A stretch of 64,000 nucleotides of DNA, taken from Saprospiraceae bacterium (lineage in GTDB: Bacteria; Bacteroidota; Bacteroidia; Chitinophagales; Saprospiraceae). This document shows positions 1-64,000 of the stretch, in pieces. Below the pieces are notes generated by a model. The model was not told the origin of the DNA. It did not search any database and saw only the letters and a list, made by a program, of their open reading frames with translations. The DNA lies in assembly GCA_029212405.1 (NCBI GenBank), contig JARGNR010000005.1:2621-66620 (forward strand), in the 5' to 3' direction. The position numbers were made by a program, and so were the translations under genes. The first letter of the stretch is position 1. The number at the start of each line of letters is the position of its first letter.

Positions 1-171
1 CAAGTCAGATGTTTCCACTTTTACCATCGCCTCATCTTCAGAAGAATGAAGTACAATGTTGGAAAAAGGAATCGGTTCAGCATTTTCATCTTGTAGTACA
101 CCATTGATTGACAATTGTGCGGAAACAGAAAAAGAAAAAATTGAAAATAGTAAGAGTATAAAATTTCTCAT
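1..171 (-). CDS. 5' end of a gene running off the left edge. Signal peptide plus carboxypeptidase-regulatory-like N-terminus, as in TonB-dependent receptor / SusC-like proteins (partial).
   Basis: Hand translation of the minus strand from ATG at 171-169 gives MRNFILLLFSIFSFSVSAQLSINGVLQDENAEPIPFSNIVLHSSEDEAMVKVETSDL, open to position 1. Absent from the ORF track because only 57 codons lie inside the window. Confidence 0.55.
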   Translation of the reverse strand, partial: MRNFILLLFSIFSFSVSAQLSINGVLQDENAEPIPFSNIVLHSSEDEAMVKVETSDL

Positions 172-356
172 GCTTATAGATTGTAGTAATAGTATTAAAG
201 CAGTTTTTTGTAAAGATTCCTTGAAGTCAAAATCATTATTCATCGAATTATTAAATATTGACTATATTGAATTCACTTCTATAAAAGACGAGGCAAATAT
301 CAAATAGTTGCTTCTTAAATCTTTATTTTGAAACACGCACACAAAAATATCTACTC

Positions 357-1040
357 ATGAGGATTATTCAATTGCAAATTCTACTAATCGTAGTAATAAT
401 CGGATATACGCCACTTCATGCTCAGCATAAAATAAAAATGCTAAATGCCACCCCCTATCACGCGGATCAATACAACGACGCCAAGGGGGATCCCTATTTG
501 TGGAAAGACAATAAAGAGGTCATTGTTTTTGATAACAAAGGACTCGAATACAACAGTGTAAAAGGCAACTACAACGGGTTGAACCATGAATTTGAAGTGT
601 ATAAAGGAACCGAATACATTAAGTTACCTCATGACACCTACATCAGTTTAAAAGTGGTTAATGATAAAAAAATTGACTACACCTTATTTAGCAACGTACA
701 TCCAAAACTTAAAAATAGGTATTGCATCCTCAGAGGGAAGGGAACCACGTTTAGAGTGTATGAAAGTTTTAGAGCTAAAATGTCTGTAGTAACGATTCAA
801 ACTCCTGGCAAACCAACAGAAGTAAAAAAAATTAATTCTACATCGGAGTATTACTTGATTCATGGTACGAATCTCATCCAATTCAAATTAAATAAAAAGA
901 AAATCCTTAGGCTTTTTGGTCACGAAAAGGAAATAAAAAAGTTCTTGAAAGAAAACGACCTTAATCTTAGAAAGATCGAAGAAGTGATTCAATTATTTAC
1001 TTTTTTAGAAGAACAAGATTGGCTTAAAAATAACAATTAA
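357..1040 (+). CDS. hypothetical secreted protein
   Basis: 227-aa ORF with a hydrophobic N-terminal signal-like segment (ILLIVVIIGYTPLHAQ). No motif recognised. Confidence 0.5.
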   Translation: MRIIQLQILLIVVIIGYTPLHAQHKIKMLNATPYHADQYNDAKGDPYLWKDNKEVIVFDNKGLEYNSVKGNYNGLNHEFEVYKGTEYIKLPHDTYISLKVVNDKKIDYTLFSNVHPKLKNRYCILRGKGTTFRVYESFRAKMSVVTIQTPGKPTEVKKINSTSEYYLIHGTNLIQFKLNKKKILRLFGHEKEIKKFLKENDLNLRKIEEVIQLFTFLEEQDWLKNNN

Positions 1041-1107
1041 ATGAAGTGTTGTCTTTAAGGATAAACGAAATTACCCTACATTTAGATTTTGTAAAAAATA
1101 CTACTTT

Positions 1108-3147
1108 ATGTATCGTCAAATTATAGCTCTTATTCTCGTACTTGTTTGTACACAACTTCAATCTCAAATTCAAAAACAAGCCTTAGATTACCTTGATGTG
1201 TTTGAATTGGAATACGCAAACAACCCTCAAATATCTCCAGATGGAAAATTAGTGGTATATCAACGTACGGGATTTGATATAATGACTGATAAAAAAACTA
1301 ATCAGCTTTGGTTGATCAGTGTCGATGGAAAAATCAATAAAAAATTGACATCCAGAGACGCTTCTGAATCACAAGCCACCTGGTCCCCTTCTGGTGATAG
1401 AATTGCTTTTACCAGTTCTTCAAAACACGGATCAGAGATCTATGTGTACTGGATGGATGGTGGACAAATTGCCAAGATTACTCAATTGGAAAAATCGCCA
1501 TCTAATTTAGCTTGGTCTCCTGATGAAAAACATATTGCATTTACCATGACTGTTCCTGCTAAGGCTCCAGTTATCGTAAAAGGAATAAAAAAACCGAAAG
1601 GGGCAAAATGGGCTGAAACACCAAGAATTACGGATCGACTAAAACATGAAGCCGATGGGCAAGGGTACATTGATCCAGGATTCTCCCAAATATTCGTAGT
1701 TCCATCTAATGGCGGTACTGCTCGACAACTCTCTTCTGGAGATTACCAACATCGTTCATCATTATCATGGACGCCCAACAGTGCATCTCTCCTTTTTTCG
1801 GCCAACCGATCAGAAAATTGGGAATACGATTTTAGAAATAGTGAAGTCTACAGTATAGATGTACAAAGTAAAAAAACTACGGCATTAACAGATCGAAATG
1901 GACCAGACTACAGTCCTGTAGTTTCTCCTGATGGTAAAAAAATAGCTTATCTAAGTTATGAAGATAAAGTTCAAGCCTATCAAATACGGCAATTGCACAT
2001 TATGGATATTGACGGCAGCAATAAAAGACTGCTTTCAAAAGACTTGGATAGAAGTGTATCGGGAATAGCTTGGGATCAAAATAGTGCATCCATCTACTTT
2101 TCTTATGATGACAAAGGGAATACTAAAGTAGCTACCATTGATACCAAAGGAAACATACAAAAGATCATTGATAATTTAGGTGGAACATCTTTGGGAAGGC
2201 CCTATGCAGGTGGATCTTATAGTGTTTCGACGAATGGAACCATTGCGTTTACTTATTCTACACCAGCTCATCCAGCAGAAGTAAGCATTTTCAAGAAAGG
2301 ATCCCGAGCTTCCTATCAAATTACTGACTTGAACAGTGATTTACTCGACTATAGAGAACTAGGTAAAGTAGAGGAAGTATGGTATACCTCTTCTTTTGAT
2401 CAAAGAGATATTCAAGGGTGGATTGTATATCCTCCAGGTTATGACAAGACTAAAAAGTACCCTATGATGGTTGAAAATCATGGAGGTCCAATTCTTAATT
2501 ATGGTGATCGATTTTCTACCGAGATACAACTCTATGCAGCTAAAGGGTATGTTGTATTTTACCCTAACCCAAGAGGAAGTACCAGCTATGGCGAAGAGTT
2601 TGGAAATTTACTTTACAACAACTATCCTGGTCAAGACTATAATGATGTAATGGATGGAGTCAATGAATTGATAAAAATGGGTGTCGCTCATGAAGATCAA
2701 TTGTATGTGACAGGAGGAAGTGCAGGTGGAATTATGACAGCATGGATGATCGGTAAAAACAATCGTTTTGAGGCAGCTGTTGTGGCAAAACCAGTAATGA
2801 ACTGGATCAGCAAAACATTGGTAGCAGATAATTATTATGGGTATGCCAACTCAAGATATCCAGGTCAACCATGGGAGAACTTTGAAGGATATTGGAAATT
2901 CTCTCCTATTTCACTGGTAGGAAATGTACAAACTCCAACTATGGTCATGGTAGGAATGAATGACCTGAGAACTCCACCTTCTGAAGCTAAACAATTGTAC
3001 CATGCTTTAAAACTGCGAAAAATAGAAACTGTTCTAGTTGAAATACCAGGTGCTTCTCATGGGATTGCACGTCGTCCAAGTCAATTGATCACTAAAGTTG
3101 CACATACTATTGCTTGGTTCGATCAATATCGGAACCAGAAAAAATAA
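1108..3147 (+). CDS. S9 family serine peptidase (prolyl oligopeptidase / acylaminoacyl-peptidase type) with N-terminal TolB-like beta-propeller
   Basis: Signal peptide. Repeated SPDGK propeller motifs. Nucleophile elbow GGSAGG. Downstream Asp (GMNDLRTP) and His (GASHGI) complete the catalytic triad. Confidence 0.85.
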   Translation: MYRQIIALILVLVCTQLQSQIQKQALDYLDVFELEYANNPQISPDGKLVVYQRTGFDIMTDKKTNQLWLISVDGKINKKLTSRDASESQATWSPSGDRIAFTSSSKHGSEIYVYWMDGGQIAKITQLEKSPSNLAWSPDEKHIAFTMTVPAKAPVIVKGIKKPKGAKWAETPRITDRLKHEADGQGYIDPGFSQIFVVPSNGGTARQLSSGDYQHRSSLSWTPNSASLLFSANRSENWEYDFRNSEVYSIDVQSKKTTALTDRNGPDYSPVVSPDGKKIAYLSYEDKVQAYQIRQLHIMDIDGSNKRLLSKDLDRSVSGIAWDQNSASIYFSYDDKGNTKVATIDTKGNIQKIIDNLGGTSLGRPYAGGSYSVSTNGTIAFTYSTPAHPAEVSIFKKGSRASYQITDLNSDLLDYRELGKVEEVWYTSSFDQRDIQGWIVYPPGYDKTKKYPMMVENHGGPILNYGDRFSTEIQLYAAKGYVVFYPNPRGSTSYGEEFGNLLYNNYPGQDYNDVMDGVNELIKMGVAHEDQLYVTGGSAGGIMTAWMIGKNNRFEAAVVAKPVMNWISKTLVADNYYGYANSRYPGQPWENFEGYWKFSPISLVGNVQTPTMVMVGMNDLRTPPSEAKQLYHALKLRKIETVLVEIPGASHGIARRPSQLITKVAHTIAWFDQYRNQKK

Positions 3148-3169
3148 ACTGTAAAAAGACACAAAAAGC

Positions 3170-5518
3170 GTGAAAGTCTGTATTGCTGAAAAACCGTCTG
3201 TAGCTAGAGAAATCGCCAATGTAATTGGTGCCAAATCTCGTAAAGATGGATATTTTGAGGGGAACGGATATGCAGTTACTTGGACATTTGGTCACTTTTG
3301 TTCGTTGTATGCACCCGATGAATACAAACCTAGCTGGAAACGGTGGGACTTGAATACATTGCCCATGCTCCCGGAACGATTCGAAACTAGACTGATCAAT
3401 GATTCAGGAGTTAAAAAGCAATTTAAAGTAATTAAAAGTCTGTTTCAGAAGGCCAGTGTGGTTATCAATTGTGGGGATGCAGGACAGGAAGGTGAATTGA
3501 TCCAACGTTGGGTAATCAATGAAGCCAACTATACGGGTCCAAGCCAACGGTTATGGATTTCATCTTTGACCAATGAAGCCATACGAGAAGGCTTTGGTAA
3601 ACTGAGGCCGGCCAAAGAATTTGATCGACTGTATTATGCTGGAAGTGCCAGAGCTATTGGAGATTGGCTTCTTGGTATGAATGCAACCCGTCTATACACT
3701 TTAAAATATGGAGGATATAAGCAGGTTTTATCTATTGGTAGGGTCCAAACTCCAACGCTAGCTATGATTGTGGCTCGACACAAAGAGATCGAAAATTTTG
3801 TCTCTTCTCCTTTTTGGGAGCTTCAGACGATATACCGAGCAACTACCTTCAATAGAGTCAAAGGTAGATTTGAACAAAAGGAAAAAGGGGAAACTATTCT
3901 TGATAAAATCAAAGATTCAGATTTCACCATCGTATCCGCAACAAGAAAAGAAGGTAAAGAATATGCTCCAAAATTGTTTGACTTAACCAGCCTACAAGTG
4001 TTTTGTAACAAAAGATACAGCTACAGTGCCGATCAAACATTAAAGTTGGTTCAGAAACTATATGAAATGAAAGTGGTTACCTACCCTCGTGTGGACACCA
4101 CCTATTTGCCCGAGGATCAATACCCCAAAATAAAAGGCATACTTACTGGAATGAAATCCTACAGTAAATTTACTGCGACAGTGCTGTCTAAACCCATTCC
4201 AAAATCGAAGCGAGTATTCGATAATAAAAAAGTGACTGATCACCATGCTATTATTCCAACAGGAAAAGAGTCACACTTAACTGGGGGCTTACTGAATGTG
4301 TATGATGCAATTTCAAGACGATTTATTGCAAACTTCTATCCTATTTGTAAGGTCGCAAATACCACTGTCATTGGTAAAGTGGAAGAGGAAGAATTCAAAG
4401 CGAATGGAAAAGAGATTTTAGAGCCTGGCTGGAGAGTTCTATTTCCAAAAGCGAAAAAGAAAAAAGACCAAGATAGCGATGAAAAAGAGGCAGATGAAGA
4501 TAAAATTCTTCCTTCATTCCAGGCGGGAGAATCAGGGCCACATTCTCCAAAGCTGATTGAGAAAAAGACACAACCTCCAAAATATTATACAGAAGCAACC
4601 CTATTGAGGGCCATGGAAACAGCAGGTAAATCTGTAGACGATGAAGAATTGCGAGATTTGATGAAGGCCAATGGAATTGGTCGACCGTCTACCCGTGCAG
4701 CTATTATTGAGACCTTATTCAAACGAAAATATATCAAGCGAAGGAAAAAAATAATCCTGCCAACCGATTTGGGCATACAACTGATTGATACGATCAATAA
4801 CAAACTATTGAAGTCCGTAGAATTAACGGGTCAATGGGAGAAGCTGTTGAAGGATATTGAAGCAGGTACGTATAATCCTAAAGCATTCATCAATCATATG
4901 AAAAAAATGGTGGATAGTTTGGTCACAGAAGTACGGATGGAAAAAGCAAAAGCATTTGTTGCTCCTTCTACTTCCACTTCAACTTCGATATCTAGTCGTT
5001 CCAAAGCTAAAGGAAGGAAAAAAACTAAACCTTCAAAAGCCAAAAAGAGCATTCATGAATTAAATTGTCCAAAATGTAAAAAGGGATCTTTGCTAAAAGG
5101 AAAATCTGCCTATGGTTGTAGTCAGTGGAAAACAGGCTGTTCCTTCACTTTACCTTTCACTATTTTTGAAAAGAAAATGTCCGATAATCAATTAAAACGA
5201 TTGGTAGAAAAAGGATGTACTACGAACTTAAAAGGGTTCAGTCATTTAGGCACCAAAGTTTCAGGCCTGGTTCGATTTGACGAATCCTTCCAACTGGTCT
5301 TAGAATTGCCAAAAACAAAAAGCCAACCCCAACCCAAGGAAATATTACCATCTTGTCCAAAATGTAAAAAAGGACAAATCATGAGAGGAAAAACTGCTTA
5401 TGGTTGCAGTGAATGGAAAAACGGGTGTGACTTCAAATTTAAGTTTGAAGACATAAAAGCGAAAGCCAAGGGTAAGAAATTGACCAAAGAGCTGGTCTTA
5501 CAAATTATTTCTTCTTGA
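3170..5518 (+). CDS. topB: DNA topoisomerase III with two C-terminal Cys4 zinc-ribbon modules
   Basis: GTG start. Toprim N-terminus MKVCIAEKPSVAREIA. Type IA core. Two CPKCKKG...YGCS.W..GC modules at the C-terminus. Confidence 0.85.
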   Translation: MKVCIAEKPSVAREIANVIGAKSRKDGYFEGNGYAVTWTFGHFCSLYAPDEYKPSWKRWDLNTLPMLPERFETRLINDSGVKKQFKVIKSLFQKASVVINCGDAGQEGELIQRWVINEANYTGPSQRLWISSLTNEAIREGFGKLRPAKEFDRLYYAGSARAIGDWLLGMNATRLYTLKYGGYKQVLSIGRVQTPTLAMIVARHKEIENFVSSPFWELQTIYRATTFNRVKGRFEQKEKGETILDKIKDSDFTIVSATRKEGKEYAPKLFDLTSLQVFCNKRYSYSADQTLKLVQKLYEMKVVTYPRVDTTYLPEDQYPKIKGILTGMKSYSKFTATVLSKPIPKSKRVFDNKKVTDHHAIIPTGKESHLTGGLLNVYDAISRRFIANFYPICKVANTTVIGKVEEEEFKANGKEILEPGWRVLFPKAKKKKDQDSDEKEADEDKILPSFQAGESGPHSPKLIEKKTQPPKYYTEATLLRAMETAGKSVDDEELRDLMKANGIGRPSTRAAIIETLFKRKYIKRRKKIILPTDLGIQLIDTINNKLLKSVELTGQWEKLLKDIEAGTYNPKAFINHMKKMVDSLVTEVRMEKAKAFVAPSTSTSTSISSRSKAKGRKKTKPSKAKKSIHELNCPKCKKGSLLKGKSAYGCSQWKTGCSFTLPFTIFEKKMSDNQLKRLVEKGCTTNLKGFSHLGTKVSGLVRFDESFQLVLELPKTKSQPQPKEILPSCPKCKKGQIMRGKTAYGCSEWKNGCDFKFKFEDIKAKAKGKKLTKELVLQIISS

Positions 5519-5556
5519 CATTTACTTTCTCATTCTATCTAAGCATCTTAGCATAT

Positions 5557-7023
5557 TTACATTCCCTCTGCTTTTTCTACCACCTTAATAAATTCCGACT
5601 TAAATCCGTGAACATCCTTTAGATTTGTTGATTTCAACCAATCAATTACATCGTTATAATTTGTTTCTTCCTTATATTCCGAGTCTGTAATCAACATAGC
5701 GAAGGCAGCTATTCCTGAAGTAAATTTCATGAAGTCTGAAGACTTTTCGAATGAATTTCCTTCATCATAAATATCCAATTCCATAGGTATACTCACATCA
5801 GCATCTGGTTTTTTATACCTGAAATCGATTGAAAAAGTAGGCACCGTCCTAAAATCAATATTGTCTTTTGGCACTATTTCATACAAGGCGGTAATGCTTT
5901 GATTGGCCCCGATTTCGCCAGCATCTTTTTTGTCATCCTCAAAGTCTTCTTCATTCAGCAGTCTGTTTTCATAGCCGATCAACCGATATTGCTCAACATT
6001 GGCTGGATTGAATTCTACTTGAACTTTTACATCTTTGGCCACCGTAAAAAACTTCTCAAACTCATGAATAAATACTTTCTCTAATTGAGCAAGATTATCA
6101 ATGTATTCATACGTTCCATTCCCATTATTTGCAATTTGTTCTAAAGCGGCATCATTTAAATTGCCTCTACCTACACCCAAAACCGTTATGAATACACCTG
6201 TTTCTCTTTTCTCTTCTATAAGTGCCACAAGTTCATCCTGACTAACAGGCCCTACATTAAAATCACCATCTGTACCAATAATGATTCGATTGTTACCCCC
6301 TACAATAAAATTTTGCTCAGCTATTTCATACGCTGTTATAATTCCTTCTGCACCTGCTGTACTTCCTCCTGAATCCAACTCATCAATTGCATCTTTAATC
6401 TTTGATTTTTCAGTACCTGCTGTTGATTCTAAGTGAACTCTTGAAGCTCCTGCGTAGGTTACAATAGCTACTTTATCATCGCTCTTCATCTTCTTATCAA
6501 CGAAAGATTTAAAGCCTTCTTTCAGTAAATCCAATTTATCTCCTTGGCTCATAGAACCTGAGATATCTATTAAGAATATAAAATTGGAAGCGGGTAAATT
6601 ATTTTCAGGAATTGATTCCCCTTTAATGCCAATTCGAACCAATTTATTTGCTGGTTTCCATGGACAGGCACTAACTTCCCCACTAAGGAAAATTGGATGT
6701 TCAAAATTCTCAAATGGATAATCATAATTGAAGTAATTGATCAATTCTTCTGTCCGAATGGCTGCTTTTGGAGGTAGGATATTATCTTGTTTAATAAACC
6801 TCCTCACATTGGCATATGAAGCTCCATCAGCATCGATAGAAAATGTGGAAATAGGTTCATCTGCAACATTGATAAATGGATTTTCTTCTCCCTTTTTCTC
6901 GTAGTTGTCCCCCTGTTCATAGTTCCCATAATCTGACTCGGCATAATACCCATCATCTAAATAAGTACAATTATAGAGTGATCCCAACAATAGAAATACT
7001 AGAATGTAATTTAGCCTTTTCAT
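5557..7023 (-). CDS. von Willebrand factor type A domain protein (YfbK-like), secreted or lipoprotein
   Basis: Signal peptide with Cys (LGSLYNC). MIDAS motif DISGSM. vWA fold signature (GGSTAG, IIGTDGDFNVG). Confidence 0.8.
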   Translation of the reverse strand: MKRLNYILVFLLLGSLYNCTYLDDGYYAESDYGNYEQGDNYEKKGEENPFINVADEPISTFSIDADGASYANVRRFIKQDNILPPKAAIRTEELINYFNYDYPFENFEHPIFLSGEVSACPWKPANKLVRIGIKGESIPENNLPASNFIFLIDISGSMSQGDKLDLLKEGFKSFVDKKMKSDDKVAIVTYAGASRVHLESTAGTEKSKIKDAIDELDSGGSTAGAEGIITAYEIAEQNFIVGGNNRIIIGTDGDFNVGPVSQDELVALIEEKRETGVFITVLGVGRGNLNDAALEQIANNGNGTYEYIDNLAQLEKVFIHEFEKFFTVAKDVKVQVEFNPANVEQYRLIGYENRLLNEEDFEDDKKDAGEIGANQSITALYEIVPKDNIDFRTVPTFSIDFRYKKPDADVSIPMELDIYDEGNSFEKSSDFMKFTSGIAAFAMLITDSEYKEETNYNDVIDWLKSTNLKDVHGFKSEFIKVVEKAEGM

Positions 7024-7308
7024 AACATCGTTTTAGATAGTAATAATCTGTGACAAACTGCACTAAATTGCTTTGCCCACACTGTACTATTATAGAACGC
7101 ACTAAATCACCTAAATGCGTTATTTCCCATTCCTATTCACACATTGTTATCATTTACTCTTCAATCTAAAGAGTTAGAGAGCAATCCTCATTATTGAGGA
7201 AGTAGCTTACAATCCAATCATTCCATACAAAATATGGAACCAATAATCTCTATATTTTAAAGCTTTGGTATGTGTATATGAGTATGCGTAATCCTCTCTT
7301 TTGACAGG

Positions 7309-8094
7309 TTACATATATTTCCGTTGCCATCCTTTCACAAAATACGTCGTTCTACCTGCAATCTTTTCGACTAGAATCTTCCCTTTTTCAGAAGTACCCT
7401 CCTTTGTCCTCCATTTCCAGAACCAATCATCAGGATAGTCTTTGTAATGCGCTGTGCGATCTATGGCAGTGTTTAAAATGGATTGCATTGCAGCAAAAAT
7501 TTCTTTCTTTTTCCTTACTGAAAGTTTGTTTACTCTAGATCCTGGATACACTCTGGTTTGATAACAAATCTCGTCTGCATACAAATTTCCTACCCCAGCC
7601 AGTAGTTTTTGATTCAATAAAAACCCTTTAATGGAGGTAGTTCTCCCATTCATCATTTCAATAAAATCTCCTTCTTGGATAATGAGTGCATCCTCACCCA
7701 AGCCTAGTTCTTTAATATATGTTTTGAGATTTTCAATAAATTCAATCCTAGCGAATTTTCTGGGACAATCAAAACCCAATTTTCCTCCACCTTCGAACAA
7801 AATATGAAACCGTTCGTGCTTTGGTCGGTCTTCTTCTTCAAAATAGTACTTAAAATCACCAGTCATTCCAAAATGGAAAAGTACAAACGTACCATTATCC
7901 AAATGTCCAAACATATACTTTCCTCTTCTACTACTAGCACTAAAACTTTTGCCCGTCAACCTATTTACAAATTCCTGAGCGGAAATATTCCTAATAATTT
8001 TATCATCAGAAATGGAAACATCTACGATTTTTTGCCGTAATGATGTCCCTTCAAAATATTTTTTAAAAGTATTAACTTCTGGTAATTCTGGCAT
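7309..8094 (-). CDS. mutM: Fpg/Nei family DNA glycosylase (formamidopyrimidine-DNA glycosylase-like), zinc-less C-terminus
   Basis: Start re-called to the ATG at 8094, giving MPELPEV (catalytic N-terminal Pro after Met removal). H2TH motif LLNQKLLAGVGNLYADEICY. No CxxC...CxxC zinc finger at the C-terminus. Confidence 0.75.
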   Translation of the reverse strand: MPELPEVNTFKKYFEGTSLRQKIVDVSISDDKIIRNISAQEFVNRLTGKSFSASSRRGKYMFGHLDNGTFVLFHFGMTGDFKYYFEEEDRPKHERFHILFEGGGKLGFDCPRKFARIEFIENLKTYIKELGLGEDALIIQEGDFIEMMNGRTTSIKGFLLNQKLLAGVGNLYADEICYQTRVYPGSRVNKLSVRKKKEIFAAMQSILNTAIDRTAHYKDYPDDWFWKWRTKEGTSEKGKILVEKIAGRTTYFVKGWQRKYM

Positions 8095-8387
8095 ATTAAA
8101 TTGAATTAGTCCTTTTAGGTGATAAATACATTGAAAAATAAGTATAATGTTGAATTCAAATTTAGGAATCTGTTTTAAAAATTCTTTGCTCCTCAAATAT
8201 GTATATTAATAATTGTATTTTGAATCAAATAGTTGCAATATCTCTATCTAGAAATAAGAGTAGTATACAATTGCTAAGGATTATTTTTTTGAACACGTAT
8301 TATGGGCATACCCCATCAAGAAGTGCATAGATTATGGATAACTTCATATTTATCCGAGTATATTGTTAAGTAAGAATAAATAGTAGT

Positions 8388-10517
8388 ATGAAAAAATTCA
8401 TAATTATCATTTGTACTGTGGTCAGTTGTAGTTGTATTACTGCTCAGATAGGACATCCAAATGGAAGTGAATTTCCACAAAAGAAAGAAATTACGGAACA
8501 AGACTATCAAGAAGCAATATCGATATTTGATGCAGATGTAGACCAACCTTCAAAAGATCTTGAAAAAGCCATGGCTACTGCGCAGATGTATTTGATGCGT
8601 CAAAATGATAATGAACGAATGATTCAATTGTTTGATAAAGCTGCTGATTATGCTAAACGAACCGATCAAATAACTGAATATATTGATTTGCGTAGCAATA
8701 AGGCACAACTACTCATTTCCACAGGAAAATACAAAGAAGGGGTGATGACTATAGATAGTTTAATTGCTCAGTATGAAATAAAACCAAACATGCTCGCTCG
8801 TTTTTTCAAGGCCAAAGGTGATGCATATTTGGATTTGGATGATTTTGAAAATTCTGAAAAAAGTTATTTTCGAGGATTATCCATTGCTCAAGGAGAAAAA
8901 GATACATTTAATATCGGAATTTGTTATATCTCACTGGCATCCATGCATTCTCAAATGGGAAACATTTACGATGCGATTGATTATAATATTAAAGGCCTAA
9001 ACATCCTTGAACAAGGAGACCATGCTTACTTGGTCACCGGTGCTTGTAATGTCTTGACCACTATTTTTCAAGACCTAGGGAATTACGAGAAAGCCCAAGA
9101 GTATGCGGAAAAAATGGACTTTCTATCTACCACCAATGGATACAAACAAATTGGAGCTTTTGCGAAAGCTGCCTTGGGAAGGCTTGCCGCACTGCGAGGA
9201 GATTATGAAGAATCGCTGAAGCATTATGACCTAGCCATGAAAGAATTTAATCGAAAGGGAGTAAGAATCCATGGATCAAATGATAAAAGAGCTGCTTTTC
9301 GAGTAAAAAATGATATTGCAAAAATTCATATTAAAACCAATAATCTCAATAAGGCAGAAGATATTCTTAATATGCTTGAACAAGAAAATTACATTGACTA
9401 TCCTGTACTTACAAAATTAAATTATTTCGAAACTCAGATTGAACATGCTATTGCTCGTGAAAAAAATGATAAGATCTTTACGTATTCGAATAAAGCAAAT
9501 GAACTCCTATTGGATGACGCAACATTCGAAGAAAAACAGACTTACGCTTGGATAAGTAAGACTATAGCTGAATACTATGGTAAATTTCGTGAAGCGAATG
9601 AGCATCTCACCACTTATTTTGCTATGAAAGACTCTATCGAAAAAGAGCAAAAATCACAGCTCATTCACAATTTAGAAGCAAAGTATCAAAAAGCAGAACA
9701 AGAAAAAGAAATTTCAAAATTGAGCTTTGAAAATGAAAAGGCGGAGGCTCAACTAACACAAAAAAACATTCTCCTCTTACTAGGTTCCATTGGCGTAGTA
9801 ATTTTATCCTTTTTAGTATTCCAGTTTTACAAATTGTATCAGTCCAATAAACGCAATAAAGAACAATTGGCTTCTCAGAATACAATTATTACAAAAGCAC
9901 TTGATGATAAAAATACCTTATTGAAAGAAATCCACCATAGGGTGAAAAATAATCTTCAAGTTATCTCCTCTCTATTAAGTCTCCAGTCTAGGTTTATAAA
10001 AGATGAAGAAACTCTCGATGCTATAAAAGCGGGGAAATCTAGGGTGCAATCGATGTCCCTCCTTCACCAAAATTTATACCGGGATGATAATCTCAAAGGA
10101 GTAGAAATGAATCAATATTTCCAAAATCTGGTTCAAAATTTATTTGACACCTACAACATCGAAGACAACATTCAATTCACAACAGCGATTGATGATCTCA
10201 CCTTAGATATTGATACGGTCGTGCCGATGGGGCTTATTACCAACGAATTGATCAGTAATGCATTAAAACATGCGTTCAAAGGAAGAGATTCTGGCAACAT
10301 ACATTTAAGCCTTATAGAAAAAGAAAATTCACTCTATTTGACTGTAAAAGATGACGGAATTGGACTTCCAGATAGTGAACTACCTGTTACTTATAAATCA
10401 TTGGGAGCCACTCTCATTCAATCTTTCACTGAAAAATTAGAAGGTGAGATAGAAATTGATAATTCAAATGGAAGTTCTATTACTATTGAAATAAATGATT
10501 ATACTAAGATAAAATAG
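8388..10517 (+). CDS. sensor histidine kinase with N-terminal TPR-like repeats, one TM segment and a HisKA_2-type H-box
   Basis: Signal peptide. TPR-like helical repeats. TM segment ILLLLGSIGVVILSFLVF. H-box HHRVKNNLQVISSLLSLQ. ATPase motifs NALKHAF and DDGIGLP. Confidence 0.8.
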   Translation: MKKFIIIICTVVSCSCITAQIGHPNGSEFPQKKEITEQDYQEAISIFDADVDQPSKDLEKAMATAQMYLMRQNDNERMIQLFDKAADYAKRTDQITEYIDLRSNKAQLLISTGKYKEGVMTIDSLIAQYEIKPNMLARFFKAKGDAYLDLDDFENSEKSYFRGLSIAQGEKDTFNIGICYISLASMHSQMGNIYDAIDYNIKGLNILEQGDHAYLVTGACNVLTTIFQDLGNYEKAQEYAEKMDFLSTTNGYKQIGAFAKAALGRLAALRGDYEESLKHYDLAMKEFNRKGVRIHGSNDKRAAFRVKNDIAKIHIKTNNLNKAEDILNMLEQENYIDYPVLTKLNYFETQIEHAIAREKNDKIFTYSNKANELLLDDATFEEKQTYAWISKTIAEYYGKFREANEHLTTYFAMKDSIEKEQKSQLIHNLEAKYQKAEQEKEISKLSFENEKAEAQLTQKNILLLLGSIGVVILSFLVFQFYKLYQSNKRNKEQLASQNTIITKALDDKNTLLKEIHHRVKNNLQVISSLLSLQSRFIKDEETLDAIKAGKSRVQSMSLLHQNLYRDDNLKGVEMNQYFQNLVQNLFDTYNIEDNIQFTTAIDDLTLDIDTVVPMGLITNELISNALKHAFKGRDSGNIHLSLIEKENSLYLTVKDDGIGLPDSELPVTYKSLGATLIQSFTEKLEGEIEIDNSNGSSITIEINDYTKIK

Positions 10518-10652
10518 GAGTTTAAATTAGTCCTTTTGGGTGAGGGACATTAGAATATGCTTTTTTACTATTGCCTGAACCCTCAACCAAAATAAATGGT
10601 ACGGATAGGCAAGACAGAATTACATAACTTTATAAGTGAAAATTACGATTTT

Positions 10653-11261
10653 ATGCCTCAAACAAAAGTATTAATTGTGGAAGATGAACCAGCAATTGCT
10701 CATGACATTGCAGCCATTCTTACCGGAAATGGCTATCATGTGTGTGGAATTGCTCATTCAAGTACCAAAGCCTTGGACTTCTTAATGACCAAATCACCCG
10801 ATATTGCTTTATTGGACATTTCCATCAAAGGGGATAAAGATGGCATCGAAATCGCCCACATCATCAAAAAGAAATACAATATTCCTTTTGTATTTTTAAC
10901 ATCATTCGCGGATCGAGATACTATTGAACGAGTAATGGAAACTGCGCCATATGGATACATAGTAAAACCATTTAAAGAAAGAGACCTCTCTCCAGCCATT
11001 GAGGTTGCCCTATTGAGAAAAACATCCGAGAAAAAATCCTTTCCTACCTTAGATCAATTGAATGAATCATTACCCACAACCATAACAAGCATGGAATACC
11101 AGGTAGTTAAATTGATCTGGAAGGGCTTAAAAAATCAAGAAATTGCGGATGAGTTATTCCTCTCCATCAACACCATAAAAACTCATATATCAAATTTGTA
11201 CACAAAAACAGATACCAATAGTAAAGGTGCTATCATCTCCTTTATTCGAAGTGTAATGTAA
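10653..11261 (+). CDS. response regulator, REC domain plus LuxR/FixJ-type HTH
   Basis: Start re-called to MPQTKVLIVEDEP (ATG at 10653). Phospho-acceptor region LLDISIKG. C-terminal LuxR HTH (EIADELFLSINTIKTHISNLYTK). Confidence 0.8.
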   Translation: MPQTKVLIVEDEPAIAHDIAAILTGNGYHVCGIAHSSTKALDFLMTKSPDIALLDISIKGDKDGIEIAHIIKKKYNIPFVFLTSFADRDTIERVMETAPYGYIVKPFKERDLSPAIEVALLRKTSEKKSFPTLDQLNESLPTTITSMEYQVVKLIWKGLKNQEIADELFLSINTIKTHISNLYTKTDTNSKGAIISFIRSVM

Positions 11262-11336
11262 GTCAAATGTCATCTTCTATCAAAAAATGAATCTACTCTC
11301 CTATTTATATGGGTGCCATACCGTAATTTTACACTT

Positions 11337-11669
11337 ATGACGAGTGGAGTTAATAAAACATGTAAACGGTGTCAAAATAAAATCTTGTGTAATGTCGAAG
11401 ATATTGCAAATTGTGCATGTTCTGCTTTGGTATTATCGAAACAAACTCGGGACTTCTTAAAAGAGACCTTTTTTGACTGCCTCTGTAATCCTTGCTTAAA
11501 AGAAATTGAATCCCTAGTGGAAAAAGCTCATGCCACCACCACCAAACCAACAGAAAATATTCATTACTACATCGACAAAGGACTTTTAGTTTTCTCAGAG
11601 CTCAACCATATTCAAAGAGGATATTGTTGTAAAAGTAAGTGTCGACATTGTGCGTATGGATATAGTTAA
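11337..11669 (+). CDS. cysteine-rich small protein (CWC-type Cys cluster N-terminus; C-terminal CCKSKCRHC motif)
   Basis: 14 Cys in about 110 aa (CKRCQNKILCNVEDIANCAC..., CLCNPC, CCKSKCRHC). An alternative GTG start lies at 11313. Confidence 0.5.
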   Translation: MTSGVNKTCKRCQNKILCNVEDIANCACSALVLSKQTRDFLKETFFDCLCNPCLKEIESLVEKAHATTTKPTENIHYYIDKGLLVFSELNHIQRGYCCKSKCRHCAYGYS

Positions 11670-11684
11670 TTATAGCAATTCATA

Positions 11685-11711
11685 GGGATATTCAGTAATA
11701 CCGAATATCCC
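11685..11711 (+). terminator. hairpin downstream of the Cys-rich gene (possible terminator)
   Basis: Perfect 9-bp stem gggatattc / gaatatccc with a 9-nt loop, 16 nt after the stop codon. Only a weak T-tract follows. Confidence 0.35.
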
Positions 11712-11971
11712 CAATTTCATTAGGACTAGCGGCCTTACACCTGAAAATATCACCCCTTTCTTAAGGCTTTCTCCTTAAATTCGAGGTAAGTATTTTAACC
11801 GAGTTATTTCGCCGTGAATGGCGTTCATTTTCTGGCTTGGCGCAGAAGTCAAACCAAAAGAACCCAAGGCTTTACCCAGATCTTAACGCATTTTAAAATT
11901 CCCAAATTAAATTTTCAAAAAATCACTGAAATCATAAAAGAATTGAGCTAGAAAAAATAGTATTCAATCTA

Positions 11972-12976
11972 CTAGCCATAAAATACCGTGATCATAAAAT
12001 CCCTTAGAATCGCTCTACCCTCCATGTTTCTTGCACCTACCCCTTTTGACTTTAAATCTGCCTGTTTCAATGCTTCAAAAATTTTAATCAATCGTTGACC
12101 TTTGAAGTTTTTGGCTGCAATTCGATAATCTTTCACAAAATAAGGTGTAGGTAAGCCGAGTAAGCCTTTCAGTTCATTGTCATTCTTTTTACCATGATAT
12201 GCAGCTATATACACTTTTGAAAAATAACCATAAAGGTTGGACAAGACCATGACCAAAGGATTGGATTTGGGGTTGGCAGCAAAATAATCGACTATTCTAA
12301 ATACTTTCTCTGTATTCATGGTACCAATTGCTTTTTGGAGCTCGAATACATTGTAATCTTTACTGATTCCTACCATCTCTTTGATCAAATCAGCCGAAAT
12401 GGTCCGTTCTTCTTTTAGATTAACAATTACCTTATCCATTTCATTAGCAATCTTATTCAAATCTGTACCTAAAAATTCTGCCGTCATCATGGCCGCATCG
12501 GGAGCAATAGAAAATCCTTTTTCCAACACATAGTTACTTACCCAGCTGGATACTTGGTTATCGTATAATTTTTTTGACTCAAACAAAACACCATTTGCTT
12601 TGATCGCTTTCGCCAATTTCGTTCTAGAGTCAAACTTTTTATGCTTGTGGTTTATAACTACAATCGACTGTGGAGATGGATTCTCAGCATAGGTGACAAG
12701 ATTTTTAAGCGTCCTCATATCCTGTGCCTCTTTTATCACCACCACTCGATAACTCGACATCATTGGAAATTGCCTCGCTTCATCTACGACTGTTTTGAAT
12801 TCAGTATCTTTCCCATATAATACCGCTTGATTGAAAGCTTTTTCCCCTTCATCCAGCACATTTTTCTCTATATAATTTGAAATTTTATCAATATAATATG
12901 ACTCATCCCCGTGGAGGAGATAGATTGGACTGTATTTTTTACTTTTTAGATCTTTAAGTATAGCGTCGAATGTCAA
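11972..12976 (-). CDS. holA: DNA polymerase III subunit delta
   Basis: 334 aa. N-terminus ...KKYSPIYLLHGDESYYIDKIS is typical of HolA, as are the length and helical C-terminal domain. Confidence 0.8.
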   Translation of the reverse strand: MTFDAILKDLKSKKYSPIYLLHGDESYYIDKISNYIEKNVLDEGEKAFNQAVLYGKDTEFKTVVDEARQFPMMSSYRVVVIKEAQDMRTLKNLVTYAENPSPQSIVVINHKHKKFDSRTKLAKAIKANGVLFESKKLYDNQVSSWVSNYVLEKGFSIAPDAAMMTAEFLGTDLNKIANEMDKVIVNLKEERTISADLIKEMVGISKDYNVFELQKAIGTMNTEKVFRIVDYFAANPKSNPLVMVLSNLYGYFSKVYIAAYHGKKNDNELKGLLGLPTPYFVKDYRIAAKNFKGQRLIKIFEALKQADLKSKGVGARNMEGRAILRDFMITVFYG

Positions 12977-13049
12977 ATCTAATCAGGTTTGTGAGTGCGA
13001 ATATATTCAAAATAAATATGATATAATGATTACTCCCCTGAATAGTATT

Positions 13050-13496
13050 TTAATAATTCACGTATCTAAGATGTATTCCAAATAAGGGTCTGAATTCTAA
13101 CGCATCATTGAAAAAGTAGGTAGGTAGAAGATCCAATCCAATGTTTATTTTTTTATAAATTGCCAATATTCCTAACTGAGGCCCCATCCCTAAAGCAGAC
13201 GCATCACCTATTACTCCTTTCACCCCAAAACCGTAGTAAAATTGAATCGACTCATCTTCTTTTAAAAGCACATGACGATGGTATGCCGCTCCTGCTCCAA
13301 TTGTATATTCTGGTTGAGGGGTCACTACCCCTACAGTACCTTCTATATAATTGAACTTATCTAATGAAAATTTAGAAGAGAACTCTAGTGTTTCTATACT
13401 TGCTCTGGCACCGATAAGCGAAACTACTTTTTGGGCATTTAAGGGAAGCTGTAAAAACCCAAATAAGGCCATAATCAATATAATTCTCACATTCAC
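13050..13496 (-). CDS. small outer-membrane beta-barrel-like protein (hypothetical)
   Basis: Signal peptide ending NAQ. Gly/aromatic-rich alternating pattern. C-terminal aromatic residue (..LRYVNY). Confidence 0.45.
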   Translation of the reverse strand: MNVRIILIMALFGFLQLPLNAQKVVSLIGARASIETLEFSSKFSLDKFNYIEGTVGVVTPQPEYTIGAGAAYHRHVLLKEDESIQFYYGFGVKGVIGDASALGMGPQLGILAIYKKINIGLDLLPTYFFNDALEFRPLFGIHLRYVNY

Positions 13497-13576
13497 TCTT
13501 TTAAGTTTTGGTGCATGAGCGTATGTATATCAAATACCGTGCGACAAATAAGCATGTTCCCTCTTCAACTCTTTTG

Positions 13577-16500
13577 TCAATCCAGGATCTCAATTGTGTT
13601 TGACATCCGTAATTCACCTAAATTCGTAAAGGCTTTTGATACCAATCCATTTTTATTGCCTTCAAACTTTACATTATCCATTTCCAGCATACCATTATTT
13701 AAAAGTGCTCCTCCATTTGAACTTGCAAATCCATTGATTAATGCCATATCAGATATCAAGACTGTCACCCCAGCACTTATGTTAAAAATCCTATTTGAAT
13801 TTCCACCGGAAAGAGTGAAACTATTTATTCCAAACCCAGCAATGCTCATATTATCTGTGACATCAATTTCACTATTTAAAATGATTGTCGCATTTAATAA
13901 ACTTGCGTCAAATTGAATAATATCTCCAGGACAAGCATTTTCAACTAGGTACCTCAATGTTCCTGGAGACCCATTGTCTAAAGCAGACGTAACCATCTTC
14001 ACACCAGCTGTACATCCATTCACAGTTACCGTGACATCATTGTTAGAAAACTCACCACAAACAGTGCCCGCCACTACATCCGATTGCAACAAAGAAAAGG
14101 TACTATTGATATAACTGGACAAGTTCACTGCACTCAATACTAACAATCCCTTTACTGTGTACACATCATTGTAATAGGTATTTTCATCTGATAAATCAGC
14201 TTCATCCTCAATCGCTATGATGTTACCCGCTGCGTTATAGATTACATATTTGTATACAAATCCAGTTGGTATAACATCCGCTGATAGAAGCGTTCCCGAA
14301 CCACTACTTGATATTGTTACTGTATAAGCTCCAGTCTCATTGGTAAACAATCCTGAAACTGTTTTTTCAATGATGTCGCCTTCATTCAGTGTCACAGAAA
14401 CAGTGCTACCAACTGATATATTGGGAGAATTAAACGTAGCGTTGGAAGCCAACCAATTGAGGCAATTGGAAGTGGGTACATATTCATCTTCATATACATT
14501 TACAATCTCAATAAAATTACCAGACACATTAAACGTATAGGTATCAGCAGCACTAGCGATATATTTATAGGTGTCGTAAAATGGATTTTGACCAATGGCT
14601 ACACAATTCCCACTACTTGATTCTTCAGCAATTAAATTGGCGGTAGGATCAGAACCTTCAATGTCCCCTGCGACAGATGTTATTTCAGCTCCCGCTATTG
14701 ATAATTCCAAATTAAGAGATGGATCGCCAGCATCTGCTGTGACATCATCGTCATTGACAATCGTACTTGAATTGGTTACACAAGAAGAAATTATGGTGAT
14801 ATCCCCTTTGTTAATACTAAAGAATATATTGTTCACCGCTTCAATTTTAATTCGACCTTCTTCTGTTGAATTCCCAGGCATGGTCACTGAATGTGAACCA
14901 TCGTTTTCTGTATTCGACGCAAGTGTGATAGGAAACGTATTTCCCCCATCATTCGAAAAAAGAATATTTACATGAGTACAGGAAATAGGAGACATATCCG
15001 TATTTCCAACCAACCAAGAAACGGAGACGGTTTCTCCAGCAAGATAGGCAGTTGGTGAATTTGCTGTACTTACTTCAAAAGGACCTGAATTGCCATCTAC
15101 AGTTATAGTTACATCTTCATAAGAAACACCACTTATCCCATTGGCATCAATACCTCTTGCTGAAAAACGCATATCAATTGTACGTCCTACTTCTGGCAGG
15201 ATTTCACCCATGGTCTGCGTATCGTCCAAGATATCGGATAATTGAGGAAAATACCTCATCCCTCCCCCTGCTGAGGGGTCAAAGCTTCTAAATAATGGTG
15301 CAGTTGTACTATTTGCTGCATCATTGGGTTCTCCATTTGGACAAGATAAACTAAGATTATCTGTATCTACTTCTTCCCATGAAAGGAGCAATGGATCTCC
15401 ATCTGCATCCGTAACCGTCGCAGAAAGATAGAATGGGGTCTCTTTAGGTATTGTTTTACTTGCTGGCATTGTGATTGCTGGAGGAGAATTTCCTGTGCTA
15501 GTAGAAGAATAACAATTACCGGAACCAGAAACAAAATTTTGAATCTGCTCTATACTATAACTGTGAAAATAATAGAAATCTGCCTCGGGTTGAATGTTTT
15601 GACTCGCACAAGATCCACTTGAACCACAAGAACCCTCATAACTCATGAGGCTATTTCCAGACCCAGGTTCAACGCCATTGCCAATAGATCGTTGTGACCC
15701 TGCACAATTACCTGTAGTACCATAAAATGTATGTGTCGCTGAAAATTGGTGTCCGATTTCATGGGCAAAAGTTTCCATCCAAAAACTATTAGGATATGGT
15801 CCTCCCGCACCTGTCCAACCTCTAGCTTTTGAAGACGATGAACATACTACACCCAAACTTGCAACACCACTACTCCACCACCCTGATGAAGGTGGATTCA
15901 TCTCATAGAATACATGTCCAATGTCATAGTTTGCGCTTCCTATCTCAGCATTTATTACGGATTGTGCTGTATTTAGTTTTGTAGTGTTATTAGAAGGATT
16001 AAGGCCATCCGTATTAGGATCAAAGAATATGATATCATCATTATCCGCCGTAAGCTCAAAGGTTATTGCAGCATCTCTTTCATAAAGCGTATTAAGTAAG
16101 GTTAGATAATCTGAAATAATTCCATTGATGGTCGCCAAATTATTGCCATGTTTGGCTGAAAATTCACCCGAAGAAGCAATTGCTATAGTGTATTTCCTTT
16201 CATTACTTCCTATAGATGTTCGCTCATCAGACTTCTTGGGACTTTTAAAATTGGAATGATCTGTTCCACAAGAGAAATTATTTAATTCACCTTTTTGATA
16301 GTTATAAGCCTTATGCAAGCTTCCTTCTACATTTTCTATAAATACATTCCCCTTTTTAGTATAAAGAAGAGCACTAATTCCTTTTGACGAAATAGACATT
16401 CTGCCTGAGATAAATTTGTCCTTCACCCCTCTAACTTTATACGATCGATTTTCAGGATATCGGTCATAAATGGCTTGAGCCACAACTGGTGCTTCGGCTA

Positions 16501-16741
16501 CTTCAACTTCATGATAACTCCCATCTGCAAGAGGTAATTCCATAAGTATCCACTCATTTCCTTGATCAAAACGAGGAGCACTTTTCAATACATCTTTCAC
16601 TTTTTTAGTGGAAAGTTCAAATACAAAAGCATCATCCACTTGTTCTTCTAGCACAACTTCTCCTGTCAATTCGGCCATAGGAGATTGCGCAAAAGTTACA
16701 AATGATGATAACAGAAACAGTAGAAATAGTGTGTATCTCAT
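13577..16741 (-). CDS. large secreted zinc metalloprotease (reprolysin/M12B-like HExxH) with Ig-like middle domains and a C-terminal beta-helix (CSLREA-like) module
   Basis: Start re-called to MRYTLFLLFLLSSFVTFAQ (ATG at 16741). Zinc motif FAHEIGHQFSATHTF. C-terminal GTLRYLVENACPGDIIQFD... module. No T9SS C-terminal domain recognised. Confidence 0.75.
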   Translation of the reverse strand: MRYTLFLLFLLSSFVTFAQSPMAELTGEVVLEEQVDDAFVFELSTKKVKDVLKSAPRFDQGNEWILMELPLADGSYHEVEVAEAPVVAQAIYDRYPENRSYKVRGVKDKFISGRMSISSKGISALLYTKKGNVFIENVEGSLHKAYNYQKGELNNFSCGTDHSNFKSPKKSDERTSIGSNERKYTIAIASSGEFSAKHGNNLATINGIISDYLTLLNTLYERDAAITFELTADNDDIIFFDPNTDGLNPSNNTTKLNTAQSVINAEIGSANYDIGHVFYEMNPPSSGWWSSGVASLGVVCSSSSKARGWTGAGGPYPNSFWMETFAHEIGHQFSATHTFYGTTGNCAGSQRSIGNGVEPGSGNSLMSYEGSCGSSGSCASQNIQPEADFYYFHSYSIEQIQNFVSGSGNCYSSTSTGNSPPAITMPASKTIPKETPFYLSATVTDADGDPLLLSWEEVDTDNLSLSCPNGEPNDAANSTTAPLFRSFDPSAGGGMRYFPQLSDILDDTQTMGEILPEVGRTIDMRFSARGIDANGISGVSYEDVTITVDGNSGPFEVSTANSPTAYLAGETVSVSWLVGNTDMSPISCTHVNILFSNDGGNTFPITLASNTENDGSHSVTMPGNSTEEGRIKIEAVNNIFFSINKGDITIISSCVTNSSTIVNDDDVTADAGDPSLNLELSIAGAEITSVAGDIEGSDPTANLIAEESSSGNCVAIGQNPFYDTYKYIASAADTYTFNVSGNFIEIVNVYEDEYVPTSNCLNWLASNATFNSPNISVGSTVSVTLNEGDIIEKTVSGLFTNETGAYTVTISSSGSGTLLSADVIPTGFVYKYVIYNAAGNIIAIEDEADLSDENTYYNDVYTVKGLLVLSAVNLSSYINSTFSLLQSDVVAGTVCGEFSNNDVTVTVNGCTAGVKMVTSALDNGSPGTLRYLVENACPGDIIQFDASLLNATIILNSEIDVTDNMSIAGFGINSFTLSGGNSNRIFNISAGVTVLISDMALINGFASSNGGALLNNGMLEMDNVKFEGNKNGLVSKAFTNLGELRMSNTIEILD

Positions 16742-16909
16742 GTTTAAATAAAATTTAGTCTGACTTAAAAACATTGGGATTACAAATGCAAAAGGGGTAG
16801 ACCACAAATATATAAAAAATATTTACTGCATTACAAAATGGTAATCAGATATTTAATTCAAAATTATGCAATAAAAGAAGAATATAAAGAGTAGGCTTTA
16901 AACGTATTA

Positions 16910-17632
16910 TCAGACTTTTTTAAGTTCATTTTGATACATCTGAATTGTATTTTTAAGTCCATAGTACAACGCATCACATACCAGCGCATGCCCAATTGAA
17001 ACCTCCAATAGATTAGGTAAATTCTGTTTAAAGAAATGAAGATTCTTCAAATTGAGATCATGTCCTGCATTAACCCCCAAGCCGATTTTGTTGCAATGTT
17101 GTGCAGCAGAAGCAAATGGAGCAATTGCTTTTTCCCGATCTTGGCTAAAATTATGCGCATAAGGTCCTGTATAAAATTCTATTCGATCTGTATTCAGTTC
17201 CTTAGCTCCGTCCAACAAATGCTCTTCTGGATTGATAAATAAGCTTACACGGATTCCATGGTCCTTTAATTCTTTGATTACATCTACAAGAAATTCTTTC
17301 TGTCCTATTGTGTCCCATCCATTGTCAGAAGTAAGTGCTCCAGGTAAATCAGGGACCAAGGTGCATTGATGAGGTTGTACAGCAATAACTTGATCTAAAA
17401 ACTGACGAGATGGATAACCTTCAATATTAAATTCTGTTGTCACTCTTTCTTTCAAGGGAGCCAGATCATCGTATCTGATGTGTCTTTGATCTGGTCTGGG
17501 ATGAACAGTAATACCCTCTGCACCAAATGCTTCACAATCTCTTGCTATCGTTAAAAGGTTTGGATAGTTTGCCCCTCTTGAATTTCTAATTAGAGCAATT
17601 TTATTAATATTTACACTAAGTTTAGCCTCCAT
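16910..17632 (-). CDS. pdxJ: pyridoxine 5'-phosphate synthase
   Basis: 240 aa. N-terminus LSVNINKIALIRNSRG and HPRPDQRHI match the PdxJ TIM barrel. Confidence 0.9.
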   Translation of the reverse strand: MEAKLSVNINKIALIRNSRGANYPNLLTIARDCEAFGAEGITVHPRPDQRHIRYDDLAPLKERVTTEFNIEGYPSRQFLDQVIAVQPHQCTLVPDLPGALTSDNGWDTIGQKEFLVDVIKELKDHGIRVSLFINPEEHLLDGAKELNTDRIEFYTGPYAHNFSQDREKAIAPFASAAQHCNKIGLGVNAGHDLNLKNLHFFKQNLPNLLEVSIGHALVCDALYYGLKNTIQMYQNELKKV

Positions 17633-17770
17633 AATCCTGATTATTTAAGCACAAAATTATGAAATATTACTGCCGTTTTTTGTCATTTTTATTTAATCTG
17701 TTTTTTAGTCGTACATTTCGTGCCCAATAACTCAAAATTATAAGTCCAATCCTATATCTTGTCATTCGAA

Positions 17771-19267
17771 ATGAGAAAAGAAGTAAAATATTATTTAGAA
17801 GATACATCGAGATTAGAAGAAATCTCAAAGTCAGAATTAGATTCATGGATCGCTGAAATGCCTTTCCATCAACCATTACATTTATTGGCGTCAATCAAAT
17901 CTGAAATGGAAGGACATCAATCTGACAATGACAATACATCCCATGCAGCTTATTTTGCAGAAGATTTTGAAAACATAGCAGAACTAAAATCTAAAAAGAA
18001 AGCAAAAAAAGTAAAGCAGGAGTCCTCTCCTTCTCTAGCATCGGATTCCTCAACCAGTCATCCAGTAATTGAAGAGATCTCAGATGGTGCAATAGCCCTG
18101 AACCAAGATACTGAAGAGAAAATAACATCCGAAGAAATTGTTGAGGAGGATGTTCAAGTCAGAGAAATTTCTAGTGAATTAGCGGATGATGTGTTGGAAG
18201 AAAATGTAATTACTGAAATATTGGAGGAAAACATCGAGCCTGTAGTGTCAGTCTCTTCAATTGTGGAAGATGAGCCTACAATCCTTGAAGAAACTGAAAC
18301 TGAAGAAGATCCTTTATTGCATAATCAAGCAGGTCCAATTCAAAGCCAAGAAACTCCCTTAGATCCGGAGCAACAACTGGTTGCAAAGGAACAGTCAAAG
18401 AATAATGAAGATATCGAAGAGGAAGAAGATATAATAGACATAGAAGATAATAAAACTTCTAAAGTGGACTATTCTTCCTATAAAAACTTAGAGCCTAGCA
18501 CTAAATCAAAAGAAACTGAAGACATTGAGCTAGAAGAGGAAGCTACTTCAATCAAATTAGAACCACTTAAATTAGATAGGAAGAAAGCAAAAAAGAAAAA
18601 GAAAAAGAAGAAGAAAAAGAAAAAAGCAGCTATCCTAGAAGAAGAAACTAAAACTAAAACAAAGAAGAAGAAGAAGAAGAAGAAGAAGAAGAAGAAGAAG
18701 AAGAAGAAGAAGAAACAAAAAGATAGAAAAGAGCAATCAAAGGAGCTCAAAAAAGAAAAAAAGAAAAAGAGAAAACAAAAAAGAAAAAAAGACAAAAGCA
18801 AAAAGCTTATTGCGGAAACAATTGTAAACAAAACAAAAAAAAGAAAGAAGAAAAAGAAGAAGGGCAAAAAGAAGAAACAAAATAAGAAAGTGGAGTATGT
18901 AATTGTAGATTCCTCCAAAGAAGAAAATTTCAGTTTAAAAGACTATGAAGGGGTGTCTAAATATACAAGCTGGTTACTTGCACAAGAATCTGTAAATGGA
19001 AACAATATAAGTTCAAAGAATATTTCAGCGAAGAAGAAAAAGAAAAAGAAAAAAAAGAAGTCCAAAGTACCTAAGGTTGCAGTCGATTCGATAAAAAAAC
19101 AAGAATCGATTATTTCTGAGCCTCTTGCGAATATTCTTGCTATGCAGGGGCATAAAAAGAAAGCAAAAAAAATGTATCAGCAATTGGCATTTGTACTTCC
19201 AGAAAAAAAGGAATACTTTGAAGAGAAAATAGCAGCTTTGGAAAATTCAAAAAATTCTGAATCATAA
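17771..19267 (+). CDS. hypothetical protein with acidic N-terminal half and extreme poly-lysine central region
   Basis: ATG at 17771 (the ORF track uses TTG at 17759). E/D/S-rich stretch, then runs of up to about 19 consecutive Lys. The C-terminus ANILAMQGHKKKAKKMYQQLAFVLPEKKEYFEEKIAAL looks ordered. Confidence 0.55.
   Translation: MRKEVKYYLEDTSRLEEISKSELDSWIAEMPFHQPLHLLASIKSEMEGHQSDNDNTSHAAYFAEDFENIAELKSKKKAKKVKQESSPSLASDSSTSHPVIEEISDGAIALNQDTEEKITSEEIVEEDVQVREISSELADDVLEENVITEILEENIEPVVSVSSIVEDEPTILEETETEEDPLLHNQAGPIQSQETPLDPEQQLVAKEQSKNNEDIEEEEDIIDIEDNKTSKVDYSSYKNLEPSTKSKETEDIELEEEATSIKLEPLKLDRKKAKKKKKKKKKKKKAAILEEETKTKTKKKKKKKKKKKKKKKKKKQKDRKEQSKELKKEKKKKRKQKRKKDKSKKLIAETIVNKTKKRKKKKKKGKKKKQNKKVEYVIVDSSKEENFSLKDYEGVSKYTSWLLAQESVNGNNISSKNISAKKKKKKKKKKSKVPKVAVDSIKKQESIISEPLANILAMQGHKKKAKKMYQQLAFVLPEKKEYFEEKIAALENSKNSES
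18662..18712. repeat. perfect (AAG)17 trinucleotide microsatellite inside the coding sequence
   Basis: Counted directly: 17 uninterrupted AAG units in the Lys reading frame, flanked by degenerate AAA/AAG/GAA runs from about 18585 to 18890. Confidence 0.9.
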
Positions 19268-19425
19268 AGGGGTTTCAAAGAAGTTGGGTTCAATTCATTC
19301 TATTATATAGTAAAACTCCTGCCGAATTGAATTATATAAAGCTTTAGCACAGGTTTAACTTGAAAATATCCCAAAAAAGTAGTTTCTTTGCGGTTCAATT
19401 TGAAAAAAGTAAAAATTAATATATT

Positions 19426-19689
19426 ATGGTTACTGGATTAACAATTTTAATAACGTTGGTTTGTGTACTATTGATGGCTGTAGTTTTGATTCAAAACCCA
19501 AAAGGTGGAGGAATCGATTCAACTTTTGGAGGCTCAGGTGCAAATCAAATGTTAGGTGCCGCTAAATCTACCGATTTTATCGAAAAACTTACTTGGGGAT
19601 TAGCAATTGCACTTTTTATTCTTTGTATTATTACTGCTATTGTTGTTACTGGTGGTGATGCAGCATCGGCTTCAGGTCCTATCCGATAA
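19426..19689 (+). CDS. secG: preprotein translocase subunit SecG
   Basis: 87 aa with two TM segments and the signature LIQNPKGGG. Confidence 0.85.
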   Translation: MVTGLTILITLVCVLLMAVVLIQNPKGGGIDSTFGGSGANQMLGAAKSTDFIEKLTWGLAIALFILCIITAIVVTGGDAASASGPIR

Positions 19690-19711
19690 CCGCATACTAG
19701 AAGAATTAATG

Positions 19712-19741
19712 AAGCCTGTAATTTTTACAGGCTTTTTTTTT
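19712..19741 (+). terminator. rho-independent terminator of secG
   Basis: Stem aagcctgta / tacaggctt (9 bp) with a 5-nt loop, followed by a T9 run. Confidence 0.7.
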
Positions 19742-20069
19742 GCCCCTATTTTTCATTTTCGTTAACTAATCACATTCCATTTAATAATTCTAAATTCTAC
19801 TATCAGAATTATAAACTTCATGACTCACTTTTTCATAATATGAACTAAAGAAATAAATCTTGAGATTCATATAGTTGATTAACCAATTAGAACGGTGCAA
19901 TAAGAAAGTCTATATCCCAATTAACTCCAATACCATTACTACTATTTCTTCCTTTCCATTTATTTAGTTTTTGAGAAATCGGATAAAAATTATCATCTCC
20001 AATTCTTCATTGTGGAAATAAATTGTTATTTTAGGGTCCCTTATTTTTACACCCCATAAGATCAAAACC

Positions 20070-20432
20070 ATGAAAAGATTTATACCCTTTTTATTTGTCT
20101 TCTCTATTTTAATTATTCCTTTAAAAATTAATTCTGCTATAATTTCCAATAACACTCTTGAAATTGAGCAAAACGGAAACCTTCAAATGGCTTTTCCATC
20201 TGTTATCTTAACAGAAAATGCACTCATTCCAATTCTTACAAATTCAATTGGACCAGAGGTATCAGAAACTGAAGCGAATAATTTTATTGAAAACAACCTT
20301 GCTATTCTGTACACTATTTGTGTGATTTTAGTACTTATTAATTTGGCTGTTCAAATTAAAATCGTGTACCAAATGATTCATTTGTTTTTTCAGTTTAGAC
20401 AGAAAAAAGAAATTCTGAGCTTTAAATTCTGA
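20070..20432 (+). CDS. hypothetical small membrane protein
   Basis: 120-aa ORF with an N-terminal signal/TM segment and a C-terminal TM segment. No similarity recognised. Confidence 0.35.
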   Translation: MKRFIPFLFVFSILIIPLKINSAIISNNTLEIEQNGNLQMAFPSVILTENALIPILTNSIGPEVSETEANNFIENNLAILYTICVILVLINLAVQIKIVYQMIHLFFQFRQKKEILSFKF

Positions 20433-20470
20433 AACAAACTAACGCTAATCTTATTGATAGGAATAAAAAA

Positions 20471-20839
20471 ATGTAATGCCTATAAGCCGGATTCTGTACC
20501 CTGCTTAAACAAGGTCTCTATCATTTATCTCTTCTGTCTACCCCTTCCGATGTACGTGTACGTTGAGCGAGTAACTCTTCTCCTTTCGGAATCGAAATAT
20601 ACGTGACATTGCAGCTCACAAGGTTTATCCCTCTCTAATGTTGCCATTAGAAACCGTAGGCTCTTACCCTACATTTTCACCTTTTCCACTTTGTACAAAA
20701 TACAAAATGGTAGTTATTTTCTGCGACACTATCTATCTCCTGCATACTGCAAGAGTCCATTCGTTAAATGGTGTGATCCTCTACGCTGTCCGGACTTTCC
20801 TCTACTCCATTGAGTAGCGATAGAGCGGCATTACGCTGC
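20471..20839 (-). ncRNA. rnpB: RNase P RNA, bacterial type A
   Basis: The minus strand carries the universal blocks GAGGAAAGUCCGGAC (reverse complement of ctgtccggactttcctc near 20790-20810), GGUAAGAGC, and ACAGAAUCCGGCUUAU (near 20481-20497). The P1 helix pairs GUAAUGCC with GGCAUUAC at the two ends. The region is ORF-free and more GC-rich than its flanks. Ends are accurate to about 5 nt. Confidence 0.9.
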
Positions 20840-21033
20840 AAAACTAAACAAAATATTTCATTCATACTGTTGTTGCTTTTATAACCACTTTTGCTATTTC
20901 TTTTCTTTTTAAATCCATTCACTGGCCAATATCAGGTAAAGTTTTAAACCAAAAAGAAAAATAGCTTTACATTAAGATTAAATTTAATATGTAAATACCT
21001 ATTTTTAAGCCTGAAAGAAATTCTAGTAGGCTA

Positions 21034-24000
21034 TTGAGTAATAAAAACACTAATCGAGCTAATTATTTAATATTAGTTTCAAGCATTCTATCCTTGATCA
21101 TTGCATTTGGTATAGGGTATTGTACATATCAAAACAATCAAAATTTAAACGTTTCTACAGAGCTTGAGCGTTATCTGGAAACAGAGTTTACAAAAGTAAA
21201 ATCTCTTATCGCTACTTCTCATCCTTCCGAATTGGATTTCACAAAGTTGGACCCTTCTATTTACGATGTCTTAATACAAAAGGAAGACAGTTCTATTTAC
21301 TGGAACAACTACCTTACTTCACTCGAAAATATATTCATCAGCACCCATGATTATATCTTAAAATATAAGGATAAAAAAGGGGCATACACAAAAATGATTG
21401 GCTTGGATTTAAGTCCTTACGGCAAAGCTACTGAACTATTAAAAAATAGATTTCAATTGTCTCTAATTCAAGAATCAAATACCTCTCACAACTTCGCTAT
21501 CAATGATTATAAAAATCAACCTTTTAATTTTAAAATAGAAAACTTAAATCAGTTCTCTATTCCATTGGGTATTTCATTTTACTTTTATTTACTGGGGATT
21601 GCATTTCTTCTTGTAGCCTTGTTTCAACTTACATTTATTGCAAAAAAACTACGCCCATTACTATTTTTGGGGATTGCCTTAGCACTATGGTTTATTCAGA
21701 ATTATTTCTTTCTTCCCTTTTACCAAAACACCTATTTGGGTCGATTTGAAAATATGTATAGTAACATCAACCCAAGTCTTACCTATCTCTTGGCAAATTT
21801 GTGCTTTGTCACTTTATTCATCAATGCAATTAAAAAAACTCATTTTTTATCCAGGATAAATCCATGGTCAAGCAATATTTTAGCACCATTTATTGTCACT
21901 ACGAGTTTTATATATACCTGTTTTATAGCCAAAGGTTTTCTTTTTAGCGAGCCACTTCATTCATTTTATGGCGAATTAGTGCAGTATAAGCTTCAAGGAT
22001 TTATATTCATTCTTGCTTTTATCTATATTCTTGCTCTCCTATTCTATTTCTCTGTAGTCATATTTAACTCTGTCAACAAACTAGACAGTCAAATAAATAA
22101 ATACTTTAGCTGGGGGCTAGGATTAATCCTGACCTACCCAATTAGCATTTATTTTGATATTCAAATTCCACTATGGACGATTTACACCTTCATCATTTCA
22201 TATCTACTTATACTAGAATTGTATCTGGAAAATGAAGGGCGTCAAATTACCTATGCTTTTTGGTGGATTATTATTTTATCAGGATTTCTTGCGAGTATTA
22301 CCTTCTTTTATAGATTGCATGATGGCATTACCGCCCAAACTGAAAATATCAATAAACTCTATTCAAAACCTATCAAACTTCATTCGAAAGTGGTCGCTAA
22401 TATCGACTCCATTCTTCAAACTTCAGATGTATTCGAACAATTATCGGCTCTTTCCTTTCCATCCCGACTTGACAAGAATGACTTTGAAGATTATATTTCA
22501 AAGAAAATTTATCCTAGGAAACAAAATGGTCCAAATTTTAGAATTTCAATTGAGGCCACAGATAATCAAGGCGGCACCTTATTTAATAATCATTTTAGTA
22601 CATCCTATTCATATAGTCAAGCAATTGCAACTGCCAATAGAATCACTGAATACATCTATTATAATCCTTTTGACAATGCTTATTTTTTAGATTATTTTAT
22701 TGAAAATAAATCCTACAATGCATCTCCGTTAAAATTAAATGTAAAAATAGATTTCAATCGAAATGGTGACTTTGAGATTTTAGAACGATTAAATTATTTG
22801 ATTTTTAAAAACGATAAAGTTATTAAGAATCACCTCAACTTCAACACAGACATTTCAATTAATACCCTGAGAGATATTAATGAATCTAATATTGATGGAG
22901 ATATTTCTTACGCGGTGTACAAGCCAGACGACGAAGTTAAAATAGTGGCCTATAGTGAAATAGGAGGCCTCATTAAACCCATCTCTCTATTTTCATTCAT
23001 TGTGGGCTTGTCTGGCATTCTATTGTTTTTAGTCTCTCTTTTTAATACCCGACTCAAGTTTTTACCATCCGAGCTTGATTTAAAATTCTATGATACATCG
23101 TCATTACGAACTCGAATTCAATTGACTATTATCATGCTCATTGTCTTTTCATTTTTCATTATAGGGATCGTAACTGCTTTTTACTTTAAAAATGTATTGG
23201 AAAACAACAATCTAAATACACAACGAGATGAAGTAAGCAAAATATTAAACGATATTCAAACCAATAATGATGGTGTAGAAAATAACTATTTGGCTGCTTC
23301 CACACTTCAATCCAGAGTCAATGAAATGGCACACATCCATGATAAAAACTTAGTGTTTTTTGATCATACTGGTCAAATGCAAAAAGCAAGTTTTATTGTC
23401 CCTAAAATAAATAGAGTCCCTTTTGAAATATTGAGAAGTTTTGCTAATCCAGGTGGCAAAAAAAATACAAGAGCGTCACTTAATGACAACAAATATACCA
23501 TTGACTTTATTCCTGTTTACTATATAGGCAACAATCCATATGGGTATCTAGGGATCTCGTACAAGCCAATAAATAACTCCAATAGAAGCATCCGAGACTT
23601 CTTGAACACCATACTAAATGTATATATCTTTCTATTCTTAATCGCTGGAGCTTTGGCCATTGCGATAGGAAATTCGATTACCAAACCGCTTTCTATTTTA
23701 TCCAACAAGCTGAAGGATTTCAAATTAGGCAAATCTAATCAAGCTTTGAAATGGAATACAAAAGACGAAATCGGGAAATTGATTAACGAATATAACCTTC
23801 TTACAAAAAAACTGGATGAGAGCGTAAATATGCTTGCGAAAACAGAGAGAGATGGTGCATGGAGAGAAATGGCAAAACAAGTAGCACACGAAATTAAGAA
23901 TCCATTGACCCCCATGAAACTTAGCATTCAATATCTGGACAAAGCAATTCAAGCAAATCCAGACAATGCCCAAGATTTGATTAAAAGAGTATCTTCTACG

Positions 24001-24558
24001 TTGATCGAACAAATCAATAACCTCAATCAAATCGCAAATGAATTTTCGAATTTTGCAAAAATGCCCAAGGCTTCCAATGAAAAAATAATTATCAATGAAA
24101 TTGTGGAGGCCATACATGATCTGTTTAGAAAAAGGGAAGATATGGACATCCAAATGTCCGAACCAATTGATGATTTATATGTGTTTGCCGATCGTAATCA
24201 CCTAGTACGTATCTTAAATAACATTGTAAAAAATGCCATACAAGCTATTCCTACGGACAAAAAAGGAGTGATCAAAATGTCATTAACTAAAAGAGAAGAC
24301 ATCGTAATTATTTCTGTAAAAGATAATGGTACTGGAATCCCAGACGACATGAAAGAAAAAGTGTTTACGCCAAATTTCACCACGAAAAGCTCAGGTACGG
24401 GTTTAGGATTGGCAATTTCTGCTAATATGATAGAATCTTTTAATGGTCGAATCTATTTTGAAACGGAAGTTGGTATTGGTACAGAATTTTTCATTGAAAT
24501 TCCACTCATGCGCTTACAAGATAATTTCCCTGGACAAAATCGAGTCATGCTGGATTAA
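21034..24558 (+). CDS. large multi-pass membrane sensor histidine kinase (HAMP, HisKA, HATPase)
   Basis: TTG start. Many TM helices in the first roughly 430 aa and two more around residues 650-720. H-box AHEIKNPLTPM, N-box NIVKNAIQA, G-boxes DNGTGIP and GTGLGLA. Confidence 0.75.
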   Translation: MSNKNTNRANYLILVSSILSLIIAFGIGYCTYQNNQNLNVSTELERYLETEFTKVKSLIATSHPSELDFTKLDPSIYDVLIQKEDSSIYWNNYLTSLENIFISTHDYILKYKDKKGAYTKMIGLDLSPYGKATELLKNRFQLSLIQESNTSHNFAINDYKNQPFNFKIENLNQFSIPLGISFYFYLLGIAFLLVALFQLTFIAKKLRPLLFLGIALALWFIQNYFFLPFYQNTYLGRFENMYSNINPSLTYLLANLCFVTLFINAIKKTHFLSRINPWSSNILAPFIVTTSFIYTCFIAKGFLFSEPLHSFYGELVQYKLQGFIFILAFIYILALLFYFSVVIFNSVNKLDSQINKYFSWGLGLILTYPISIYFDIQIPLWTIYTFIISYLLILELYLENEGRQITYAFWWIIILSGFLASITFFYRLHDGITAQTENINKLYSKPIKLHSKVVANIDSILQTSDVFEQLSALSFPSRLDKNDFEDYISKKIYPRKQNGPNFRISIEATDNQGGTLFNNHFSTSYSYSQAIATANRITEYIYYNPFDNAYFLDYFIENKSYNASPLKLNVKIDFNRNGDFEILERLNYLIFKNDKVIKNHLNFNTDISINTLRDINESNIDGDISYAVYKPDDEVKIVAYSEIGGLIKPISLFSFIVGLSGILLFLVSLFNTRLKFLPSELDLKFYDTSSLRTRIQLTIIMLIVFSFFIIGIVTAFYFKNVLENNNLNTQRDEVSKILNDIQTNNDGVENNYLAASTLQSRVNEMAHIHDKNLVFFDHTGQMQKASFIVPKINRVPFEILRSFANPGGKKNTRASLNDNKYTIDFIPVYYIGNNPYGYLGISYKPINNSNRSIRDFLNTILNVYIFLFLIAGALAIAIGNSITKPLSILSNKLKDFKLGKSNQALKWNTKDEIGKLINEYNLLTKKLDESVNMLAKTERDGAWREMAKQVAHEIKNPLTPMKLSIQYLDKAIQANPDNAQDLIKRVSSTLIEQINNLNQIANEFSNFAKMPKASNEKIIINEIVEAIHDLFRKREDMDIQMSEPIDDLYVFADRNHLVRILNNIVKNAIQAIPTDKKGVIKMSLTKREDIVIISVKDNGTGIPDDMKEKVFTPNFTTKSSGTGLGLAISANMIESFNGRIYFETEVGIGTEFFIEIPLMRLQDNFPGQNRVMLD

Positions 24559-24649
24559 TTATGGACTTCTATACCTAAACAAAAAACAAAAACTGTATAG
24601 TGACTGTTCCAATAATACATTAACTTTACACAAACAGTAGTTTAGAAAT

Positions 24650-25144
24650 ATGTCATCAGTAGTCCTTTATACAATAACAATTTTTGCCACCGCATTTTTG
24701 ATGGAATTTGTGGCATATTTTAGTCACAAATATCTTATGCACGGTTGGCTTTGGTCTTGGCATGAAGACCACCACAATCCAAAAATGAAAGAAGGTTTCT
24801 TTGAGAAAAACGATCTTTTCTTTCTTGTTTTTGCCATTCCGAGTATGGCCTGCTATTTTTTAGGTTCGTTTGTACCTTCGTTAAGAATACTATTTTTTGT
24901 AGGAATTGGAATTAGTATCTATGGACTCATCTACTTCCTTATCCATGATGTGTATATTCACCAAAGATTCAAATGGTTTAGACAGTTGGATTCTAAGTAC
25001 AGTAGAGCCATCCTAAGGGCCCATGGTGACCATCATAGCGTAACTATCAAAGAAGGAGCTACTTCGTTTGGATTATTAATCGTTGCAAACAAATATTTCA
25101 AGAAAAGATCCGCTTGGAAAAAGGAAAAATCCTTAAATAAATAG
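24650..25144 (+). CDS. crtZ: beta-carotene 3-hydroxylase (fatty-acid hydroxylase superfamily)
   Basis: His boxes HKYLMHGWLWSWHEDHH, IHDVYIHQR and HGDHH. About 160 aa with TM helices, as in CrtZ. Confidence 0.8.
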   Translation: MSSVVLYTITIFATAFLMEFVAYFSHKYLMHGWLWSWHEDHHNPKMKEGFFEKNDLFFLVFAIPSMACYFLGSFVPSLRILFFVGIGISIYGLIYFLIHDVYIHQRFKWFRQLDSKYSRAILRAHGDHHSVTIKEGATSFGLLIVANKYFKKRSAWKKEKSLNK

Positions 25145-25237
25145 TGGAATTCCCTTAATCTTACTCCGCCGAAGGCCCTGTATTGTGTAATCAATTTTTT
25201 TTTGATTACTTTAGGTGAAATTCTAACTTAAAACTAA

Positions 25238-27118
25238 ATGGACCTTCTTAAAAAAACACTCATTGTAAGTGCAATAGCGCTTTCCCCCTTCATCCTATAT
25301 TCTCAAGTGGTTTTTCAAGAAGTCTCCTCATTAAATGGACTAGATTTCGATTTTGTCGAATCTTTGAAAATGGGAGGAGGTGCAGCATCATTTGATTTTG
25401 ACAATGATGGCGATGAAGACATATACGTAGTTGGAGGCATGAGTTCAGATGGCCTATTTCAAAACGATGGCGCAGGCAATTTCACAAACATTAGTGCTAT
25501 AACAAAGATCCAAGAAGTCACGTCAAATATAATGACTACATCTGTAGTTACGGGGGATATTAACAACGATGGATATAGAGAAATTTTTGTTGGTACAATC
25601 GGGACCAGTAATTCACTATTTGACAATTTACAACCTAATCTGTTGTTGCAATATAACCCTGCAACAGGATTATACTCCAATATCGCACAAAGTGCTCTAC
25701 TAGAGGATGCCTCTTTTTGCATGGGAGCTCATTTTTTTGACTCCAATCAAGATGGATATTTAGACCTTTATATTTCAAATTATGTCAAAGAACCCTCGCT
25801 CATTGTGGAAGGCTCCACCGTCGTGGGCTTCGATCACATTTGTCATCCAAATAAATTATTTATAAATACCGGTAATGGGACATTTATTGATCGATCAAGC
25901 TTTTTTAATCTAGAACAAATTGGCTGTACATTGGCAGCGACTTCTTCTGATTTAGATGGCGATAATGACCCAGACTTGATCGTTGCCAATGATTTTGGAA
26001 AGTGGATTACCCCTAATCAATTATTTCAAAACGAAGGCGCATCTGCCCCATTTAATAATATTAGTGAATCATCCAATACCAATGCAAAAATGTATGGAAT
26101 GGGCATAGGTGTAGGAGATTTTGATGAAGATTTAGACATGGATTTTTATGTAACAAACATTGGAGAGAATTTTTTCTTCATGAATGAAGGAGACATGCTA
26201 TTTTCGAATATAGCTCCAGATTTGGGAATCCAAAATTCTACGACTCCGAATGGGTATAATACAACTGGTTGGGGAGCAATTCTAGAGGATTTCAACAATG
26301 ATTCATATATTGATATTTTTGTATCGAATGGGTATGTCTACTCAGCTGTAGATATCGATGATGAAGAACAAATGGATGAACTATACCTAGGATCATCTGA
26401 TTTAACTTTTGATCCAATAGGAGCTGCATCTGGCATCACTAATTTAGCACCTTCAAGAGGAGCTCTTTATGGAGATTGGAATAAAGATGGTCTTTTGGAT
26501 ATCATTACAATTATAAATGAAGACTTATTTGGTACAGGTCAAAATTCTATCGCCTATTATGAAAATCAATCTCAACAGTTCAATTGGGTAGGATTCAAAT
26601 TAAAAGGAATAACATCTAACTTTGATGCCTACGGGGCAAAAGCCTATTTACATGCCGCGGATCGAACTTTTTTACGAGAATTACGAGGAGGTGACAGTCA
26701 TGCCAGTCAAAACAGTTCACTATTACATTTTGGACTGCATACCATAGATCAAATAGACTCTTTAGTAGTTATTTGGCCTAGTGGCATGCAAAACACCTAT
26801 ACTGAATTAGAAATTAATCAATATCATTCCTTGACGGAAAAGACACCCACTTCTACCTTTGAAAACCAAAGCTTAAATGAAGTTACAATATTCCCTAATC
26901 CTGCAGATCAATATTTAACCGTTCAAAGTAGCACATATAATACTTCAAGATTAGATCTACTTCTAATTAATTCAACGGGTAAACTGGTTTTGAAAACACA
27001 CATTAAAAATCCGTATAAAAAAATTGATATTTCACATTTGACAAGCGGAATATACACTTTAGTGTGTACATCTGCTTCTCATACAAGTACCCATAAAATT
27101 TCTATAATTACACCTTAA
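25238..27118 (+). CDS. CRTAC1-family FG-GAP/VCBS repeat protein with ASPIC/UnbV domain and T9SS C-terminal sorting domain
   Basis: Signal peptide. Repeated D.D.DGD.D motifs. UnbV-like RELRGGDSHASQNSSLLHFGL. C-terminal TIFPNPADQYLTVQ...GIYTLV sorting domain. Confidence 0.75.
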   Translation: MDLLKKTLIVSAIALSPFILYSQVVFQEVSSLNGLDFDFVESLKMGGGAASFDFDNDGDEDIYVVGGMSSDGLFQNDGAGNFTNISAITKIQEVTSNIMTTSVVTGDINNDGYREIFVGTIGTSNSLFDNLQPNLLLQYNPATGLYSNIAQSALLEDASFCMGAHFFDSNQDGYLDLYISNYVKEPSLIVEGSTVVGFDHICHPNKLFINTGNGTFIDRSSFFNLEQIGCTLAATSSDLDGDNDPDLIVANDFGKWITPNQLFQNEGASAPFNNISESSNTNAKMYGMGIGVGDFDEDLDMDFYVTNIGENFFFMNEGDMLFSNIAPDLGIQNSTTPNGYNTTGWGAILEDFNNDSYIDIFVSNGYVYSAVDIDDEEQMDELYLGSSDLTFDPIGAASGITNLAPSRGALYGDWNKDGLLDIITIINEDLFGTGQNSIAYYENQSQQFNWVGFKLKGITSNFDAYGAKAYLHAADRTFLRELRGGDSHASQNSSLLHFGLHTIDQIDSLVVIWPSGMQNTYTELEINQYHSLTEKTPTSTFENQSLNEVTIFPNPADQYLTVQSSTYNTSRLDLLLINSTGKLVLKTHIKNPYKKIDISHLTSGIYTLVCTSASHTSTHKISIITP

Positions 27119-27127
27119 TTTACAATC

Positions 27128-28612
27128 ATGAAACAAATTTATTTTCTTTTCTTATTCATCTCCTCTGGCTTATTTGCCAATAACATTGAGGTATCCAATA
27201 TTAGCTTAACGGATCAAAATACCGATGATAATTACACATTAGTCCAATTTGACCTTTCTTGGGAGAACTCCTGGAGAATTAGCTCAGGACCCTCAAATTA
27301 TGATGGAGCATGGGTCTTTATTAAATTTAAAGAGAATAGTGGAAACTGGGAACATGGTACAATAAATTATGTTGATGGCACAGCTGCAAGTGATGGCCAT
27401 ACAGAGGCAACGGGTTCCACCATTACAACCACATCTGATGGGATTGGCGTATTCGTATATAGAAACGCAGATGGAAATGGGGATGTAAACTTCACTGAAA
27501 TTCAATTAAGATGGAACTATGGAATAGACAATGTAGGTGACAATTCAATTGTTGATGTTCAAGTTTATGCCATAGAAATGGTCTATATTCCAGAAGGCAC
27601 ATACCCTTTAGGCTCGACATCAAGTGGTTCCGAAATTGATAATTTCTATTCAAATACTGGTGTTTTTGGTTTTCAGAGTACCTACAGTGTTACATCTGAA
27701 GACGCCATTACGATTAGTAATGCAGTTGGAGAATTATATTATGACATGACTGCTTTTGAAAACGCAGGCGATCAATTAGGTCCAATTCCAGCTGATTTCC
27801 CAAAAGGCTTTGCTGCGTTTTGGAGTATGAAATATGAATTATCCGAAGATCAATGGATCTGTTTTTTTAATTCTTTGACAGAAACACAAAAAAGTAATCG
27901 GGATGTCACTGACCCTAATCACAAGAATTCAGATGCAGTCGTTTCAAGAAATACAATTGCCTATACTACCGGAAATGCCACTACAAGTGCACCTGCTAGA
28001 GCGATCAACTTTTTGTCTTACGAAGATAATGCTGCTTATTATGATTGGGTAGGTTTACGATTTATGACAGAAATGGAATATGAAAAATCGGCAAAAGGTC
28101 CAAATCATATCTTGAACATGCTTGCCTCTGGAAGTACCACAGCTTATGATCAACTCTACACTATTACAAATGATGGTGCAGAAAATGCTACGATTAGTAA
28201 TCCAGGCGAAGACATCGCTAATATATGTTATAATACTACTGATCCAGGTGGCCCAGTGAGAGTGGGTATTTTTGCTGCTAGTGCTCTAAATCCTAGTAGA
28301 ATCGAAACAGGTGGAAGCTATTATGGAGTTATGGAGCTCAGCGGAAATCTATACGAAAGAGTTATTAGTGTTGGCTCTCCAATAAATCGAGCATATACTG
28401 GAAATCATGGAGATGGAGAATTATTATCCAGTGGGAATCATAATGTACTTGATTGGCCAGCTGTAGGTTCAGAAGGAGCTACTGCCTATAGAGGCGGTTG
28501 TTGGATAAACACACTTGCACTGTGTCAAGTGGCAGATAGAACTTCGGCTACGATATTAAGTTCAATTACCAATTCACGTATTGGAGCACGTGGTGGAAGA
28601 ACTGCAGAATAA
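27128..28612 (+). CDS. secreted FGE-sulfatase (SUMF1/EgtB/GldJ-like) domain protein
   Basis: Signal peptide. FGE-type motifs GLRFMTEMEYEKSAKG, YGVMELSGNLYERV and YRGGCW. Confidence 0.65.
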   Translation: MKQIYFLFLFISSGLFANNIEVSNISLTDQNTDDNYTLVQFDLSWENSWRISSGPSNYDGAWVFIKFKENSGNWEHGTINYVDGTAASDGHTEATGSTITTTSDGIGVFVYRNADGNGDVNFTEIQLRWNYGIDNVGDNSIVDVQVYAIEMVYIPEGTYPLGSTSSGSEIDNFYSNTGVFGFQSTYSVTSEDAITISNAVGELYYDMTAFENAGDQLGPIPADFPKGFAAFWSMKYELSEDQWICFFNSLTETQKSNRDVTDPNHKNSDAVVSRNTIAYTTGNATTSAPARAINFLSYEDNAAYYDWVGLRFMTEMEYEKSAKGPNHILNMLASGSTTAYDQLYTITNDGAENATISNPGEDIANICYNTTDPGGPVRVGIFAASALNPSRIETGGSYYGVMELSGNLYERVISVGSPINRAYTGNHGDGELLSSGNHNVLDWPAVGSEGATAYRGGCWINTLALCQVADRTSATILSSITNSRIGARGGRTAE

Positions 28613-28613
28613 A

Positions 28614-29741
28614 ATGGCCAAGTTATCTAGAATTAATATAGGACACATTGCTATTCTAGTAATGCTTTACAGCACATCTGCTTTTTCACAATTCGAAGGA
28701 GGAGAAGGAGATGGTGCTCAAAAAAGTAGTATAATTCAAATTACTTTGAATGGTGAACAAATCAATCCAACTGCGCTCTATAGGGGTGGAAATGGTGATG
28801 GAGCAGATAAATCATTGACTGCAGTTTCTTTAAATGGAGATCTATTGGCTTACTTATACAGTGGTGGAAATGGTGATGGAAATTCTAAAGAAGAATTTGA
28901 AGGCACATTACAAGGCAATGAAATATTCCCTATGTATCTTGGTGGAATAGGGGATGGCAATAATAAGAATGGTAATGTAACCACACTGGATGGGAACGAA
29001 ATCAGTACTCTATATTTGGGAGGCGATGGAGATGGGCAGGATAAAAGCTCATATATTGGGGTTTTGGATGGCCAAGAACTTGCTCAAATGTATAGAGGTG
29101 GAGCAGGAGACGGCGCAAGTAAATTAGTCACCACTGTTTTATTAGATGGACAACTTTTGAGTCAACTATTTCAAGGAGGCAATGGTGATGGAGCAACCAA
29201 GAATAAATATGAAGGCTTATTGGATGGTGTTATGCTGTCCAGTCTATACATGGGAGGAAATGGAGATGGATTTTCTAAACATATGATCCAATACATCTTT
29301 GACTTCCCTGGATGTACTTTCGTAGTAAACACAGATGATGATGGTTTCGGATCTCTTCGATATGCTATCGATTGTGCTGCACCTGGAGACACCATAGACT
29401 TCAGTCCACTACTTTTACAAGATTCCATTGTATTAACTTCAGGAAACCTTGATATCACAAAAGATATTTTCGTAAATGGGATTAAAACAGCTGAATTGAC
29501 CGTTGATGCAAGTCAAGTCTCAAGAGTTATGAATGTAGGTCTAAACACCATTGTTACAATAAAAGGATTAAAGCTTATTGTTGGGGGGCAAGTATCTGGA
29601 GGCGCTGCACTAAATAGTGGAATCTTAACCTTCGTTGACATAGACATTTATGATCCTGCAAATACAGCTACATCTGTAATACAAAATACAATAAGTGGTT
29701 CACTCACAATACGTGGCCTTGTAACTATACAGGAAAATTAG
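28614..29741 (+). CDS. secreted repeat protein: eight GGxGDGxxK repeats plus a C-terminal beta-helix (CSLREA-like) module
   Basis: Start re-called to MAKLSRINIGHIAILVMLYSTSAFSQ (ATG at 28614, 1 nt after the upstream stop). Repeats were read directly from the translation. Confidence 0.6.
   Translation: MAKLSRINIGHIAILVMLYSTSAFSQFEGGEGDGAQKSSIIQITLNGEQINPTALYRGGNGDGADKSLTAVSLNGDLLAYLYSGGNGDGNSKEEFEGTLQGNEIFPMYLGGIGDGNNKNGNVTTLDGNEISTLYLGGDGDGQDKSSYIGVLDGQELAQMYRGGAGDGASKLVTTVLLDGQLLSQLFQGGNGDGATKNKYEGLLDGVMLSSLYMGGNGDGFSKHMIQYIFDFPGCTFVVNTDDDGFGSLRYAIDCAAPGDTIDFSPLLLQDSIVLTSGNLDITKDIFVNGIKTAELTVDASQVSRVMNVGLNTIVTIKGLKLIVGGQVSGGAALNSGILTFVDIDIYDPANTATSVIQNTISGSLTIRGLVTIQEN
28692..29283 (+). repeat. 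eight tandem ~26-aa coding repeats, consensus [YF]xGGxGDGxxK-x7-LxGxxLxxL
   Basis: The eight repeat cores are FEGGEGDGAQK, YRGGNGDGADK, YSGGNGDGNSK, YLGGIGDGNNK, YLGGDGDGQDK, YRGGAGDGASK, FQGGNGDGATK and YMGGNGDGFSK. Confidence 0.85.
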
Positions 29742-29786
29742 AAGAACCTTTTAAATTGGCTTGCCTTTAAAATCTAAGCTTATTAT

Positions 29787-29820
29787 AAAAAAATGGTGTG
29801 TAAACTCTCGTTTACACACC
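29787..29820 (-). terminator. rho-independent terminator of sucD; the hairpin may also stop the convergent plus-strand operon
   Basis: Perfect 11-bp stem ggtgtgtaaac / gtttacacacc with loop tctc. The A-run on the plus strand gives a T-run after the hairpin on the minus-strand transcript. Confidence 0.7.
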
Positions 29821-29862
29821 AAATCTTTCGTTTAATATTGATAGTTAGTCTTCTCAAAAATT

Positions 29863-30738
29863 TTATTTCCCAAGTGCCTTCAACATGGTCTCGCCAATTT
29901 CTGCTGGCGAATTCACAACGTGAATTCCATGTTCGCCCATGATTCTCATTTTAGCCTCTGCGGTATCATCTTCGCCTCCTACTATTGCACCAGCATGCCC
30001 CATCGTTCTTCCCTTAGGAGCTGTTTGACCTGCAATAAACCCAACAACAGGTTTCTTGTTTCCAGTAGAGCTGATATACTCTGCTGCAAGCGCTTCATAG
30101 TTACCACCGATCTCACCAATCATTACAATAGCATCCGTTTCTGGATCTTCCATTAGCAACTTTACCGCCTCTCTCGTAGGAGTTCCTACAATAGGATCTC
30201 CACCAATTCCAATAGCTGTAGAAATTCCAAGACCAGCTTTTACTATTTGGTCAGCAGCCTCATATGTTAACGTTCCTGATTTGGAAACAATACCTATTCT
30301 ACCTTTTTTAAAGACAAACCCCGGCATAATTCCCACTTTCGCTTCGTCTGGTGTAATAACTCCAGGACAATTAGGTCCTACTAATGTGCAGTCATATTTT
30401 TCCAAATATGCTTTCACTTTCACCATATCTTGAACAGGGATTCCTTCCGTAATACAAATGATTACTTTGATACCTGCTTCTGCTGCTTCCATTACTGCAT
30501 CTCCTGCAAATCTAGGAGGTACAAATATTATACTTGTATCAGCACCTACCTTTTGTACCGCTTCGGATACAGAATTAAATACTGGCTTTCCTAAATGCTC
30601 TTGTCCACCTTTACCAGGTGTTACTCCTCCAACAACGTTGGTTTTATAATCAATCATTTGACCAGCGTGAAAACTTCCTTCTTTCCCAGTAAATCCTTGA
30701 ACTATAATTTTCGAGTCTTTATTGACTAATACACTCAT
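29863..30738 (-). CDS. sucD: succinate--CoA ligase subunit alpha
   Basis: 291 aa. [22 protein letters not shown] and the phospho-His loop MGHAGAIV. Confidence 0.95.
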
Positions 30739-30740
30739 TT

Positions 30741-31052
30741 TTACTTTTTTTCTATTACAATTACATCTTCATTTTCCTTATGCATGAGGTATTTTTCTCT
30801 TGCATATTTCTCCTTATTTTCCTCGATTTCTTTCTTTTCCGCTAAAGCTTCAACAATTTTTTCTTCGTATTCTGCTTTTGTAGCTTCAAGATTTGCAATG
30901 TTATCCTTCAAATTTATATTTGTCGGAATCCCATTCTTATCGAAAAATAACATCCACACTAAAAAAGCAAATGTCACAACAACATACTTGTTCAATAATG
31001 AAGATTTTGAAAAGGTGAAATAGGATGATTGTAGTTTTCCTTTCTTACCCAT
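30741..31052 (-). CDS. septum formation initiator family protein (FtsB/DivIC-like)
   Basis: 103 aa with one N-terminal TM segment followed by a coiled coil. Sits directly downstream of eno. Confidence 0.6.
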
Positions 31053-31095
31053 AAGATTGTAGTTTTCTTAAATAAAGGTAAATATACAAAATTGA

Positions 31096-32388
<1,293 letters not shown>

Positions 32389-33498
32389 TTATTTTTTCTT
32401 TAGTAATGCGATAAAATCATCAAATAAATACCTCGAATCATGAGGACCTGGCGATGATTCTGGATGATATTGTACAGAGAAAGCATCTTTTCCAATTACT
32501 TTGATTCCTTCAATAGTACCATCATTTAAGTTTTCATGAGTAATCTCTACCTTGTCTAAATTGGCATGGACTGCATCTGGACTTACCCCAAAACCATGAT
32601 TTTGACTTGTAATTTCACACTTGCCGGTAATTTTATTGATTACAGGGTGATTGATCCCTCTATGACCATGATGCATTTTGTAGGTGGGAATATCGTGAGC
32701 TAAGGCCAAAATTTGGTGCCCTAAGCAAATTCCAAACATCGGTTTATCATCTTTCAACAATTCTTTCACCGTCTCAATGGCATAATCCATAGCCGCAGGA
32801 TCTCCTGGGCCATTAGATAAGAAATAACCATCTGGATTATATGCTCTTATTTCGTCTGCTGTCGATTTTGCAGGGAAGACCTTCAGTGAACACCCTCTCG
32901 CTACAAAACAGTCTAGAATATTTTTCTTTGTACCAAAATCTAAAACGGCTACTTTATATGCTTCGTTGTTCTTTCCATACTCATAAGTAGCATTGGTGCT
33001 GACTTTCGAAGCCAATTCCAATCCATCCATAGAGGGTACTTTCTTCAATTTTTCAGCTAATGAATCTTTGTCAAAATCATCGGTGGAAATGATGCAATTC
33101 ATCGCACCTTTATCTCTTATTTGTTTTACTATGGATCTAGTATCTACATCGTATATCCCGACAATATTCTCTTTTTCAAAATAAGACTGGATATCACTAT
33201 CCGCCGTCATTCTAGAATACTCATTGGTAAAATTCTTACAAACTAAGCCTGCGATTTGGACTCTTTCGGATTCTGTATCTAGATTTGCGGTACCATAATT
33301 TCCAATATGTGCATTGGTCGTAACCATAATTTGTCCGAAATAACTGGGATCGGTAAATACTTCTTGATACCCTGTCATCCCTGTATTGAAACAAATTTCT
33401 CCTGTGGCTTCACCTTTGGCGCCTGCGGCTTTACCTTCAAAAAATGTTCCGTCTTCTAATAGTAAAACTGCCTTATTGGACTGGGAATTTTCAACCAT
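32389..33498 (-). CDS. carA: carbamoyl-phosphate synthase small (glutaminase) subunit
   Basis: Start re-called to MVENSQSNKAVLLLEDGTFFEGKA (ATG at 33498). GATase active site GICLGHQ plus an HPE triad member. Confidence 0.9.
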   Translation of the reverse strand: MVENSQSNKAVLLLEDGTFFEGKAAGAKGEATGEICFNTGMTGYQEVFTDPSYFGQIMVTTNAHIGNYGTANLDTESERVQIAGLVCKNFTNEYSRMTADSDIQSYFEKENIVGIYDVDTRSIVKQIRDKGAMNCIISTDDFDKDSLAEKLKKVPSMDGLELASKVSTNATYEYGKNNEAYKVAVLDFGTKKNILDCFVARGCSLKVFPAKSTADEIRAYNPDGYFLSNGPGDPAAMDYAIETVKELLKDDKPMFGICLGHQILALAHDIPTYKMHHGHRGINHPVINKITGKCEITSQNHGFGVSPDAVHANLDKVEITHENLNDGTIEGIKVIGKDAFSVQYHPESSPGPHDSRYLFDDFIALLKKK

Positions 33499-33523
33499 TG
33501 CTCGTCTTTTTGAATTCGACCGC

Positions 33524-33531
33524 AAATATAG
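33524..33531 (-). promoter_or_regulatory. candidate Bacteroidetes -7 promoter box TATATTTG upstream of carA
   Basis: The minus strand reads TATATTTG, a perfect TAnnTTTG match, 26-33 nt upstream of the re-called carA ATG. The -33 region is only TTTC-like. Confidence 0.35.
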
Positions 33532-33943
33532 CAAAATGATTTAATGTGTATTGAAAATTCATAATCTTTATTGTATATCAAAAATTGCACAATTGATTCA
33601 TATTAGAAGAGGAAAATTACAACATATCTTTTTGAGAGAAGTAAATCATAAAAACAGAAAAAAGGTGCATTTTATTTAATTTAATTTCTCCTGAAATGGA
33701 GGTATTATATTCAAAATAAAATGAAATAATAACCAAAATGAATAGCCTGAATTCCAGATTATTAGGATGGATTAAATATTCCATTTAAAGACAGGTTATG
33801 GCTCCAGTGTGACGAGCTTCGAAGAAGAACCCATTCAGATTCATGCAGCAATATCACCAAATTTATTCAAGGCGAAAATTTTCGTTGTCATTAATAATAA
33901 TCGATAATAAACAATTTAGAGAGAATAAAATCATGAGGTTCAA

Positions 33944-33987
33944 ATAAAAAATTATGATAATACACATTGTCATGTACTATCATAATT
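33944..33987 (-). terminator. possible terminator of the three-gene secreted-protein operon
   Basis: Perfect 10-bp inverted repeat aattatgata / tatcataatt with an 18-nt loop, followed by a T-run on the minus strand. The AT-only stem and large loop make it weak. Confidence 0.3.
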
Positions 33988-34058
33988 AAAGTAAATTATC
34001 CCCAGGACTTAAAATGCCCTTTTTGTAAAATGAGAATGGTTAGCAGCTTGATTTTGTT

Positions 34059-34997
34059 TTAATTTTTAATAAACTTTTTCACCTCTCTATTTTCCAGTCC
34101 AGTAAACTGAATAAAGTACATGCCTGGACTGAATTCTTCAACATTGATGTTTAATTCAGAATCCTTTCCAATTTTCTTTTCCAACATGAGTTGTCCAGAA
34201 GCACTATAAATTTCAAGTTTGTGATATAGCAAATCGGAATTTAATTCTATCATTAAATCGTTGAGCACCGGGTTTGGGTTTATTTTCACTTCGTTTGTCT
34301 CTCCATAAACATATCTGGTATTGGACGCATCATCCATACCTTCGTAATTGGCATTTTCTCCTGAATAATATACCCATTCAAGTGTTCCTGTCTGATCAAA
34401 ACTAAATAAAAATAATATGTCATCATCTTCAATCACGTTCTGTTCACTTACTAGATATGGAGAAGTGCCAGTCAACAAAATATTGTCGGTTTCCTGATTG
34501 GTCGTTTCTAAGATTGAGGGTAAAATATCGTCCAGAATTGTACTTGTGACATTAGTCCGTATATCAAATGTATTATCTTTTAGTATGCCATCATCTTCAT
34601 CATCATTGTATCCAATAAGCATGACGGCACCTACGTGAGCAGGTAAAGCAACTACTTCATGGCAGAAAGTTTTACCCTTAAAACGTTTACATTTCTTTAT
34701 TTCAAAACAAATTTCAGCTGAACATCCATCCGCATTGGTTACCGTCAAACAGTACATACCTTTGGGTAAATCATTGATCATGTTTACTAGATCAGAATTT
34801 GTAAATGTTGTACTTACTGGTCCAGTTAAGACATAGGAGTAAGGTCCGTTGCTATTATCATCTAAGGTAATAGTTATGGATCCATCTGCGGGGCCTGTTG
34901 CATGATTTATTGTTATTGTGATATCTGAGCAAAAGCCAGATGTTAATGAAGCAATCATTATAACAATTGCCATTATATTTTTATATATTATTTTCAT
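34059..34997 (-). CDS. T9SS-sorted surface protein with an SprB-type repeat
   Basis: Start re-called to MKIIYKNIMAIVIMIASL (ATG at 34997, ATGA overlap with the upstream stop). SprB-like GPADGSITITL..GPYSYVL...GMYCLTVTNADGC. C-terminal sorting domain KINPNPVLNDLMIEL...GMYFIQF. Confidence 0.6.
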   Translation of the reverse strand: MKIIYKNIMAIVIMIASLTSGFCSDITITINHATGPADGSITITLDDNSNGPYSYVLTGPVSTTFTNSDLVNMINDLPKGMYCLTVTNADGCSAEICFEIKKCKRFKGKTFCHEVVALPAHVGAVMLIGYNDDEDDGILKDNTFDIRTNVTSTILDDILPSILETTNQETDNILLTGTSPYLVSEQNVIEDDDILFLFSFDQTGTLEWVYYSGENANYEGMDDASNTRYVYGETNEVKINPNPVLNDLMIELNSDLLYHKLEIYSASGQLMLEKKIGKDSELNINVEEFSPGMYFIQFTGLENREVKKFIKN

Positions 34998-35662
34998 TTC
35001 ATTGAGTTTAAATGTGATTTTAAAATAGCCAATTGGTTTTGAGAAATACAATCGTATTGCATGTAATCGTTCAGAATAGTTTCAGCTATACCATTACTTT
35101 TCACTGAGTTTACGGCAGCAAAAATTAGGTTGTCCACTTTGTCCTGATATGTTTCGTCGCATATCTTTTCATTGAGATAATCAAAATAAATCATCGATGG
35201 ATTCTTCATTAAAAACAGAAAAACGGGATAATTAAATAATTCTTCGAATTGACCTTCTTCTGGTTCAAAAATGAATGTATTGATATTTTCTATCAACTGT
35301 TCTAAGCCATACTGATGTTTACTAATGACACTGTAAATACTATCTCTTGCATTTAGCGAAATTTTAGGTGACAATGAATACTCCCATAATTCGTCGATGT
35401 TTTTTCTTATTTTGACATCGATTGAATCCAAATTTGGAAATTTGTGCTTAGTAGTTCTTCTCGAATATAAAATTGATTTGAGTTTTCTAATTTTAGAGAC
35501 AATATCAATCAATTCTGCATCACTTAATGATTTGTGAGCTCTCAAAGCATTCAAAGAATCAATACTTTGTGTTATCTGCTCTTTAGACAACTTACTGACT
35601 TCTTGACATAATAGGTGCTTAAAAGGAAGAACAAATAATATCAGGAATAATAATTTCTTCAT
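34994..35662 (-). CDS. hypothetical secreted helical protein
   Basis: 222 aa with a signal peptide (LLFLILFVLPFKHLLCQ). Begins 1 nt after the upstream gene and overlaps the downstream gene by 4 nt. Confidence 0.45.
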   Translation of the reverse strand: MKKLLFLILFVLPFKHLLCQEVSKLSKEQITQSIDSLNALRAHKSLSDAELIDIVSKIRKLKSILYSRRTTKHKFPNLDSIDVKIRKNIDELWEYSLSPKISLNARDSIYSVISKHQYGLEQLIENINTFIFEPEEGQFEELFNYPVFLFLMKNPSMIYFDYLNEKICDETYQDKVDNLIFAAVNSVKSNGIAETILNDYMQYDCISQNQLAILKSHLNSMK

Positions 35663-35663
35663 A

Positions 35664-37232
35664 TTAGAATGAGTTTAAATTGATGTGCCCCTCTTGAATT
35701 TTGCTTAGTTTTTGATTATTTGATTTGTAGACATCAAATTCTACACTATCCAAATCCTTAAAATCGATACTTCCCTGAGTTATCACTATGCTTAATCCAT
35801 CTGCGCTTCCTACCCAAGAGTCAACACTATTCCAATCCAGAATGGTTCCATTCAAGATACCAGCATTATCTAGCAAAATCCATTGATTTTGAGTCTCTAA
35901 ATAAGTCAATGACCATACTGATGATGTTGCAGTTGCGTTCGCACTTATGTTAAATTCTCCATTTCCTTCAGGGGCAATTCCAAAAGCCGGTCTAACACCA
36001 GTAACACCAGCAATATCATTATCCACTTCCAATTTATTTTCACCCTTTTTAAAGTTGAAAGAAACACTCCATTCTTTGAAAGCCGAAGCTCTTGATCCAA
36101 AAGTATTTTGATCTGGATCGACAATTGGTGGTCTACCTTGAATAGCAACTCTTACAAAATCTTTAAAATTGACACGCTCCATGATAAATGAGAAATCCTC
36201 AAAATATAAAGGTTTGCTTGGTGGATCTTCTACATAAATATAATTATCCGATGGTATAAAATCTTCATCAAAAATAGACGATGTATCATCATTCGGTTTT
36301 TCGTTATCCTGATTACTATCAGATGGAAATTGAAAGCTTGGTAAGTCCGTAATGTCAGTCACACCTTCAACAATAGCTTTTCTCAAACCTTCCTTCTGGC
36401 GAGTCAAATCAAAATTAACAATATCCCCGGCTCCATCAGGGAGTACTTTAAATTCAAATAACATTCTACCTCCAATCGTTTTGTTCTCTGTGCCCCCCTC
36501 GCTTCTATGCTCTCCAAAACCATAAAGTTGTCCATCTGCAGATCTTAGCGTTACATTTACGTGATTTACTAATTTGGAGTAATTAAGATTGGATAATTCA
36601 CCAGACCCTGCTTCAGGAGAATACAGTTTAGTAATATATACATCTTCTACCATGCTCCATACTCCAGTAGCTCTGACCTTATCAATTACTTTCGAATTTT
36701 CATCTAGTAAGTGTAGTTCAATGTCCTGAAGGGAACTACTTTCATTGATAGCTTCAATATAAAGTGTTTTATCTAATTCACTACCGTCAATAACAATTTC
36801 ATTATTCGAATCAAAATTAACCAGCCCTCCCTTTGTCGGAGAAGTCCACATCCGTATATCCCCAGAAATCTTCTTTAGTTTAACCATCGAAACCGTTCCA
36901 CTCTTTTGTCGAACTACAAGTTTCATTAAATCTACTTCATTACGCCCTAAAGCACTCGCAACCACTGATGTCTCCGACAATGAATTGTCTATCAACCCAT
37001 CACCATCAGTATCGTTTTTATTGGCTACGGTTCTCGCACCCACATCGTATTTCTCCCCAGACTCCAGTAATTGTCCTCCTGAGTACTCAGTTCCTGAACT
37101 CCAATCATAAAGTCCATTGTATATGTCTAAAACGACATCGCATTCAAAATTTGCACGAACTACATCTGTCTGTGAATGAGAAAGAGTAATTGCAATAAAA
37201 AATAACACTATAAATGAAATTGATTTTTTCAT
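35664..37232 (-). CDS. hypothetical secreted protein (522 aa) with a thrombospondin-type-3-like Ca-binding motif
   Basis: Signal peptide ending SHSQ. NDTDGDGLIDN motif. No other domain recognised. Confidence 0.5.
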   Translation of the reverse strand: MKKSISFIVLFFIAITLSHSQTDVVRANFECDVVLDIYNGLYDWSSGTEYSGGQLLESGEKYDVGARTVANKNDTDGDGLIDNSLSETSVVASALGRNEVDLMKLVVRQKSGTVSMVKLKKISGDIRMWTSPTKGGLVNFDSNNEIVIDGSELDKTLYIEAINESSSLQDIELHLLDENSKVIDKVRATGVWSMVEDVYITKLYSPEAGSGELSNLNYSKLVNHVNVTLRSADGQLYGFGEHRSEGGTENKTIGGRMLFEFKVLPDGAGDIVNFDLTRQKEGLRKAIVEGVTDITDLPSFQFPSDSNQDNEKPNDDTSSIFDEDFIPSDNYIYVEDPPSKPLYFEDFSFIMERVNFKDFVRVAIQGRPPIVDPDQNTFGSRASAFKEWSVSFNFKKGENKLEVDNDIAGVTGVRPAFGIAPEGNGEFNISANATATSSVWSLTYLETQNQWILLDNAGILNGTILDWNSVDSWVGSADGLSIVITQGSIDFKDLDSVEFDVYKSNNQKLSKIQEGHINLNSF

Positions 37233-37498
37233 AATATACTATTGGTTTAAAAATTATAAAATATGATAGCTTATAAACTGGTTTCAAAGATATTTGAATG
37301 TTGTCCGAAAAAAATGGACATCACCATATCTCTAACAATTTTCCTAATTTTATTGGAAGTTAATATGAGTGGAAAACATTTCACCTTGAAATAAAATTAT
37401 AGAGTTCCAAATTATCGAAACTCTTTATTCAAGAGAACACTACACATATATATCAAACTGACTTATTTAATAATTTTTAGCCTTACTTAGTATTCAGC

Positions 37499-38575
37499 TT
37501 ATTGCCCATCCACCATTCCTCTCATTCCATAAAAGTCTATCGCTTTCTGCTTGAGAGGGTTGGTACTCCATTCACCCCATTCTCCTTTATATGGGTTGTA
37601 ACCACATTTCAGGGGCTTACTTAAAATGTCTTCCGGCTCATCTACATAAGCCCTGCAGTCTGTGCAGATATATCGGAATTCACAGTCTTTACAGACATGG
37701 ATTTTGTCTTTATTAATATTCCAGTATTTTTTAAAGTCTGGATTTTCGACTGCTTCAGTAAGAGTGGTATCTACTATATTCCCAAAGGTCTCTTTCATCG
37801 AAGGGCAGTTTTTAATATTGCCATCTGAGTCTATGGAGATCTTCCGATTGAGACAAGAATTATGATTAAGGGATTCAGTAAACATTTTAATATTGGGATT
37901 TAAACTACCGAAAGTTATCTTTCCACAGGAGTTAATATTTAACTTTTCTTGACTTTGATAAAAAATGTTGTCTTCTTCAAAATAAACAATATCATTGGAT
38001 TCGCAACCAAATGCAGCAATCATCATTATTCTTGGTTCTAAAACGAACAAGCCCTGAATCTCACTTCTTTGTTGCCATCTCACTTTTTTGCACAATATAT
38101 TTATACTTTGAAAAGCAGAATTTTTAAACATTTCCAAAATCTTTTCTAAGTCATCCACCACACAATCAAATAAAACTCTCAACTCCAGAGATTTACAACC
38201 CATCATATTGAGCTCAAAAAGTATTTTTTCAAGTTTATCAGTCTGCCTATCTCCTATTTCAATTATAGCGTTTGATATTGCACCCGGAAAATCCCATTCT
38301 AAAGGCATGGGAATAAAAATGTCTGGACAATCCGAAAAGTGGCCCAAATTATTCAAAACTAGATAGTCCAAAAACTCTTGCAATATTGGCAATTCGTCTT
38401 TTGAAAAGTATTCCACATAACGGGAATGAGGTAAATCTCTAATTTTGTTTAGCGCACCTTCTAGTGCCAACGGAAATTTATAAACTTCATTAAATTGCAA
38501 ATCGCAAATAGCTATTTCTTGAGCGCCTTTTACCACCTTACAGTTTTCAAACAATCGAAATATTTTATTATTCAC
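37499..38575 (-). CDS. SPASM-domain peptide maturase lacking the radical-SAM CxxxCxxC motif (the 'grasp-with-spasm' SPASM partner type)
   Basis: GTG start 2 nt after the preceding stop. The C-terminus has the full 7-Cys SPASM pattern C-x10-G-x4-C ... CKDCEFRYICTDC ... C. No CxxxCxxC occurs anywhere in the 358 aa. Confidence 0.75.
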   Translation of the reverse strand: MNNKIFRLFENCKVVKGAQEIAICDLQFNEVYKFPLALEGALNKIRDLPHSRYVEYFSKDELPILQEFLDYLVLNNLGHFSDCPDIFIPMPLEWDFPGAISNAIIEIGDRQTDKLEKILFELNMMGCKSLELRVLFDCVVDDLEKILEMFKNSAFQSINILCKKVRWQQRSEIQGLFVLEPRIMMIAAFGCESNDIVYFEEDNIFYQSQEKLNINSCGKITFGSLNPNIKMFTESLNHNSCLNRKISIDSDGNIKNCPSMKETFGNIVDTTLTEAVENPDFKKYWNINKDKIHVCKDCEFRYICTDCRAYVDEPEDILSKPLKCGYNPYKGEWGEWSTNPLKQKAIDFYGMRGMVDGQ

Positions 38576-38577
38576 CT

Positions 38578-38757
38578 TTACAATTTTACAATTTGAGAAA
38601 TTTCTTTGTAAAACCTCTCAACATAGAATCCAGGTGTTCCGAATTTATCACAATTGACTCCCTTGGGCTTCGAGTTGTTCTTTTTTACTTTAAAATTTGT
38701 AGTATACTTTAAGGGAATGTACTTTTCCCAACTAAGCTTGTTGACATTATTTTCCAT
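38578..38757 (-). CDS. unannotated 59-aa basic ORF between the ATP-grasp and SPASM genes
   Basis: Hand translation gives MENNVNKLSWEKYIPLKYTTNFKVKKNNSKPKGVNCDKFGTPGFYVERFYKEISQIVKL. The ATG is 3 nt after the ATP-grasp stop, and its TAA is 2 nt before the SPASM GTG. It is one codon below the ORF-track cutoff. Confidence 0.45.
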   Translation of the reverse strand: MENNVNKLSWEKYIPLKYTTNFKVKKNNSKPKGVNCDKFGTPGFYVERFYKEISQIVKL

Positions 38758-38760
38758 ATG

Positions 38761-39630
38761 CTATATTACATTTTTTGCAATTTCCCTATCTATTTGATAA
38801 TTACATGACTTAATTAAGAAATCATATTGTCCATTAGGATTGATTTCCAGAAAATACCAAATACCATCATTGATTATAAAATCAATTGATCCCGTTTTGA
38901 AACCAGTTATAGCCTTAAATTTTCGTGTAGATTCCAAAACATTTTGCGGAACTCGAATTGGTACTTCTCTTCTTATTTTCACGTTCCATATATCTGTAGT
39001 ATGGTCTTCATCTTTGACCACAAATGCCATAGCCCAAAATTTGTCATGAAAGAAAAACATCCGCACTTCGACCTCTCTTTTAATGCATTGTTGAAAGAAA
39101 GTAGGATAGAAATTCTCTTCTAAATGTGCGACATCTTCCTCTTCTATCAAAGATGCCCTAAACGCCATATCATTTTGGCCTTCGATAATATTATGTGGTG
39201 CGCTCAAAGGTTTTGTGATAACCCTAAAGCCATTATCTAAGAACTTTAAAAGTTCGCTTTTCTGAGTAGTTAGTAAATATGCCGGTATTGAATAACCAGA
39301 CTCAGATGCTTTCTTCAACATCAATATTCTAGAGGGCTCTTCAAATTTTCCGGTTCCAATAAATTGCTCTTTATTCGCACTTTCAAAGAATTCATACCAA
39401 TACGCCCTTAATTCCTTATATAGATATTTATGCATCAAGCTTTTTTCAGCTGGAACAGGCAATGAAAACTTACGACTATAGATTATCGATTTATCGTCAA
39501 TTGGCAGTTTGAATTCAGGAAAATTCATCTGATCCAGACAATATCTTTTTGCTGGTTTATCATAATAAACTAACCACTCTTGTAATCTATCACAAGAATA
39601 ATCCCTAGAAATAGTTAAAATAATTAGCAT
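38761..39630 (-). CDS. ATP-grasp ribosomal peptide maturase (the 'grasp-with-spasm' ATP-grasp type)
   Basis: 289 aa. ATP-grasp C-terminal signature GSIDFIINDGIWYFLEINPNGQYDF. Adjacent to the SPASM gene and in a cluster with a GG-leader peptide. Confidence 0.75.
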   Translation of the reverse strand: MLIILTISRDYSCDRLQEWLVYYDKPAKRYCLDQMNFPEFKLPIDDKSIIYSRKFSLPVPAEKSLMHKYLYKELRAYWYEFFESANKEQFIGTGKFEEPSRILMLKKASESGYSIPAYLLTTQKSELLKFLDNGFRVITKPLSAPHNIIEGQNDMAFRASLIEEEDVAHLEENFYPTFFQQCIKREVEVRMFFFHDKFWAMAFVVKDEDHTTDIWNVKIRREVPIRVPQNVLESTRKFKAITGFKTGSIDFIINDGIWYFLEINPNGQYDFLIKSCNYQIDREIAKNVI

Positions 39631-39660
39631 GATTTATCGTAAAATTTAAAAGACTCTACA

Positions 39661-40575
39661 TTACATCCTTATACCTACTTTTTTAGCATAATTGGCAATT
39701 GGTGAAAGTCCAATTTGAAACCTTAAAGAATCCACATTACTTACATCCTCAATTGGATAAAATATATTTCTTTTTTCCTCTTTTGAGAATATTACTTGTG
39801 TTCCATACTTCTGTGGAACTCCTTTTTTTACACATACCTTATCGTACATATAGCTCAATTGATGTGGATTGAAAAGCTGTCGCAATTCGTCAAAATAAGT
39901 ATCCATAAATGAAGGCTCATGATGTAAGAATAAAACAAATAATGCCGACACTCCAAGTGGTCCAATTTTTTCATATTTGGGAACACCATTCTTTTCAATC
40001 ATCTCATTTATTCTTGTCTTGTGATCCTTACAAAGTTCTAACCATGGTAAATTTCTTGCTTCTTCCATTAAATGATTCAAACCTGATTTATTTAATTTCT
40101 CCACAAACTCTTCATCTAATCTCAACTCTAACTCAACGGTTCTAAATTGTTGATCCTCAATATGCATCAATACCAACTCTTTGAGAAGAACAGAGTCTAT
40201 ATCAAGCTTCTTTTTGGAATCATTTCGAATTCCTGTACAATAACTAGTGATGCTTTCAAATTTGATAAATTTATCATCAAAGTAACTATCAGCACACATC
40301 CGATCCTTGGTCCTTGGTTTTAAACCATTAAATTTAGATTCAAAAACCTTGTACTCACCTTCCGCATAAAGAATTTTCAATACTAAATAATTGCCAAATG
40401 ACTGCGTAAAGATGGTGTCTTTATATATGCTGCTGTTGTATTTAACTAATCCCTCAGAATACTTATTTTGATCCAACAAATCATTAAGATCATGAATAAA
40501 ATGCCATTCATCAACTTTAGTTTTTTGAGACAATACCGTTGTTGATATCAACAGAAAAACAATAACCTTAAGCAT
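39661..40575 (-). CDS. secreted hypothetical protein; the C-terminal half resembles a DUF6624-like helical domain (from memory, unverified)
   Basis: Signal peptide MLKVIVFLLISTTVLSQ. Motifs HIEDQQFR, NGVPKYEKIGPLGVSALFVLFLHH and QKYGTQ. Begins 3 nt after the upstream gene. Confidence 0.5.
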   Translation of the reverse strand: MLKVIVFLLISTTVLSQKTKVDEWHFIHDLNDLLDQNKYSEGLVKYNSSIYKDTIFTQSFGNYLVLKILYAEGEYKVFESKFNGLKPRTKDRMCADSYFDDKFIKFESITSYCTGIRNDSKKKLDIDSVLLKELVLMHIEDQQFRTVELELRLDEEFVEKLNKSGLNHLMEEARNLPWLELCKDHKTRINEMIEKNGVPKYEKIGPLGVSALFVLFLHHEPSFMDTYFDELRQLFNPHQLSYMYDKVCVKKGVPQKYGTQVIFSKEEKRNIFYPIEDVSNVDSLRFQIGLSPIANYAKKVGIRM

Positions 40576-40578
40576 GAT

Positions 40579-41259
40579 CTAATTATTTTTAACAGTTGCA
40601 GATGTACCATGATTCTTCAAAGAACTAATCTCTGTGGTCAAATCTCCAAATTGATTAAACACTAAATATCTTGGATAAGCGTGTATGTCAAACTCCTCTA
40701 TAATTTCAGACTTTGGTATTGCGAATACGTCACAATCAATATTGTGCTCTTTTAGTATTGCTTCAATATCGTCTTGTTTACTGAATGTAACTACCTTTAC
40801 TGAGTAACTGCTGAAATCTGATTCCATAAGTCTTTTCAAATGTGGCAAGTCCGTTTTACAATGAACACATTCTTTAAACATGAACATTAAAAGCGATTGG
40901 CCGTGTTGATCCTCACCGATATACTTGCTGATCAGAGTCTTTGACATATCACTATCTCCAAATAATTTATTCTTTGCAAACCTGGTTTTAATAATACTTT
41001 GATTCAGGAAGTTCTTTGGCGCCTTTTTTTCTTCTAGTATTGGCATACTCATTCCACCACCATTATCTTTGATCCCCTGCATCTGAAAGTATCTAATTAT
41101 CGGACCACTATCCTCCTTTTTAAACATTTCTATCGCCTCATTAGCGTTAAATACTCTTCCTTCAAGATCAATCACTTTGTCTAATGAAAGCTGCATATCT
41201 TGGGCGAAGACTATGTTGCATAATAGAATTACCAGAACTATATTAAATAGTTTATTCAT
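40579..41259 (-). CDS. periplasmic TlpA/ResA-like thiol-disulfide oxidoreductase
   Basis: Signal peptide. Thioredoxin-fold CxxC in LLMFMFKECVHCKTDLPHL. Overlaps the upstream gene by 8 nt. Confidence 0.65.
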   Translation of the reverse strand: MNKLFNIVLVILLCNIVFAQDMQLSLDKVIDLEGRVFNANEAIEMFKKEDSGPIIRYFQMQGIKDNGGGMSMPILEEKKAPKNFLNQSIIKTRFAKNKLFGDSDMSKTLISKYIGEDQHGQSLLMFMFKECVHCKTDLPHLKRLMESDFSSYSVKVVTFSKQDDIEAILKEHNIDCDVFAIPKSEIIEEFDIHAYPRYLVFNQFGDLTTEISSLKNHGTSATVKNN

Positions 41260-42724
41260 ATGTATTATTTAAAGCAATTTTAATAAAATTCGGATTAATG
41301 TAGGACGGAACCAATCTATTGTTAATAATTAAAACTGGAAAGTAACCTCTCGTAAATTCAGAAATACCTTTCAAATTTTTAAAGTGTACATCTTTTCTAA
41401 TAATAAACTCATTCCCATTCTGTAATATATCTTTATCCTCAGACCATGTAGAAAAGATCTCATAAGAATCTTTAAAATTTCTTTCTTCTATAGCCTTACA
41501 TAATTGCGCATAATAGCGATTATTTTTTTTAGTCTCTTTAAAATTAACGAATACTTCCAATTTCATTGAGTCTGTAATGTTAAGAGCATTCAACATATGA
41601 AGCAACAGCTCTTTACAATGTTTACATCCTAAATTTAAAAATATTTTTACAGAAATTTGGTCATCAGTTTCATTCAGATCTGCTTGCTCCATTGGGGAAC
41701 TAATGTTCATAACGTTCCCAAAATTAGTCCAAGTATAAAATTGCTGAATATTGTATTCTTTCATTTTTTGTTCGTTATTTTCCTTTGAGACAATCTGAAA
41801 TGCAAAAACATACGACATCGCCATGAAAAACATAACATTCAATATTCCCAAATTATTCAATATAGCATAATCTACTATACCAATATCGTACAAAACATAC
41901 GTATTGATAATAACTGTGAAAGCTGCAATAATTAAGCATATTCGACAAAACTCCTTGTATATAAACAGCTGAAAAAACAATGACAACCCAACAATAAAAA
42001 AAGAGGTTACAACTATAATAATTCCAGCAATATTCGCTATTGGAAAACATAGAAGTGAATACAGACACCAAAAAATCGATGACGCTACAGCCATTATTTT
42101 TAAGTCTAGTCCATAGATATTGCTTTCTAAAATGTCATCACAACTGTCCTTCTCCCCACATATCTTATTTATTATGTTAAGACTTCTATCATTATTTCTG
42201 GATCTAAAAAAGAGTAAGATTGGCAGTAAGCTACAAATGGCAAATATTTGTAAAAAAAGTGTTCCTTGAAAATAGGAACACACCAACAATAAAATAATTA
42301 TTATGGCCAGACTGAATTTCAAAATATTGTCCGGCAAAAATGAATATTTGGTTCCAAAATCATTTGAACTAACTAAAGTAGTCCTATCAATATCTTCAAC
42401 TAGTATTTTTACAGGTATAAATTTATTTTTTAAACTAAGATTCAACTCAACTTCTTTATTTGTGGATATAGAATAAAGCATTACCGTATTACCGTTTTTA
42501 TAAGAAATGTAATACTCGCCTAAGTCATCAATAAGTATAGCCGTGACATCCCCCACCAACTCTAAATCAGCCTCGACAATCATGCACTTAACATTATGAC
42601 TGACTAATATTTTGTAGAGGTCTATAATAGATTCTACTCTTATACCGGATTCTGCATTATAACTTATATCAACGTTATAAATTTTGTATATTTTCTTTAC
42701 TATTTTTTCAGTGTCAATTGGCAT
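41252..42724 (-). CDS. VKOR-family membrane oxidoreductase with an N-terminal soluble domain and a C-terminal thioredoxin-like domain
   Basis: Start re-called to the ATG at 42724 (MPIDTEK); the ORF-track TTG start lies inside the terminator T-run. VKOR loop Cys pair CGEKDSC followed by ILESNIYG. TM CxxC in EFCRICLI. C-terminal thioredoxin-like LNLGCKHCKELL. Confidence 0.7.
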   Translation of the reverse strand: MPIDTEKIVKKIYKIYNVDISYNAESGIRVESIIDLYKILVSHNVKCMIVEADLELVGDVTAILIDDLGEYYISYKNGNTVMLYSISTNKEVELNLSLKNKFIPVKILVEDIDRTTLVSSNDFGTKYSFLPDNILKFSLAIIIILLLVCSYFQGTLFLQIFAICSLLPILLFFRSRNNDRSLNIINKICGEKDSCDDILESNIYGLDLKIMAVASSIFWCLYSLLCFPIANIAGIIIVVTSFFIVGLSLFFQLFIYKEFCRICLIIAAFTVIINTYVLYDIGIVDYAILNNLGILNVMFFMAMSYVFAFQIVSKENNEQKMKEYNIQQFYTWTNFGNVMNISSPMEQADLNETDDQISVKIFLNLGCKHCKELLLHMLNALNITDSMKLEVFVNFKETKKNNRYYAQLCKAIEERNFKDSYEIFSTWSEDKDILQNGNEFIIRKDVHFKNLKGISEFTRGYFPVLIINNRLVPSYINPNFIKIALNNTYE

Positions 42725-42742
42725 GTAATATTTTCTTTGATA

Positions 42743-42782
42743 CAAAAAAAAGAGGCAAAGAAGAAATGTTCTTTTTGCCTCT
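42743..42782 (-). terminator. intrinsic terminator/attenuator immediately after the precursor gene
   Basis: The minus-strand transcript has a 9-bp perfect stem agaggcaaa / tttgcctct (extendable with mismatches), followed by a T8 run. It lies between the precursor stop (42802) and the VKOR start (42724). Confidence 0.6.
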
Positions 42783-42801
42783 CTATTTTTATTCGGGTAT
42801 G

Positions 42802-42990
42802 TTACGGTCTACATTCTCCACTGATGTCGTATGTACCTGTACCATCACTATACCATCCTTCTGCACAATCATATACATCAACGGTAGCTCCGGTAGCACC
42901 AGATTTTGAATACTCTCTTGCTCCTCCAGTTAGTTTGTTCAATTCTTTTTTTGTAACTTTTAAAGCTGAAAACTGATTTAATTTTAACAT
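42802..42990 (-). CDS. RiPP/bacteriocin precursor peptide with a Bacteroidetes-type double-glycine leader
   Basis: Re-called from the 91-aa ORF 42802..43077. Sequence: MLKLNQFSALKVTKKELNKLTGG / AREYSKSGATGATVDVYDCAEGWYSDGTGTYDISGECRP. The leader ends in the ..L.K.EL..L.GG motif. An alternative ATG lies at 43020. Confidence 0.7.
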   Translation of the reverse strand: MLKLNQFSALKVTKKELNKLTGGAREYSKSGATGATVDVYDCAEGWYSDGTGTYDISGECRP

Positions 42991-43045
42991 AATTTGAAAA
43001 TTTATAATTGATCTCCTCATTTCACGGGTTTGGAGAATAGCCCGT

Positions 43046-43357
43046 TCATACGCATGATATTGTAAATGTAGGAACATGTTGTCCTAAAAAACTGGACACA
43101 ACTGATCTTCCTCCATATATTTTTGATTTATTTACGAAACCTATTGCCAAAGTTTTATCCTCTACATAATAGTAGCTTTTTCTACATGTACAATACTCGA
43201 TTTCTGCTCCCATACATTTCATAATATCCAAGATTTCATATATAGTAGATTTGGAAAGATTAGTTCGTCTAGCTAAATCCCTAGCAGATCCAGTGGCCTT
43301 CATTTTAATTAGCTGATCTATACGTTCTATAACTTGAATTTTTTCAAAAAACCTCAT
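43046..43357 (-). CDS. small winged-helix/HTH transcriptional regulator
   Basis: 103 aa. HTH segment GSARDLARRTNLSKSTIYEILDIM. Confidence 0.55.
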   Translation of the reverse strand: MRFFEKIQVIERIDQLIKMKATGSARDLARRTNLSKSTIYEILDIMKCMGAEIEYCTCRKSYYYVEDKTLAIGFVNKSKIYGGRSVVSSFLGQHVPTFTISCV

Positions 43358-43400
43358 ATTCTATCGTTTTAGTTTGTAATTGTTATGTATTATCGAAAGC

Positions 43401-44729
43401 TTAATGCTTTTTAAGTATTGAAAGAAATTGATTAAATATCCGTGAAAAAACAGTTTTATTTTCCGTTATCACCTCTGCCGTTACTGACATTTGAGGCTTA
43501 TATTGAATGGTATCTTGATAATCTGTGATAATCGTATTAGGAATCGGAATCTTCAATTCATACATTAATCTCCCATCTCTATTTTCTTCAGGAATTTTAC
43601 TAACAACACTAACCTTAGAAGTTAACACCCCATATTCTTTATAGGGATACCCATCAAACTTTATGATTACATCCTGACCTTTCTCCACCTTACCAATATT
43701 TACACCTGGGAATTCAGCAGTCACATAATTGATTTGATTATCAGTAGGTATTATATACCCTATGGCTTGACCCTGTTTTATATTTTTTTGATCAGAAACA
43801 CCTTTTAAATAGGTGACTTTCCCATCAATTGGAGCCTCAACAATATAGGTTTTATTCCAATTCTCTATGGATGTTTTTATTCTCGAAATTATTTCGGAAA
43901 TACTAAATGTATAATTTTGAAGTGCTTTTGATCTTTTTTGCTTTAAGTTTAGTTTTTCCATCTCTAACTGGTCTATTCTAATTCTATTTTGAATTAGAAT
44001 ATTATTCATTCCTTCAAATTGTCTCTCTTTTTGCAACAATACTGCATGAAATTTCTCAAACTCAGCTCTACTAATTGCACCTTCTATCTCTAATTTCTTG
44101 TTTCGTGAATAATCCACCCTAGACAGTTCAAGTTCTTTTCCATATATCTCCATTTCTTTATTATGTGAACCGTTAAGTACTCCTATTTTTTGAATTTCTC
44201 GATTAATATTATTGATTTGCTGAAAGACTATATCGTCTCTTAACGTTTGTTGTAATTCATTAAATCGTAATTCTAACGAAGCATAATCATTTTGTAATGA
44301 ACCCAACTGCAAACCTTTCACAAAGTCTAGCTGAAGCATCATTTTTATATCTTCAATGGTGTTATATTTTTTGATCCAATGTTCTAATTGTATGATTTGA
44401 GTCTGATCAGTAGTATTGTTTATAAATAAAACCGCTTCACCTTTTTTTACATTGCATCCCTCATGAGCATATATTCGCTCAATATAACCTGTTGATCTAC
44501 TTACCAACTCAATAGGTGGTGCATCAGATGTTAACACTCCTTCCCCTATAAGTTTATCAGGATATTCAAAATAACAAGACCCTGTAAGAAGTATAGAAGT
44601 CACGATAGCTACCATAGTAATTCCAGACCTTAATAACCACCCAGGTGGGTTTCCAATAAGGTCGTGTATTTGTGACTGGGCTGTGGTGTTTATTTCTGAA
44701 TTTGTATGTGTACTTTGAGGTATAGGCAT
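43401..44729 (-). CDS. HlyD-family secretion adaptor (membrane fusion protein)
   Basis: N-terminal TM segment, lipoyl-like hairpin (VKKGEAVLFI), long coiled coil and a beta-barrel C-terminus. Sits directly downstream of the C39 ABC exporter. Confidence 0.8.
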   Translation of the reverse strand: MPIPQSTHTNSEINTTAQSQIHDLIGNPPGWLLRSGITMVAIVTSILLTGSCYFEYPDKLIGEGVLTSDAPPIELVSRSTGYIERIYAHEGCNVKKGEAVLFINNTTDQTQIIQLEHWIKKYNTIEDIKMMLQLDFVKGLQLGSLQNDYASLELRFNELQQTLRDDIVFQQINNINREIQKIGVLNGSHNKEMEIYGKELELSRVDYSRNKKLEIEGAISRAEFEKFHAVLLQKERQFEGMNNILIQNRIRIDQLEMEKLNLKQKRSKALQNYTFSISEIISRIKTSIENWNKTYIVEAPIDGKVTYLKGVSDQKNIKQGQAIGYIIPTDNQINYVTAEFPGVNIGKVEKGQDVIIKFDGYPYKEYGVLTSKVSVVSKIPEENRDGRLMYELKIPIPNTIITDYQDTIQYKPQMSVTAEVITENKTVFSRIFNQFLSILKKH

Positions 44730-44844
44730 AATTTATATGAGATTTGATCTAACCAATAGATAAATATTGGACTGGAATACAGTTTCAAATTTTAAGCAGT
44801 TAATAAAATTGACTTGTTATAGCGAATTCATTTCCACTTTTCAT

Positions 44845-47034
44845 CTAACTCCCCAATTCCAATTGATTTTTAACTAATTCAAAATATTTTCCTTTCTTTT
44901 TAACTAATTTCTTGTGCTTTCCTACCTCAACAATTTCACCATTCTCTAACACAACTATTTGATCTGCATTCTTTACAGTGCTTAGTCTATGTGCCACTAC
45001 TATTGCAGTTCTACCATATAAAAACTTCTCCAAATTATTCATAATCACTCTCTCATTACTAGCATCTAAAGAATTTGTTGCTTCATCAAAAAATAGAAAT
45101 TCAGGGTTTTTGTACATTGCTCTCGCAATAAATAATCGCTGTTTCTGGCCTTGACTTATTCCATTCCCTTTAGGCCCAATCATCGTATTCAGCCCCAAAG
45201 GCAAATCTTTAATAAAATCCATAATGTTAGCTTGAACAGATGCTGCTAAAATCTTACTGGTATTCGCTGTATCATCACTCTCTGAAATATTATTTGCAAT
45301 TGTATCAGAAAATATAAAGCCTTCTTGCATTACAACTCCACATTGTTGCCTCCATATTTTCTTATAAATTGTATCAAGATCTTGTGCTCCCACCTTAATG
45401 ACACCTCTACTAGGCTTATAAAAGCCCAATAAAAGCTTGATTAGTGTGGTCTTTCCACTTCCACTAGAACCAACAATTGCAGTGGTCTTTCCTCGTGGAA
45501 TACACAAACTAATATCCTTTAACACCTCTTCCGAAATTGGAGTATAACGAAAACTCAAATTTTTAATCAAAATATCACCCTCCGGTATCACACTAATCTT
45601 TTGTTCATCCTCTTTTTCTTCATTCTCGGCACCATGAATTTCGGAAAGTCGTTCCAAGCTAATTTTAGCATCCTGCGCTGATCTAATAAAGCCAATCATT
45701 TGTTGTAGTGGTCCGTTTAATTGACCAATAATGTATTGTACAGCCAACATCATCCCTAAGGTCATTGAACCTTCTAGAACAAGTTTCGCGGCAAAGAATG
45801 TGATGACGATATCTTTCAACTGATTAATAGACAATGCTCCCGCATCTTGGTATTGAGATATACTCAATGATTTCATTTGTGTACGAAATAGCTTTGCTTG
45901 AATTCCCGCCCACTTCCATCGTCGTTTGAGTTGACTGCCCTGAAGTTTAATTTCTGACATACCTTGGATAATCTCAATGAGAGAATCTTGATTATCAGAA
46001 AATTGCTGAAATGCACGATAATCAACCTCTTTACGCATTCTTAGGAAAAAGAAAATCCACCCAACGTATAACATGGATGAAAATATGAAAATGAAAAAAA
46101 TAGTAGTGCTATATATTGCCAACACCACACCAAAAACTACTAAATTGGTTATAGACAATAAAACACTAAGACTTGAGTTAGTCAAGAATGACTCGATTCG
46201 TTTATGATCCCCTATTCGCTGAAGTAAATCACCCGTATTTTTTGAATCAAAAAAACCCAAAGGCAAGTGCATTAACTTTAAAAGAAAATCAGCTATTAAA
46301 CTGACATTTATACGAATACTAATATGTAACAATATCCAACTCTGAATGAAGCGAACCATAGTAGAACCAACAAACAATGCAAGTTGTCCAGCCAGTACCA
46401 AATAAATAAAATTTAAGTTCTTAGTATCTATTCCAATATCAACTAAACTCTGTGTTAAAAAGGGAAATATCAATTGAAAAACTGTTCCTAATAATAAACC
46501 TATTATCAACTGGAACATCAACTTTCGATGTGGTTTTAAATACTCAAAAAGAAATCCAAAACCTTTTTTCTCATTATCTTCTAAATCCCGTTTATGAAAA
46601 CCTATGGTTGGTTCAAGCAATAAAGCAACACCTTGATTGTTATCCGTAATCCATGACTTCTCAAACTCCTCTATTGATAACTTATGCTTGGAACTTGCAG
46701 GATCAGAAATATAAACATGAGATTTCGTTATCTTATATATAACAACAAAATGATTTTGATTCCAATGTCCAATACACGGCAATGGAGCTTCAGACAAAGA
46801 AGGCATATCTTTTTTTCCAGAAGTAGGTATCTTGACAGCCAAAGTTCTCAAGCCAATAAGTTCAGCTGCTTCACTTATCCCTTTCAAACTTACACCAGCC
46901 TTATCGATATAACACTTCTCTCTTAAAAATGGAAGCGAGTATGTTTTTCCGTGTGCCTTTGCAATCATACGCAAGCAGGTAGGGCCACAATCCATTGAAT
47001 CCAACTGGCGGTAATGTTTGAATTTATCTATCAT
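44845..47034 (-). CDS. peptidase C39 domain-containing ABC transporter (double-glycine leader cleavage and export)
   Basis: N-terminal C39 domain with catalytic Cys in QLDSMDCGPTCLRM. Six-TM domain. Walker A GSSGSGKTT, signature ISQGQKQR, Walker B FLFFDEATNSLD. Confidence 0.9.
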   Translation of the reverse strand: MIDKFKHYRQLDSMDCGPTCLRMIAKAHGKTYSLPFLREKCYIDKAGVSLKGISEAAELIGLRTLAVKIPTSGKKDMPSLSEAPLPCIGHWNQNHFVVIYKITKSHVYISDPASSKHKLSIEEFEKSWITDNNQGVALLLEPTIGFHKRDLEDNEKKGFGFLFEYLKPHRKLMFQLIIGLLLGTVFQLIFPFLTQSLVDIGIDTKNLNFIYLVLAGQLALFVGSTMVRFIQSWILLHISIRINVSLIADFLLKLMHLPLGFFDSKNTGDLLQRIGDHKRIESFLTNSSLSVLLSITNLVVFGVVLAIYSTTIFFIFIFSSMLYVGWIFFFLRMRKEVDYRAFQQFSDNQDSLIEIIQGMSEIKLQGSQLKRRWKWAGIQAKLFRTQMKSLSISQYQDAGALSINQLKDIVITFFAAKLVLEGSMTLGMMLAVQYIIGQLNGPLQQMIGFIRSAQDAKISLERLSEIHGAENEEKEDEQKISVIPEGDILIKNLSFRYTPISEEVLKDISLCIPRGKTTAIVGSSGSGKTTLIKLLLGFYKPSRGVIKVGAQDLDTIYKKIWRQQCGVVMQEGFIFSDTIANNISESDDTANTSKILAASVQANIMDFIKDLPLGLNTMIGPKGNGISQGQKQRLFIARAMYKNPEFLFFDEATNSLDASNERVIMNNLEKFLYGRTAIVVAHRLSTVKNADQIVVLENGEIVEVGKHKKLVKKKGKYFELVKNQLELGS

Positions 47035-47436
47035 CCTTTATTACAAGTTTAAACTAGTAATAAAATGCCTATACGATTATTTTACATTTATCGTTAAGTC
47101 GCTGCAATAGTGTTAATCTGTAGATGTAATTGGTCTACTGTACTACTAATCAGAGCCTATGTATTAGAAATAATCCAATGTTTCCGACTAGACTAAATCA
47201 AGGTTTGGAAAAGGCATTTTATGTATCGTGTAATTTAAATAGTATAGTGAGAAATTAAAACATAGAAGAATCCTTACCATTCTTCACAAACACTTCTTAA
47301 CACATCAAAAAATGTAATATTCTATCAAGCACTATGTACATATATACCACAAAATCTTTAAACGTAATCACTTCTTTTCAAAAACTGGAAAATATTTCAT
47401 ACAAAAATCAACTTCCATTTAAACTAAATATATAAC

Positions 47437-47470
47437 AAAAAAAGGCAATACTTTTACAAGTACTGCCTTT
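47437..47470 (-). terminator. rho-independent terminator of rplQ (end of the ribosomal super-operon)
   Basis: 12-bp stem with one mismatch (aaaggcagtact / agtattgccttt on the transcript), 6-nt loop, then a T-run. Confidence 0.6.
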
Positions 47471-47495
47471 CAATTATTTTAAAAACTCTGCGAGA

Positions 47496-47969
47496 TTATT
47501 CTTCCTCATTAGAAGCTACTGGTGGAGTGTTGGCACTTGATTTACCTTTTCCTCCTCTTCTGCTTCTTTTGCCCGATTTAGCAGCTGTCTTACCACCAGA
47601 AACATAATCTGTGTTAAAATCAACCAACTCAATCATTGCCATTTCAGCAGAATCACTTTTTCTAGCTCCTGTTCGTATAATACGTACATAACCACCTGGT
47701 CTATCAGCAATCTTATCTGCTACTACATCAAACAATTCTTTCACAACTTCCTTATTCATTAATCTAGAAAATACAACTCTTCTTGAGTGCGTTGTGTTTG
47801 TCTTAGATTTTGTGATAAGTGGCTCCACAAATACTCTTAAAGCTTTAGCCTTTGCTAGAGTAGTTGTAATTCTTTTGTGTGTAATAAGAGCCCCAGCCAA
47901 TGATTTCAACAATGCCTTTCTGTGCCCTTTCTTTCTCTTAAGGTGATTAAATTTCTTTCCGTGTCTCAT
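47496..47969 (-). CDS. rplQ: 50S ribosomal protein L17 (with a long basic/Gly-rich C-terminal tail)
   Basis: [21 protein letters not shown]... Last gene of the alpha operon. Confidence 0.95.
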
Positions 47970-48100
47970 TTCTTTTATGATTTACGTCCTGCCACTAACT
48001 ATTTACCTCTTTTACAGCTTTTAGAGAAATAAATAATCGTTTAGCAAATGATATAATTATATCCTGACCATTGTCAGAGCTGTGTGATACTAAAATTCAA

Positions 48101-49099
48101 TTAATCTTCGTCCAACTTATATTTAGACAAGTCCATTCCAAAAGTAAGGCCTTTATTCTGTAGCAACTCTTCGATCTCTACTAATGACTTCTTACCAAAG
48201 TTTCTGAACTTCAATAACTCATGAGTATCGTATCTAACCATCTCTCCTAAAGAGTTGATCTTAGCCGCTTTCAGACAGTTATACGCTCTTACAGACAAAT
48301 CAAGATCTTCAAGAGAAGTTTTAAGTAATTTACGCATATGTAATATGTGCTCATCTACTATATTCTCTTCTCTACTACTTGAATCATTAAATGTGATATT
48401 CTCATCTGTGATCAACATCAAATGTTGAATCATAATTCTAGAAGCTTCTTTAACCGCTTCTTCAGGATGAATCGTACCATCCGTTTTAACCTCAATAGTT
48501 AACTTCTCGTAATCTGTTCTCTGTCCAACTCTGGTATTTTCAATCTTATACGCTACTTTCTTAATAGGTGTATAGATTGCATCAACAGGAATTACTCCAA
48601 TCGGAGCATCTTTTGGCAAATTTTCATCAGCAGGAACATATCCTCTTCCTTTTGTAATAGTAAACTCGATTTCTAAGTTTACAGAGGGCTCCATTTGACA
48701 AATCAATAATTCAGGGTTCATCACCTTGAATATATTTGTACTAGATTCTATGTCACCAGCTAAAAATTGCTCTTTACCAGTTATAGTTAAATATATTTTT
48801 TCTTCACTATTGCTCTCATCAACAATCATTGGCTTTAATCTTACCTGCTTTAGGTTAAGAATAATGTCAACAACGTCTTGTACTACTCCTTGAATAGTTG
48901 AAAATTCGTGATCAACTCCTGCAATTCTAACCGCAGAAATTGAATACCCTTCTAGAGAGGACAATAATATTCTTCGTAGTGAATTTCCTATGGTTTGGCC
49001 AAAACCTGGCTCCAATGGTTTAAATTCAAAAGTACCGTCAAAATCATCTGCTTTTTGTAATAGTATTTTGTCAGGCTTCTGAAAATTTAGAATACTCAT
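48101..49099 (-). CDS. rpoA: DNA-directed RNA polymerase subunit alpha
   Basis: 332 aa. LEPGFGQTIGNSLRRILLSS and the C-terminal-domain motif LSVRAYNCLK. Confidence 0.95.
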   Translation of the reverse strand: MSILNFQKPDKILLQKADDFDGTFEFKPLEPGFGQTIGNSLRRILLSSLEGYSISAVRIAGVDHEFSTIQGVVQDVVDIILNLKQVRLKPMIVDESNSEEKIYLTITGKEQFLAGDIESSTNIFKVMNPELLICQMEPSVNLEIEFTITKGRGYVPADENLPKDAPIGVIPVDAIYTPIKKVAYKIENTRVGQRTDYEKLTIEVKTDGTIHPEEAVKEASRIMIQHLMLITDENITFNDSSSREENIVDEHILHMRKLLKTSLEDLDLSVRAYNCLKAAKINSLGEMVRYDTHELLKFRNFGKKSLVEIEELLQNKGLTFGMDLSKYKLDED

Positions 49100-49145
49100 T
49101 CTATCGTATTTTATGTATGAAAAGGAAATTAAATAAACAGGAATA

Positions 49146-49165
49146 GGCTATCCAAAAGGATAGCC
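49146..49165 (-). other. perfect 8-bp hairpin in the rpsD-rpoA spacer (possible internal attenuator or processing site)
   Basis: ggctatcc-aaaa-ggatagcc read directly. Only a weak T-tract follows on the minus strand. Confidence 0.3.
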
Positions 49166-49175
49166 AATTCTGATA

Positions 49176-49790
49176 TTACTTAGAGTATAATTCAACAATC
49201 AATTGTTCATTGATCTTCTCTGGAATTTTATCTCTTTCTGGATAAGCTAAGAATTTGCCTTCCATCCTTTCTGGATTCCATTCTAGCCAGCCCCAATTTC
49301 TAACATCTGATTTAGATTTAATTGAGTTGTCTATTACGTCCAGACTTCTACTTTTTCCTCTAATGGAAACTACATCACCAGGTCTTAATAACATGGATGG
49401 TACATTTGTAACCACCCCATTAACCATGATGTGTTTGTGAGAAACTAGCTGTCTTGCGCCTCTTCTAGTAGGTGCAATTCCTAATCTGAAAACAGTATTA
49501 TCAAGTCTTCCTTCTAGATACTGCAACAATATTTCACCTGTTACACCACTCTTTCTACTTGCTTTCTCAAATAGGTTTCTAAATTGACGCTCCAACATTC
49601 CGTATGTGTACTTAGCTTTTTGCTTTTCCATCAACTGTAATGCATAATCAGACTTTTGACGTCTTCTCTTATTTCCACCACCGTGTTGACCCGGAGCATA
49701 TTTTCTTCTTTCAAATGCTTTGTCAGCACCGAATATAGCCTCGCCTAACGCTCTTGCTTTCTTAGTTCTTGGTCCAGTATATCTTGCCAT
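49176..49790 (-). CDS. rpsD: 30S ribosomal protein S4
   Basis: [16 protein letters not shown]...; operon position. Confidence 0.95.
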
Positions 49791-49823
49791 TAAACTTTTA
49801 TTTTATCAGTTATAAAACTGAAA

Positions 49824-50210
49824 TTAAACTCTTCTTTTCTTAGGAGGTCTGCACCCGTTATGCGGGATAGGAGTTACATCCTTAATTTTTGTGATCTTAA
49901 TACCTGAGCCATCAATTGCTCTAATTGCAGCTTCTCTTCCTGATCCAGGACCCTTAACATACACCTCTGCACTTCTCATTCCCGCATCATATGCAACACC
50001 AGCTGCATCATTCGCTGCAATCTGCGCAGCGTAAGGTGTATTTTTCTTTGACCCTCTAAACCCAGCTTTACCAGCAGAAGACCAACTAATAACTTGCCCT
50101 TGTTTATTAGTTAAAGAAATGATGATGTTGTTGAAACTTGCTTGGATATAAACGATCCCCTTAGAATCAACTTTTACATTTCTTTTTTTAACTTTTTTTC
50201 CTTTAGCCAT
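49824..50210 (-). CDS. rpsK: 30S ribosomal protein S11
   Basis: ...[16 protein letters not shown]...[13 protein letters not shown]. Confidence 0.95.
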
Positions 50211-50232
50211 AATACGAACTAATTACGATTTA

Positions 50233-50610
50233 TTATTTAGTTGCCTTCTTCTTGTTAGCAACAGTCTTTTTCTTACCCTTTCTGGTTCTAGCGTTAGTTT
50301 GAGTTCTTTGCCCTCTCAATGGCAATCCTTTCCTGTGACGAAGTCCTCTATAACAAGCAATGTCCATCAATCTCTTAATGTTCATTTGTACCTCAGTTCT
50401 TAATTCACCCTCAACTAAGTATTGATTTTGAACTAATCCTGAAATAACTTTAATGTTTTCATCCGACCATTCCCTAACTTTCGTTTCTTCAGAAATGTCT
50501 GCCTTTTCCAGAATTTCTTCTGCTCTAGAACGACCTATACCATAGATATATGTTAGACCGATGACTCCTCTCTTATTTTTTGGTAAATCTACCCCAGCAA
50601 TTCTTGCCAT
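50233..50610 (-). CDS. rpsM: 30S ribosomal protein S13
   Basis: [14 protein letters not shown]... Confidence 0.95.
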
Positions 50611-50629
50611 GCTATTATACTTTAGATTA

Positions 50630-50746
50630 TTATCCTTGTCTTTGCTTAAATCTTGGATTCTTTTTGTTAATCACATAAAGTCTCCCTTTTCTTCTTACAA
50701 TCTTACAATCAACTGATCGCTTTTTAATTGATGCTCTTACTTTCAT
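50630..50746 (-). CDS. rpmJ: 50S ribosomal protein L36
   Basis: Hand translation gives [38 protein letters not shown] (38 aa). Not in the ORF track because it is shorter than 60 aa. Confidence 0.9.
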
Positions 50747-50771
50747 AATATATATTTTTCCCTCTTAGAGG

Positions 50772-50990
50772 TTATTTATATCTATACGTTATTCTTCCTC
50801 TTGATAAATCATATGGAGACATTTCAACAGCTACTTTATCTCCTGGTAAAATTCGAATGTAGTTCATTCTCATCTTTCCTGAAATGGTTGCCACAATCAA
50901 GTGATCATTCTCTAGACGTACTCTAAACATCGCATTTGACAATGCTTCATCTATGATTCCATCCTGTTTTATTAAGTCCTGTTTAGCCAT
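50772..50990 (-). CDS. infA: translation initiation factor IF-1
   Basis: 72 aa. ...[32 protein letters not shown]... Confidence 0.95.
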
Positions 50991-51014
50991 ATTATTTTTT
51001 CGGAGTGCAAATAT

Positions 51015-51824
51015 CTAATTTTTTATTGAAATATCACTAAGAAAATCATTATTTTTAATAGCTTCCTCAATAATTGTATGATTTGACAATATATCAGCTC
51101 CTCCTTTTTTAACTGCAATGGTATGTTCATAATGTGCTGAAGGCTTTTTGTCTCCAGTCAGAATGGTCCACCCATCTCTATTAATCTTTACTTTTCTTGT
51201 CCCCAAATTTACCATCGGCTCAATCGCTATTACTAATCCCTCTTTCAGTTGAATCCCATTCCCTCTTCTTCCAAAATTTGGAACTTCAGGGGCTTCGTGA
51301 AGATTCTTTCCTAATCCGTGACCTACTAGCTCTCGTACGACACCGTATTTGTGTTCTTTTTCCGTAAAGGATTGGACCGCATATCCGATGTCACCAATTC
51401 GATTTCCCGGCATCGCCGAGTCTATGGCTTTATATAGCGACTCTTTAGTCACCACAAGAAGTTTCATAACTTCTAAATCAATATCTTTGAATGCAAATGT
51501 ATATGCTGCATCCCCATAATACCCGTGATTGTATACTCCACAATCTATTGATACTATATCTGTTTCTTTAAATTCGTAATTGGAAGGTATTCCATGTACG
51601 ACTTGTTCGTTAATAGAAATACATAATGTCGCTGGAAATCCTTTATATCCTTTGAATCCTGGCTCTGCTCCATGATCACGAATCAACTCCTCCGCCTTCT
51701 TATCAATCTCCAAACCTGTTATGCCAGGTCTTAACAACTCACCTGCAAGAGAAAGCGTCTCACATACAAGTAAACAGTTTTCTCTAATTAATTCAATTTC
51801 CTCTGCTGACTTGTACAAGATCAT
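51015..51824 (-). CDS. map: type I methionine aminopeptidase
   Basis: 269 aa. Metal ligands lie in DIVSIDCGV, GYYGDAA, GHGLG, AIEP and YEHT. Confidence 0.9.
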   Translation of the reverse strand: MILYKSAEEIELIRENCLLVCETLSLAGELLRPGITGLEIDKKAEELIRDHGAEPGFKGYKGFPATLCISINEQVVHGIPSNYEFKETDIVSIDCGVYNHGYYGDAAYTFAFKDIDLEVMKLLVVTKESLYKAIDSAMPGNRIGDIGYAVQSFTEKEHKYGVVRELVGHGLGKNLHEAPEVPNFGRRGNGIQLKEGLVIAIEPMVNLGTRKVKINRDGWTILTGDKKPSAHYEHTIAVKKGGADILSNHTIIEEAIKNNDFLSDISIKN

Positions 51825-51829
51825 ATGTA

Positions 51830-53194
51830 CTAAAAGCTTGCTCCGATTTGTTGCATTCCGCTTCTTCCCTTCAATCTACCTGACTTCACTAATCCGTCGT
51901 ACTTTCTCATCAACAAGTAACTTTCAATCTGTTGCAATGTATCCAATACAACACCAACAAGAATCAATAAAGATGTACCTCCAAAGAACAATGCAAATGC
52001 ATCATTCACACCAAACTTGGCAATAAATGCTGGAAGGATGGATATCAAGCCTAAGAAAACAGATCCTGGCAATGTAATCCTTGTTGTTAATGTATCTATA
52101 TAATCCTGCGTTTGACTACCTGGCTTAATACCCGGTATAAACGAATTTTGTCTCTTTAAATATTCAGCATACTGCTGAGGATTTACCAGCAATGCAGTAT
52201 ACACATATGTAAATATTACAACTAGTAAGAAAAATACAATGTTGTAAGGAATAGATTTCCAATCATTAAGTGATTGTAAAAATGCACTATTATTTACTGC
52301 ATCTTCACTAAAGAAACCTACTAGTGTTACTGGTAAAAACATTATCGCTTGCGCAAAGATAATTGGCATTACACCCGCTGCATTCACTTTTAAAGGAATG
52401 TAATCTCTTGCACCTGCCATAGGTAAGTCACCTCCTGATCTTCCGACCATTCTTTTAGCAAATTGAATTGGTATTCTTCGCACACCTTGCACGATTAATA
52501 TGGTAATCAATACCACAAAGAAGAATGCCGCAAATTCTAATATCAATACTAAAGGACCATTTTTACTTAATTGAGCAGAAATCTCAGCCACAAAAGCAGC
52601 AGGTAATGATGCTATAATACCAATCATGATCAAAAGAGAAATACCATTACCGATACCTTTATCCGTAATTTTCTCACCTAACCACATCGCAAAAATAGTA
52701 CCCGTTGATAAAATAATAATATTACCAAACCAGAATACCCCAGGGTTAACACTTGAAGATACTCCTCCCATTTGATTCAAATAAGCAAGGTATCCCCCTC
52801 CTTGGACAAGAGTGATAAAAACAGTTAAGATTCTAGTTATTTGAGTGATCTTCTTTCTACCTGATTCACCCTCTTTTTGTTGTAATCTTTGAAAATATGG
52901 CACCGCAAATCCCAATAATTGGATAATAATCGATGCCGTGATGTAAGGCATGATACCTAATGCAAAGACAGCCCCTTTATTAAAGGCACCCCCTGTGAAT
53001 ATATTTATCAAACCAAGTAGTCCTTGTCCTGAACCTCCTTGAGTAGCAGCATCCAATGCCGCTGGATCTACCCCTGGAAGTACAATAAAAGACCCAAGTC
53101 TATATACAGCTAAAATTAAAAGAGTGAAGAGAATTCTATCTCTTAACTCTACAATATTCCATATATTCTTTAATGTTTCTATGAACTTGTTCAT
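51830..53194 (-). CDS. secY: preprotein translocase subunit SecY
   Basis: 454 aa, ten TM helices. FALGIMPYITASII motif. Confidence 0.95.
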   Translation of the reverse strand: MNKFIETLKNIWNIVELRDRILFTLLILAVYRLGSFIVLPGVDPAALDAATQGGSGQGLLGLINIFTGGAFNKGAVFALGIMPYITASIIIQLLGFAVPYFQRLQQKEGESGRKKITQITRILTVFITLVQGGGYLAYLNQMGGVSSSVNPGVFWFGNIIILSTGTIFAMWLGEKITDKGIGNGISLLIMIGIIASLPAAFVAEISAQLSKNGPLVLILEFAAFFFVVLITILIVQGVRRIPIQFAKRMVGRSGGDLPMAGARDYIPLKVNAAGVMPIIFAQAIMFLPVTLVGFFSEDAVNNSAFLQSLNDWKSIPYNIVFFLLVVIFTYVYTALLVNPQQYAEYLKRQNSFIPGIKPGSQTQDYIDTLTTRITLPGSVFLGLISILPAFIAKFGVNDAFALFFGGTSLLILVGVVLDTLQQIESYLLMRKYDGLVKSGRLKGRSGMQQIGASF

Positions 53195-53202
53195 GTTATT
53201 TC

Positions 53203-53649
53203 TTAGTCTATATTAACAGATCCTCCTGCAGCTTCAATTTTTGCTTTTGCACTATTTGATATAGCACTGGTAGATATATTCAATTTTGCAGTAATATCTC
53301 CATTACCCAAAACTTTTACCTTATCCGTCTTCTTTACAATTCTAGCTTCTGCAAGACTTGCATCACTGATATCAGTAAGGTTAAACTTTTCTGAGATTTC
53401 TTGTAGTCTAGATACATTAATACCAACATAATCTACTCTGTTGATATTTTTGAAACCTCTCTTAGGAAGTCTCATCTGTAATGGCATTTGACCACCTTCG
53501 AATGCTCTCTTACTACTATATCCAGATCTAGATTTAGCACCTTTATGCCCTCTAGTGGACGTACCACCAGTTCCAGCACCTTGTCCTCTACCTACTCTTT
53601 TTTCTGACTTTACTGCCCCTTTGGCAGGTCTTAGATTTTGAAGTTCCAT
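53203..53649 (-). CDS. rplO: 50S ribosomal protein L15
   Basis: LRPAKGAVKSEKRVGRGQGAGTGGTSTRGHKG. Confidence 0.95.
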   Translation of the reverse strand: MELQNLRPAKGAVKSEKRVGRGQGAGTGGTSTRGHKGAKSRSGYSSKRAFEGGQMPLQMRLPKRGFKNINRVDYVGINVSRLQEISEKFNLTDISDASLAEARIVKKTDKVKVLGNGDITAKLNISTSAISNSAKAKIEAAGGSVNID

Positions 53650-53670
53650 AGTTTATACGATTCTTAGAGG

Positions 53671-53850
53671 TTATGCCTCTTCTATGATTACTAAATGTTT
53701 CACTTTTGTTAGCATTCCTACAATCTGAGGAGTTGCATCCTTCACTACAGTTTGGTTCATCTTCTTTAAACCAAGTGCAATCATTGTATCCTTTTGCTTC
53801 TTTGATCTATCGATCACACTCTTAACTTGAGTTACTTTTAATTTTCTCAT
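53671..53850 (-). CDS. rpmD: 50S ribosomal protein L30
   Basis: Hand translation gives MRKLKVTQVKSVIDRSKKQKDTMIALGLKKMNQTVVKDATPQIVGMLTKVKHLVIIEEA (59 aa). Missed by the ORF track. Confidence 0.9.
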   Translation of the reverse strand: MRKLKVTQVKSVIDRSKKQKDTMIALGLKKMNQTVVKDATPQIVGMLTKVKHLVIIEEA

Positions 53851-53865
53851 GGTCTGTTATATTGA

Positions 53866-54381
53866 CTATCCTTCAAAAAGTTTATTCAATGAGATACCTC
53901 TTTCTTTCGCTATTTCCAACGGACTTCTTAGTCTTCGTAATGCATCTACAGTTGCTTTAACAACATTATGTGGATTAGAAGAACCTTGAGACTTTGCAAG
54001 TACATTGTGTACTCCAGCAATCTCTAACACAGCTCTCATTGCACCACCTGCAATTACCCCTGTACCATCAGCAGCTGGTTTAATAAGCACCTTACCAGCA
54101 CCATACTTTCCTTTTTGCTCATGAGGAATTGTCCCATTATAAATAGGAACTTTTACCAAATTCTTTTTCGCTTCATCAGCTGCTTTAGAAATTGATTCTG
54201 ATACATCTCTAGCTTTTCCTAGACCATGACCAACAGTTCCATTTCCATCACCAACTACTACTAAAGCTGAAAAACTAAATGTTCTACCCCCTTTTGTTAC
54301 TTTCGCAACTCTACTAAGGTTAACAAGCTTTTCCTTTAATTCGGTATCAGCCGCTTTTACTCTATCAGTATTTTTTGCCAT
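53866..54381 (-). CDS. rpsE: 30S ribosomal protein S5
   Basis: ...[26 protein letters not shown]... Confidence 0.95.
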
Positions 54382-54392
54382 TACTTACTTTT

Positions 54393-54737
54393 TTAAAAAT
54401 TTAGACCAGCTTCTCTGGCTCCATCAGCCAATGATTTAACTCTACCATGATAAAGGTATCCCCCTCTATCAAATTTTATCGCTTCAATTCCCAAGGACTT
54501 TGCTCTGTCGCCGATTAATCCACCGACTCTCTTGGAAACTTCAGATTTTGAACCCTCGCCAGAAACATCTTTTGAAGATGCACTCGCTAAAGTAACTCCA
54601 TTGACATCATCTATCAATTGACAAGCAATAGCTTTATTACTTCTAAATACTGCAAGTCTAGGTGTAGTAGGTGTTCCACTAATCTTATTCCTAATTCTCT
54701 TGTGTATTCTTTGTCTACTTTGTACTTTAGAAATCAT
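54393..54737 (-). CDS. rplR: 50S ribosomal protein L18
   Basis: ...[19 protein letters not shown]... Confidence 0.95.
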
Positions 54738-54763
54738 TCCTGATGTATTTTTATATACACTAA

Positions 54764-55318
54764 TTATTTAGCAGCTGTCTTACCAGCTTTTCTTCTAATT
54801 TGTTCTCCTTTAAATCTAATTCCTTTCCCTTTATATGGCTCTGGACTTCTAAAGGCTCTAATTTTGGCAGCAACTTGACCTATCAACTGCTTGTCTATTC
54901 CTGTAAGAATTACAGTTGGAGGTGTTCCTTTCTCCATTTTTGTTTCCAATTTCAATTCACTAGGTATAGCGAAATAAATTGGGTGTGAATATCCCAGGGT
55001 AAGTTCTAGTAAATTACCAGTGCTTGCAGCTCTATAACCTACACCGATCAATTCCATTTCCTTTGTATACCCATCAGTCACTCCAGTCACCATATTAGCG
55101 ATAAGAGTTCTGTATAGTCCATGTACAGATCTATGTCTTATTTGATCTGTTGGTCTTGTCAACACCCCTTCGCCATCCTTTAATTCGAATGTTAAATCTG
55201 CATCTATTACCTGAGACAACTCGCCCTTTGGTCCTTTTACAGTAACCTTGTTTGACTTATCTACAGTAATTGTAACTCCAGCCGGTATTGATATTGGTGA
55301 TTTACCTATTCTTGACAT
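54764..55318 (-). CDS. rplF: 50S ribosomal protein L6
   Basis: [19 protein letters not shown]... Confidence 0.95.
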
Positions 55319-55339
55319 GGTATTCTTTTTAAATTCTTA

Positions 55340-55744
55340 TTAGTATACGTAGCAAACTAATTCGCCACCTACATTTGCATTTCTTGCTTGCTTATCAGTT
55401 AATAAACCCTTTGACGTAGATACAATTGCAATCCCTAAACCATTAATGATTCTTGGAATCTCATTTGCCGGTGAATATTTTCTTAAACCAGGCTTACTAA
55501 TTCTACCTAACTTCTTAATCACAGGTTCTTTTGTCACTGGATCATACTTGATCGCAATTCGTATAACTCCGCCTATCCCTTCTTCATTGTCGAATTTATA
55601 CTTAAGGATGTATCCTTGATCGTATAAAATTTCAGTTATTCCCTTCTTCATCTTAGATGCAGGAATCACAACGGTTCTGTGACCAGCCTTCTGTGCATTT
55701 CTTAATCTTGTAAGATAATCTGCTATTGGATCAGTAGTTATCAT
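55340..55744 (-). CDS. rpsH: 30S ribosomal protein S8
   Basis: ...DPIADYLTRLRNAQKAGH... Confidence 0.95.
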   Translation of the reverse strand: MITTDPIADYLTRLRNAQKAGHRTVVIPASKMKKGITEILYDQGYILKYKFDNEEGIGGVIRIAIKYDPVTKEPVIKKLGRISKPGLRKYSPANEIPRIINGLGIAIVSTSKGLLTDKQARNANVGGELVCYVY

Positions 55745-55767
55745 AAATCTTCTTTTCTATTTATTTG

Positions 55768-56037
55768 TTACCAGCTCGCCTTTGTTATTCCAGGAATCTT
55801 CCCATCAAGCGCCATTTGTCTAAATGTTACTCTATTTATACCAAATTTTCTCATATATCCTTTCGGCCTCCCAGTTAAAAGACATCTATTGTGAAGTCTT
55901 ACTGCACTAGAATTTTTTGGTAACTTATCTAATTCATCCCACCTTCCTTCTTTCTTCAACTGAGCTCTTAATTCAGCATATTTTGCAACCATTTTCTGGC
56001 GCTTAACTTCTCTTGCTATTAATGATTTCCTTGCCAT
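55768..56037 (-). CDS. rpsN: 30S ribosomal protein S14 (long, non-zinc type)
   Basis: [20 protein letters not shown]...ITKASW. Confidence 0.95.
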
Positions 56038-56043
56038 CTTGTA

Positions 56044-56601
56044 CTAGTTATTCTGATTTTTAAAAGGCATTCCAAGTTCCTTAAGTAATGCTAAAGCTTC
56101 TGAATCTGTCTTTGCACTCGTTACGAAGCTAATATCCATACCCGTGATCTTGTTCACTTTATCCAACACGATTTCTGGAAAGATGATCTGCTCCTGAATA
56201 CCTAGAGAATAATTTCCTCTTCCATCGAAACTCTTATCATTAATTCCTCTAAAGTCTCTTACCCTTGGTAAAGCAACAGAGATAAGTCTATCTAAAAACT
56301 CGTACATTTTTTCATCTCTCAAAGTCACTCTTGCCGCAATCGGCATTCCTTCTCTTAACTTAAAGTTAGATACGGATTTTCTTGCTTTCACAGGTACTGC
56401 CTTCTGACCAGCAATTAAAGTCATTTCTCCCAGAGCATTATCTACTAGCTTCTTATCTTGTGTTGCACCTCCAACTCCTTGGTTGATACAAATCTTCAAG
56501 AGCTTTGGCACTTGCATTACTGACTTATAAGAGAATTGCTCATTTAATTTTGATACAATCTCCTCCCTGTATTTTGTTTTTAATCTTGGTGTATAACTCA
56601 T
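56044..56601 (-). CDS. rplE: 50S ribosomal protein L5
   Basis: ...[12 protein letters not shown]...; operon position. Confidence 0.95.
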
Positions 56602-56936
56602 TACTTAATAGTTTCTCCAGATTTTTTAGAATATCTTACACTTTTTCCATCTTCGATTCTGTATCCAAGTCTGGTAGTTTCTCCAGATTTAGGATCAACA
56701 AACATAAGATTAGAAATATCTATTGGCAAGGCAATTTCATTGATACCCCCTGGGTTATCTTGTGTAGGCTTGGTATGCTTCTTAGCAAGATTTACACCCT
56801 CTACAATAGCCTTTCCGTTTTTAGCATGTACCTCAAGTACGTTGCCTTCCGCTCCTTTATTAGAACCAGCAATTACTTTTACTTTATCACCCTTTTTAAT
56901 CTTGTATTTAGGTGCGAATCTTTTACTGTTACTCAT
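56601..56936 (-). CDS. rplX: 50S ribosomal protein L24
   Basis: [25 protein letters not shown] (KOW motif). Confidence 0.95.
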
Positions 56937-56962
56937 AGTTATTATTGCTAAAAGTTGTTCAA

Positions 56963-57328
56963 TTATAGTACTTCTGGTGCAAGAGAAACAATTTTCATGT
57001 AATCTCTATCACGCAACTCCCTAGCTACAGGCCCAAATATCCTTGTTCCTCTTGGCTCTTCTGAAGCACTTAATAATACTACCGCATTATCGTCGAATCT
57101 AATATACGATCCGTCTTTACGTCTAATTTCCTTTTTAGTCCTGACGATCACAGCTCTTGAAACTGTACCTTTTTTAATACCTCCAGGATTTGCATCTTTT
57201 ACAGTTACCACGATCTGGTCTCCTATGGATGCGTATCTTCTTTTTGACCCACCTAATACTCTTATACAAAGTACTTCTTTGGCACCGCTGTTGTCAGCTA
57301 CTTTGAGTCTTGATTCTTGTTGTATCAT
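56963..57328 (-). CDS. rplN: 50S ribosomal protein L14
   Basis: [27 protein letters not shown]. Confidence 0.95.
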
Positions 57329-57359
57329 TGCTAATAAACTTTATAGCGTTATGAATTAC

Positions 57360-57617
57360 CTATTTAGCTCTATCAATTATTTCAACAAGTCTCCATCTCT
57401 TTCTCTTACTGAGTGGACGAGTCTCCATAATTCTAACTCTATCACCCTCGTTGCACTCATTTTTTTCATCATGAGCAACAAACTTCTTGGACTTCTTTAC
57501 GAACTTTCCATAGATAGGGTGTCTTAATTTTCTTTCAACGAGTACAGTAATAGACTTTTCCATTTTGTTACTGGAAACTATACCGATTCTCTGTTTACGT
57601 AATGCTCTTTCAGTCAT
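57360..57617 (-). CDS. rpsQ: 30S ribosomal protein S17
   Basis: ...[26 protein letters not shown]. Confidence 0.95.
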
Positions 57618-57646
57618 TGCTAAATTATTTGCAGCCTAAGCCTTAA

Positions 57647-57901
57647 TTATTTTCTTCTTCTTCTAATTTTTGACCGCTTAGCCAATTGTTCAGGTGTCAT
57701 TCCTGCTAGCTCTCTTCTTCTTTGCTCCGTATACAATCTAGCAATATCTTTTTTGACATCCTTTAACTTTAATGGATTATCCAACCCATGTATAGCATGA
57801 TCAAACTTTGCCTTCTTTAACTCTTCTTCAGTAACATTGATCTCATTCGTCAATTCCTCGTCTGAGTAGCCTTGAAGTGTAATAAATTTTTTAGTTGCCA
57901 T
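57647..57901 (-). CDS. rpmC: 50S ribosomal protein L29 (84 aa, with a basic C-terminal extension)
   Basis: Lies between rplP and rpsQ. Helical ...EELTNEINVTEEELKKAKFDHAIHGLDNPLKLKDVKKDIARL... Confidence 0.85.
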   Translation of the reverse strand: MATKKFITLQGYSDEELTNEINVTEEELKKAKFDHAIHGLDNPLKLKDVKKDIARLYTEQRRRELAGMTPEQLAKRSKIRRRRK

Positions 57902-57929
57902 TTTTATATCAACTTTAAATATTTTTCAA

Positions 57930-58346
57930 TTAAGCGAAGTCCCTTCTTACCAAAAATTTAGTCTTGACAGGTAACTTCTGTGCTGCCAATCTCATCGCTT
58001 CTTGAGCAACTTCAACCGGTACACCATCCATTTCAAACATGATCGTTCCAGGCTTGATTGCTGCTACCCAATGGTCAAGAGCTCCTTTACCTTTACCCAT
58101 CCTTACCTCAGCAGGCTTTGATGTGATAGGTTTGTCCGGAAAAATTCTAATCCACACTTTACCCTCTCTCTTCATGTACCTCGTCATCGCAATCCTTGCA
58201 GACTCTATCTGTCTGTTTGTGATGAACTTCTCTTCCATTGACTTCAGCGCAAATGATCCAAAATTTATAGTACTACCTCTATGTGCAATACCTCTAATTC
58301 TTCCTTTCTGCTGCTTTCTGTATTTTGTTCTTTTTGGTTGTAACAT
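57930..58346 (-). CDS. rplP: 50S ribosomal protein L16
   Basis: [16 protein letters not shown]... Confidence 0.95.
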
Positions 58347-58411
58347 CTTAAAAATGTTTTATTTGCTGCTTTTTTTCAAAAGCCCGGCAAAGGTACGTTT
58401 TTTTGTTCTAA

Positions 58412-59143
58412 TTATCTCCTTCGGTCGTTTCTTCTATCGTTTCTTCGGTCGTTTCTTCTACGATCTCCTCTTCCTCCTTTCTTGTTATCTACCCCAACAT
58501 TTGGCGATAAATCTCTCTTTCCTAACACCTCTCCTTTACAAATCCACACTTTGATTCCAATCTTACCATAAACAGTAAGTGCTTCCTGCAATTTGTAATC
58601 TATATCGGCTCTAAAAGTATGCAATGGAGTTCTTCCATCTTTATACTCTTCACTTCTTGCCATTTCAGCTCCATTCAATCTTCCACTAATTCTCACTTTG
58701 ATTCCTTCAGCACCCGCTCTCATTGTTGACTGAATAGCCATTTTGATCGCTCTTCTATAGTTAATTCTTGATTCAATCTGCTTTGCAATACTCTCTCCAA
58801 CTATCGCTGCATCTAGTTCAGGCTTTCTTATCTCAACAATATTGATCTGGATATCCTTGCTAGTCAGTTTTTTCAACTCCTCTTTGATTCTATCTACTTC
58901 AGAGCCACCTTTACCAATAATTATACCTGGTCTAGATGTATGGATCGTCACTGTAACTCTTTTGAGTGTTCTTTCTATGACAATTCTTGCTATTCCTCCT
59001 TTAGTAATCCTAGCATTAAGATATTTCCTAATCTTCTCGTCTTCGACAACTTTTTCGCCGAAATTTTTGCCGCCATACCAATTAGAATCCCATCCTCGGA
59101 TGATCCCTAATCTATTACCTATTGGATTTGTCTTTTGACCCAT
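58412..59143 (-). CDS. rpsC: 30S ribosomal protein S3 (C-terminal RRND x3 tail)
   Basis: [20 protein letters not shown]...; KH domain. Confidence 0.95.
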
Positions 59144-59153
59144 TTCTTATGAA

Positions 59154-59534
59154 TTATGATTGTTCTTCTGAGTTAGTTCCTTCAATTTCGATCGCATTTT
59201 CCACAACAATTGTTACGTGGTTTTGTCTCTTTCTGATTCTGTGTGCTCTACCGTGTGGGGCAGGTCTGAATCTCTTGAGCATAGTACCCTCATCAACAAA
59301 TGCAGTTTTAATCCTAAGATCGTAATCCTCTGCACTGTAGGCCATATCGCCCTTGTTCTCCCAGTTGTGGATAGCCGCTGTAACGACTTTCTCCAACCAA
59401 GTTGCAGCTTCTTTTTTAGTAAATCTCAAGATGTTTAATGCCTCGTTTACAGATTTTCCTCTGATATTGTCAACTACGATTCTCATCTTTCTAGCCGACA
59501 TTGGACAATTTTTTAACTTTGCAACAGCTTCCAT
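59154..59534 (-). CDS. rplV: 50S ribosomal protein L22
   Basis: ...SARKMRIVVDNIRGKSVNEALNIL... Confidence 0.95.
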   Translation of the reverse strand: MEAVAKLKNCPMSARKMRIVVDNIRGKSVNEALNILRFTKKEAATWLEKVVTAAIHNWENKGDMAYSAEDYDLRIKTAFVDEGTMLKRFRPAPHGRAHRIRKRQNHVTIVVENAIEIEGTNSEEQS

Positions 59535-59565
59535 GCTATTTATTTTTTTAGCTATTAGCTAATTA

Positions 59566-59829
59566 TTATTTCTTACCTCCATGGCCTTTGAATGTTCTCG
59601 TCGGAGAAAATTCGCCAAGTTTATGACCTACCATGTTTTCTGTAACAAAAACTGGTACAAATGTCTTTCCATTGTGGACTGCAATCGTCAATCCTACCAT
59701 CCCTGGAATGATCATTGAAGATCTTGACCAAGTTTTGATAACAGATTTTCTTTCTGATGACTGCGCTTTCTCAACTTTATCTAAAAGTCTATGAAAAACG
59801 TAAGGTCCTTTTTTTACTGATCTAGCCAT
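59566..59829 (-). CDS. rpsS: 30S ribosomal protein S19
   Basis: [11 protein letters not shown]...HNGKTFVPV...GHKLGEF. Confidence 0.95.
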
Positions 59830-59852
59830 TATATTCGATTAATTGCTAATGA

Positions 59853-60680
59853 TTATTTTTTCTTTCTTCTACTAACAATAAGCTTCGTAGAGTACTTTTT
59901 ATTATTTCTAGTTTTCTGTCCTTTTGCCATGACTCCAGTTCTAGATCTTGGATGTCCTCCAGATGATCTACCTTCACCACCACCCATCGGGTGATCAACA
60001 GGGTTCATTGCTACACCTCTTACTCTCGGTCTTCTACCCAACCATCTCTTTCTACCTGCCTTACCTAATACTGTAAGTCCGTGATCCGGATTACTTGTAG
60101 TTCCAATTGTAGCCTTACAAGTAGATAAAATTCTTCTTACTTCTCCTGATGGCAACTTCACGATTACATACTTCCCTTCTCTACTCATCAACGTTCCATA
60201 TGTTCCCGCTGATCTAGCCAGTGCAGCTCCTTTACCAGGAGTCATTTCTATTGCATGGATAGGAGAACCCAATGGCACATCTTTCAAGAACAAAGCATTT
60301 CCCACTTCAGGTGCAGCCTTATCTCCTGATACAACAGTAGAACCTACCATTAATTTATCCGGAGCAACTACATATCTTTTTTCTCCATCTGCATAAACCA
60401 ACAATGCAATGTATGCAGTTCTATTTGGATCATACTCAATAGACTTTACTTTAGCTGGAATCATATCTTTATCCCTCTTAAAATCTATTGTTCTATATCT
60501 TTTCTTGTGCCCACCACCAATTTGTCTCATGGTCATCTTACCCTTGTGGTTTCTACCACCAGTTCTGCTCTTACCACTCGTAAGACTTTTTTCAGGCTTA
60601 TCCGTGGTAACTTCTGCGTACATGTTACCAACTCTGGTTCTTGTACCAGGAGTTATCGGATTATATTTTTTGATTGGCAT
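59853..60680 (-). CDS. rplB: 50S ribosomal protein L2
   Basis: [14 protein letters not shown]...[16 protein letters not shown]. Confidence 0.95.
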
Positions 60681-60709
60681 GTCTTTGTCTTTTTTACTTG
60701 ACTAATTCA

Positions 60710-61009
60710 TTATACATCTCCGAAGAAATCAATTTCGTCCCCTTCTGCTAATGTTACAATTGCTTTCTTAAATCCACTAACTCTCCCCTTCAAAACACCA
60801 GATCTAGTATTTCTCGATTTCGCTTTAGCAGGCATGTTGATCGTATTAACAGACTCCACGTTCACATCAGGATATAACTCCTGTATTGCTTTTCTGATTT
60901 CAATCTTATTGGCAGCCCTATTCACCACAAAACTATATTGTCCGTGATTCGCTGAAAGCAGCTCAGATTTCTCAGAAATGATAGGTTTTATAAGTATATT
61001 CTTAGCCAT
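60710..61009 (-). CDS. rplW: 50S ribosomal protein L23
   Basis: ...LIKPIISEKS...; operon position. Confidence 0.95.
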   Translation of the reverse strand: MAKNILIKPIISEKSELLSANHGQYSFVVNRAANKIEIRKAIQELYPDVNVESVNTINMPAKAKSRNTRSGVLKGRVSGFKKAIVTLAEGDEIDFFGDV

Positions 61010-61020
61010 CTTAATTTAAT

Positions 61021-61650
61021 TTACTTGGCGTATAATTCTTTTAATTTTTGAACAGCACCTTCCGCAATTACTACTGAATTTGCATTCAAAATTTGATAGG
61101 TGTTTACTTCATCTACACTTACCACCTGCGTTCTTTGAATATTTCTGCTAGAGATATATACATTTGAATTATGGTCGCTAGTGATAAACAATGACTTCTT
61201 ACCTGCTAAATCTAAATTTGAAAGAACAGCTTTAAAATCTTTTGTTTTCGGCGCATCGAAAGAAAAATCTTCAATCACGCTTATATTACCATTGGTAGCT
61301 TTGTGAGAAAAAGCAGATGCTCTTGCAAGCGCTTTCACCTTCTTATTCAACTTGATATTGTATTTTCTTGGTCTAGGTCCGAAAATTCGTCCACCACCTC
61401 TAAAAACACCTGACTTCAATGAACCAGCTCTCGCTGTACCTGTCCCCTTCTGTCTCTTTATCTTTCTAGTTGATGCTGTAATTTCTCCTTTCTCCTTTGA
61501 CTTGTGCGTCCCTTGTCTTTGTGCAGCATTATATTGCTTCACTGCCAAGTACACTGCATGCTCATTAGGTTCTACACCAAATACTGCATCAGGAAGTTCA
61601 ATACTTTTGCCTGTTGTGGCTCCTTGTGTATTTATTACATCTAATTTCAT
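61021..61650 (-). CDS. rplD: 50S ribosomal protein L4
   Basis: ...RKIKRQKGTGTARAGSLKSGVFRGGG..FGP. Confidence 0.95.
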   Translation of the reverse strand: MKLDVINTQGATTGKSIELPDAVFGVEPNEHAVYLAVKQYNAAQRQGTHKSKEKGEITASTRKIKRQKGTGTARAGSLKSGVFRGGGRIFGPRPRKYNIKLNKKVKALARASAFSHKATNGNISVIEDFSFDAPKTKDFKAVLSNLDLAGKKSLFITSDHNSNVYISSRNIQRTQVVSVDEVNTYQILNANSVVIAEGAVQKLKELYAK

Positions 61651-61658
61651 CTTCCTTG

Positions 61659-62279
61659 TTATTTTTCGATTACTACAATTGAGCCCTTGTGACCCGGTAT
61701 AGCACCTTTGATTAACAATAGATTTTTCTCCTCAAGAATTTTGACAACTTTCAGGTTCTTAACAGTTACTCTGTCGTTACCCATTCTACCAGCCATCTTC
61801 ATTCCTTTTACAACTTTTGCAGGGTAAGAAGCTGCACCAATAGATCCAGGAGCCCTCAATCTGTTGTGTTGTCCGTGAGTAGCATCTCCTACTCCTCGGA
61901 AATTGTATCTTTTCACAACTCCTTGAAAACCTTTTCCTTTTGACCTTCCGACTGCCCTTACGGTATCTCCTTCTTCGAAGATATCAGTAATAGAAACAGA
62001 ATCACCTAGATTTTTATCTAGGGTACAATCTCTAAATTCAATAGATCTTCTCTTAGGTGTTGTACCAGCTTTCTCAAAGTGCCCAACTAAACCTTTTGCT
62101 AAGTTTCTAGCTTTCGCTTCAGCAAAACTTAATTGAAGAGCGTAATAACCATCCGTGTCTTCGGTCTTGACCTGAGTAACAACGTTTGGCTGAGCCTCAA
62201 CAATCGTACAACTTATATTTCTACCATCTTCATTGAAGATACTAGTCATACCTATTTTTCTACCTATTATTCCATTCAT
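61659..62279 (-). CDS. rplC: 50S ribosomal protein L3
   Basis: [15 protein letters not shown]...[10 protein letters not shown]. Confidence 0.95.
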
Positions 62280-62350
62280 ATTATAGGTTTTATATAATTA
62301 CCAGCATAGAGCTAACACACTAACTCTTGCTTGTTATTTCAAATATTGAA

Positions 62351-62659
62351 TTATGTCAATTTGACCTGGATATCTACGCCACTAGGAAGTTCTAGTTTCG
62401 ATAGTGCATCTACAGTTTTCTGAGTAGGTGTAAATATCTCGATCAATCTTTTATGCGTTCTCATCTGGAACTGCTCACGAGATTTCTTATTTACGTGCGG
62501 TGATCGCAGAACTGTAAATATTTCTTTCTTTGTGGGCAGCGGAATCGGACCAGATATAACCGCGCCACTGTTTCTTACAGTCTTTACGATCTTCTCCGTA
62601 CTCTTGTCGACAAGGTTGTGATCGTAAGAACGAAGTTTAATCCTAATTTTTTGATTCAT
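62351..62659 (-). CDS. rpsJ: 30S ribosomal protein S10
   Basis: [20 protein letters not shown]... Confidence 0.95.
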
Positions 62660-62695
62660 AGCCTTTATTAAAAGTGTTTATTTCTAAATCGGGTG

Positions 62696-62727
62696 CAAAT
62701 GTACAAAGCTTATCCTAAATATGCAAA
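62696..62727 (-). promoter_or_regulatory. candidate Bacteroidetes sigma-A promoter for the S10 operon
   Basis: The minus strand reads TTTG-N20-TACATTTG, matching the -33 TTTG and -7 TAnnTTTG consensus at canonical spacing. The -7 box ends 36 nt upstream of the rpsJ ATG. Confidence 0.4.
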
Positions 62728-63043
62728 CTATTTCAAGTAATAATTACAAATATCTTAAACAAAATCAAGTACTTAACCTCTTTCTAATCACGTATTTAGA
62801 AAATCTATAATATGTTTTATTTATTCTTTCTACTATTCCAGAAAAATTCCAAATAATCCATTGTCATTCGCATCTATTCCCCTTTTAAATTGCGACCCAA
62901 AATCAACAATATTAGATCAATAAAAATCAACAATTAATTAATAAAAAAAAATTATTCCTCCTTTCACGCTTTGAAAGCTTTTTAAGAACTGAATTTTGAA
63001 GTTCAATCAATTCAGGCCATTTCTTTTAAAACATGTAAGGACA

Positions 63044-63079
63044 TAAAAAAAAGGGCCAATCATCTAAGATCAGCCCTTT
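63044..63079 (-). terminator. probable rho-independent terminator after fusA
   Basis: On the minus transcript, stem aaagggc / gcccttt with a 16-nt loop is followed by a T6-T7 run, about 35 nt after the fusA stop. Confidence 0.5.
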
Positions 63080-63111
63080 ATTATATTTCTATTGGAATCT
63101 ATATCCGAAGC

Positions 63112-64000
63112 TTATACAGCAACGTCTCCTTTAGCCTCAGCCATTACTTTCTCAGCAATATTCTTCGGTGCCGGAGCAAAGTGAGAAAATTCCATTGTAC
63201 TACTCGCTCTACCAGAAGTAATTGTTCTCAATTGAGTAACATATCCAAACATTTCAGATAACGGTACATCAGCTGAGATATTAACTGCTCCTCCAGATCT
63301 AGGCTCTTGTCCTTTTGGTAATCCTCTTCTTCTGTTCAAATCACCAATAACTGATCCTGTATACTCTTCAGGAGTTACTACTTCTAATTTCATGATTGGC
63401 TCAAGAAGAACTGGTTTTGCCTTAGCAGCTGCAGCCTTAAATCCTTCTTTCGCACACAATTCAAATGCAATAGGTTTTGAATCCACCGCGTGCATAGAAC
63501 CATCGTATAATCTTACCTTCATACTATCGATTCCATATCCAGCAAGAACACCATTGTCCATCATAGAATTAAATCCTTTAATGATCGATGGGAAATATTC
63601 TTTGGCAATAGATCCTCCTACAATTTTATTTACAAATTGTAATCTCTTCTTACCACTCTTGAATTCATCTGACTCTAAAAACTCTTCATCAGCTGGACTC
63701 AATTCGAATGACATCTGAGCAAAAAGTCCAGATCCACCAGATTGTTTCTTTAATCTTTCAGTATGATCTACAGAAGCCGTAAGAGCTTCTTTATAGTTTA
63801 CTTGCGGAGCACCTTGGCTACACTCTACTTTAAACTCTCTTCTCAATCTATCTACAATAATCTCCAAGTGAAGCTCTCCCATTCCACTGATTACAGTTTG
63901 GTTGGTATCTTCATCGTATCTTACTCTGAAGGTAGGATCTTCTTCAGCCAACTTCGCCAAAGCCATCCCCAATTTATCCAAGTCCTTTTGCGACTTAGGT
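63112..64000 (-). CDS. fusA: elongation factor G, C-terminal part (gene continues beyond the right edge)
   Basis: Translation covers EF-G domains III-V (..[23 protein letters not shown].., ..GVLAGY.., ..[14 protein letters not shown]..). The frame is open to position 64000. Confidence 0.95.

Follow-up and report, generated by a model that had tools for sequence, protein, structure and literature searches.

Grasp-with-spasm loci have been catalogued as branch 5 of Makarova 2022, a set of 190 loci described together with the small "LPL" protein family and a 'cluster 23' (PMC8939145), and as RODEO graspetide group 14 (PMC13097080); the gene names gwsG and gwsS come from a 2026 preprint. Graspetide ligases that depend on a partner protein are known (PMC13097080). 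The SPASM protein has been termed a radical-SAM-family maturase, and thioethers have been proposed (PMC8939145). For disulfide-containing double-glycine (GG)-leader peptides, the bacteroidetocins, full activity depends on a thiol oxidoreductase gene (PMC6671954). We found no product, mass shift or activity for any grasp-with-spasm member in the literature searched; the original prediction that the family is defined only computationally holds as regards laboratory work, but the literature is fuller than it stated.

Positions 37499-47034 of the 64-kb window (the whole stretch of DNA that was analysed) hold a real, complete RiPP gene cluster of the kind that makes a secreted peptide with enzymatic cross-links. 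All ten co-directional minus-strand ORFs that had been predicted were found where expected, intact and tightly spaced (Table 1). The core of the cluster, namely a GG-leader precursor, a secreted TPR/DUF6624 protein, an ATP-grasp ligase, an "LPL" small protein and a SPASM Fe-S protein without radical-SAM motif, is a member of the catalogued "grasp-with-spasm" family (Gws), and the locus as a whole is a composite variant, joining this experimentally uncharacterised kind to a separate recurrent disulfide-bond-forming module. We favor, as reasonably probable, the reading that two recurrent Bacteroidota modules, one for Gws maturation and one for export and oxidation, share a single precursor in an operon-like cluster. 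From the fusion gene through the SPASM gene, genes overlap or are spaced by at most 30 nt, as predicted (computed spacers -8, 3, 30, 3 and 2 nt), and on these overlaps and spacers the cluster would be one operon-like transcription unit. Neither a TolC-like outer-membrane channel nor an immunity gene turned up among the window ORFs scanned, again as predicted.

Table 1. Features of the cluster, in order of transcription, with positions in the window.
Feature	Coordinates	Strand	Remarks
Peptidase-containing ABC exporter (PCAT)	44845..47034	-	729 aa, begins MIDKFKHYRQLDSMDCGPTC; Pfam hits above cut-off
HlyD-family periplasmic adaptor	43401..44729	-	One N-terminal membrane helix; Pfam HlyD_3
Small HTH-like protein, 103 aa	43046..43357	-	Sub-threshold HTH Pfam hits
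Precursor peptide, 62 aa	42802..42990	-	23-aa double-glycine leader MLKLNQFSALKVTKKELNKLTGG and 39-aa core
Intrinsic-terminator-like hairpin and U-run	42745..42784	-	Folding; directly 3′ of precursor
Three-part membrane oxidoreductase fusion, 490/497 aa	41252..42724/42745	-	Homologue-based assignment
Secreted thioredoxin-fold CxxC (CVHC) protein, TlpA/ResA/StoA-like	40579..41259	-	Weak profile hits
Secreted protein, TPR-like N-terminal half and DUF6624 C-terminal domain	39661..40575	-	Pfam DUF6624
ATP-grasp peptide ligase (GwsG-like)	38761..39630	-	TIGR04192 best family; divergent, shortened sub-branch
59-aa "LPL-family" small protein	38578..38757	-	Iterated profile; family motifs
GwsS SPASM-domain Fe-S protein	37499..38575	-	TIGR04193; Pfam SPASM

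The SPASM family comprises more than 4,000 protein clusters. We compared 79 related Bacteroidota loci, taken from the best 80 among 574 confirmed matches; the locus frequencies are therefore biased to closer relatives. Within this set the order GG peptide, DUF6624, ATP-grasp, LPL ORF, SPASM is conserved: the ATP-grasp gene adjoins the SPASM gene in 74 loci, and iterated profiles found an LPL-family ORF in 61 and a DUF6624 protein in 56. Exporter homologues occur in 47 of the 79, with HlyD homologues beside the exporter in 44.

The SPASM protein scores far above the cut-off of 175 for TIGR04193 (327.7 bits, E 1e-97) and also matches Pfam SPASM (28.9 bits). An RRE-like domain for peptide binding at the N-terminus is followed by a short alpha/beta middle domain and, at the C-terminus, by the SPASM domain, which carries eight invariant cysteines (C217, C241, C257, C295, C298, C304, C307 and C324). 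The AlphaFold2 (AF2) model of the protein is confident at residues 1-210, with the SPASM domain poorly modelled; in a fold search the N-terminal ~85 residues matched lasso and thiopeptide RREs (probability 1.0, TM 0.6-0.7, E > 1e-3), which suggests an RRE-like domain. Judged from sequence, the protein is not a radical-SAM enzyme, in keeping with the original prediction: CxxxCxxC is absent, as is any Pfam Radical_SAM match, and neither that motif nor a looser three-Cys one occurs in the first 200 residues of 30 family members. It is quite improbable that the protein instead makes Cys-dependent thioether or carbon-carbon cross-links, as sactipeptide, ranthipeptide and streptide maturases do, through a radical-SAM partner encoded elsewhere or an unrecognised SAM site. 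Such a role would fit a SPASM domain with all the cysteines needed for two auxiliary clusters, the two cysteines of the window core, the published label and thioether proposal, and the best full-length structural matches, CteB and SuiB (both E > 1e-3). However, the modelled middle domain falls short of a radical-SAM barrel in length, and across the 79 loci (best 80 of 574) no ORF of at least 220 aa with CxxxCxxC among its first 150 residues was found within 10 kb. Furthermore, 24 of 76 candidate cores lack cysteine altogether, and therefore Cys-based thioether formation cannot be the general function; another 14 have only one.

Upstream of the SPASM gene, nearly every related locus has an ORF at the LPL position. 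The LPL family (PMC8939145) is marked by an N-terminal hPh motif (Pro 95%) and a C-terminal FYKPISKI (Lys 98%, Ser 93%), which read YIPLKY and FYKEISQI in the window protein. The 59-aa ORF is evidently a real gene, and its product is probably an adaptor or in-trans leader element between ligase and SPASM protein. FYKPISKI is strongly conserved, and the RRE-like domain of the SPASM protein has counterparts in the PqqD/PqqE and MftB/MftC systems; the LPL protein might, like PqqA or MftA, which yield conserved small products, be the true SPASM substrate, leaving the GG peptides as substrates of the ligase only. We hold this to be very improbable: LPL proteins have neither a GG leader or other cleavage site nor a conserved acidic residue for ligase chemistry, their tails after the motif vary in length, and the two changes in the window motif (Pro to Glu, Lys to Gln) are not what a cofactor-like core would lead one to expect. 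The link of the system to peptide exporters and hypervariable cores, moreover, indicates secreted, diversifying products. The 59-aa ORF is absent from the annotation of the NCBI record.

The secreted 304-aa protein, found at its predicted place, exceeds the cut-off of 27 for Pfam DUF6624 (32.8 bits), and its family profile resembles TPR proteins at positions 30-115. H218 is invariant in the family, D141, R145, D182 and R285 are at least 90% conserved, and 36 of 47 members have an N-terminal hydrophobic run. In related loci the gene mostly ends where the ATP-grasp gene starts. The protein is a conserved core member of the grasp-with-spasm system, and is probably the 'cluster 23' of Makarova 2022.

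The ATP-grasp protein, annotated by NCBI as hypothetical, scores 134.8 bits against TIGR04192 (cut-off 230), its residues 67-286 aligning to profile positions 96-316, and 53-87 bits against MvdC-, MvdD- and SAV_5884-type maturases, versus 17.8 bits for RimK of primary metabolism. It is thus of the peptide-maturase type, as predicted, and neither it nor the SPASM protein scores better to a primary-metabolism family. Its significant solved relatives are all graspetide macrocyclases: AMdnB (7m4s, E 4e-17), CdnC (7mgv), an MvdD-like protein (9bou) and two ATP-grasp ligases (5ig8 and 5ig9). The ExR, GSxD and FLEINPNGQ (ExN) motifs are intact; about 20-25 N-terminal residues are absent, and the D[FY]RNYN segment has a 3-residue deletion, as in the closest related locus, L001. 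A cluster decaying or inactive in its host could account for the low score with the first ~95 profile positions unmatched, for a cysteine at position 182 of the DUF6624 protein, where at least 90% of relatives have aspartate, and for the altered LPL motif, yet we consider decay extremely unlikely. The ten ORFs are intact and tightly spaced and the ligase keeps its motifs; a second sample has a 92%-identical precursor, unchanged gene order and conservative substitutions; and 4 of 10 ligases beside bona fide TIGR04193 genes also fall under the cut-off. The shortened ligase is a lineage feature, since the independent locus L001 has one of the same form (151.6 bits).

The precursor was found as predicted, with its 23-aa leader and 39-aa core (AREYSKSGATGATVDVYDCAEGWYSDGTGTYDISGECRP). 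No other ORF of the cluster has a GG leader, and in the rest of the window the pattern search yielded chance-looking hits only. Its leader has hydrophobic residues at -4, -7 and -12 and Glu at -8. Family models matched only below threshold (TIGR04149, 16.3 bits, cut-off 25), and NCBI annotates a 62-aa hypothetical protein. The core contains 21% Ser/Thr and 18% Asp/Glu besides a single Lys and two Cys, a composition usual among the cores of related loci, and the 92%-identical precursor variant has lost none of the core's Ser, Thr, Lys, Asp, Glu and Cys residues. In L001 the ATP-grasp gene is immediately preceded by a homologous leader. Leader type, core composition and retained candidate cross-linking residues point to the 62-aa peptide as the putative Gws substrate. 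Co-conservation with GG-leader peptides, which had been predicted, was found: such a peptide lies upstream on the same strand at 58 of 65 ATP-grasp genes, versus 8 of 65 on the opposite strand. The intrinsic terminator predicted after the precursor gene was also borne out (hairpin of -16.7 kcal/mol, z = -5.23, none of 200 shuffles folding as well); a single bulge hid it from a simple terminator scan. It probably works as a leaky attenuator, setting how much precursor is made relative to the enzymes. An inverted repeat and T-run, judged by eye from the sequence, follow the L001 peptide as well.

The exporter joins a C39 double-glycine peptidase at its N-terminus to a transmembrane and an ATPase domain, all above Pfam cut-offs (Peptidase_C39 118.9 bits, 1.7e-34; ABC_membrane 113.4, 2.1e-32; ABC_tran 106.4, 2.4e-30), which agrees with the predicted C39 peptidase with its catalytic Cys in QLDSMDCGPTC. 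The best NCBIfam models are bacteriocin/NHLP exporters, all under their equivalog cut-offs, and the NCBI name is 'peptidase domain-containing ABC transporter'. The predicted HlyD adaptor is likewise supported (HlyD_3 41.2 bits, cut-off 22.2), with TIGR01843 (E 9e-34) under its cut-off.

The fusion protein, whose start we take as ATG at 42724 in preference to TTG at 42745, has a non-catalytic C39-like domain (~1-125), then a helical bundle of VKOR type with loop Cys189/Cys195 and CRIC at 260-263, and finally a thioredoxin domain resembling DsbA, with CKHC at 367-370 and cis-Pro463. It has no match of its own in Pfam or NCBIfam even at E <= 10, so its assignment is transitive. An exhaustive HMMER search gave 36 representatives; in 28 aligned full-length members C189, C195, Q252, C260, C263, C367, C370 and P463 are invariant, and these match Pfam VKOR (24 of 28), Peptidase_C39 (15 of 28) and Thioredoxin_4 (11 of 28). 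The predicted VKOR-thioredoxin fusion thus stands by way of its homologues, but with an N-terminal domain that had not been foreseen. That domain aligns with the C39 domain of the window exporter from a point past the catalytic Cys onward (hhalign probability 97%, E 8e-11), and the C-terminal part of the fusion model matches DsbA proteins. Topology prediction gives 5 or 6 membrane helices, so that the side of the C39-like domain is ambiguous. The second redox protein ('redoxin domain-containing protein' at NCBI) has an N-terminus, MNKLFNIVLVILLCNIVFAQD, resembling a signal peptide. The predicted TlpA-like CxxC redoxin is recognizable in its CVHC and in PDB sequence matches to StoA (3erw, E 7e-4) and ResA, but profile scores are weak (StoA 20.1 bits) and below curated cut-offs (AhpC-TSA 22.7, cut-off 26; Thioredoxin_8 21.9, cut-off 27).

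The fusion is present in 5 of the 79 Gws loci (about 6%; best 80 of 574), and the TlpA-like gene was sought in the same best-match loci and not found. The original prediction held the disulfide machinery to be dedicated to this system; the genes are there, but on plasmids of Bacteroidota the fusion, TlpA, PCAT and HlyD genes also occur without ATP-grasp or SPASM, namely on an Emticicia plasmid, with adjoining Cys-rich GG peptides (small ORFs translated), and on a Hymenobacter plasmid, where small ORFs are unannotated, and the fusion occurs with the same exporter genes, without TlpA, on an Aureibacter plasmid. By this gene context the fusion and the TlpA-like redoxin are a second, independent recurrent module and not a feature of the grasp-with-spasm family.

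Such self-contained modules raise the alternative that two systems lie side by side here, an unmodified disulfide bacteriocin module like that of the bacteroidetocins, and DUF6624, ATP-grasp, LPL and SPASM proteins acting on another substrate. The strong hairpin does part the precursor gene from everything downstream, and at L021 and L025 the fusion, located downstream of the Gws genes, is accompanied by Cys-rich peptides of its own. We nevertheless judge this unlikely: the Gws ligase would lack the upstream GG peptide that most of its relatives have, the cluster encoding just one; L001 has the same leader type with no redox genes between it and the ATP-grasp gene; and the window core is Ser/Thr/Asp/Glu-rich like Gws cores, with two Cys, whereas the plasmid peptides have 5-7. 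Moreover, the redox genes occupy the space between the precursor gene and DUF6624, overlapping by 8 nt and leaving a spacer of 3 nt, and are therefore taken to be co-transcribed with the Gws genes.

For the favored reading, of two modules sharing one precursor, we set beside the observed gene content, family assignments, conserved cysteines and motifs, synteny and co-occurrence a scheme in which the chemical steps, their order, the disulfide, the cell compartments and the biological role are inferred. The precursor would be made in excess because the hairpin 3′ of its gene attenuates read-through. In the cytoplasm, the ligase would activate core Asp/Glu side chains and join them to those of Ser/Thr (ester) or Lys (amide), acting with the SPASM protein, whose peptide recognition would come from its RRE-like N-domain and not from a radical-SAM domain; the LPL protein would probably serve as an adaptor or supply a leader element in trans. 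The SPASM protein's two [4Fe-4S] clusters could stabilise the complex or serve a redox step other than radical SAM; we favor a scaffold or partner role. The exporter would then cut the leader after GG and, with HlyD, move the core out of the cytoplasm, where the fusion may oxidise Cys19 and Cys37 to a disulfide, passing electrons to quinone, and the secreted redoxin may correct or reduce mis-oxidised species; the secreted TPR/DUF6624 protein may bind or trim the exported peptide. That three chemistries might meet on one core, as originally suggested, is pure conjecture.

The small HTH-like protein is probably a pathway regulator. The predicted HTH character has some support in Pfam, though its matches fall below curated cut-offs (HTH_7 21.9 bits, HTH_11 19.3 bits). 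In 18 of the 79 loci (best 80 of 574) an HTH homologue separates the exporter genes from the precursor, and one is placed in the same way on the near-identical contig L080.

All ten minus-strand ORFs of the original prediction were found where it had placed them, in the order C39-ABC exporter, HlyD adaptor, HTH-like protein, precursor, a fusion protein with C39-like, VKOR and DsbA-like parts, TlpA-like redoxin, DUF6624 protein, ATP-grasp ligase, small LPL protein and SPASM protein. The cluster appears to be a composite, with a module for export and oxidation and a grasp-with-spasm (Gws) module arranged around one precursor, since the redox genes are absent from most related loci yet occur without Gws genes on plasmids. 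The distal six genes are joined by one 8-nt overlap and then by spacers of 3, 30, 3 and 2 nt, the last two being the gaps between the ATP-grasp, LPL and SPASM genes; the redox genes, sandwiched between those for the precursor and the DUF6624 protein, are evidently co-transcribed with the maturase genes. An intrinsic terminator had been proposed just past the precursor gene, and a hairpin with a U-run does lie 3′ of it (-16.7 kcal/mol, z = -5.2), folding far better than shuffled sequence. The source is an uncultured Saprospiraceae genome, in which the cluster bears locus tags P1U56_02545 to about 02590. The NCBI record gives functional names only to the SPASM gene, the exporter and one 'redoxin'; the ATP-grasp, precursor, HlyD and fusion genes are 'hypothetical', and the 59-aa ORF is absent from the annotation.

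Coordinates of the cluster, selected genes and flanking features in the window
Feature	Coordinates	Strand	Remarks
carA-eno-sucD	29863-33534		flank
Three secreted-protein genes	34059-37232	minus	522/222/330 aa; tightly packed, directly downstream of cluster
Ten-gene cluster	37499-47034	minus	
LPL-family ORF	38578-38757	minus	59 aa
DUF6624 protein gene	39661-40575	minus	304 aa
Fusion gene	41252-42724	minus	490 aa
GG-leader precursor gene	42802-42990	minus	62 aa, 39-aa core
rplQ terminator	47440-47471		14-bp stem
Ribosomal-protein/rpoA operon	47440-50210		flank; rplQ is its end

The Gws module is anchored by its SPASM protein (GwsS), which scores 327.7 bits against NCBIfam TIGR04193 over its full length (cut-off 175, E 1e-97) and whose NCBI name, 'grasp-with-spasm system SPASM domain peptide maturase', agrees with that family. 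The best family for the ligase (GwsG) is TIGR04192, at 134.8 bits, under the cut-off of 230, with the alignment covering profile positions 96-316 only and the first ~95 unmatched; RimK gives 17.8 bits, so the ligase is not closer to primary metabolism, the outcome that would have told against the original prediction. Among ten ligases adjoining bona fide TIGR04193 genes four are likewise under the cut-off (145-208 bits), and in the nearest relative of the cluster (L001) the ligase is shortened in the same way, at 151.6 bits; the shortening is therefore a feature of the lineage and not damage. Decay of the cluster is barely credible as an explanation, the ORFs all being intact and the short ligase being shared in this way. 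In a search of PDB sequences the significant solved relatives of the ligase were all graspetide macrocyclases: AMdnB (3.9e-17), 5ig8 (3.7e-11), the MvdD-like 9bou (2.7e-9), 5ig9 (5.5e-8) and CdnC (1.2e-7). The ligase is in this respect homologous to the ATP-grasp enzymes that form macrolactones and macrolactams, one of two marks of the graspetide class; the other, side-chain ester or amide cross-links in the mature peptide, is predicted here.

At E <= 1e-5 our SPASM search gave 4,399 protein clusters. When GTDB species genomes were scanned by pattern, 574 SPASM relatives were confirmed, and the best 79 loci (L001-L079, all from Bacteroidota) were analysed; these are the best-scoring subset, so the frequencies that follow are biased to closer relatives. 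An ATP-grasp gene adjoins the SPASM gene in 74 of the 79, while an exporter was found in 47 and HlyD in 44. Iterated profiles placed a DUF6624 protein, mostly ending at the start of the ligase gene, in 56 loci and a small ORF between the ligase and SPASM genes in 61; single-sequence phmmer had under-counted both (10 loci and 2, respectively), and the higher counts, accepted on consistent E-values, lengths and positions, may include some profile drift. GG-leader (double-glycine) peptides were screened by regular expression with an opposite-strand control, not by a model: of 65 ligase genes, 58 have one no more than 3.5 kb upstream on their own strand, while 8 have one in the same intervals of the opposite strand. 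The gene set is thus co-conserved with GG peptides, as the original prediction needed it to be. The window has the same arrangement, with adjacent ATP-grasp and SPASM genes and an LPL ORF between them, a DUF6624 gene, and a GG precursor and C39-ABC exporter upstream on the same strand.

The exporter carries C39, ABC-membrane and ABC-ATPase domains in one chain, all over their Pfam cut-offs, as is proper to a peptidase-containing ABC transporter (PCAT); its catalytic Cys lies in QLDSMDCGPTC, and equivalog NCBIfam cut-offs were not attained. The adaptor matches Pfam HlyD_3. The HTH assignment is sub-threshold, and homologues of this protein occupy the same position in 18 related loci. No TolC-like outer-membrane gene was found among the window ORFs scanned, in agreement with the original prediction.

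The LPL family is recognised by a hydrophobic-Pro-hydrophobic motif near the N-terminus (Pro 95%) and by FYKPISKI near the C-terminus (Lys 98%, Ser 93%), the latter being stronger than the name-giving motif. With YIPLKY and FYKEISQI the window ORF is a genuine, if divergent, member. A chaperone or leader-like role was proposed for this 'LPL family' in its description by Makarova et al. 2022 (PMC8939145). The conserved LPL peptide could instead be the substrate of the SPASM protein; we give this very little credence, the family having no cleavage site and no conserved acidic residue, and the motif being altered in the window. In the DUF6624 protein an N-terminus resembling a signal peptide is followed by a TPR-like half and by a DUF6624 domain over the Pfam cut-off, and from its description we take it to be 'cluster 23' of PMC8939145. 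Residue 182, which is Asp in at least 90% of 25 aligned relatives, is Cys in the window protein; His218 (invariant) and Asp141, Arg145 and Arg285 (near-invariant) are retained. No solved enzyme was found as a remote homologue of DUF6624, and the N-terminal half matches TPR only. In eight loci (L006, L019, L026, L071, L020, L072, L064 and L013) the DUF6624 homologue has grown to double the normal size, about 570-635 aa, which implies fusion to an extra N-terminal domain.

Thirty aligned SPASM-family proteins share eight invariant Cys (C217, C241, C257, C295, C298, C304, C307 and C324 in the window protein), spaced as C-x15-C, with Gly four residues before the second Cys, then C-x2-C-x5-C-x3-C and a final Cys. 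This is the canonical SPASM spacing, and the eight should be enough for two auxiliary [4Fe-4S] clusters; Pfam SPASM and TIGR04085 scores of the window protein also exceed their cut-offs. The original prediction had noted a SPASM protein lacking the radical-SAM motif, and this holds throughout the family: CxxxCxxC is missing from the window protein and from all 30 aligned members, a looser three-Cys motif was found in the first 200 residues of none of the 30, and Pfam Radical_SAM gave no match. By this motif, the mark of the class, the SPASM protein is not a radical-SAM enzyme. A separate partner was also considered and rejected, as no ORF with a radical-SAM motif lies within 10 kb of the SPASM gene in the 79 related loci. 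PMC8939145 describes the SPASM protein as a radical-SAM-family maturase for which thioethers are possible, a description at odds with the motif missing from every member examined. Radical thioether chemistry performed with a distant partner is in our judgement very unlikely, given the missing motif, the want of a nearby partner gene and the many Cys-free cores: 24 of 76 candidate cores in related loci have no Cys, which counts against a thioether role for this protein.

Both structure models, of the SPASM protein and of the fusion, are of medium confidence (mean pLDDT 72 and 68). In the AF2 model of the SPASM protein residues 1-210 are confident and the cluster-binding domain is poor. The N-domain (first ~85 residues, pLDDT about 90) matches the RREs of TbiB1, lasso B1 and PbtF with probability 1.0 and TM 0.6-0.7 at weak Foldseek E-values of 0.02-0.15; Pfam PqqD was unmatched. 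The best full-length fold neighbours are CteB and SuiB, linked by weak fold matches only. Because all Foldseek E-values exceed 1e-3, the evidence for an RRE-like N-domain and for these neighbours is supportive rather than conclusive, and a search of PDB sequences with the SPASM-family profile gave nothing meaningful. CteB, SuiB and PqqE with PqqD have the same domain order of an RRE-like domain, an alpha/beta domain and SPASM with Cys for two auxiliary [4Fe-4S] clusters, whereas the Gws protein lacks their CxxxCxxC and has a shorter middle domain. The picture suggested by the models is of a descendant of an RRE, radical-SAM and SPASM maturase that would have kept peptide recognition and the auxiliary clusters and lost the SAM cluster.

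The fusion was recognised through its relatives. Neither Pfam nor NCBIfam matched it, even as three separate segments at E <= 10; PDB sequences gave noise only, and a word-indexed homologue search returned only the protein itself. Exhaustive HMMER search alone found relatives, 36 representatives in all. In 28 aligned full-length homologues the invariant positions are a loop pair (C189/C195), a Gln, a membrane CxxC (C260/C263), a second CxxC (C367/C370) and P463, which we read as the signature of a VKOR joined to a thioredoxin-fold domain. Pfam VKOR (PF07884) matches 24 of the 28 (best E 4.8e-14), Peptidase_C39 15 and Thioredoxin_4 11. The VKOR assignment of the window protein, which misses the family model itself and has the loop Cys pair, membrane-embedded CxxC, thioredoxin-fold CxxC and cis-Pro, is thus transitive, by way of its homologues. 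Its N-domain aligns with the C39 domain of the window exporter (probability 97%, E 8e-11) from past the catalytic Cys, and no conserved His was seen; the domain is therefore C39-like and non-catalytic. The modelled C-terminal domain of the fusion matches DsbA proteins with probability 1.0, and hydropathy gives 5 or 6 helices, an ambiguous topology. The whole would be a putative quinone-dependent former of disulfides with its thioredoxin domain in the periplasm. The original prediction of a VKOR-thioredoxin fusion was right in substance, through the invariant Cys and Pro and the VKOR matches among homologues, and missed the C39-like domain; its support is transitive.

The 226-aa TlpA-like protein has a CVHC motif and a signal-peptide-like N-terminus. 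Its scores are all under the model cut-offs (20.1 vs 210, 22.7 vs 26 and 21.9 vs 27 bits), and its best PDB relatives are StoA and ResA, by weak similarity.

The contexts of the fusion family come from a profile search of the 79 loci and from annotated plasmids. Fusion homologues were counted in 5 of the 79 loci, those listed being L021, L023, L025 (two copies) and L052, and the profile search found no TlpA-like homologue in any of the 79; the two genes lie outside the signature of the grasp-with-spasm family. Members of this fusion family on Bacteroidota plasmids carry the annotation 'vitamin K epoxide reductase family protein'. On the Emticicia and Hymenobacter plasmids their neighbours are HlyD, a peptidase-containing ABC transporter and genes of the 'TlpA disulfide reductase family', ATP-grasp and SPASM being absent, and an Aureibacter plasmid has fusion, transporter and HlyD without a TlpA gene. 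Small ORFs adjoining the Emticicia fusions encode Cys-rich GG-type peptides with 5-7 Cys. The fusion would seem to be a disulfide oxidase reserved for the double-glycine-leader peptides of Bacteroidota, and is a candidate for a leader-directed one. Our literature search found no paper tying VKOR to C39 or to bacteriocins.

Two occurrences of the fusion family may be described more closely. Emticicia oligotrophica plasmid pEMTOL02 (NC_018749.1, 25.4-41.0 kb) has a repeated cassette of fusion, Cys-rich GG-type peptide and TlpA-family protein, with two fusions and three TlpA genes ahead of one peptidase-ABC transporter and HlyD, and no ATP-grasp or SPASM gene; it looks like an array of putative disulfide-rich secreted peptides, each with its own oxidase. 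In a Parabacteroides distasonis record (NZ_OY725771.1, 5499-7056) the family is represented by a pair of ORFs that overlap, one named as a C39 peptidase domain protein and the other as a thioredoxin domain protein, the split being either a frameshift or natural; next to the pair are a gene for a six-bladed beta-propeller and two small ORFs annotated as hypothetical.

The window core has 8 Ser/Thr, 1 Lys and 7 Asp/Glu, which fits the Ser/Thr/Asp/Glu-rich profile of cores in related loci. There the GG leaders fall into a few types and the cores are hypervariable (Ser/Thr 19%, Asp/Glu 15%). In the closest related locus a leader of the window type, attached to an unrelated core, is encoded directly upstream of the ligase gene. 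The sole precursor homologue found is a 92%-identical copy from a second sample, which keeps every core Ser, Thr, Lys, Asp, Glu and Cys and is encoded in the same order of HlyD, HTH, precursor and fusion; with this single homologue, conservation along the core could not be mapped. That the two modules act on different substrates we hold to be distinctly unlikely in view of the single precursor, the leader shared with the closest locus and the core composition.

For a composite cluster acting on one precursor we infer each step of the following mechanism, which we consider the most likely one. The attenuating hairpin would leave the precursor transcript in excess. In the cytoplasm the ligase would form side-chain esters or amides on the core, with the RRE-like domain of the SPASM protein and the LPL protein supplying the substrate recognition that a GG leader lacks for ATP-grasp enzymes; the Fe-S clusters of the SPASM protein might be structural or might serve a redox step without radical SAM chemistry. 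The C39-ABC exporter would cut after GG and export the peptide with HlyD, after which the fusion would oxidise the two core Cys and the TlpA-like protein would act in proofreading. The secreted TPR/DUF6624 protein may bind or process the peptide. A bolder reading, which we offer tentatively and think rather unlikely, is that the SPASM protein is a radical-SAM-less Fe-S enzyme recruited through the RRE-like domain and LPL to place on a graspetide a modification of a sort so far undescribed for SPASM proteins, the peptide then leaving the cell with three types of cross-link: an ester or amide, a link that depends on Fe-S, and a disulfide from a VKOR/DsbA fusion that recognises the leader. If true, this would mean new SPASM chemistry together with a new class of substrate-dedicated disulfide oxidase.

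The Gws core is a known computational family that has been revisited several times (TIGR04192/TIGR04193, branch 5, group 14, gwsG/gwsS). Makarova et al. 2022 treated it as their ATP-grasp 'branch 5', for which they described 190 loci, the LPL family and cluster 23 (PMC8939145, where earlier computational accounts of Bacteroidetes ATP-grasp/SPASM loci are cited). It is also RODEO graspetide group 14 (2026), all of whose members have a co-occurring SPASM protein (PMC13097080), and gwsG/gwsS were named on Porphyromonas conjugative elements in a 2026 P. gingivalis preprint. The window shares with this system the core gene order (a GG precursor with hypervariable Ser/Thr/Asp/Glu-rich core, DUF6624, ATP-grasp, LPL and SPASM without radical-SAM motif), the C39-ABC exporter and HlyD, and the restriction to Bacteroidota. 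It differs in its divergent, shortened ligase sub-branch under the curated cut-off, in the fusion and TlpA-like redoxin inserted between the precursor and DUF6624 genes, and in the altered LPL motif and one altered near-invariant DUF6624 residue. The features specific to this locus are thus the in-operon disulfide module, uncommon in related loci and recurrent elsewhere, and the ligase sub-branch. Experimental characterisation of any Gws member was not found in the literature searched, in keeping with the original prediction, which knew of no product structure or crosslink chemistry.

Characterised graspetide ligases (MdnB/MdnC, AMdnB, CdnC and plesiocin-type) share with Gws the ATP-grasp fold and sequence motifs, as well as the substrate type, a ribosomal peptide with Ser/Thr/Lys and Asp/Glu. 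In Gws, however, the leader is of GG type with no PFFARFL-type motif, an LPL-type motif stands on a separate small protein, and pairing with an Fe-S SPASM protein is obligatory. In rosaritide synthesis (PMC13097080), which sets a precedent, the ATP-grasp ligase depends on a non-catalytic partner with which it strictly co-occurs, although that partner is unrelated, without Fe-S clusters, SPASM or RRE domain, and partner dependence in Gws is a prediction.

Bacteroidetocin (class IIf) loci of Bacteroidales (PMC6671954) likewise combine a peptide that has Cys pairs and a GG leader with a C39-ABC exporter and a thiol oxidoreductase encoded in the locus; as in the window cluster, no immunity gene has been identified in them. 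The thiol oxidoreductase gene is needed for full bacteroidetocin toxin activity and is thought to form the disulfides of the GG-leader peptide (PMC6671954); by analogy it is the nearest published precedent for the redox genes, the oxidoreductases being likened by role and not by sequence. The window core is acidic and Ser/Thr-rich, whereas that of bacteroidetocins is basic and hydrophobic, and the window adds ATP-grasp and SPASM maturases. The five-helix polytopic membrane protein expected of class IIf was not seen in the translations of the ten cluster ORFs.

The cyanobacterial and actinobacterial VKOR-thioredoxin fusions likewise have in a single chain the loop Cys pair, the membrane CxxC and a C-terminal periplasmic thioredoxin fold with CxxC and cis-Pro. 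The window fusion differs in its extra N-terminal C39-like domain without catalytic Cys, in its family's placement inside peptide-export loci and not among housekeeping genes, and in being too divergent for a direct Pfam VKOR match. A VKOR structure exists for Synechococcus. In work of Dutton et al. from 2008 the cyanobacterial and actinobacterial fusions are said to functionally replace DsbB/DsbA.

Grasp-with-spasm is among the largest predicted RiPP families without a known product, and the role of an Fe-S SPASM protein with no radical-SAM domain has been a question since the family was first defined computationally. The locus is a compact test case: having one each of precursor, ligase, LPL and SPASM, it would let the chemistry be read from a single peptide. 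The C39-like/VKOR/DsbA-like fusion is a second, barely described family. Neither opportunity is unique to the window, as many other loci offer them, and the most valuable leads are family-wide: one is the RRE-SPASM protein that lacks a radical-SAM domain, together with its LPL partner, and the other is the fusion.

The cluster begins past the strong rplQ terminator and is flanked by housekeeping genes on both sides. Its G+C is 0.31 (0.31-0.33 with the three downstream secreted-protein genes), against 0.35-0.39 in the flanks. This lower G+C and the setting between rplQ and carA-eno-sucD suggest that the cluster and the three genes may form an island inserted into a housekeeping region; no mobility genes were seen at the putative island. 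Of the three unrelated secreted proteins, the last carries at its C-terminus a sorting domain for type IX secretion and matches the SprB repeat weakly, and the first two are without any Pfam family match. We rejected the three as members of the system, for the 79 related loci contain no homologue of any of them, and a 266-nt gap with a hairpin separates them from the cluster end. They may be linked to the peptide, for example as its target or as immunity.

Flavobacterium-type cores encoded upstream of ATP-grasp genes (L021, L023, L027, L038, L056 and L068) contain a 12-residue motif, e.g., DDNGNGIWDSGE, DTNGNGRMDPGE and NDDGKLDPGEC, spaced like a calcium-binding loop of the EF-hand or DxDxDG kind; in the window core only a loose version is present, SDGTGTYDISGEC. 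The motif could reflect metal binding, or simply conserved cross-linking residues. Several loci carry ATP-grasp/LPL/SPASM sets in tandem, two or three per locus (three in L016; also L003, L008, L015, L020, L022, L030, L051 and L069), and each set has its own GG peptides.

Follow-up and report, generated by a model that had tools for sequence, protein, structure and literature searches.

What does a protein with the cysteines of a SPASM domain and no radical-SAM motif do beside an ATP-grasp peptide ligase? The question is raised by a gene in a 64,000-nt stretch of DNA (hereafter, the window) from a Saprospiraceae bacterium. By profile match, the product of 37499-38575 is GwsS, a member of the already curated family TIGR04193 (327.7 bits, cutoff 175, E 1e-97, profile positions 2-342 of 342), a match that chance could not come near to producing. 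The pairing of an ATP-grasp protein with a SPASM-only protein is also named already, as NCBIfam TIGR04192/TIGR04193 'grasp-with-spasm', with genes gwsG and gwsS. Judging from the family name alone, the TIGRFAM curators of TIGR04193 were presumably aware of the missing radical-SAM domain. The genome scan has thus correctly rediscovered what was already curated and has not uncovered a new system, and the novelty implied by the original prediction, which was made from the sequence of this stretch, falls away. In Makarova 2022 grasp-with-spasm appears as graspetide 'branch 5', and 'group 14' of Carter 2026 is probably the same system. In line with the original view of the role of such a SPASM protein, we found no experimental paper on GwsS in the literature, and Carter 2026, a survey from the Mitchell lab, records co-occurrence only.

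The family is large. There are 4399 relatives of GwsS at E ≤ 1e-5, and gwsS loci number at least 586 among species-representative genomes, with thousands of sequences in Bacteroidota. All 79 related genome loci come from this phylum, across several orders. The hosts include the aerobic genera Flavobacterium and Aquimarina, plus Saprospiraceae. For the family checks (Pfam matches and conservation) we examined 119 TIGR04193 members, and 120 relatives entered the regular-expression scan. A copy identical to the window GwsS is present in an independent assembly, with gene order unchanged. An in-frame stop lies 15 codons upstream of gwsS and GTG is the first start thereafter, so no N-terminal extension of the protein is possible.

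The gene belongs to the standard operon of the system, in the order C39-ABC exporter, HlyD, GG-leader precursor, DUF6624, ATP-grasp, small LPL-family protein, gwsS. Its features in the window are:

37499-38575, minus strand: gwsS, SPASM-domain peptide maturase of the grasp-with-spasm system (TIGR04193), 358 aa, GTG start
38578-38757, minus strand: small ORF of the 'LPL family', 59 aa, with its stop 2 nt before the gwsS start
38761-39630, minus strand: gwsG-like ATP-grasp peptide ligase, 289 aa (TIGR04192, E 4e-39, 134.8 bits)
39661-40575, minus strand: DUF6624 protein (PF20329, 32.8 bits) with a hydrophobic, signal-peptide-like N-terminus
42802-42990, minus strand: candidate precursor, 62 aa, leader MLKLNQFSALKVTKKELNKLTGG, core AREYSKSGATGATVDVYDCAEGWYSDGTGTYDISGECRP, with a GG motif and a C39 exporter in the operon
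43046-43357, minus strand: small HTH protein, possible regulator (several weak HTH Pfam matches, all below cutoff)
43401-44729, minus strand: HlyD-type membrane fusion protein (TIGR01843, E 9e-34, below cutoff)
44845-47034, minus strand: C39-peptidase/ABC exporter for double-glycine leader peptides (TIGR03796, TIGR01193)

TIGR04192 was the best match for the ATP-grasp protein, below the cutoff of 230 and over profile positions 96-316 only. As originally noted, this ligase is encoded next to the SPASM gene, 183 nt upstream on the same strand, but a conserved 59-aa ORF sits between the two. The arrangement is general. The ATP-grasp gene, whose product has a median identity of 30% across related loci, is directly upstream of the SPASM gene in 73 of 75, and the gap between them holds an ORF of 49-95 aa in 75 of 76, often overlapping the gwsS start. 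The LPL family was described by Makarova 2022; the window member matched no Pfam or NCBIfam model. An hPhx(1,2)h motif is found in 58 of 75 LPL ORFs, and KPIS[KR] near the C-terminus in 48 of 75. The window copy has YIPLKY and FYKEISQIV, its tail being divergent from that of related loci (KEISQ versus KPISK).

The window DUF6624 protein is probably 'cluster 23' of Makarova 2022, and DUF6624 and cluster 23 are each recorded in the literature as graspetide-associated. The small HTH protein had tblastn matches in 15 related loci, and an HlyD homologue was found in 42. The exporter (E 1e-140 for TIGR03796 and 4e-121 for TIGR01193, both full length and below cutoffs) recurs in 44 related loci at a median identity of 55%. 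Two thioredoxin-like genes set the window locus apart: the 79 others showed neither. Assignment of a 497-aa membrane protein as VKOR was rejected, as it had Cys motifs only and no Pfam, NCBIfam or PDB sequence support.

The leader of the candidate precursor matched TIGR04149 weakly (16.3 bits, below cutoff), and a similar leader occurs in one related locus, L002 (phmmer E 2.5e-5). Precursor cores collected heuristically from 44 loci contain 4.7% Cys, with at least one Cys in 42 of 50. According to Makarova 2022, precursors of the grasp-with-spasm branch do not have the leader motif usual for ATP-grasp ligases, which the motif of the LPL proteins resembles.

We next consider GwsS itself, which can be divided as follows:

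38321-38575, minus strand: RRE-like winged-helix domain, residues 1-85, modelled as four strands and then three helices (AF2 pLDDT > 90)
37946-38275, minus strand: shortened beta/alpha barrel remnant, residues ∼101-210 (AF2 pLDDT about 90-97)
37604-37927, minus strand: SPASM region, residues 217-324, with C217, C241, C257, C295, C298, C304, C307 and C324
37523-37603, minus strand: hyperconserved C-terminal extension, residues 325-351, GYNPY.GEW.EWSTNPLKQKAIDFYGM (mean majority frequency 0.89)

That the protein belongs with the SPASM proteins is clear from matches above cutoff to TIGR04085 (33.9 bits, cutoff 27) and to Pfam SPASM PF13186 (28.9 bits, cutoff 21.5), the latter being the sole Pfam domain found and matched by 113 of the 119 family members. 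GwsS has cysteines at positions 12, 24, 83, 127, 138, 162, 191, 217, 241, 257, 295, 298, 304, 307 and 324, within which C241-x10-G252-x4-C257, C295-KD-C298-EFRYI-C304-TD-C307 and C324 follow the seven-Cys SPASM pattern (Cx9-15Gx4C, gap, Cx2Cx5Cx3C, gap, C), except that the last spacing is x2. This block is Cx2Cx5Cx2C throughout the 119 members, while the usual SPASM spacing is Cx2Cx5Cx3C. All the motifs described in the original seven-Cys assignment are therefore present, but the family has eight invariant cysteines, C217 being the additional one; each of the eight is conserved in 119 of 119 members. On sequence grounds, they can suffice for two fully ligated [4Fe-4S] clusters. Conservation peaks in this half of the protein. 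Among the 119 members, the SPASM core (residues 241-324) reaches a mean majority frequency of 0.86, and the value for the C-terminal extension is the highest anywhere in GwsS. Sixty-six of the 70 positions conserved at 95% or more, many of them polar, fall in residues 217-349.

The N-terminal part is where the 'stand-alone SPASM' label fails, for the first 215 aa are modelled with confidence as two parts, an RRE-like domain and a truncated barrel of the radical-SAM type. A first AF2 model, built from 46 sequences, left the SPASM half at pLDDT < 50; a rerun with 119 sequences resolved it (model m6d31ab78e0a3, pLDDT 86.8, pTM 0.82). In this model, residues 1-85 fit the winged-helix fold of RREs, which is defined by a three-stranded sheet and then three helices, and they match the RRE-only structures TbiB1 (5v1v), 6jx3 and PbtF (8t19) with Foldseek probabilities of 0.99-1.0 and TMt of 0.61-0.69. 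The PqqD Pfam model (PF05402) matched 0 of the 119 family members. The original suggestion of an 'RRE substitute' was thus close without being exact, since GwsS appears to carry an RRE of its own.

The barrel remnant is modelled as beta1-alpha1-beta2-alpha2-beta3-alpha3-beta4 plus a hairpin, which gives about four parallel beta/alpha units in residues 101-210 and not a (beta/alpha)6 barrel. The loop after beta1 has only 5 residues and no Cys. This is also the least conserved part of GwsS (mean majority frequency 0.36). When the whole chain was compared with the PDB by Foldseek, SuiB and CteB were the only matches below E 1e-2, with anSMEcpe next (1.2e-2). For the N-terminal part, searching PDB sequences with a profile of the 46-sequence alignment yielded only noise and no link to solved radical-SAM enzymes. 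Judging from the model, the N-terminal kinship of GwsS to radical-SAM enzymes is visible at the fold level only, and the protein is a derived relative of RRE-radical SAM-SPASM maturases such as SuiB and CteB. Such similarity implies descent from that fold, not that the full core has been kept.

The radical-SAM site is missing at every level that we examined. CxxxCxxC is found neither in the GwsS protein, as originally reported, nor in the six frames of 37200-39000, and the regular expression matched 0 of 120 relatives. The Radical_SAM Pfam model (PF04055) gave no match to the window GwsS even at E ≤ 10 and matched 0 of 119 family members at E ≤ 0.1, confirming that the SAM-cluster loop is absent. 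A frameshift or sequencing error hiding the motif, which the original prediction had kept in mind, is contradicted by the six empty frames and by the identical protein in the independent assembly. Nor is there sign of a split enzyme: no window ORF of at least 150 aa contains CxxxCxxC, and an ORF with the motif (at least 200 aa) was found in only 1 of 45 related loci longer than 12 kb, where it is not radical-SAM-like. Because the SAM-cluster motif is truly absent, canonical SAM cleavage is very unlikely, in agreement with the original view. With no SAM cluster and half of the barrel lost, GwsS should be unable to make a 5'-deoxyadenosyl radical.

The reading that we favour, with a probability of roughly 0.45 for the model as a whole, is that GwsS takes part in a graspetide assembly line without radical chemistry, as a recruitment or partner subunit. 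Its fast-evolving RRE would bind the double-glycine leader of hypervariable precursors, leaders without the motif normally recognised by ATP-grasp ligases. The LPL protein, predicted to be translationally coupled to GwsS, would give the ATP-grasp ligase an hPhxxh leader-like motif in trans, while its conserved KPISK tail would dock onto the Fe-S half of GwsS, which is hyperconserved. The ATP-grasp ligase would next install rings between side chains, as esters or amides, after which the leader would be cleaved and the product secreted by the C39-ABC/HlyD exporter. The Fe-S clusters may have been kept for folding, for docking or for some redox role. Counting for this model are the family identity of GwsS, the family-wide loss of the radical-SAM site, the modelled architecture, the obligate partnership of gwsS with the ATP-grasp gene and the small ORF, and the conserved LPL motifs. 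Precedent comes from Carter 2026, where MirC illustrates that an ATP-grasp ligase can depend on a non-catalytic protein with which it strictly co-occurs. Makarova 2022 proposed that a chaperone role like that of PqqD exists in the grasp-with-spasm system, in that case for the LPL protein.

Several observations fit the partner model poorly. If the RRE alone were needed, the Fe-S half would be expected to decay, and it is instead the most conserved part of the protein. Docking onto the ATP-grasp ligase explains this conservation poorly, because the ligase is itself much less conserved. In addition, the strong Cys enrichment of the cores hints at Cys-directed chemistry.

The main rival reading is possible but on the unlikely side: GwsS may be a SAM-independent Fe-S tailoring enzyme, whose RRE recruits the substrate and which acts on the peptide once the ATP-grasp ligase has cyclised it, in a step that is redox or Cys-directed. 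Thiol oxidation or crosslinking would be examples, as would other two-electron chemistry. The extreme conservation of the SPASM core and C-terminal extension is consistent with a catalytic function, as are the invariant polar residues around the Cys ligands (E234, N239, K245, D249, R301, D306, R308, K320, K323, W333 and W336). The heuristic cores are not only rich in Cys but have one within the last six residues in 25 of 50 cases, and seven of them have a single Cys, making an internal disulfide impossible there. Makarova 2022 likewise expected further modification at conserved cysteines. Yet with the full set of eight Cys ligands in place, neither predicted cluster shows an iron that is obviously open to substrate. 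Of the plausible cores, moreover, at least three or four are free of Cys (those of L038, L044 in its second precursor, L045 and L068). For the two cysteines of the window core, the two thioredoxin-like CxxC proteins in the window already offer a disulfide route. It also weighs against a tailoring enzyme that we know of no precedent for catalysis by a SPASM-domain protein without a radical-SAM cluster. That GwsS is indeed such a catalytic protein, SAM-independent and most plausibly modifying Cys, strikes us as doubtful.

Alternatively, the Fe-S half could sense oxygen or redox state, or serve as a module for electron transfer, gating or stabilising the ATP-grasp complex without touching the peptide. 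Two fully Cys-ligated predicted clusters and no catalytic partner domain would suit such a role. So would the aerobic hosts mentioned above and the Saprospiraceae, on the assumption that cluster integrity reports redox state. However, GwsS has no regulatory output domain, and both its strict operon coupling and its peptide-binding RRE suggest that it is directly involved with the peptide. We regard a sensor as improbable and purely speculative.

Could GwsS still be a canonical radical-SAM enzyme, with its motif hidden, supplied in trans or replaced by the unconventional ligands C12, C24 and C127? Makarova 2022 calls the family radical SAM enzymes and predicted thioether formation, but canonically the prediction cannot hold: all members examined have lost both the SAM-cleaving site and half of the barrel. 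A hidden motif conflicts with the empty reading frames, the identical second copy and the absence of motif and PF04055 match from the family, and a motif in trans with the scarcity of CxxxCxxC ORFs in the window and the long related loci. As for the three cysteines, each is fairly well conserved by itself (C127 96%, C12 84%, C24 72%), but all three occur together in only 69 of 119 members, and the barrel, with its short loop after beta1, is incomplete. A non-canonical cluster at these positions, one of the options raised originally, was rejected on the same co-occurrence count. Overall, the canonical radical-SAM reading is very improbable and can be taken as largely refuted. Least credible of all is a decaying pseudo-enzyme whose function is gone: GwsS does lack the catalytic motif and one half of the barrel, but the ORF is intact, the SPASM half is under strong purifying selection across thousands of members, with 8 of 8 cysteines invariant, and the operon position is fixed in 73 of 75 loci from several Bacteroidota orders.

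The choice between partner subunit and tailoring enzyme matters, as the family is not only large but present throughout one big branch of the graspetide clusters of Bacteroidota. The answer would be either a new route by which ATP-grasp ligases recruit hypervariable substrates or a new Fe-S peptide chemistry. Were the catalytic reading borne out, GwsS would become the first known example of a SPASM-domain protein that catalyses without the help of a radical-SAM cluster. It would found a new class of RiPP tailoring enzymes based on Fe-S clusters and add a new modification to the graspetide repertoire.

How does GwsS compare with known systems? Nothing essential separates it from other TIGR04193 proteins, with which it shares the operon position after the ATP-grasp gene and small LPL protein, the eight cysteines and the missing radical-SAM motif, even though its nearest relative is only 51% identical. 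GeoRSP TIGR04304 is likewise curated under the name 'SPASM domain protein' rather than radical SAM/SPASM. Its match to the GwsS SPASM region is weak (16.8 bits, far under the cutoff of 300), and its genomic context differs. MirC, the partner of the rosaritide ligase MirB (Carter et al. 2026), is strictly co-occurring, resembles a tailoring enzyme and is needed for ATP-grasp activity. Its fold is unrelated (a PpiC-type chaperone domain) and it has no Fe-S clusters, so the parallel with GwsS is a functional analogy.

Closer in structure is anSMEcpe (PDB 4k37), the only PDB sequence match for the SPASM half of GwsS (E 0.036). In the alignment, C257 of GwsS corresponds to C276, and C295/298/304/307 to C317/320/326/330, so that the auxiliary-cluster ligands line up one by one. 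This anSME-like arrangement of eight cysteines implies two fully ligated auxiliary clusters in GwsS. The two proteins differ in the spacing of the four-Cys block (Cx2Cx5Cx3C in anSME versus Cx2Cx5Cx2C) and in the distance from first to second ligand (6 versus 24 residues). Moreover, anSME has a radical-SAM cluster and no RRE, whereas the reverse is true of GwsS. The best structural matches are SuiB (streptide, PDB 5v1q) and CteB (sactipeptide, PDB 5wgg), and next to nothing else matched significantly. They share with GwsS the domain order RRE, barrel, SPASM and the auxiliary-cluster Cys pattern. Unlike them, GwsS has neither a CxxxCxxC loop nor a match to the Radical_SAM HMM, and it has about 4 beta/alpha units where they have 6; whole-chain TM-scores are only 0.24-0.40. 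With loop and barrel units missing, the radical chemistry of SuiB and CteB is not available to GwsS. Finally, the leader-binding modules of PqqD/PqqE and the discrete RRE partners (lasso B1 proteins, PbtF) have the same fold as residues 1-85. These proteins serve an active maturase, whereas the RRE-like domain of GwsS is fused to a catalytically disabled one.

At 37499-38575, gwsS is exactly one minus-strand ORF, with a GTG start and a product of 358 aa. The coordinates and SPASM cysteine pattern of the original prediction were borne out by the translation: C241-x10-G-x4-C257, C295KDC298EFRYIC304TDC307, and C324. Its claim that the radical-SAM motif CxxxCxxC is absent also held, and a frameshift does not conceal one, as no copy was found in the protein or in the six frames of window 37200-39000. 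An in-frame stop lies 15 codons 5' of gwsS, and the first start thereafter is the GTG itself, so no N-terminal extension could hide the motif. A protein identical to GwsS, with the same gene neighbours, is encoded by a contig assembled from a public read set (possibly the window's own sample).

GwsS matches NCBIfam TIGR04193, "grasp-with-spasm system SPASM domain peptide maturase", over its full length (327.7 bits, E 1e-97, profile positions 2-342 of 342; curated cutoff, 175 bits). SPASM is its sole Pfam domain, and the Radical_SAM Pfam model gave no match even at E <= 10. A large protein collection yielded 4399 relatives at E <= 1e-5. Among the matches listed, several relatives already bear the TIGR04193 family name (labels by JGI or NCBI), and no listed relative has a precomputed Radical_SAM domain. 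The nearest relative shares 51% identity. At least 586 gwsS loci turned up in a scan of species-representative genomes, and the 79 retrieved all belong to Bacteroidota (Saprospiraceae, Chitinophagales, Flavobacteriaceae, Aquimarina, Tenacibaculum, Taibaiella). GwsS is a new member of a known, named family with an uncharacterised function. The original prediction was thus right in part: GwsS is a SPASM protein and not canonical radical SAM, and its function is uncharacterised.

CxxxCxxC occurs in none of 120 retrieved relatives, and a loose Cx8CxxC in one. SPASM was matched by 113 of 119 aligned members, and PF04055 or PqqD by 0/119 (E <= 0.1). For a split radical-SAM partner, the window encodes no suitable CxxxCxxC ORF; among the 45 related loci that exceed 12 kb, a CxxxCxxC ORF occurs in one, and it is not radical-SAM-like. 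These data show that GwsS cannot be a canonical radical-SAM enzyme. Judged by sequence, the whole family has lost the radical-SAM site. TIGR04193 is among the most frequent graspetide-associated families and has been treated as a radical SAM enzyme, with thioether formation likely (Makarova 2022); it was left uncharacterised in Carter et al. 2026. Our literature search found no experimental work on it. What is added here is a family-wide demonstration that the radical-SAM label, as used in some of the literature, does not fit.

A first AlphaFold model, from an alignment of 46 sequences, resolved the N-terminal two thirds alone. In a second, from 119 sequences (pLDDT 86.8, pTM 0.82), the GwsS monomer was modelled as three regions:

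Residues 1-85: four strands, then three helices
Residues 102-208: beta1, 5-residue loop, alpha1, beta2, alpha2, beta3, alpha3, beta4 and a hairpin (about four beta/alpha units)
Remainder beyond residues 102-208: SPASM region

Below E 1e-2, Foldseek matched the model in the PDB to SuiB (5v1q, 5v1s, 5v1t; E 1e-4 to 4e-4) and CteB (5wgg, 5why; probability up to 1.00, TMq 0.40) only; anSMEcpe came next, at E 1.2e-2. SuiB and CteB have the domain order RRE (a peptide-binding, leader-recognition domain), radical SAM, SPASM. Whole-chain TM-scores were low (0.24-0.40), as expected if the GwsS barrel is truncated. The N-terminal domain of the first model was matched by RRE-only TbiB1, a lasso B1 protein and the PbtF RRE, with probability 0.99-1.0 and target TM 0.61-0.69. 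A sequence profile of the family did not detect the SuiB/CteB relation in the PDB, so the kinship rests on fold and domain order. GwsS thus retains a predicted RRE-like domain together with all the SPASM ligands for two clusters. This adds a domain reading for GwsS: putative RRE, truncated barrel and eight-Cys SPASM.

Eight cysteines (C217, C241, C257, C295, C298, C304, C307 and C324) are conserved without exception (119/119 sequences). With anSMEcpe, residues 206-358 gave a weak phmmer alignment (E 0.036) that pairs C257 with C276, and C295, C298, C304 and C307 with C317, C320, C326 and C330; C241 falls one position off C261. By comparison with the published anSME structure, we infer the Aux I ligands to be C241, C257, C307 and probably C217, and the Aux II ligands to be C295, C298, C304 and C324. 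Both putative clusters would then be fully Cys-ligated. Mean majority-residue frequency is 0.45 in the RRE-like domain, 0.36 in the barrel remnant, 0.86 in the SPASM core and 0.89 in the C-terminal extension (residues 325-351), and 66 of 70 positions at least 95% conserved fall in residues 217-349. Outside SPASM, C127, C12 and C24 occur in 96%, 84% and 72% of members; a conserved site there was rejected because all three are present in only 69/119.

The genes from 47034 down to 37499 all lie on the minus strand:

44845-47034 (-): C39-peptidase/ABC exporter (profile search)
43401-44729 (-): HlyD adaptor (profile search)
43046-43357 (-): small HTH protein (Pfam)
42802-42990 (-): GG-leader precursor candidate, core AREYSKSGATGATVDVYDCAEGWYSDGTGTYDISGECRP (weak TIGR04149 leader match; similar leader in related locus L002)
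41252-42745 (-): membrane protein with CxxC motifs (ORF)
40579-41259 (-): thioredoxin-like protein (NCBIfam, Pfam)
39661-40575 (-): DUF6624 protein (Pfam)
38761-39630 (-): ATP-grasp (best match TIGR04192, below cutoff)
38578-38757 (-): 59-aa ORF (ORF; LPL family)
37499-38575 (-): gwsS (TIGR04193)

In 73/75 related loci the ATP-grasp gene immediately precedes the SPASM gene, with a gap of about 170-340 nt. A 49-95 aa ORF fills the gap in 75/76 loci; its frequent overlap with the start of gwsS is suggestive of translational coupling. In the window this ORF, for which we found no Pfam or NCBIfam model, stops 2 nt before the GTG. Among its homologues, 58/75 carry an hPhx(1,2)h motif at the N-terminus and 48/75 a KPIS[KR] close to the C-terminus; the counterparts in the window are YIPLKY and FYKEISQIV, the latter divergent. 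In Bacteroidetes "branch 5", this LPL family is always upstream of the SPASM gene and its motif resembles the leader motif normally read by ATP-grasp ligases, a motif that branch 5 precursors do not have (Makarova et al. 2022). These data show a fixed operon partnership of GwsS with the LPL protein and ATP-grasp. Within the system, conservation is highest in the tail motif of LPL and in the SPASM half of GwsS, a co-conservation added here.

The ATP-grasp scores 134.8 bits on TIGR04192 (cutoff, 230), with its first 66 residues unaligned to the profile. The DUF6624 protein has a hydrophobic, signal-peptide-like N-terminus, and tblastn found relatives in only 13/80 loci, including L001, a contig with an identical copy of the operon. 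DUF6624, probably "cluster 23" of Makarova, was flagged as a biosynthetic enzyme of graspetides that may have gone undiscovered (Carter 2026). The multi-pass, 497-aa product of 41252-42745 has Cx5C (CGEKDSC), CRIC within a hydrophobic stretch that probably spans the membrane, and CKHC at the C-terminus. These motifs alone suggest a VKOR-thioredoxin fusion, for which sequence searches of Pfam, NCBIfam and the PDB gave no support. The thioredoxin-like protein has CVHC and a hydrophobic, signal-peptide-like N-terminus. By tblastn, these two genes were matched in L001 and in 0/79 other related loci. Their products may form a disulfide between the two cysteines of the window's core after export.

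Searching heuristically near the genes for ORFs with a GG leader, we obtained 50 candidate precursors from 44 loci, a few of them false positives. Cys makes up 4.7% of candidate core residues; 42/50 cores have at least one, 25/50 have one within the last six residues, and seven have exactly one. Three or four plausible cores have none. Cys is typical of cores, but apparently not universal. Many Flavobacterium-type cores carry an EF-hand-like loop, DxNxNGx[WMIL]DxxE (e.g. DTNGNGRMDPGE and DDNGNGIWDSGE), as in the precursors of related loci L028 (5653-5853), L064 (5278-5535), L078 (3420-3617), L044 (6290-6469) and L041 (5962-6198). The loop suggests that calcium is bound, or that a template for ring formation is conserved. 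In cores of the Saprospiraceae type, that of the window among them, the shared motif is instead [WY]x[YS]SDG.

We tentatively favor, at a probability of about 0.45, a model in which GwsS is a recruitment or partner subunit. Its RRE would bind the generic GG leader, LPL would bridge to the ATP-grasp and activate the ligase through its leader-like motif, and the co-conserved LPL tail and SPASM half would dock together. In the main rival model, SAM-independent chemistry on Cys-rich cores would be carried out by the hyperconserved Fe-S half. This model gains from the conservation of that half and from an ATP-grasp that is far less conserved (median identity across loci, 30% versus 42% for the SPASM protein), but full ligation of both clusters and the cores without Cys argue against it, and we consider it rather unlikely. 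A sensor role seems improbable, and a hidden radical-SAM function or a dead relic scarcely credible, the relic least so. For the partner-subunit model, a parallel is provided by another graspetide ligase, which requires a strictly co-occurring partner protein, MirC (Carter et al. 2026).

Immediately 3' of the cluster are two further genes, 34059-35051 (-) and 35664-37232 (-). One product is T9SS-sorted (Por_Secre_tail, SprB repeat); the other is a 522-aa protein with a signal-peptide-like hydrophobic N-terminus and no family match. On one flank, 47496-64000 (-) is a run of short ORFs that looks like a ribosomal-protein operon, the first being L17 (47496-47969, the only one scanned). On the other, 29863-33534 (-), translations read like enolase, carbamoyl-phosphate synthase small subunit and succinyl-CoA ligase alpha subunit. 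In this genome, then, no obvious mobile element carries the cluster. The P. gingivalis gwsG/gwsS loci, so named in a 2026 preprint, are reported there to be ICE-borne, whereas the window cluster sits in a chromosomal context.

What the first reader, a model, noticed from the sequence alone, without database searches (positions are those of the whole stretch)
42802..42990. Hidden GG-leader precursor whose core pairs many ester donors and acceptors with two Cys
The ORF track shows a 91-aa ORF that overlaps the HTH gene. Starting at the ATG at 42990 instead gives a textbook Bacteroidetes double-glycine leader, MLKLNQFSALKVTKKELNKLTGG. The 39-aa core is AREYSKSGATGATVDVYDCAEGWYSDGTGTYDISGECRP.

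Counted directly, the core has 8 Ser/Thr, 7 Asp/Glu, 1 Lys, 4 Tyr, 6 Gly and exactly 2 Cys. Each Cys is preceded by an acidic residue and lies 9 residues after a TG dipeptide: TGATVDVYDC and TGTYDISGEC. This suggests two crosslinking modules.

The donor/acceptor richness fits an ATP-grasp substrate. The Cys pair fits the VKOR/TlpA genes, or alternatively SPASM-type thioether chemistry.
Basis: partly seen in the sequence, partly recalled or inferred. Interest (0 to 1): 0.8.

Follow-up and report, generated by a model that had tools for sequence, protein, structure and literature searches.

The report
Precursor peptide of a grasp-with-SPASM cluster
The small gene is real and encodes the exported precursor peptide of a bacterial peptide-modification gene cluster of a kind already catalogued by genome mining, though no product of that kind has been characterised chemically in the papers I could search.

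Summary
The 62-codon ORF at 42802-42990 (-) is exactly as described, and every residue count is right. It is a real gene. Its only relative (92% identical, from a marine metagenome) differs by 19 synonymous and 5 non-synonymous codons (dN/dS 0.08). That relative has stop codons in the 91-aa extension. A strong hairpin with a U-run follows the stop.

It is not hidden in the public record: GenBank lists it as hypothetical protein MDF1694683.1 (Saprospiraceae MAG).

It sits in the usual precursor slot of a "grasp-with-spasm" graspetide cluster (Makarova 2022 branch 5; RODEO group 14). The cluster has PCAT, HlyD, an HTH regulator, the precursor, DUF6624, an ATP-grasp, an LPL-family small ORF and a SPASM protein.

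GG-leader ORFs occupy this slot in 61 of 81 sequences examined. Their cores cannot be aligned, but their composition matches: median 8 Ser/Thr, 7 Asp/Glu and net charge -4, identical to this core.

Inserted beside the precursor are a fusion protein (C39-like, VKOR and DsbA-like domains) and a TlpA-like protein. These favour a disulfide between the two Cys.

Canonical SPASM thioether chemistry is not supported. None of 120 homologues has a CxxxCxxC motif, and 16 of 70 cognate cores lack Cys.

Verdict: a new member of a known, chemically uncharacterised kind.

The parts
42802..42990 (-). Precursor peptide gene, 62 aa. The leader is codons 1-23 (42922-42990), ending in GG. The core is 39 aa (42805-42921). 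The stop is at 42802-42804.
   Evidence: Translation. dN/dS of 0.079 against L001, and stop codons upstream in L001. Leader matrix score at the 99.5th percentile. Annotated as MDF1694683.1.
42742..42792 (-). Hairpin followed by a U8 run, starting a few bases after the stop codon. It is likely an intrinsic terminator or attenuator that sets the ratio of precursor to enzymes.
   Evidence: Folding energy is -20.2 kcal/mol with z = -6.45, and 0 of 200 shuffles fold as well. L001 has a different sequence at the same place that still forms a hairpin.
43046..43357 (-). Small HTH regulator, 103 aa. It carries a conserved internal double-glycine site (KSKIYGG|RSV...) followed by a 20-aa tail.
   Evidence: Sub-threshold Pfam HTH matches. 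18 homologues sit in the same slot of related loci, all with the GG. The GG site scores like a leader.
43401..44729 (-). HlyD-family membrane fusion protein of the exporter.
   Evidence: TIGR01843 E = 9e-34, 117.2 bits against a curated cut-off of 208.65; Pfam HlyD_3 above its threshold. Syntenic in related loci.
44845..47034 (-). Peptidase-C39 ABC transporter (PCAT). It is predicted to cut the leader after GG and export the peptide.
   Evidence: Pfam Peptidase_C39 1.7e-34, ABC_membrane and ABC_tran. TIGR03796 and TIGR01193 are strong matches below their curated cut-offs.
41252..42724 (-). Membrane fusion protein, 490-497 aa, with three parts: a C39-like N-terminal domain, a VKOR-like membrane core (C-x5-C loop and a CRIC motif) and a DsbA-like thioredoxin domain (CKHC motif and cis-Pro).
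   Evidence: The protein itself gives no Pfam or PDB sequence match. Of 27 aligned homologues, 23 match VKOR, 15 match Peptidase_C39 and 10 match Thioredoxin_4. Invariant residues are C196, C202, C267, C270, C374, C377 and P470. The AlphaFold model matches DsbA, ScsC and BdbD.
40579..41259 (-). TlpA/ResA-like secreted thioredoxin-fold protein with a CVHC motif.
   Evidence: Sub-threshold matches to AhpC-TSA, Thioredoxin_8, StoA and ResA at E of about 1e-4. The signal-peptide-like N-terminus was judged by eye.
39661..40575 (-). DUF6624 secreted protein, probably the 'cluster 23' family of Makarova et al. 2022 (equivalence inferred, not tested).
   Evidence: Pfam DUF6624 scores 32.8 bits against a cut-off of 27. 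Relatives found by an iterated profile lie directly upstream of 40 of 69 ATP-grasp genes.
38761..39630 (-). ATP-grasp peptide maturase, gwsG-like and divergent.
   Evidence: The best match is TIGR04192 at 4.1e-39, but 134.8 bits is below the cut-off of 230. It keeps all 10 invariant columns of 73 homologues, but has W215 where 97% have Arg.
38578..38757 (-). LPL-family small protein, 59 aa, with IPL...FYKEISQI motifs. It is not annotated in the GenBank record.
   Evidence: It matches a profile built from the equivalent ORFs of the other loci at E = 6e-9. Family consensus is LPl...FYKPISKI. Only a Logan assembly carries it as a called protein.
37499..38575 (-). SPASM-domain protein without a radical-SAM cluster (gwsS). 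It has an RRE-like N-terminal domain, then an alpha/beta region, then an 8-Cys SPASM region.
   Evidence: TIGR04193 scores 327.7 bits against a cut-off of 175. None of 120 homologues has CxxxCxxC. The AlphaFold model and Foldseek give domain-level matches to RREs (TbiB1, PbtF, lasso B1) and to SuiB and CteB.

Best explanation
The ORF is the structural gene for the exported peptide of a grasp-with-SPASM graspetide cluster in a Saprospiraceae bacterium.

Shown here: the gene is real, it starts at the ATG at 42990, it is under purifying selection, it carries a double-glycine leader, and it occupies the conserved precursor slot of this cluster type.

Inferred pathway:
1. The 62-aa precursor is made in excess over the enzymes, because a hairpin terminator follows its stop codon.
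2. In the cytoplasm the 23-aa leader docks the peptide to the maturation complex. That complex is the ATP-grasp ligase plus the rSAM-less SPASM protein, whose N-terminus looks like a RiPP recognition element, plus the small LPL protein.
3. The ATP-grasp joins Thr/Ser side chains to Asp/Glu side chains as esters. The two T-x(1-2)-T-x-D-x(2-3)-[DE]-C modules are the likely ring sites.
4. The C39 domain of the ABC exporter cuts after Gly23, and the 39-aa core is exported with HlyD.
5. Outside the cytoplasm, the adjacent C39-like/VKOR/DsbA-like fusion protein and the TlpA-like protein oxidise Cys19 and Cys37 of the core to a disulfide. This closes a 19-residue loop holding the recurrent aromatic-S/D-D-G motif.

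The SPASM protein probably does not make radical-SAM thioethers. Its chemical role, if any, is unknown.
For: The gene is real.
- 19 synonymous against 5 non-synonymous codon changes; dN/dS is 0.079.
- Its dN of 0.057 is lower than that of the neighbouring HTH (0.22) and HlyD (0.41) genes.
- The extension is broken in L001.
- A terminator hairpin has z = -6.45.

Cluster identity.
- TIGR04193 is above its cut-off, and TIGR04192 is the best match for the ATP-grasp.
- The LPL ORF matches at E = 6e-9.
- DUF6624 is above its Pfam cut-off; C39-ABC and HlyD are present.
- The gene order matches that of 79 related loci.

Precursor slot.
- GG-leader ORFs lie upstream of the ATP-grasp in 61 of 81 sequences examined.
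- The leader resembles that of L002 at E = 2.5e-5 and scores at the 99.5th percentile on the family matrix.

Core composition.
- T, D and G are about 2-fold enriched and C is 3-fold enriched in the cores.
- Family medians of 8 S/T, 7 D/E and net charge -4 are identical to this core.

Disulfide.
- The gene next to the precursor encodes a VKOR plus DsbA-like fusion.
- Full-length homologues occur only in loci whose cores contain Cys: the window, L024, L026 and L029. Partial copies at contig ends occur in L001 and L055.
- In related Saprospiraceae cores the aromatic-SDG motif is likewise bracketed by two Cys: L003 has CGWTSYSDGGSGHC and L055 has CSFYSDGGIYC.

Literature.
- Makarova et al. 2022 (PMC8939145) describe this system as branch 5, with GG precursors, the LPL family and cluster 23.
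- Carter et al. 2026 (PMC13097080) list it as group 14, uncharacterised.
Against: - No experiment or computation here shows that the ATP-grasp acts on this peptide.
- The ATP-grasp scores below the curated TIGR04192 cut-off (134.8 against 230) and has lost a 97%-conserved Arg (W215). It could have altered or reduced activity.
- The core has only one known relative, so conservation of individual donor and acceptor residues cannot be judged.
- VKOR-like genes are present in only about 6 of about 80 loci. Their link to Cys-containing cores is consistent but not statistically significant, because 57% of cores have at least 2 Cys anyway.
- If the exporter spans both membranes, the peptide might bypass the periplasm.
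- The topology of the fusion protein is unresolved: six hydrophobic segments were found.
Confidence: 0.7

Rival explanations
1. The GG-leader peptide is a leader-cleaved, disulfide-bonded bacteriocin-like peptide. Only the exporter and the VKOR/DsbA-like/TlpA module mature it. The ATP-grasp and SPASM pair act on something else, most plausibly the conserved LPL peptide encoded between them, much as PqqA or MftA are encoded next to their maturases.
For: - The precursor's immediate neighbour is the disulfide machinery, not the ATP-grasp.
- In L024, L026 and L029 the VKOR-like gene is flanked by other Cys-rich GG peptides.
- The LPL ORF has a strongly conserved C-terminal motif (FYKPISKI) and lies directly upstream of the SPASM gene in nearly all loci.
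- The SPASM protein has an RRE-like domain that could bind the LPL peptide.
Against: - The FYKPISKI motif has no conserved acidic residue for an ATP-grasp ester or amide.
- GG-leader cores across the family are uniformly rich in S/T and D/E even when Cys-free: 68 of 69 have at least 3 of each. That is what an ATP-grasp substrate needs.
- Most loci with GG precursors have no VKOR gene.
- Makarova et al. 2022 judged LPL to be an auxiliary protein rather than a precursor.
Confidence: 0.15
2. The two Cys are converted to thioether (sactionine- or ranthionine-like) cross-links by the SPASM protein, as the first reader proposed as an alternative.
For: - The SPASM protein has the eight conserved Cys of auxiliary Fe-S clusters. 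Its model resembles the sactipeptide and streptide maturases CteB and SuiB in domain order.
- Cys is 3-fold enriched in cognate cores.
- Makarova et al. 2022 suggested thioethers.
Against: - None of 120 homologues has the CxxxCxxC motif that binds the radical-SAM cluster needed for all known thioether-forming SPASM enzymes.
- 16 of 70 non-redundant cognate cores have no Cys, and 14 have only one, although every locus has the SPASM gene.
- A dedicated disulfide-forming fusion protein sits next to this precursor.
Confidence: 0.1
3. The ORF is spurious, or the real product is the 91-aa protein that overlaps the HTH gene.
For: The longest-ORF track lists 91 aa.
Against: - dN/dS is 0.079 within the 62 codons.
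- Stop codons and frameshifting indels lie in the extension in L001.
- The 91-aa form is absent from a collection of about 15 billion proteins, while the 62-aa form is present in two sources.
Confidence: 0.02

Closest known systems
Grasp-with-SPASM graspetide clusters. These are gwsG/gwsS (NCBIfam TIGR04192/TIGR04193), 'branch 5' of Makarova et al. 2022 (PMC8939145) and RODEO 'group 14' of Carter et al. 2026 (PMC13097080).
   Same: Same gene set and order: C39-ABC exporter, HlyD, GG-motif precursor upstream of the ATP-grasp, a secreted DUF6624-type protein (probably 'cluster 23'), the ATP-grasp, an LPL small ORF and the SPASM protein. The precursor cores are hypervariable and rich in T/S, D/E and Cys. 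The system is restricted to Bacteroidota.
   Different: - The core sequence is an orphan with one relative only.
- A C39-like/VKOR/DsbA-like fusion gene and a TlpA-like gene are inserted between the precursor and DUF6624. That paper does not mention this feature, and it occurs in only about 6 of about 80 loci.
- The ATP-grasp is divergent: below the curated cut-off, with Arg replaced by W215.
Microviridin and marinostatin-type graspetides, and multi-module graspetides such as plesiocin, thuringinin and chryseoviridin (from established knowledge of the class).
   Same: An ATP-grasp ligase is predicted to join Thr/Ser to Asp/Glu side chains. This core shows two similar donor/acceptor modules, as multi-module graspetides do.
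   Different: - Those precursors carry the enzyme-binding motif (PFFARFL-like) in their own leader. Here the leader is a plain GG export leader, and a separate LPL protein carries the similar motif.
- Those systems have no SPASM partner or disulfide machinery.
RRE-containing radical-SAM/SPASM peptide maturases (SuiB, CteB).
   Same: The model suggests the same domain order: an RRE-like N-terminus, an alpha/beta barrel-like middle and a Cys-rich SPASM C-terminus.
   Different: - There is no CxxxCxxC motif in any of 120 homologues, so no radical-SAM cluster.
- The Foldseek whole-chain E-values are weak (0.04-0.16). Only the RRE domain matches are convincing, with probability 0.99 and TM-score 0.61-0.68 on the target.
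Double-glycine-leader bacteriocins with a dedicated thiol-disulfide oxidoreductase, such as pediocin-type systems with an accessory thioredoxin-like protein (from established knowledge).
   Same: A GG leader cut by a C39 exporter, and a Cys pair with a cluster-encoded oxidoreductase.
   Different: Those peptides are otherwise unmodified. Here an ATP-grasp and SPASM pair is also present, and the core has the graspetide-type composition.

Membership tests
Grasp-with-SPASM (gws / branch 5 / group 14) graspetide cluster | SPASM-domain maturase of family TIGR04193 | tested here: met
   327.7 bits against a curated cut-off of 175, full-length match.
Grasp-with-SPASM (gws / branch 5 / group 14) graspetide cluster | ATP-grasp maturase of family TIGR04192, adjacent to the SPASM gene | tested here: inconclusive
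   TIGR04192 is the best hit (E = 4.1e-39), but 134.8 bits is below the cut-off of 230. The gene is adjacent and on the same strand. It keeps all 10 invariant columns of 73 homologues but has W215 instead of the 97%-conserved Arg.
Grasp-with-SPASM (gws / branch 5 / group 14) graspetide cluster | Small LPL-family ORF directly upstream of the SPASM gene | tested here: met
   The ORF at 38578-38757 matches a profile built from the other loci at E = 6e-9, with both the IPL and FYKEISQI motifs.
Grasp-with-SPASM (gws / branch 5 / group 14) graspetide cluster | [quoted passage not shown] | tested here: met
   Gene order is shown. Peptidase_C39 is at 1.7e-34.
Grasp-with-SPASM (gws / branch 5 / group 14) graspetide cluster | Side-chain ester or amide cross-links in the mature peptide | not testable with these tools
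   This needs mass spectrometry of the matured peptide. No product of this group is described in the papers found.
TIGR04149 (GG_sam_targ_CFB) precursor family | Score at or above the curated cut-off of the model | tested here: not met
   16.3 bits against a cut-off of 25, and the match covers the leader only.
Double-glycine leader peptides (substrates of C39 peptidases) | GG at -2/-1, hydrophobic residues at -4, -7 and -12, an acid at -8, and a leader of 15-30 residues | tested here: met
   The leader reads ...V(-12)..KE(-8)L(-7)NKL(-4)TGG and is 23 residues long. It scores at the 99.5th percentile on the family matrix. Pfam ComC is sub-threshold at 16.8 against 20.4.
Sactipeptide or ranthipeptide-type thioether peptides (radical-SAM/SPASM) | The maturase carries the CxxxCxxC radical-SAM cluster motif | tested here: not met
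   None of 120 homologues, and not the window protein, has the motif. All invariant Cys lie in the C-terminal SPASM region.
VKOR-thioredoxin fusion disulfide oxidoreductases | VKOR domain with a loop Cys pair and a membrane CxxC | tested here: inconclusive
   The window protein itself gives no Pfam hit. 23 of 27 homologues found by HMMER match Pfam VKOR, and C196, C202, C267 and C270 are invariant.
VKOR-thioredoxin fusion disulfide oxidoreductases | Fused thioredoxin or DsbA-like domain with a CxxC and a cis-Pro | tested here: met
   C374, C377 and P470 are invariant. The model matches DsbA, ScsC and BdbD with probability 1.00 and E from 7e-4. The model's pLDDT is 79-90 over residues 361-440.

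The most novel reading that the evidence does not exclude
This would be the first graspetide that combines cytoplasmic ATP-grasp ester rings with an extracytoplasmic disulfide installed by a cluster-encoded C39-like/VKOR/DsbA fusion. In this reading, leader recognition is outsourced. An rSAM-less SPASM protein keeps only its RRE and Fe-S domains, and a trans-acting LPL peptide supplies the ATP-grasp-activating motif that other graspetides carry in their own leader. A further untested possibility is that the cluster's HTH regulator is itself clipped at its conserved GG site by the exporter's protease, which would couple export to transcription.
Probability: 0.35. Interest if true: 0.6.

Novelty: new member of a known kind. 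Interest (0 to 1): 0.35.

Why it matters
Grasp-with-SPASM clusters were described in 190 Bacteroidetes loci in 2022. At least 574 hits were confirmed in one genome per species here. No product, ring pattern or role for the SPASM partner is reported in the papers I could search, up to 2026.

This locus is a compact, complete example with a single precursor, so it is a clean candidate for heterologous reconstitution. The adjacent disulfide-forming fusion protein predicts a specific, easily testable extra modification.

The peptide itself is one more orphan core among many. It does not change the picture of the class.

Tried and rejected
- **Precursor against 5.8 billion proteins.** Only one relative was found.
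- **Metagenome contig scan with the precursor.** 301 pattern matches, none confirmed.
- **phmmer of the core against all 8,320 small ORFs of the 80 loci.** No hit beyond the L001 orthologue.
TG-x7-C, [DE]C, [ST]-x-D and [ST]G[ST] are not enriched over shuffles.
- **Word-indexed homology search with the 497-aa protein.** It saturated and returned only the protein itself.
- **PDB sequence searches.** Nothing meaningful for the 497-aa protein, and nothing for the SPASM profile.
- **Pfam on four 'slot' proteins upstream of other ATP-grasp genes.** No DUF6624 hit. I replaced this with an iterated local profile. An earlier run of that script timed out.
- **Rfam over 42000-43600.** No RNA family matched.
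- **The consensus terminator scan.** It missed the hairpin after the precursor, so I folded it directly.
- **Literature.** One search failed on term length. A search for VKOR with C39 and bacteriocin found nothing.
- **Topology of the VKOR fusion.** Six hydrophobic segments were found, which leaves the side of the C39-like domain unresolved.
Full report
**The observation**

On the minus strand, the ATG at 42990 opens a 62-codon ORF that ends at 42802. Its product is MLKLNQFSALKVTKKELNKLTGG followed by AREYSKSGATGATVDVYDCAEGWYSDGTGTYDISGECRP. The mechanical ORF list gives the 91-aa version, 42802-43077, which overlaps the 103-aa HTH gene at 43046-43357.

Both TG-x6-[DE]-C strings are present.

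**Is it a gene?**

A search of 5.8 billion proteins found a single relative, P0001. It is 62 aa, 92% identical, and comes from a JGI marine metagenome. Its 2.5-kb contig (L001) has the same order: HlyD, HTH, precursor, then the start of the 497-aa protein.

Between the two genes, 19 codons differ synonymously and 5 non-synonymously. Of the 27 base changes, 19 are at third positions, and dN/dS is 0.079. One Ser codon has switched from AGT to TCT.

The precursor is the most conserved gene of the stretch. Its dN is 0.057, against 0.22 for the HTH gene and 0.41 for HlyD.

In L001 the in-frame sequence upstream of the ATG contains stop codons. Single-base indels also separate the HTH stop from the ATG. 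The 62-aa start is therefore the conserved one, not the 91-aa one.

Directly after the stop lies a hairpin followed by eight U. It folds at -20.2 kcal/mol with z = -6.45. L001 has a different sequence there that still pairs. No Rfam family matches the region.

The gene is not hidden in the public record. The exact 62-aa sequence is GenBank MDF1694683.1, 'hypothetical protein P1U56_02575', from a Saprospiraceae MAG. The longer forms are absent.

**The surroundings**

All genes from 47034 down to 37499 are on the minus strand. In order they are:

- a C39-peptidase ABC exporter;
- an HlyD protein;
- a small HTH protein;
- the precursor;
- a 497-aa membrane protein;
- a TlpA-like thioredoxin-fold protein;
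- a DUF6624 protein (32.8 bits against a cut-off of 27);
- an ATP-grasp enzyme, whose best match is TIGR04192 'grasp-with-spasm system ATP-grasp peptide maturase' at 134.8 bits, below the cut-off of 230;
- a 59-aa ORF;
- a SPASM-domain protein that matches TIGR04193 'grasp-with-spasm system SPASM domain peptide maturase' at 327.7 bits, above the cut-off of 175.

**Related loci**

A profile of 38 SPASM homologues pulled 79 loci from one genome per species. All are Bacteroidota: Saprospiraceae, Chitinophagales, Flavobacterium, Aquimarina, Tenacibaculum, Taibaiella and others. At least 574 hits were confirmed in total.

The gene order is conserved. The exporter genes and often the HTH gene flank one or more small ORFs. 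A secreted protein follows, then the ATP-grasp, a gap of about 150-250 bases, and the SPASM gene.

The gap always holds a small ORF with the consensus LPl...Yqt...FYKPISKI. The window's 59-aa ORF matches a profile of the others at E = 6e-9. An iterated profile finds DUF6624-like genes directly upstream of 40 of 69 ATP-grasp genes.

**Equivalent small ORFs**

GG-leader ORFs on the same strand, mostly 2-3.5 kb upstream of the SPASM gene, were found in 61 of 81 sequences examined (79 genome loci, L001 and the window). Most of the rest are truncated contigs.

The window leader resembles the leader of the closest locus, L002, at E = 2.5e-5. It scores 17.6 bits on a position matrix built from 73 other leaders. 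That exceeds 99.5% of GG-ending 18-mers in other proteins of the same loci.

It has the classical pattern: Leu at -4 and -7, Glu at -8 and Val at -12. Curated leader models match only below threshold.

**The cores**

The cores cannot be aligned. The window core hits nothing but its orthologue. Even L002, whose SPASM protein is 51% identical, has an unrelated core.

Composition, however, is uniform. Across 70 non-redundant cores, Cys is 3-fold enriched over the proteins of the same loci, and Gly, Thr, Asp and Trp are about 2-fold enriched. Of 69 cores, 68 have at least 3 Ser/Thr and at least 3 Asp/Glu. The medians are 8 Ser/Thr, 7 Asp/Glu and net charge -4, which are exactly the window's values.

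Cys counts run from 0 to 4 in the non-redundant set: 16 cores have none, 14 have one, 21 have two, 13 have three and 6 have four.

TG-x7-C occurs in 2 of 70 cores against 1.3 expected, and [DE]C in 19 against 17.6. Within this one peptide the two modules are unlikely to arise by shuffling (5e-6), but that test is post hoc.

A motif I noticed in the same data does recur. An aromatic residue, an optional residue, S/D, then D-G is found in 14 of 70 cores against 1.4 expected. This test is also post hoc. The window has WYSDG. In the Saprospiraceae loci L003 and L055 the motif is bracketed by two Cys, as it is here.

**The disulfide genes**

The 497-aa protein has no direct Pfam or PDB sequence match. 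An exhaustive HMMER search found 35 relatives. Of 27 that I aligned, 23 match Pfam VKOR, 15 match Peptidase_C39 and 10 match Thioredoxin_4.

Seven residues are invariant. C196 and C202 form the loop pair. C267 and C270 form the membrane CxxC. C374 and C377 form the thioredoxin CxxC. P470 is the cis-Pro. The modelled C-terminal domain matches DsbA, ScsC and BdbD.

The protein is therefore a self-contained disulfide-forming enzyme with a C39-like N-terminal domain.

Full-length relatives occur in the window, L024, L026 and L029 (two copies). Partial copies at contig ends occur in L001 and L055. All of these loci have Cys-containing cores. This is consistent with a disulfide, but the numbers are too small for significance.

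**The SPASM protein**

None of 120 homologues has a CxxxCxxC motif. The eight invariant Cys all lie in the C-terminal region.

The AlphaFold model is confident for residues 1-210 and poor for the Cys-rich part. Foldseek matches the first 80 or so residues to RiPP recognition elements: TbiB1, PbtF and lasso B1, with probability 0.99 and TM-score 0.61-0.68 on the target. The whole chain matches SuiB and CteB only weakly.

It looks like a radical-SAM/SPASM maturase that has lost its radical-SAM cluster. Known thioether chemistry needs that cluster, and about a quarter of cognate cores have no Cys. The thioether alternative is therefore not supported.

**Comparison with the literature**

- Makarova et al. 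2022 (PMC8939145) describe this system as ATP-grasp 'branch 5'. They report 190 Bacteroidetes loci, 87 precursor clusters with GG motifs and frequent Cys, the LPL family directly upstream of the SPASM gene, and the secreted 'cluster 23' family.
- That paper does not mention VKOR, thioredoxin or disulfides.
- Carter et al. 2026 (PMC13097080) list it as group 14, defined by co-occurrence with a SPASM protein, without characterising it.
- A 2026 preprint notes that the precursor of gwsG/gwsS clusters is often not called by gene finders.
- I found no paper that reports a product.

**Conclusion**

The finding is a correct identification of a real precursor gene. It is a new member of a kind already known from genome mining.

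The ATP-grasp reading is the standard inference for this class and remains untested. The disulfide reading is well supported by the neighbouring gene. The thioether reading is not supported.

Two cautions apply to this locus:

- The ATP-grasp is divergent and has W215 where 97% of relatives have Arg.
- The LPL peptide, with its strongly conserved C-terminal motif, remains a possible alternative substrate of the enzyme pair.

Noticed in passing
window 43046-43357 (-), and the HTH homologues in L001, L003, L005-L008, L010, L016, L019, L022, L027, L030, L032, L048 and L077-L079: All 19 small HTH regulators next to the precursors carry a strictly conserved double-glycine site about 85-90 residues in. 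Typical forms are KLLxIRGG|EKK; the window has KSKIYGG|RSV. A tail of 3-47 residues follows, with a loosely conserved F..F...NF[CG]....C pattern. On a matrix built from precursor leaders, 17 of 19 sites score above about 97% of GG-ending 12-mers of other proteins in the same loci. The regulator may be clipped by the exporter's C39 protease.
   Followed up: partly
window 38578-38757 (-), and the equivalent gap ORFs in 79 loci: The LPL-family small ORF has a C-terminal motif, FYKPISKI, that is far more conserved than the 'LPL' motif it was named after. In size, position and conservation pattern it resembles cofactor-type precursors such as PqqA or MftA. It is not annotated in the GenBank record of this MAG.
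   Followed up: partly
window 37499-38575 (-): The SPASM protein models with an RRE-like N-terminal domain (three strands and three helices). None of 120 homologues has a CxxxCxxC motif. It is therefore a SPASM maturase without a radical-SAM cluster that may still bind leaders.
   Followed up: partly
cores of L009, L025, L026, L029, L039, L058 and L071 (GG-leader ORFs upstream of the ATP-grasp): Several cores carry a D-x-[ND]-G-[DN]-G string, for example DDKNGDG and DSNGNGQWD. It occurs in 7 of 70 cores against 0.1 expected. It looks like a calcium-binding loop motif and is often bracketed by Cys.
   Followed up: no
window 42802-42990, compared with 43046-44729 and L001: Between the two known relatives, the precursor (dN 0.057) is much more conserved than the adjacent HTH (0.22) and HlyD (0.41) genes. 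This is the opposite of the hypervariability seen at greater distances. A block of about 30 bases just upstream of the ATG (AAACCCGTGAAATGAGGAGATCAATTA) is also almost identical in both.
   Followed up: partly
window 38761-39630 (-), residue 215: The ATP-grasp has Trp where 97% of 73 homologues have Arg (motif D-x-R). It keeps every fully invariant column.
   Followed up: no
window about 33500-47100: The cluster lies between housekeeping genes. By eye, enolase and carA sit at 31096-33534, and rplQ, rpoA and rpsD sit at 47496-49790. G+C is 30-34% across most of the cluster, against 37-39% at 28-33 kb. This suggests an inserted island, although the ribosomal genes at 47-49 kb are also about 33%.
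   Followed up: no
window 34059-37232 (-): Three genes lie downstream of the SPASM gene. A 522-aa and a 222-aa protein have signal-like N-termini and no family match. A 330-aa protein has a type IX secretion sorting domain (Por_Secre_tail, 2.5e-14) and an SprB repeat. Whether they belong to the cluster is unknown.
   Followed up: no
window 41252-42724 (-): The VKOR fusion protein has six hydrophobic segments. If the Cys loop and the DsbA-like domain face outward, the C39-like N-terminal domain would also be placed outside the cytoplasm. This is unexpected for a C39-type domain.
   Followed up: no
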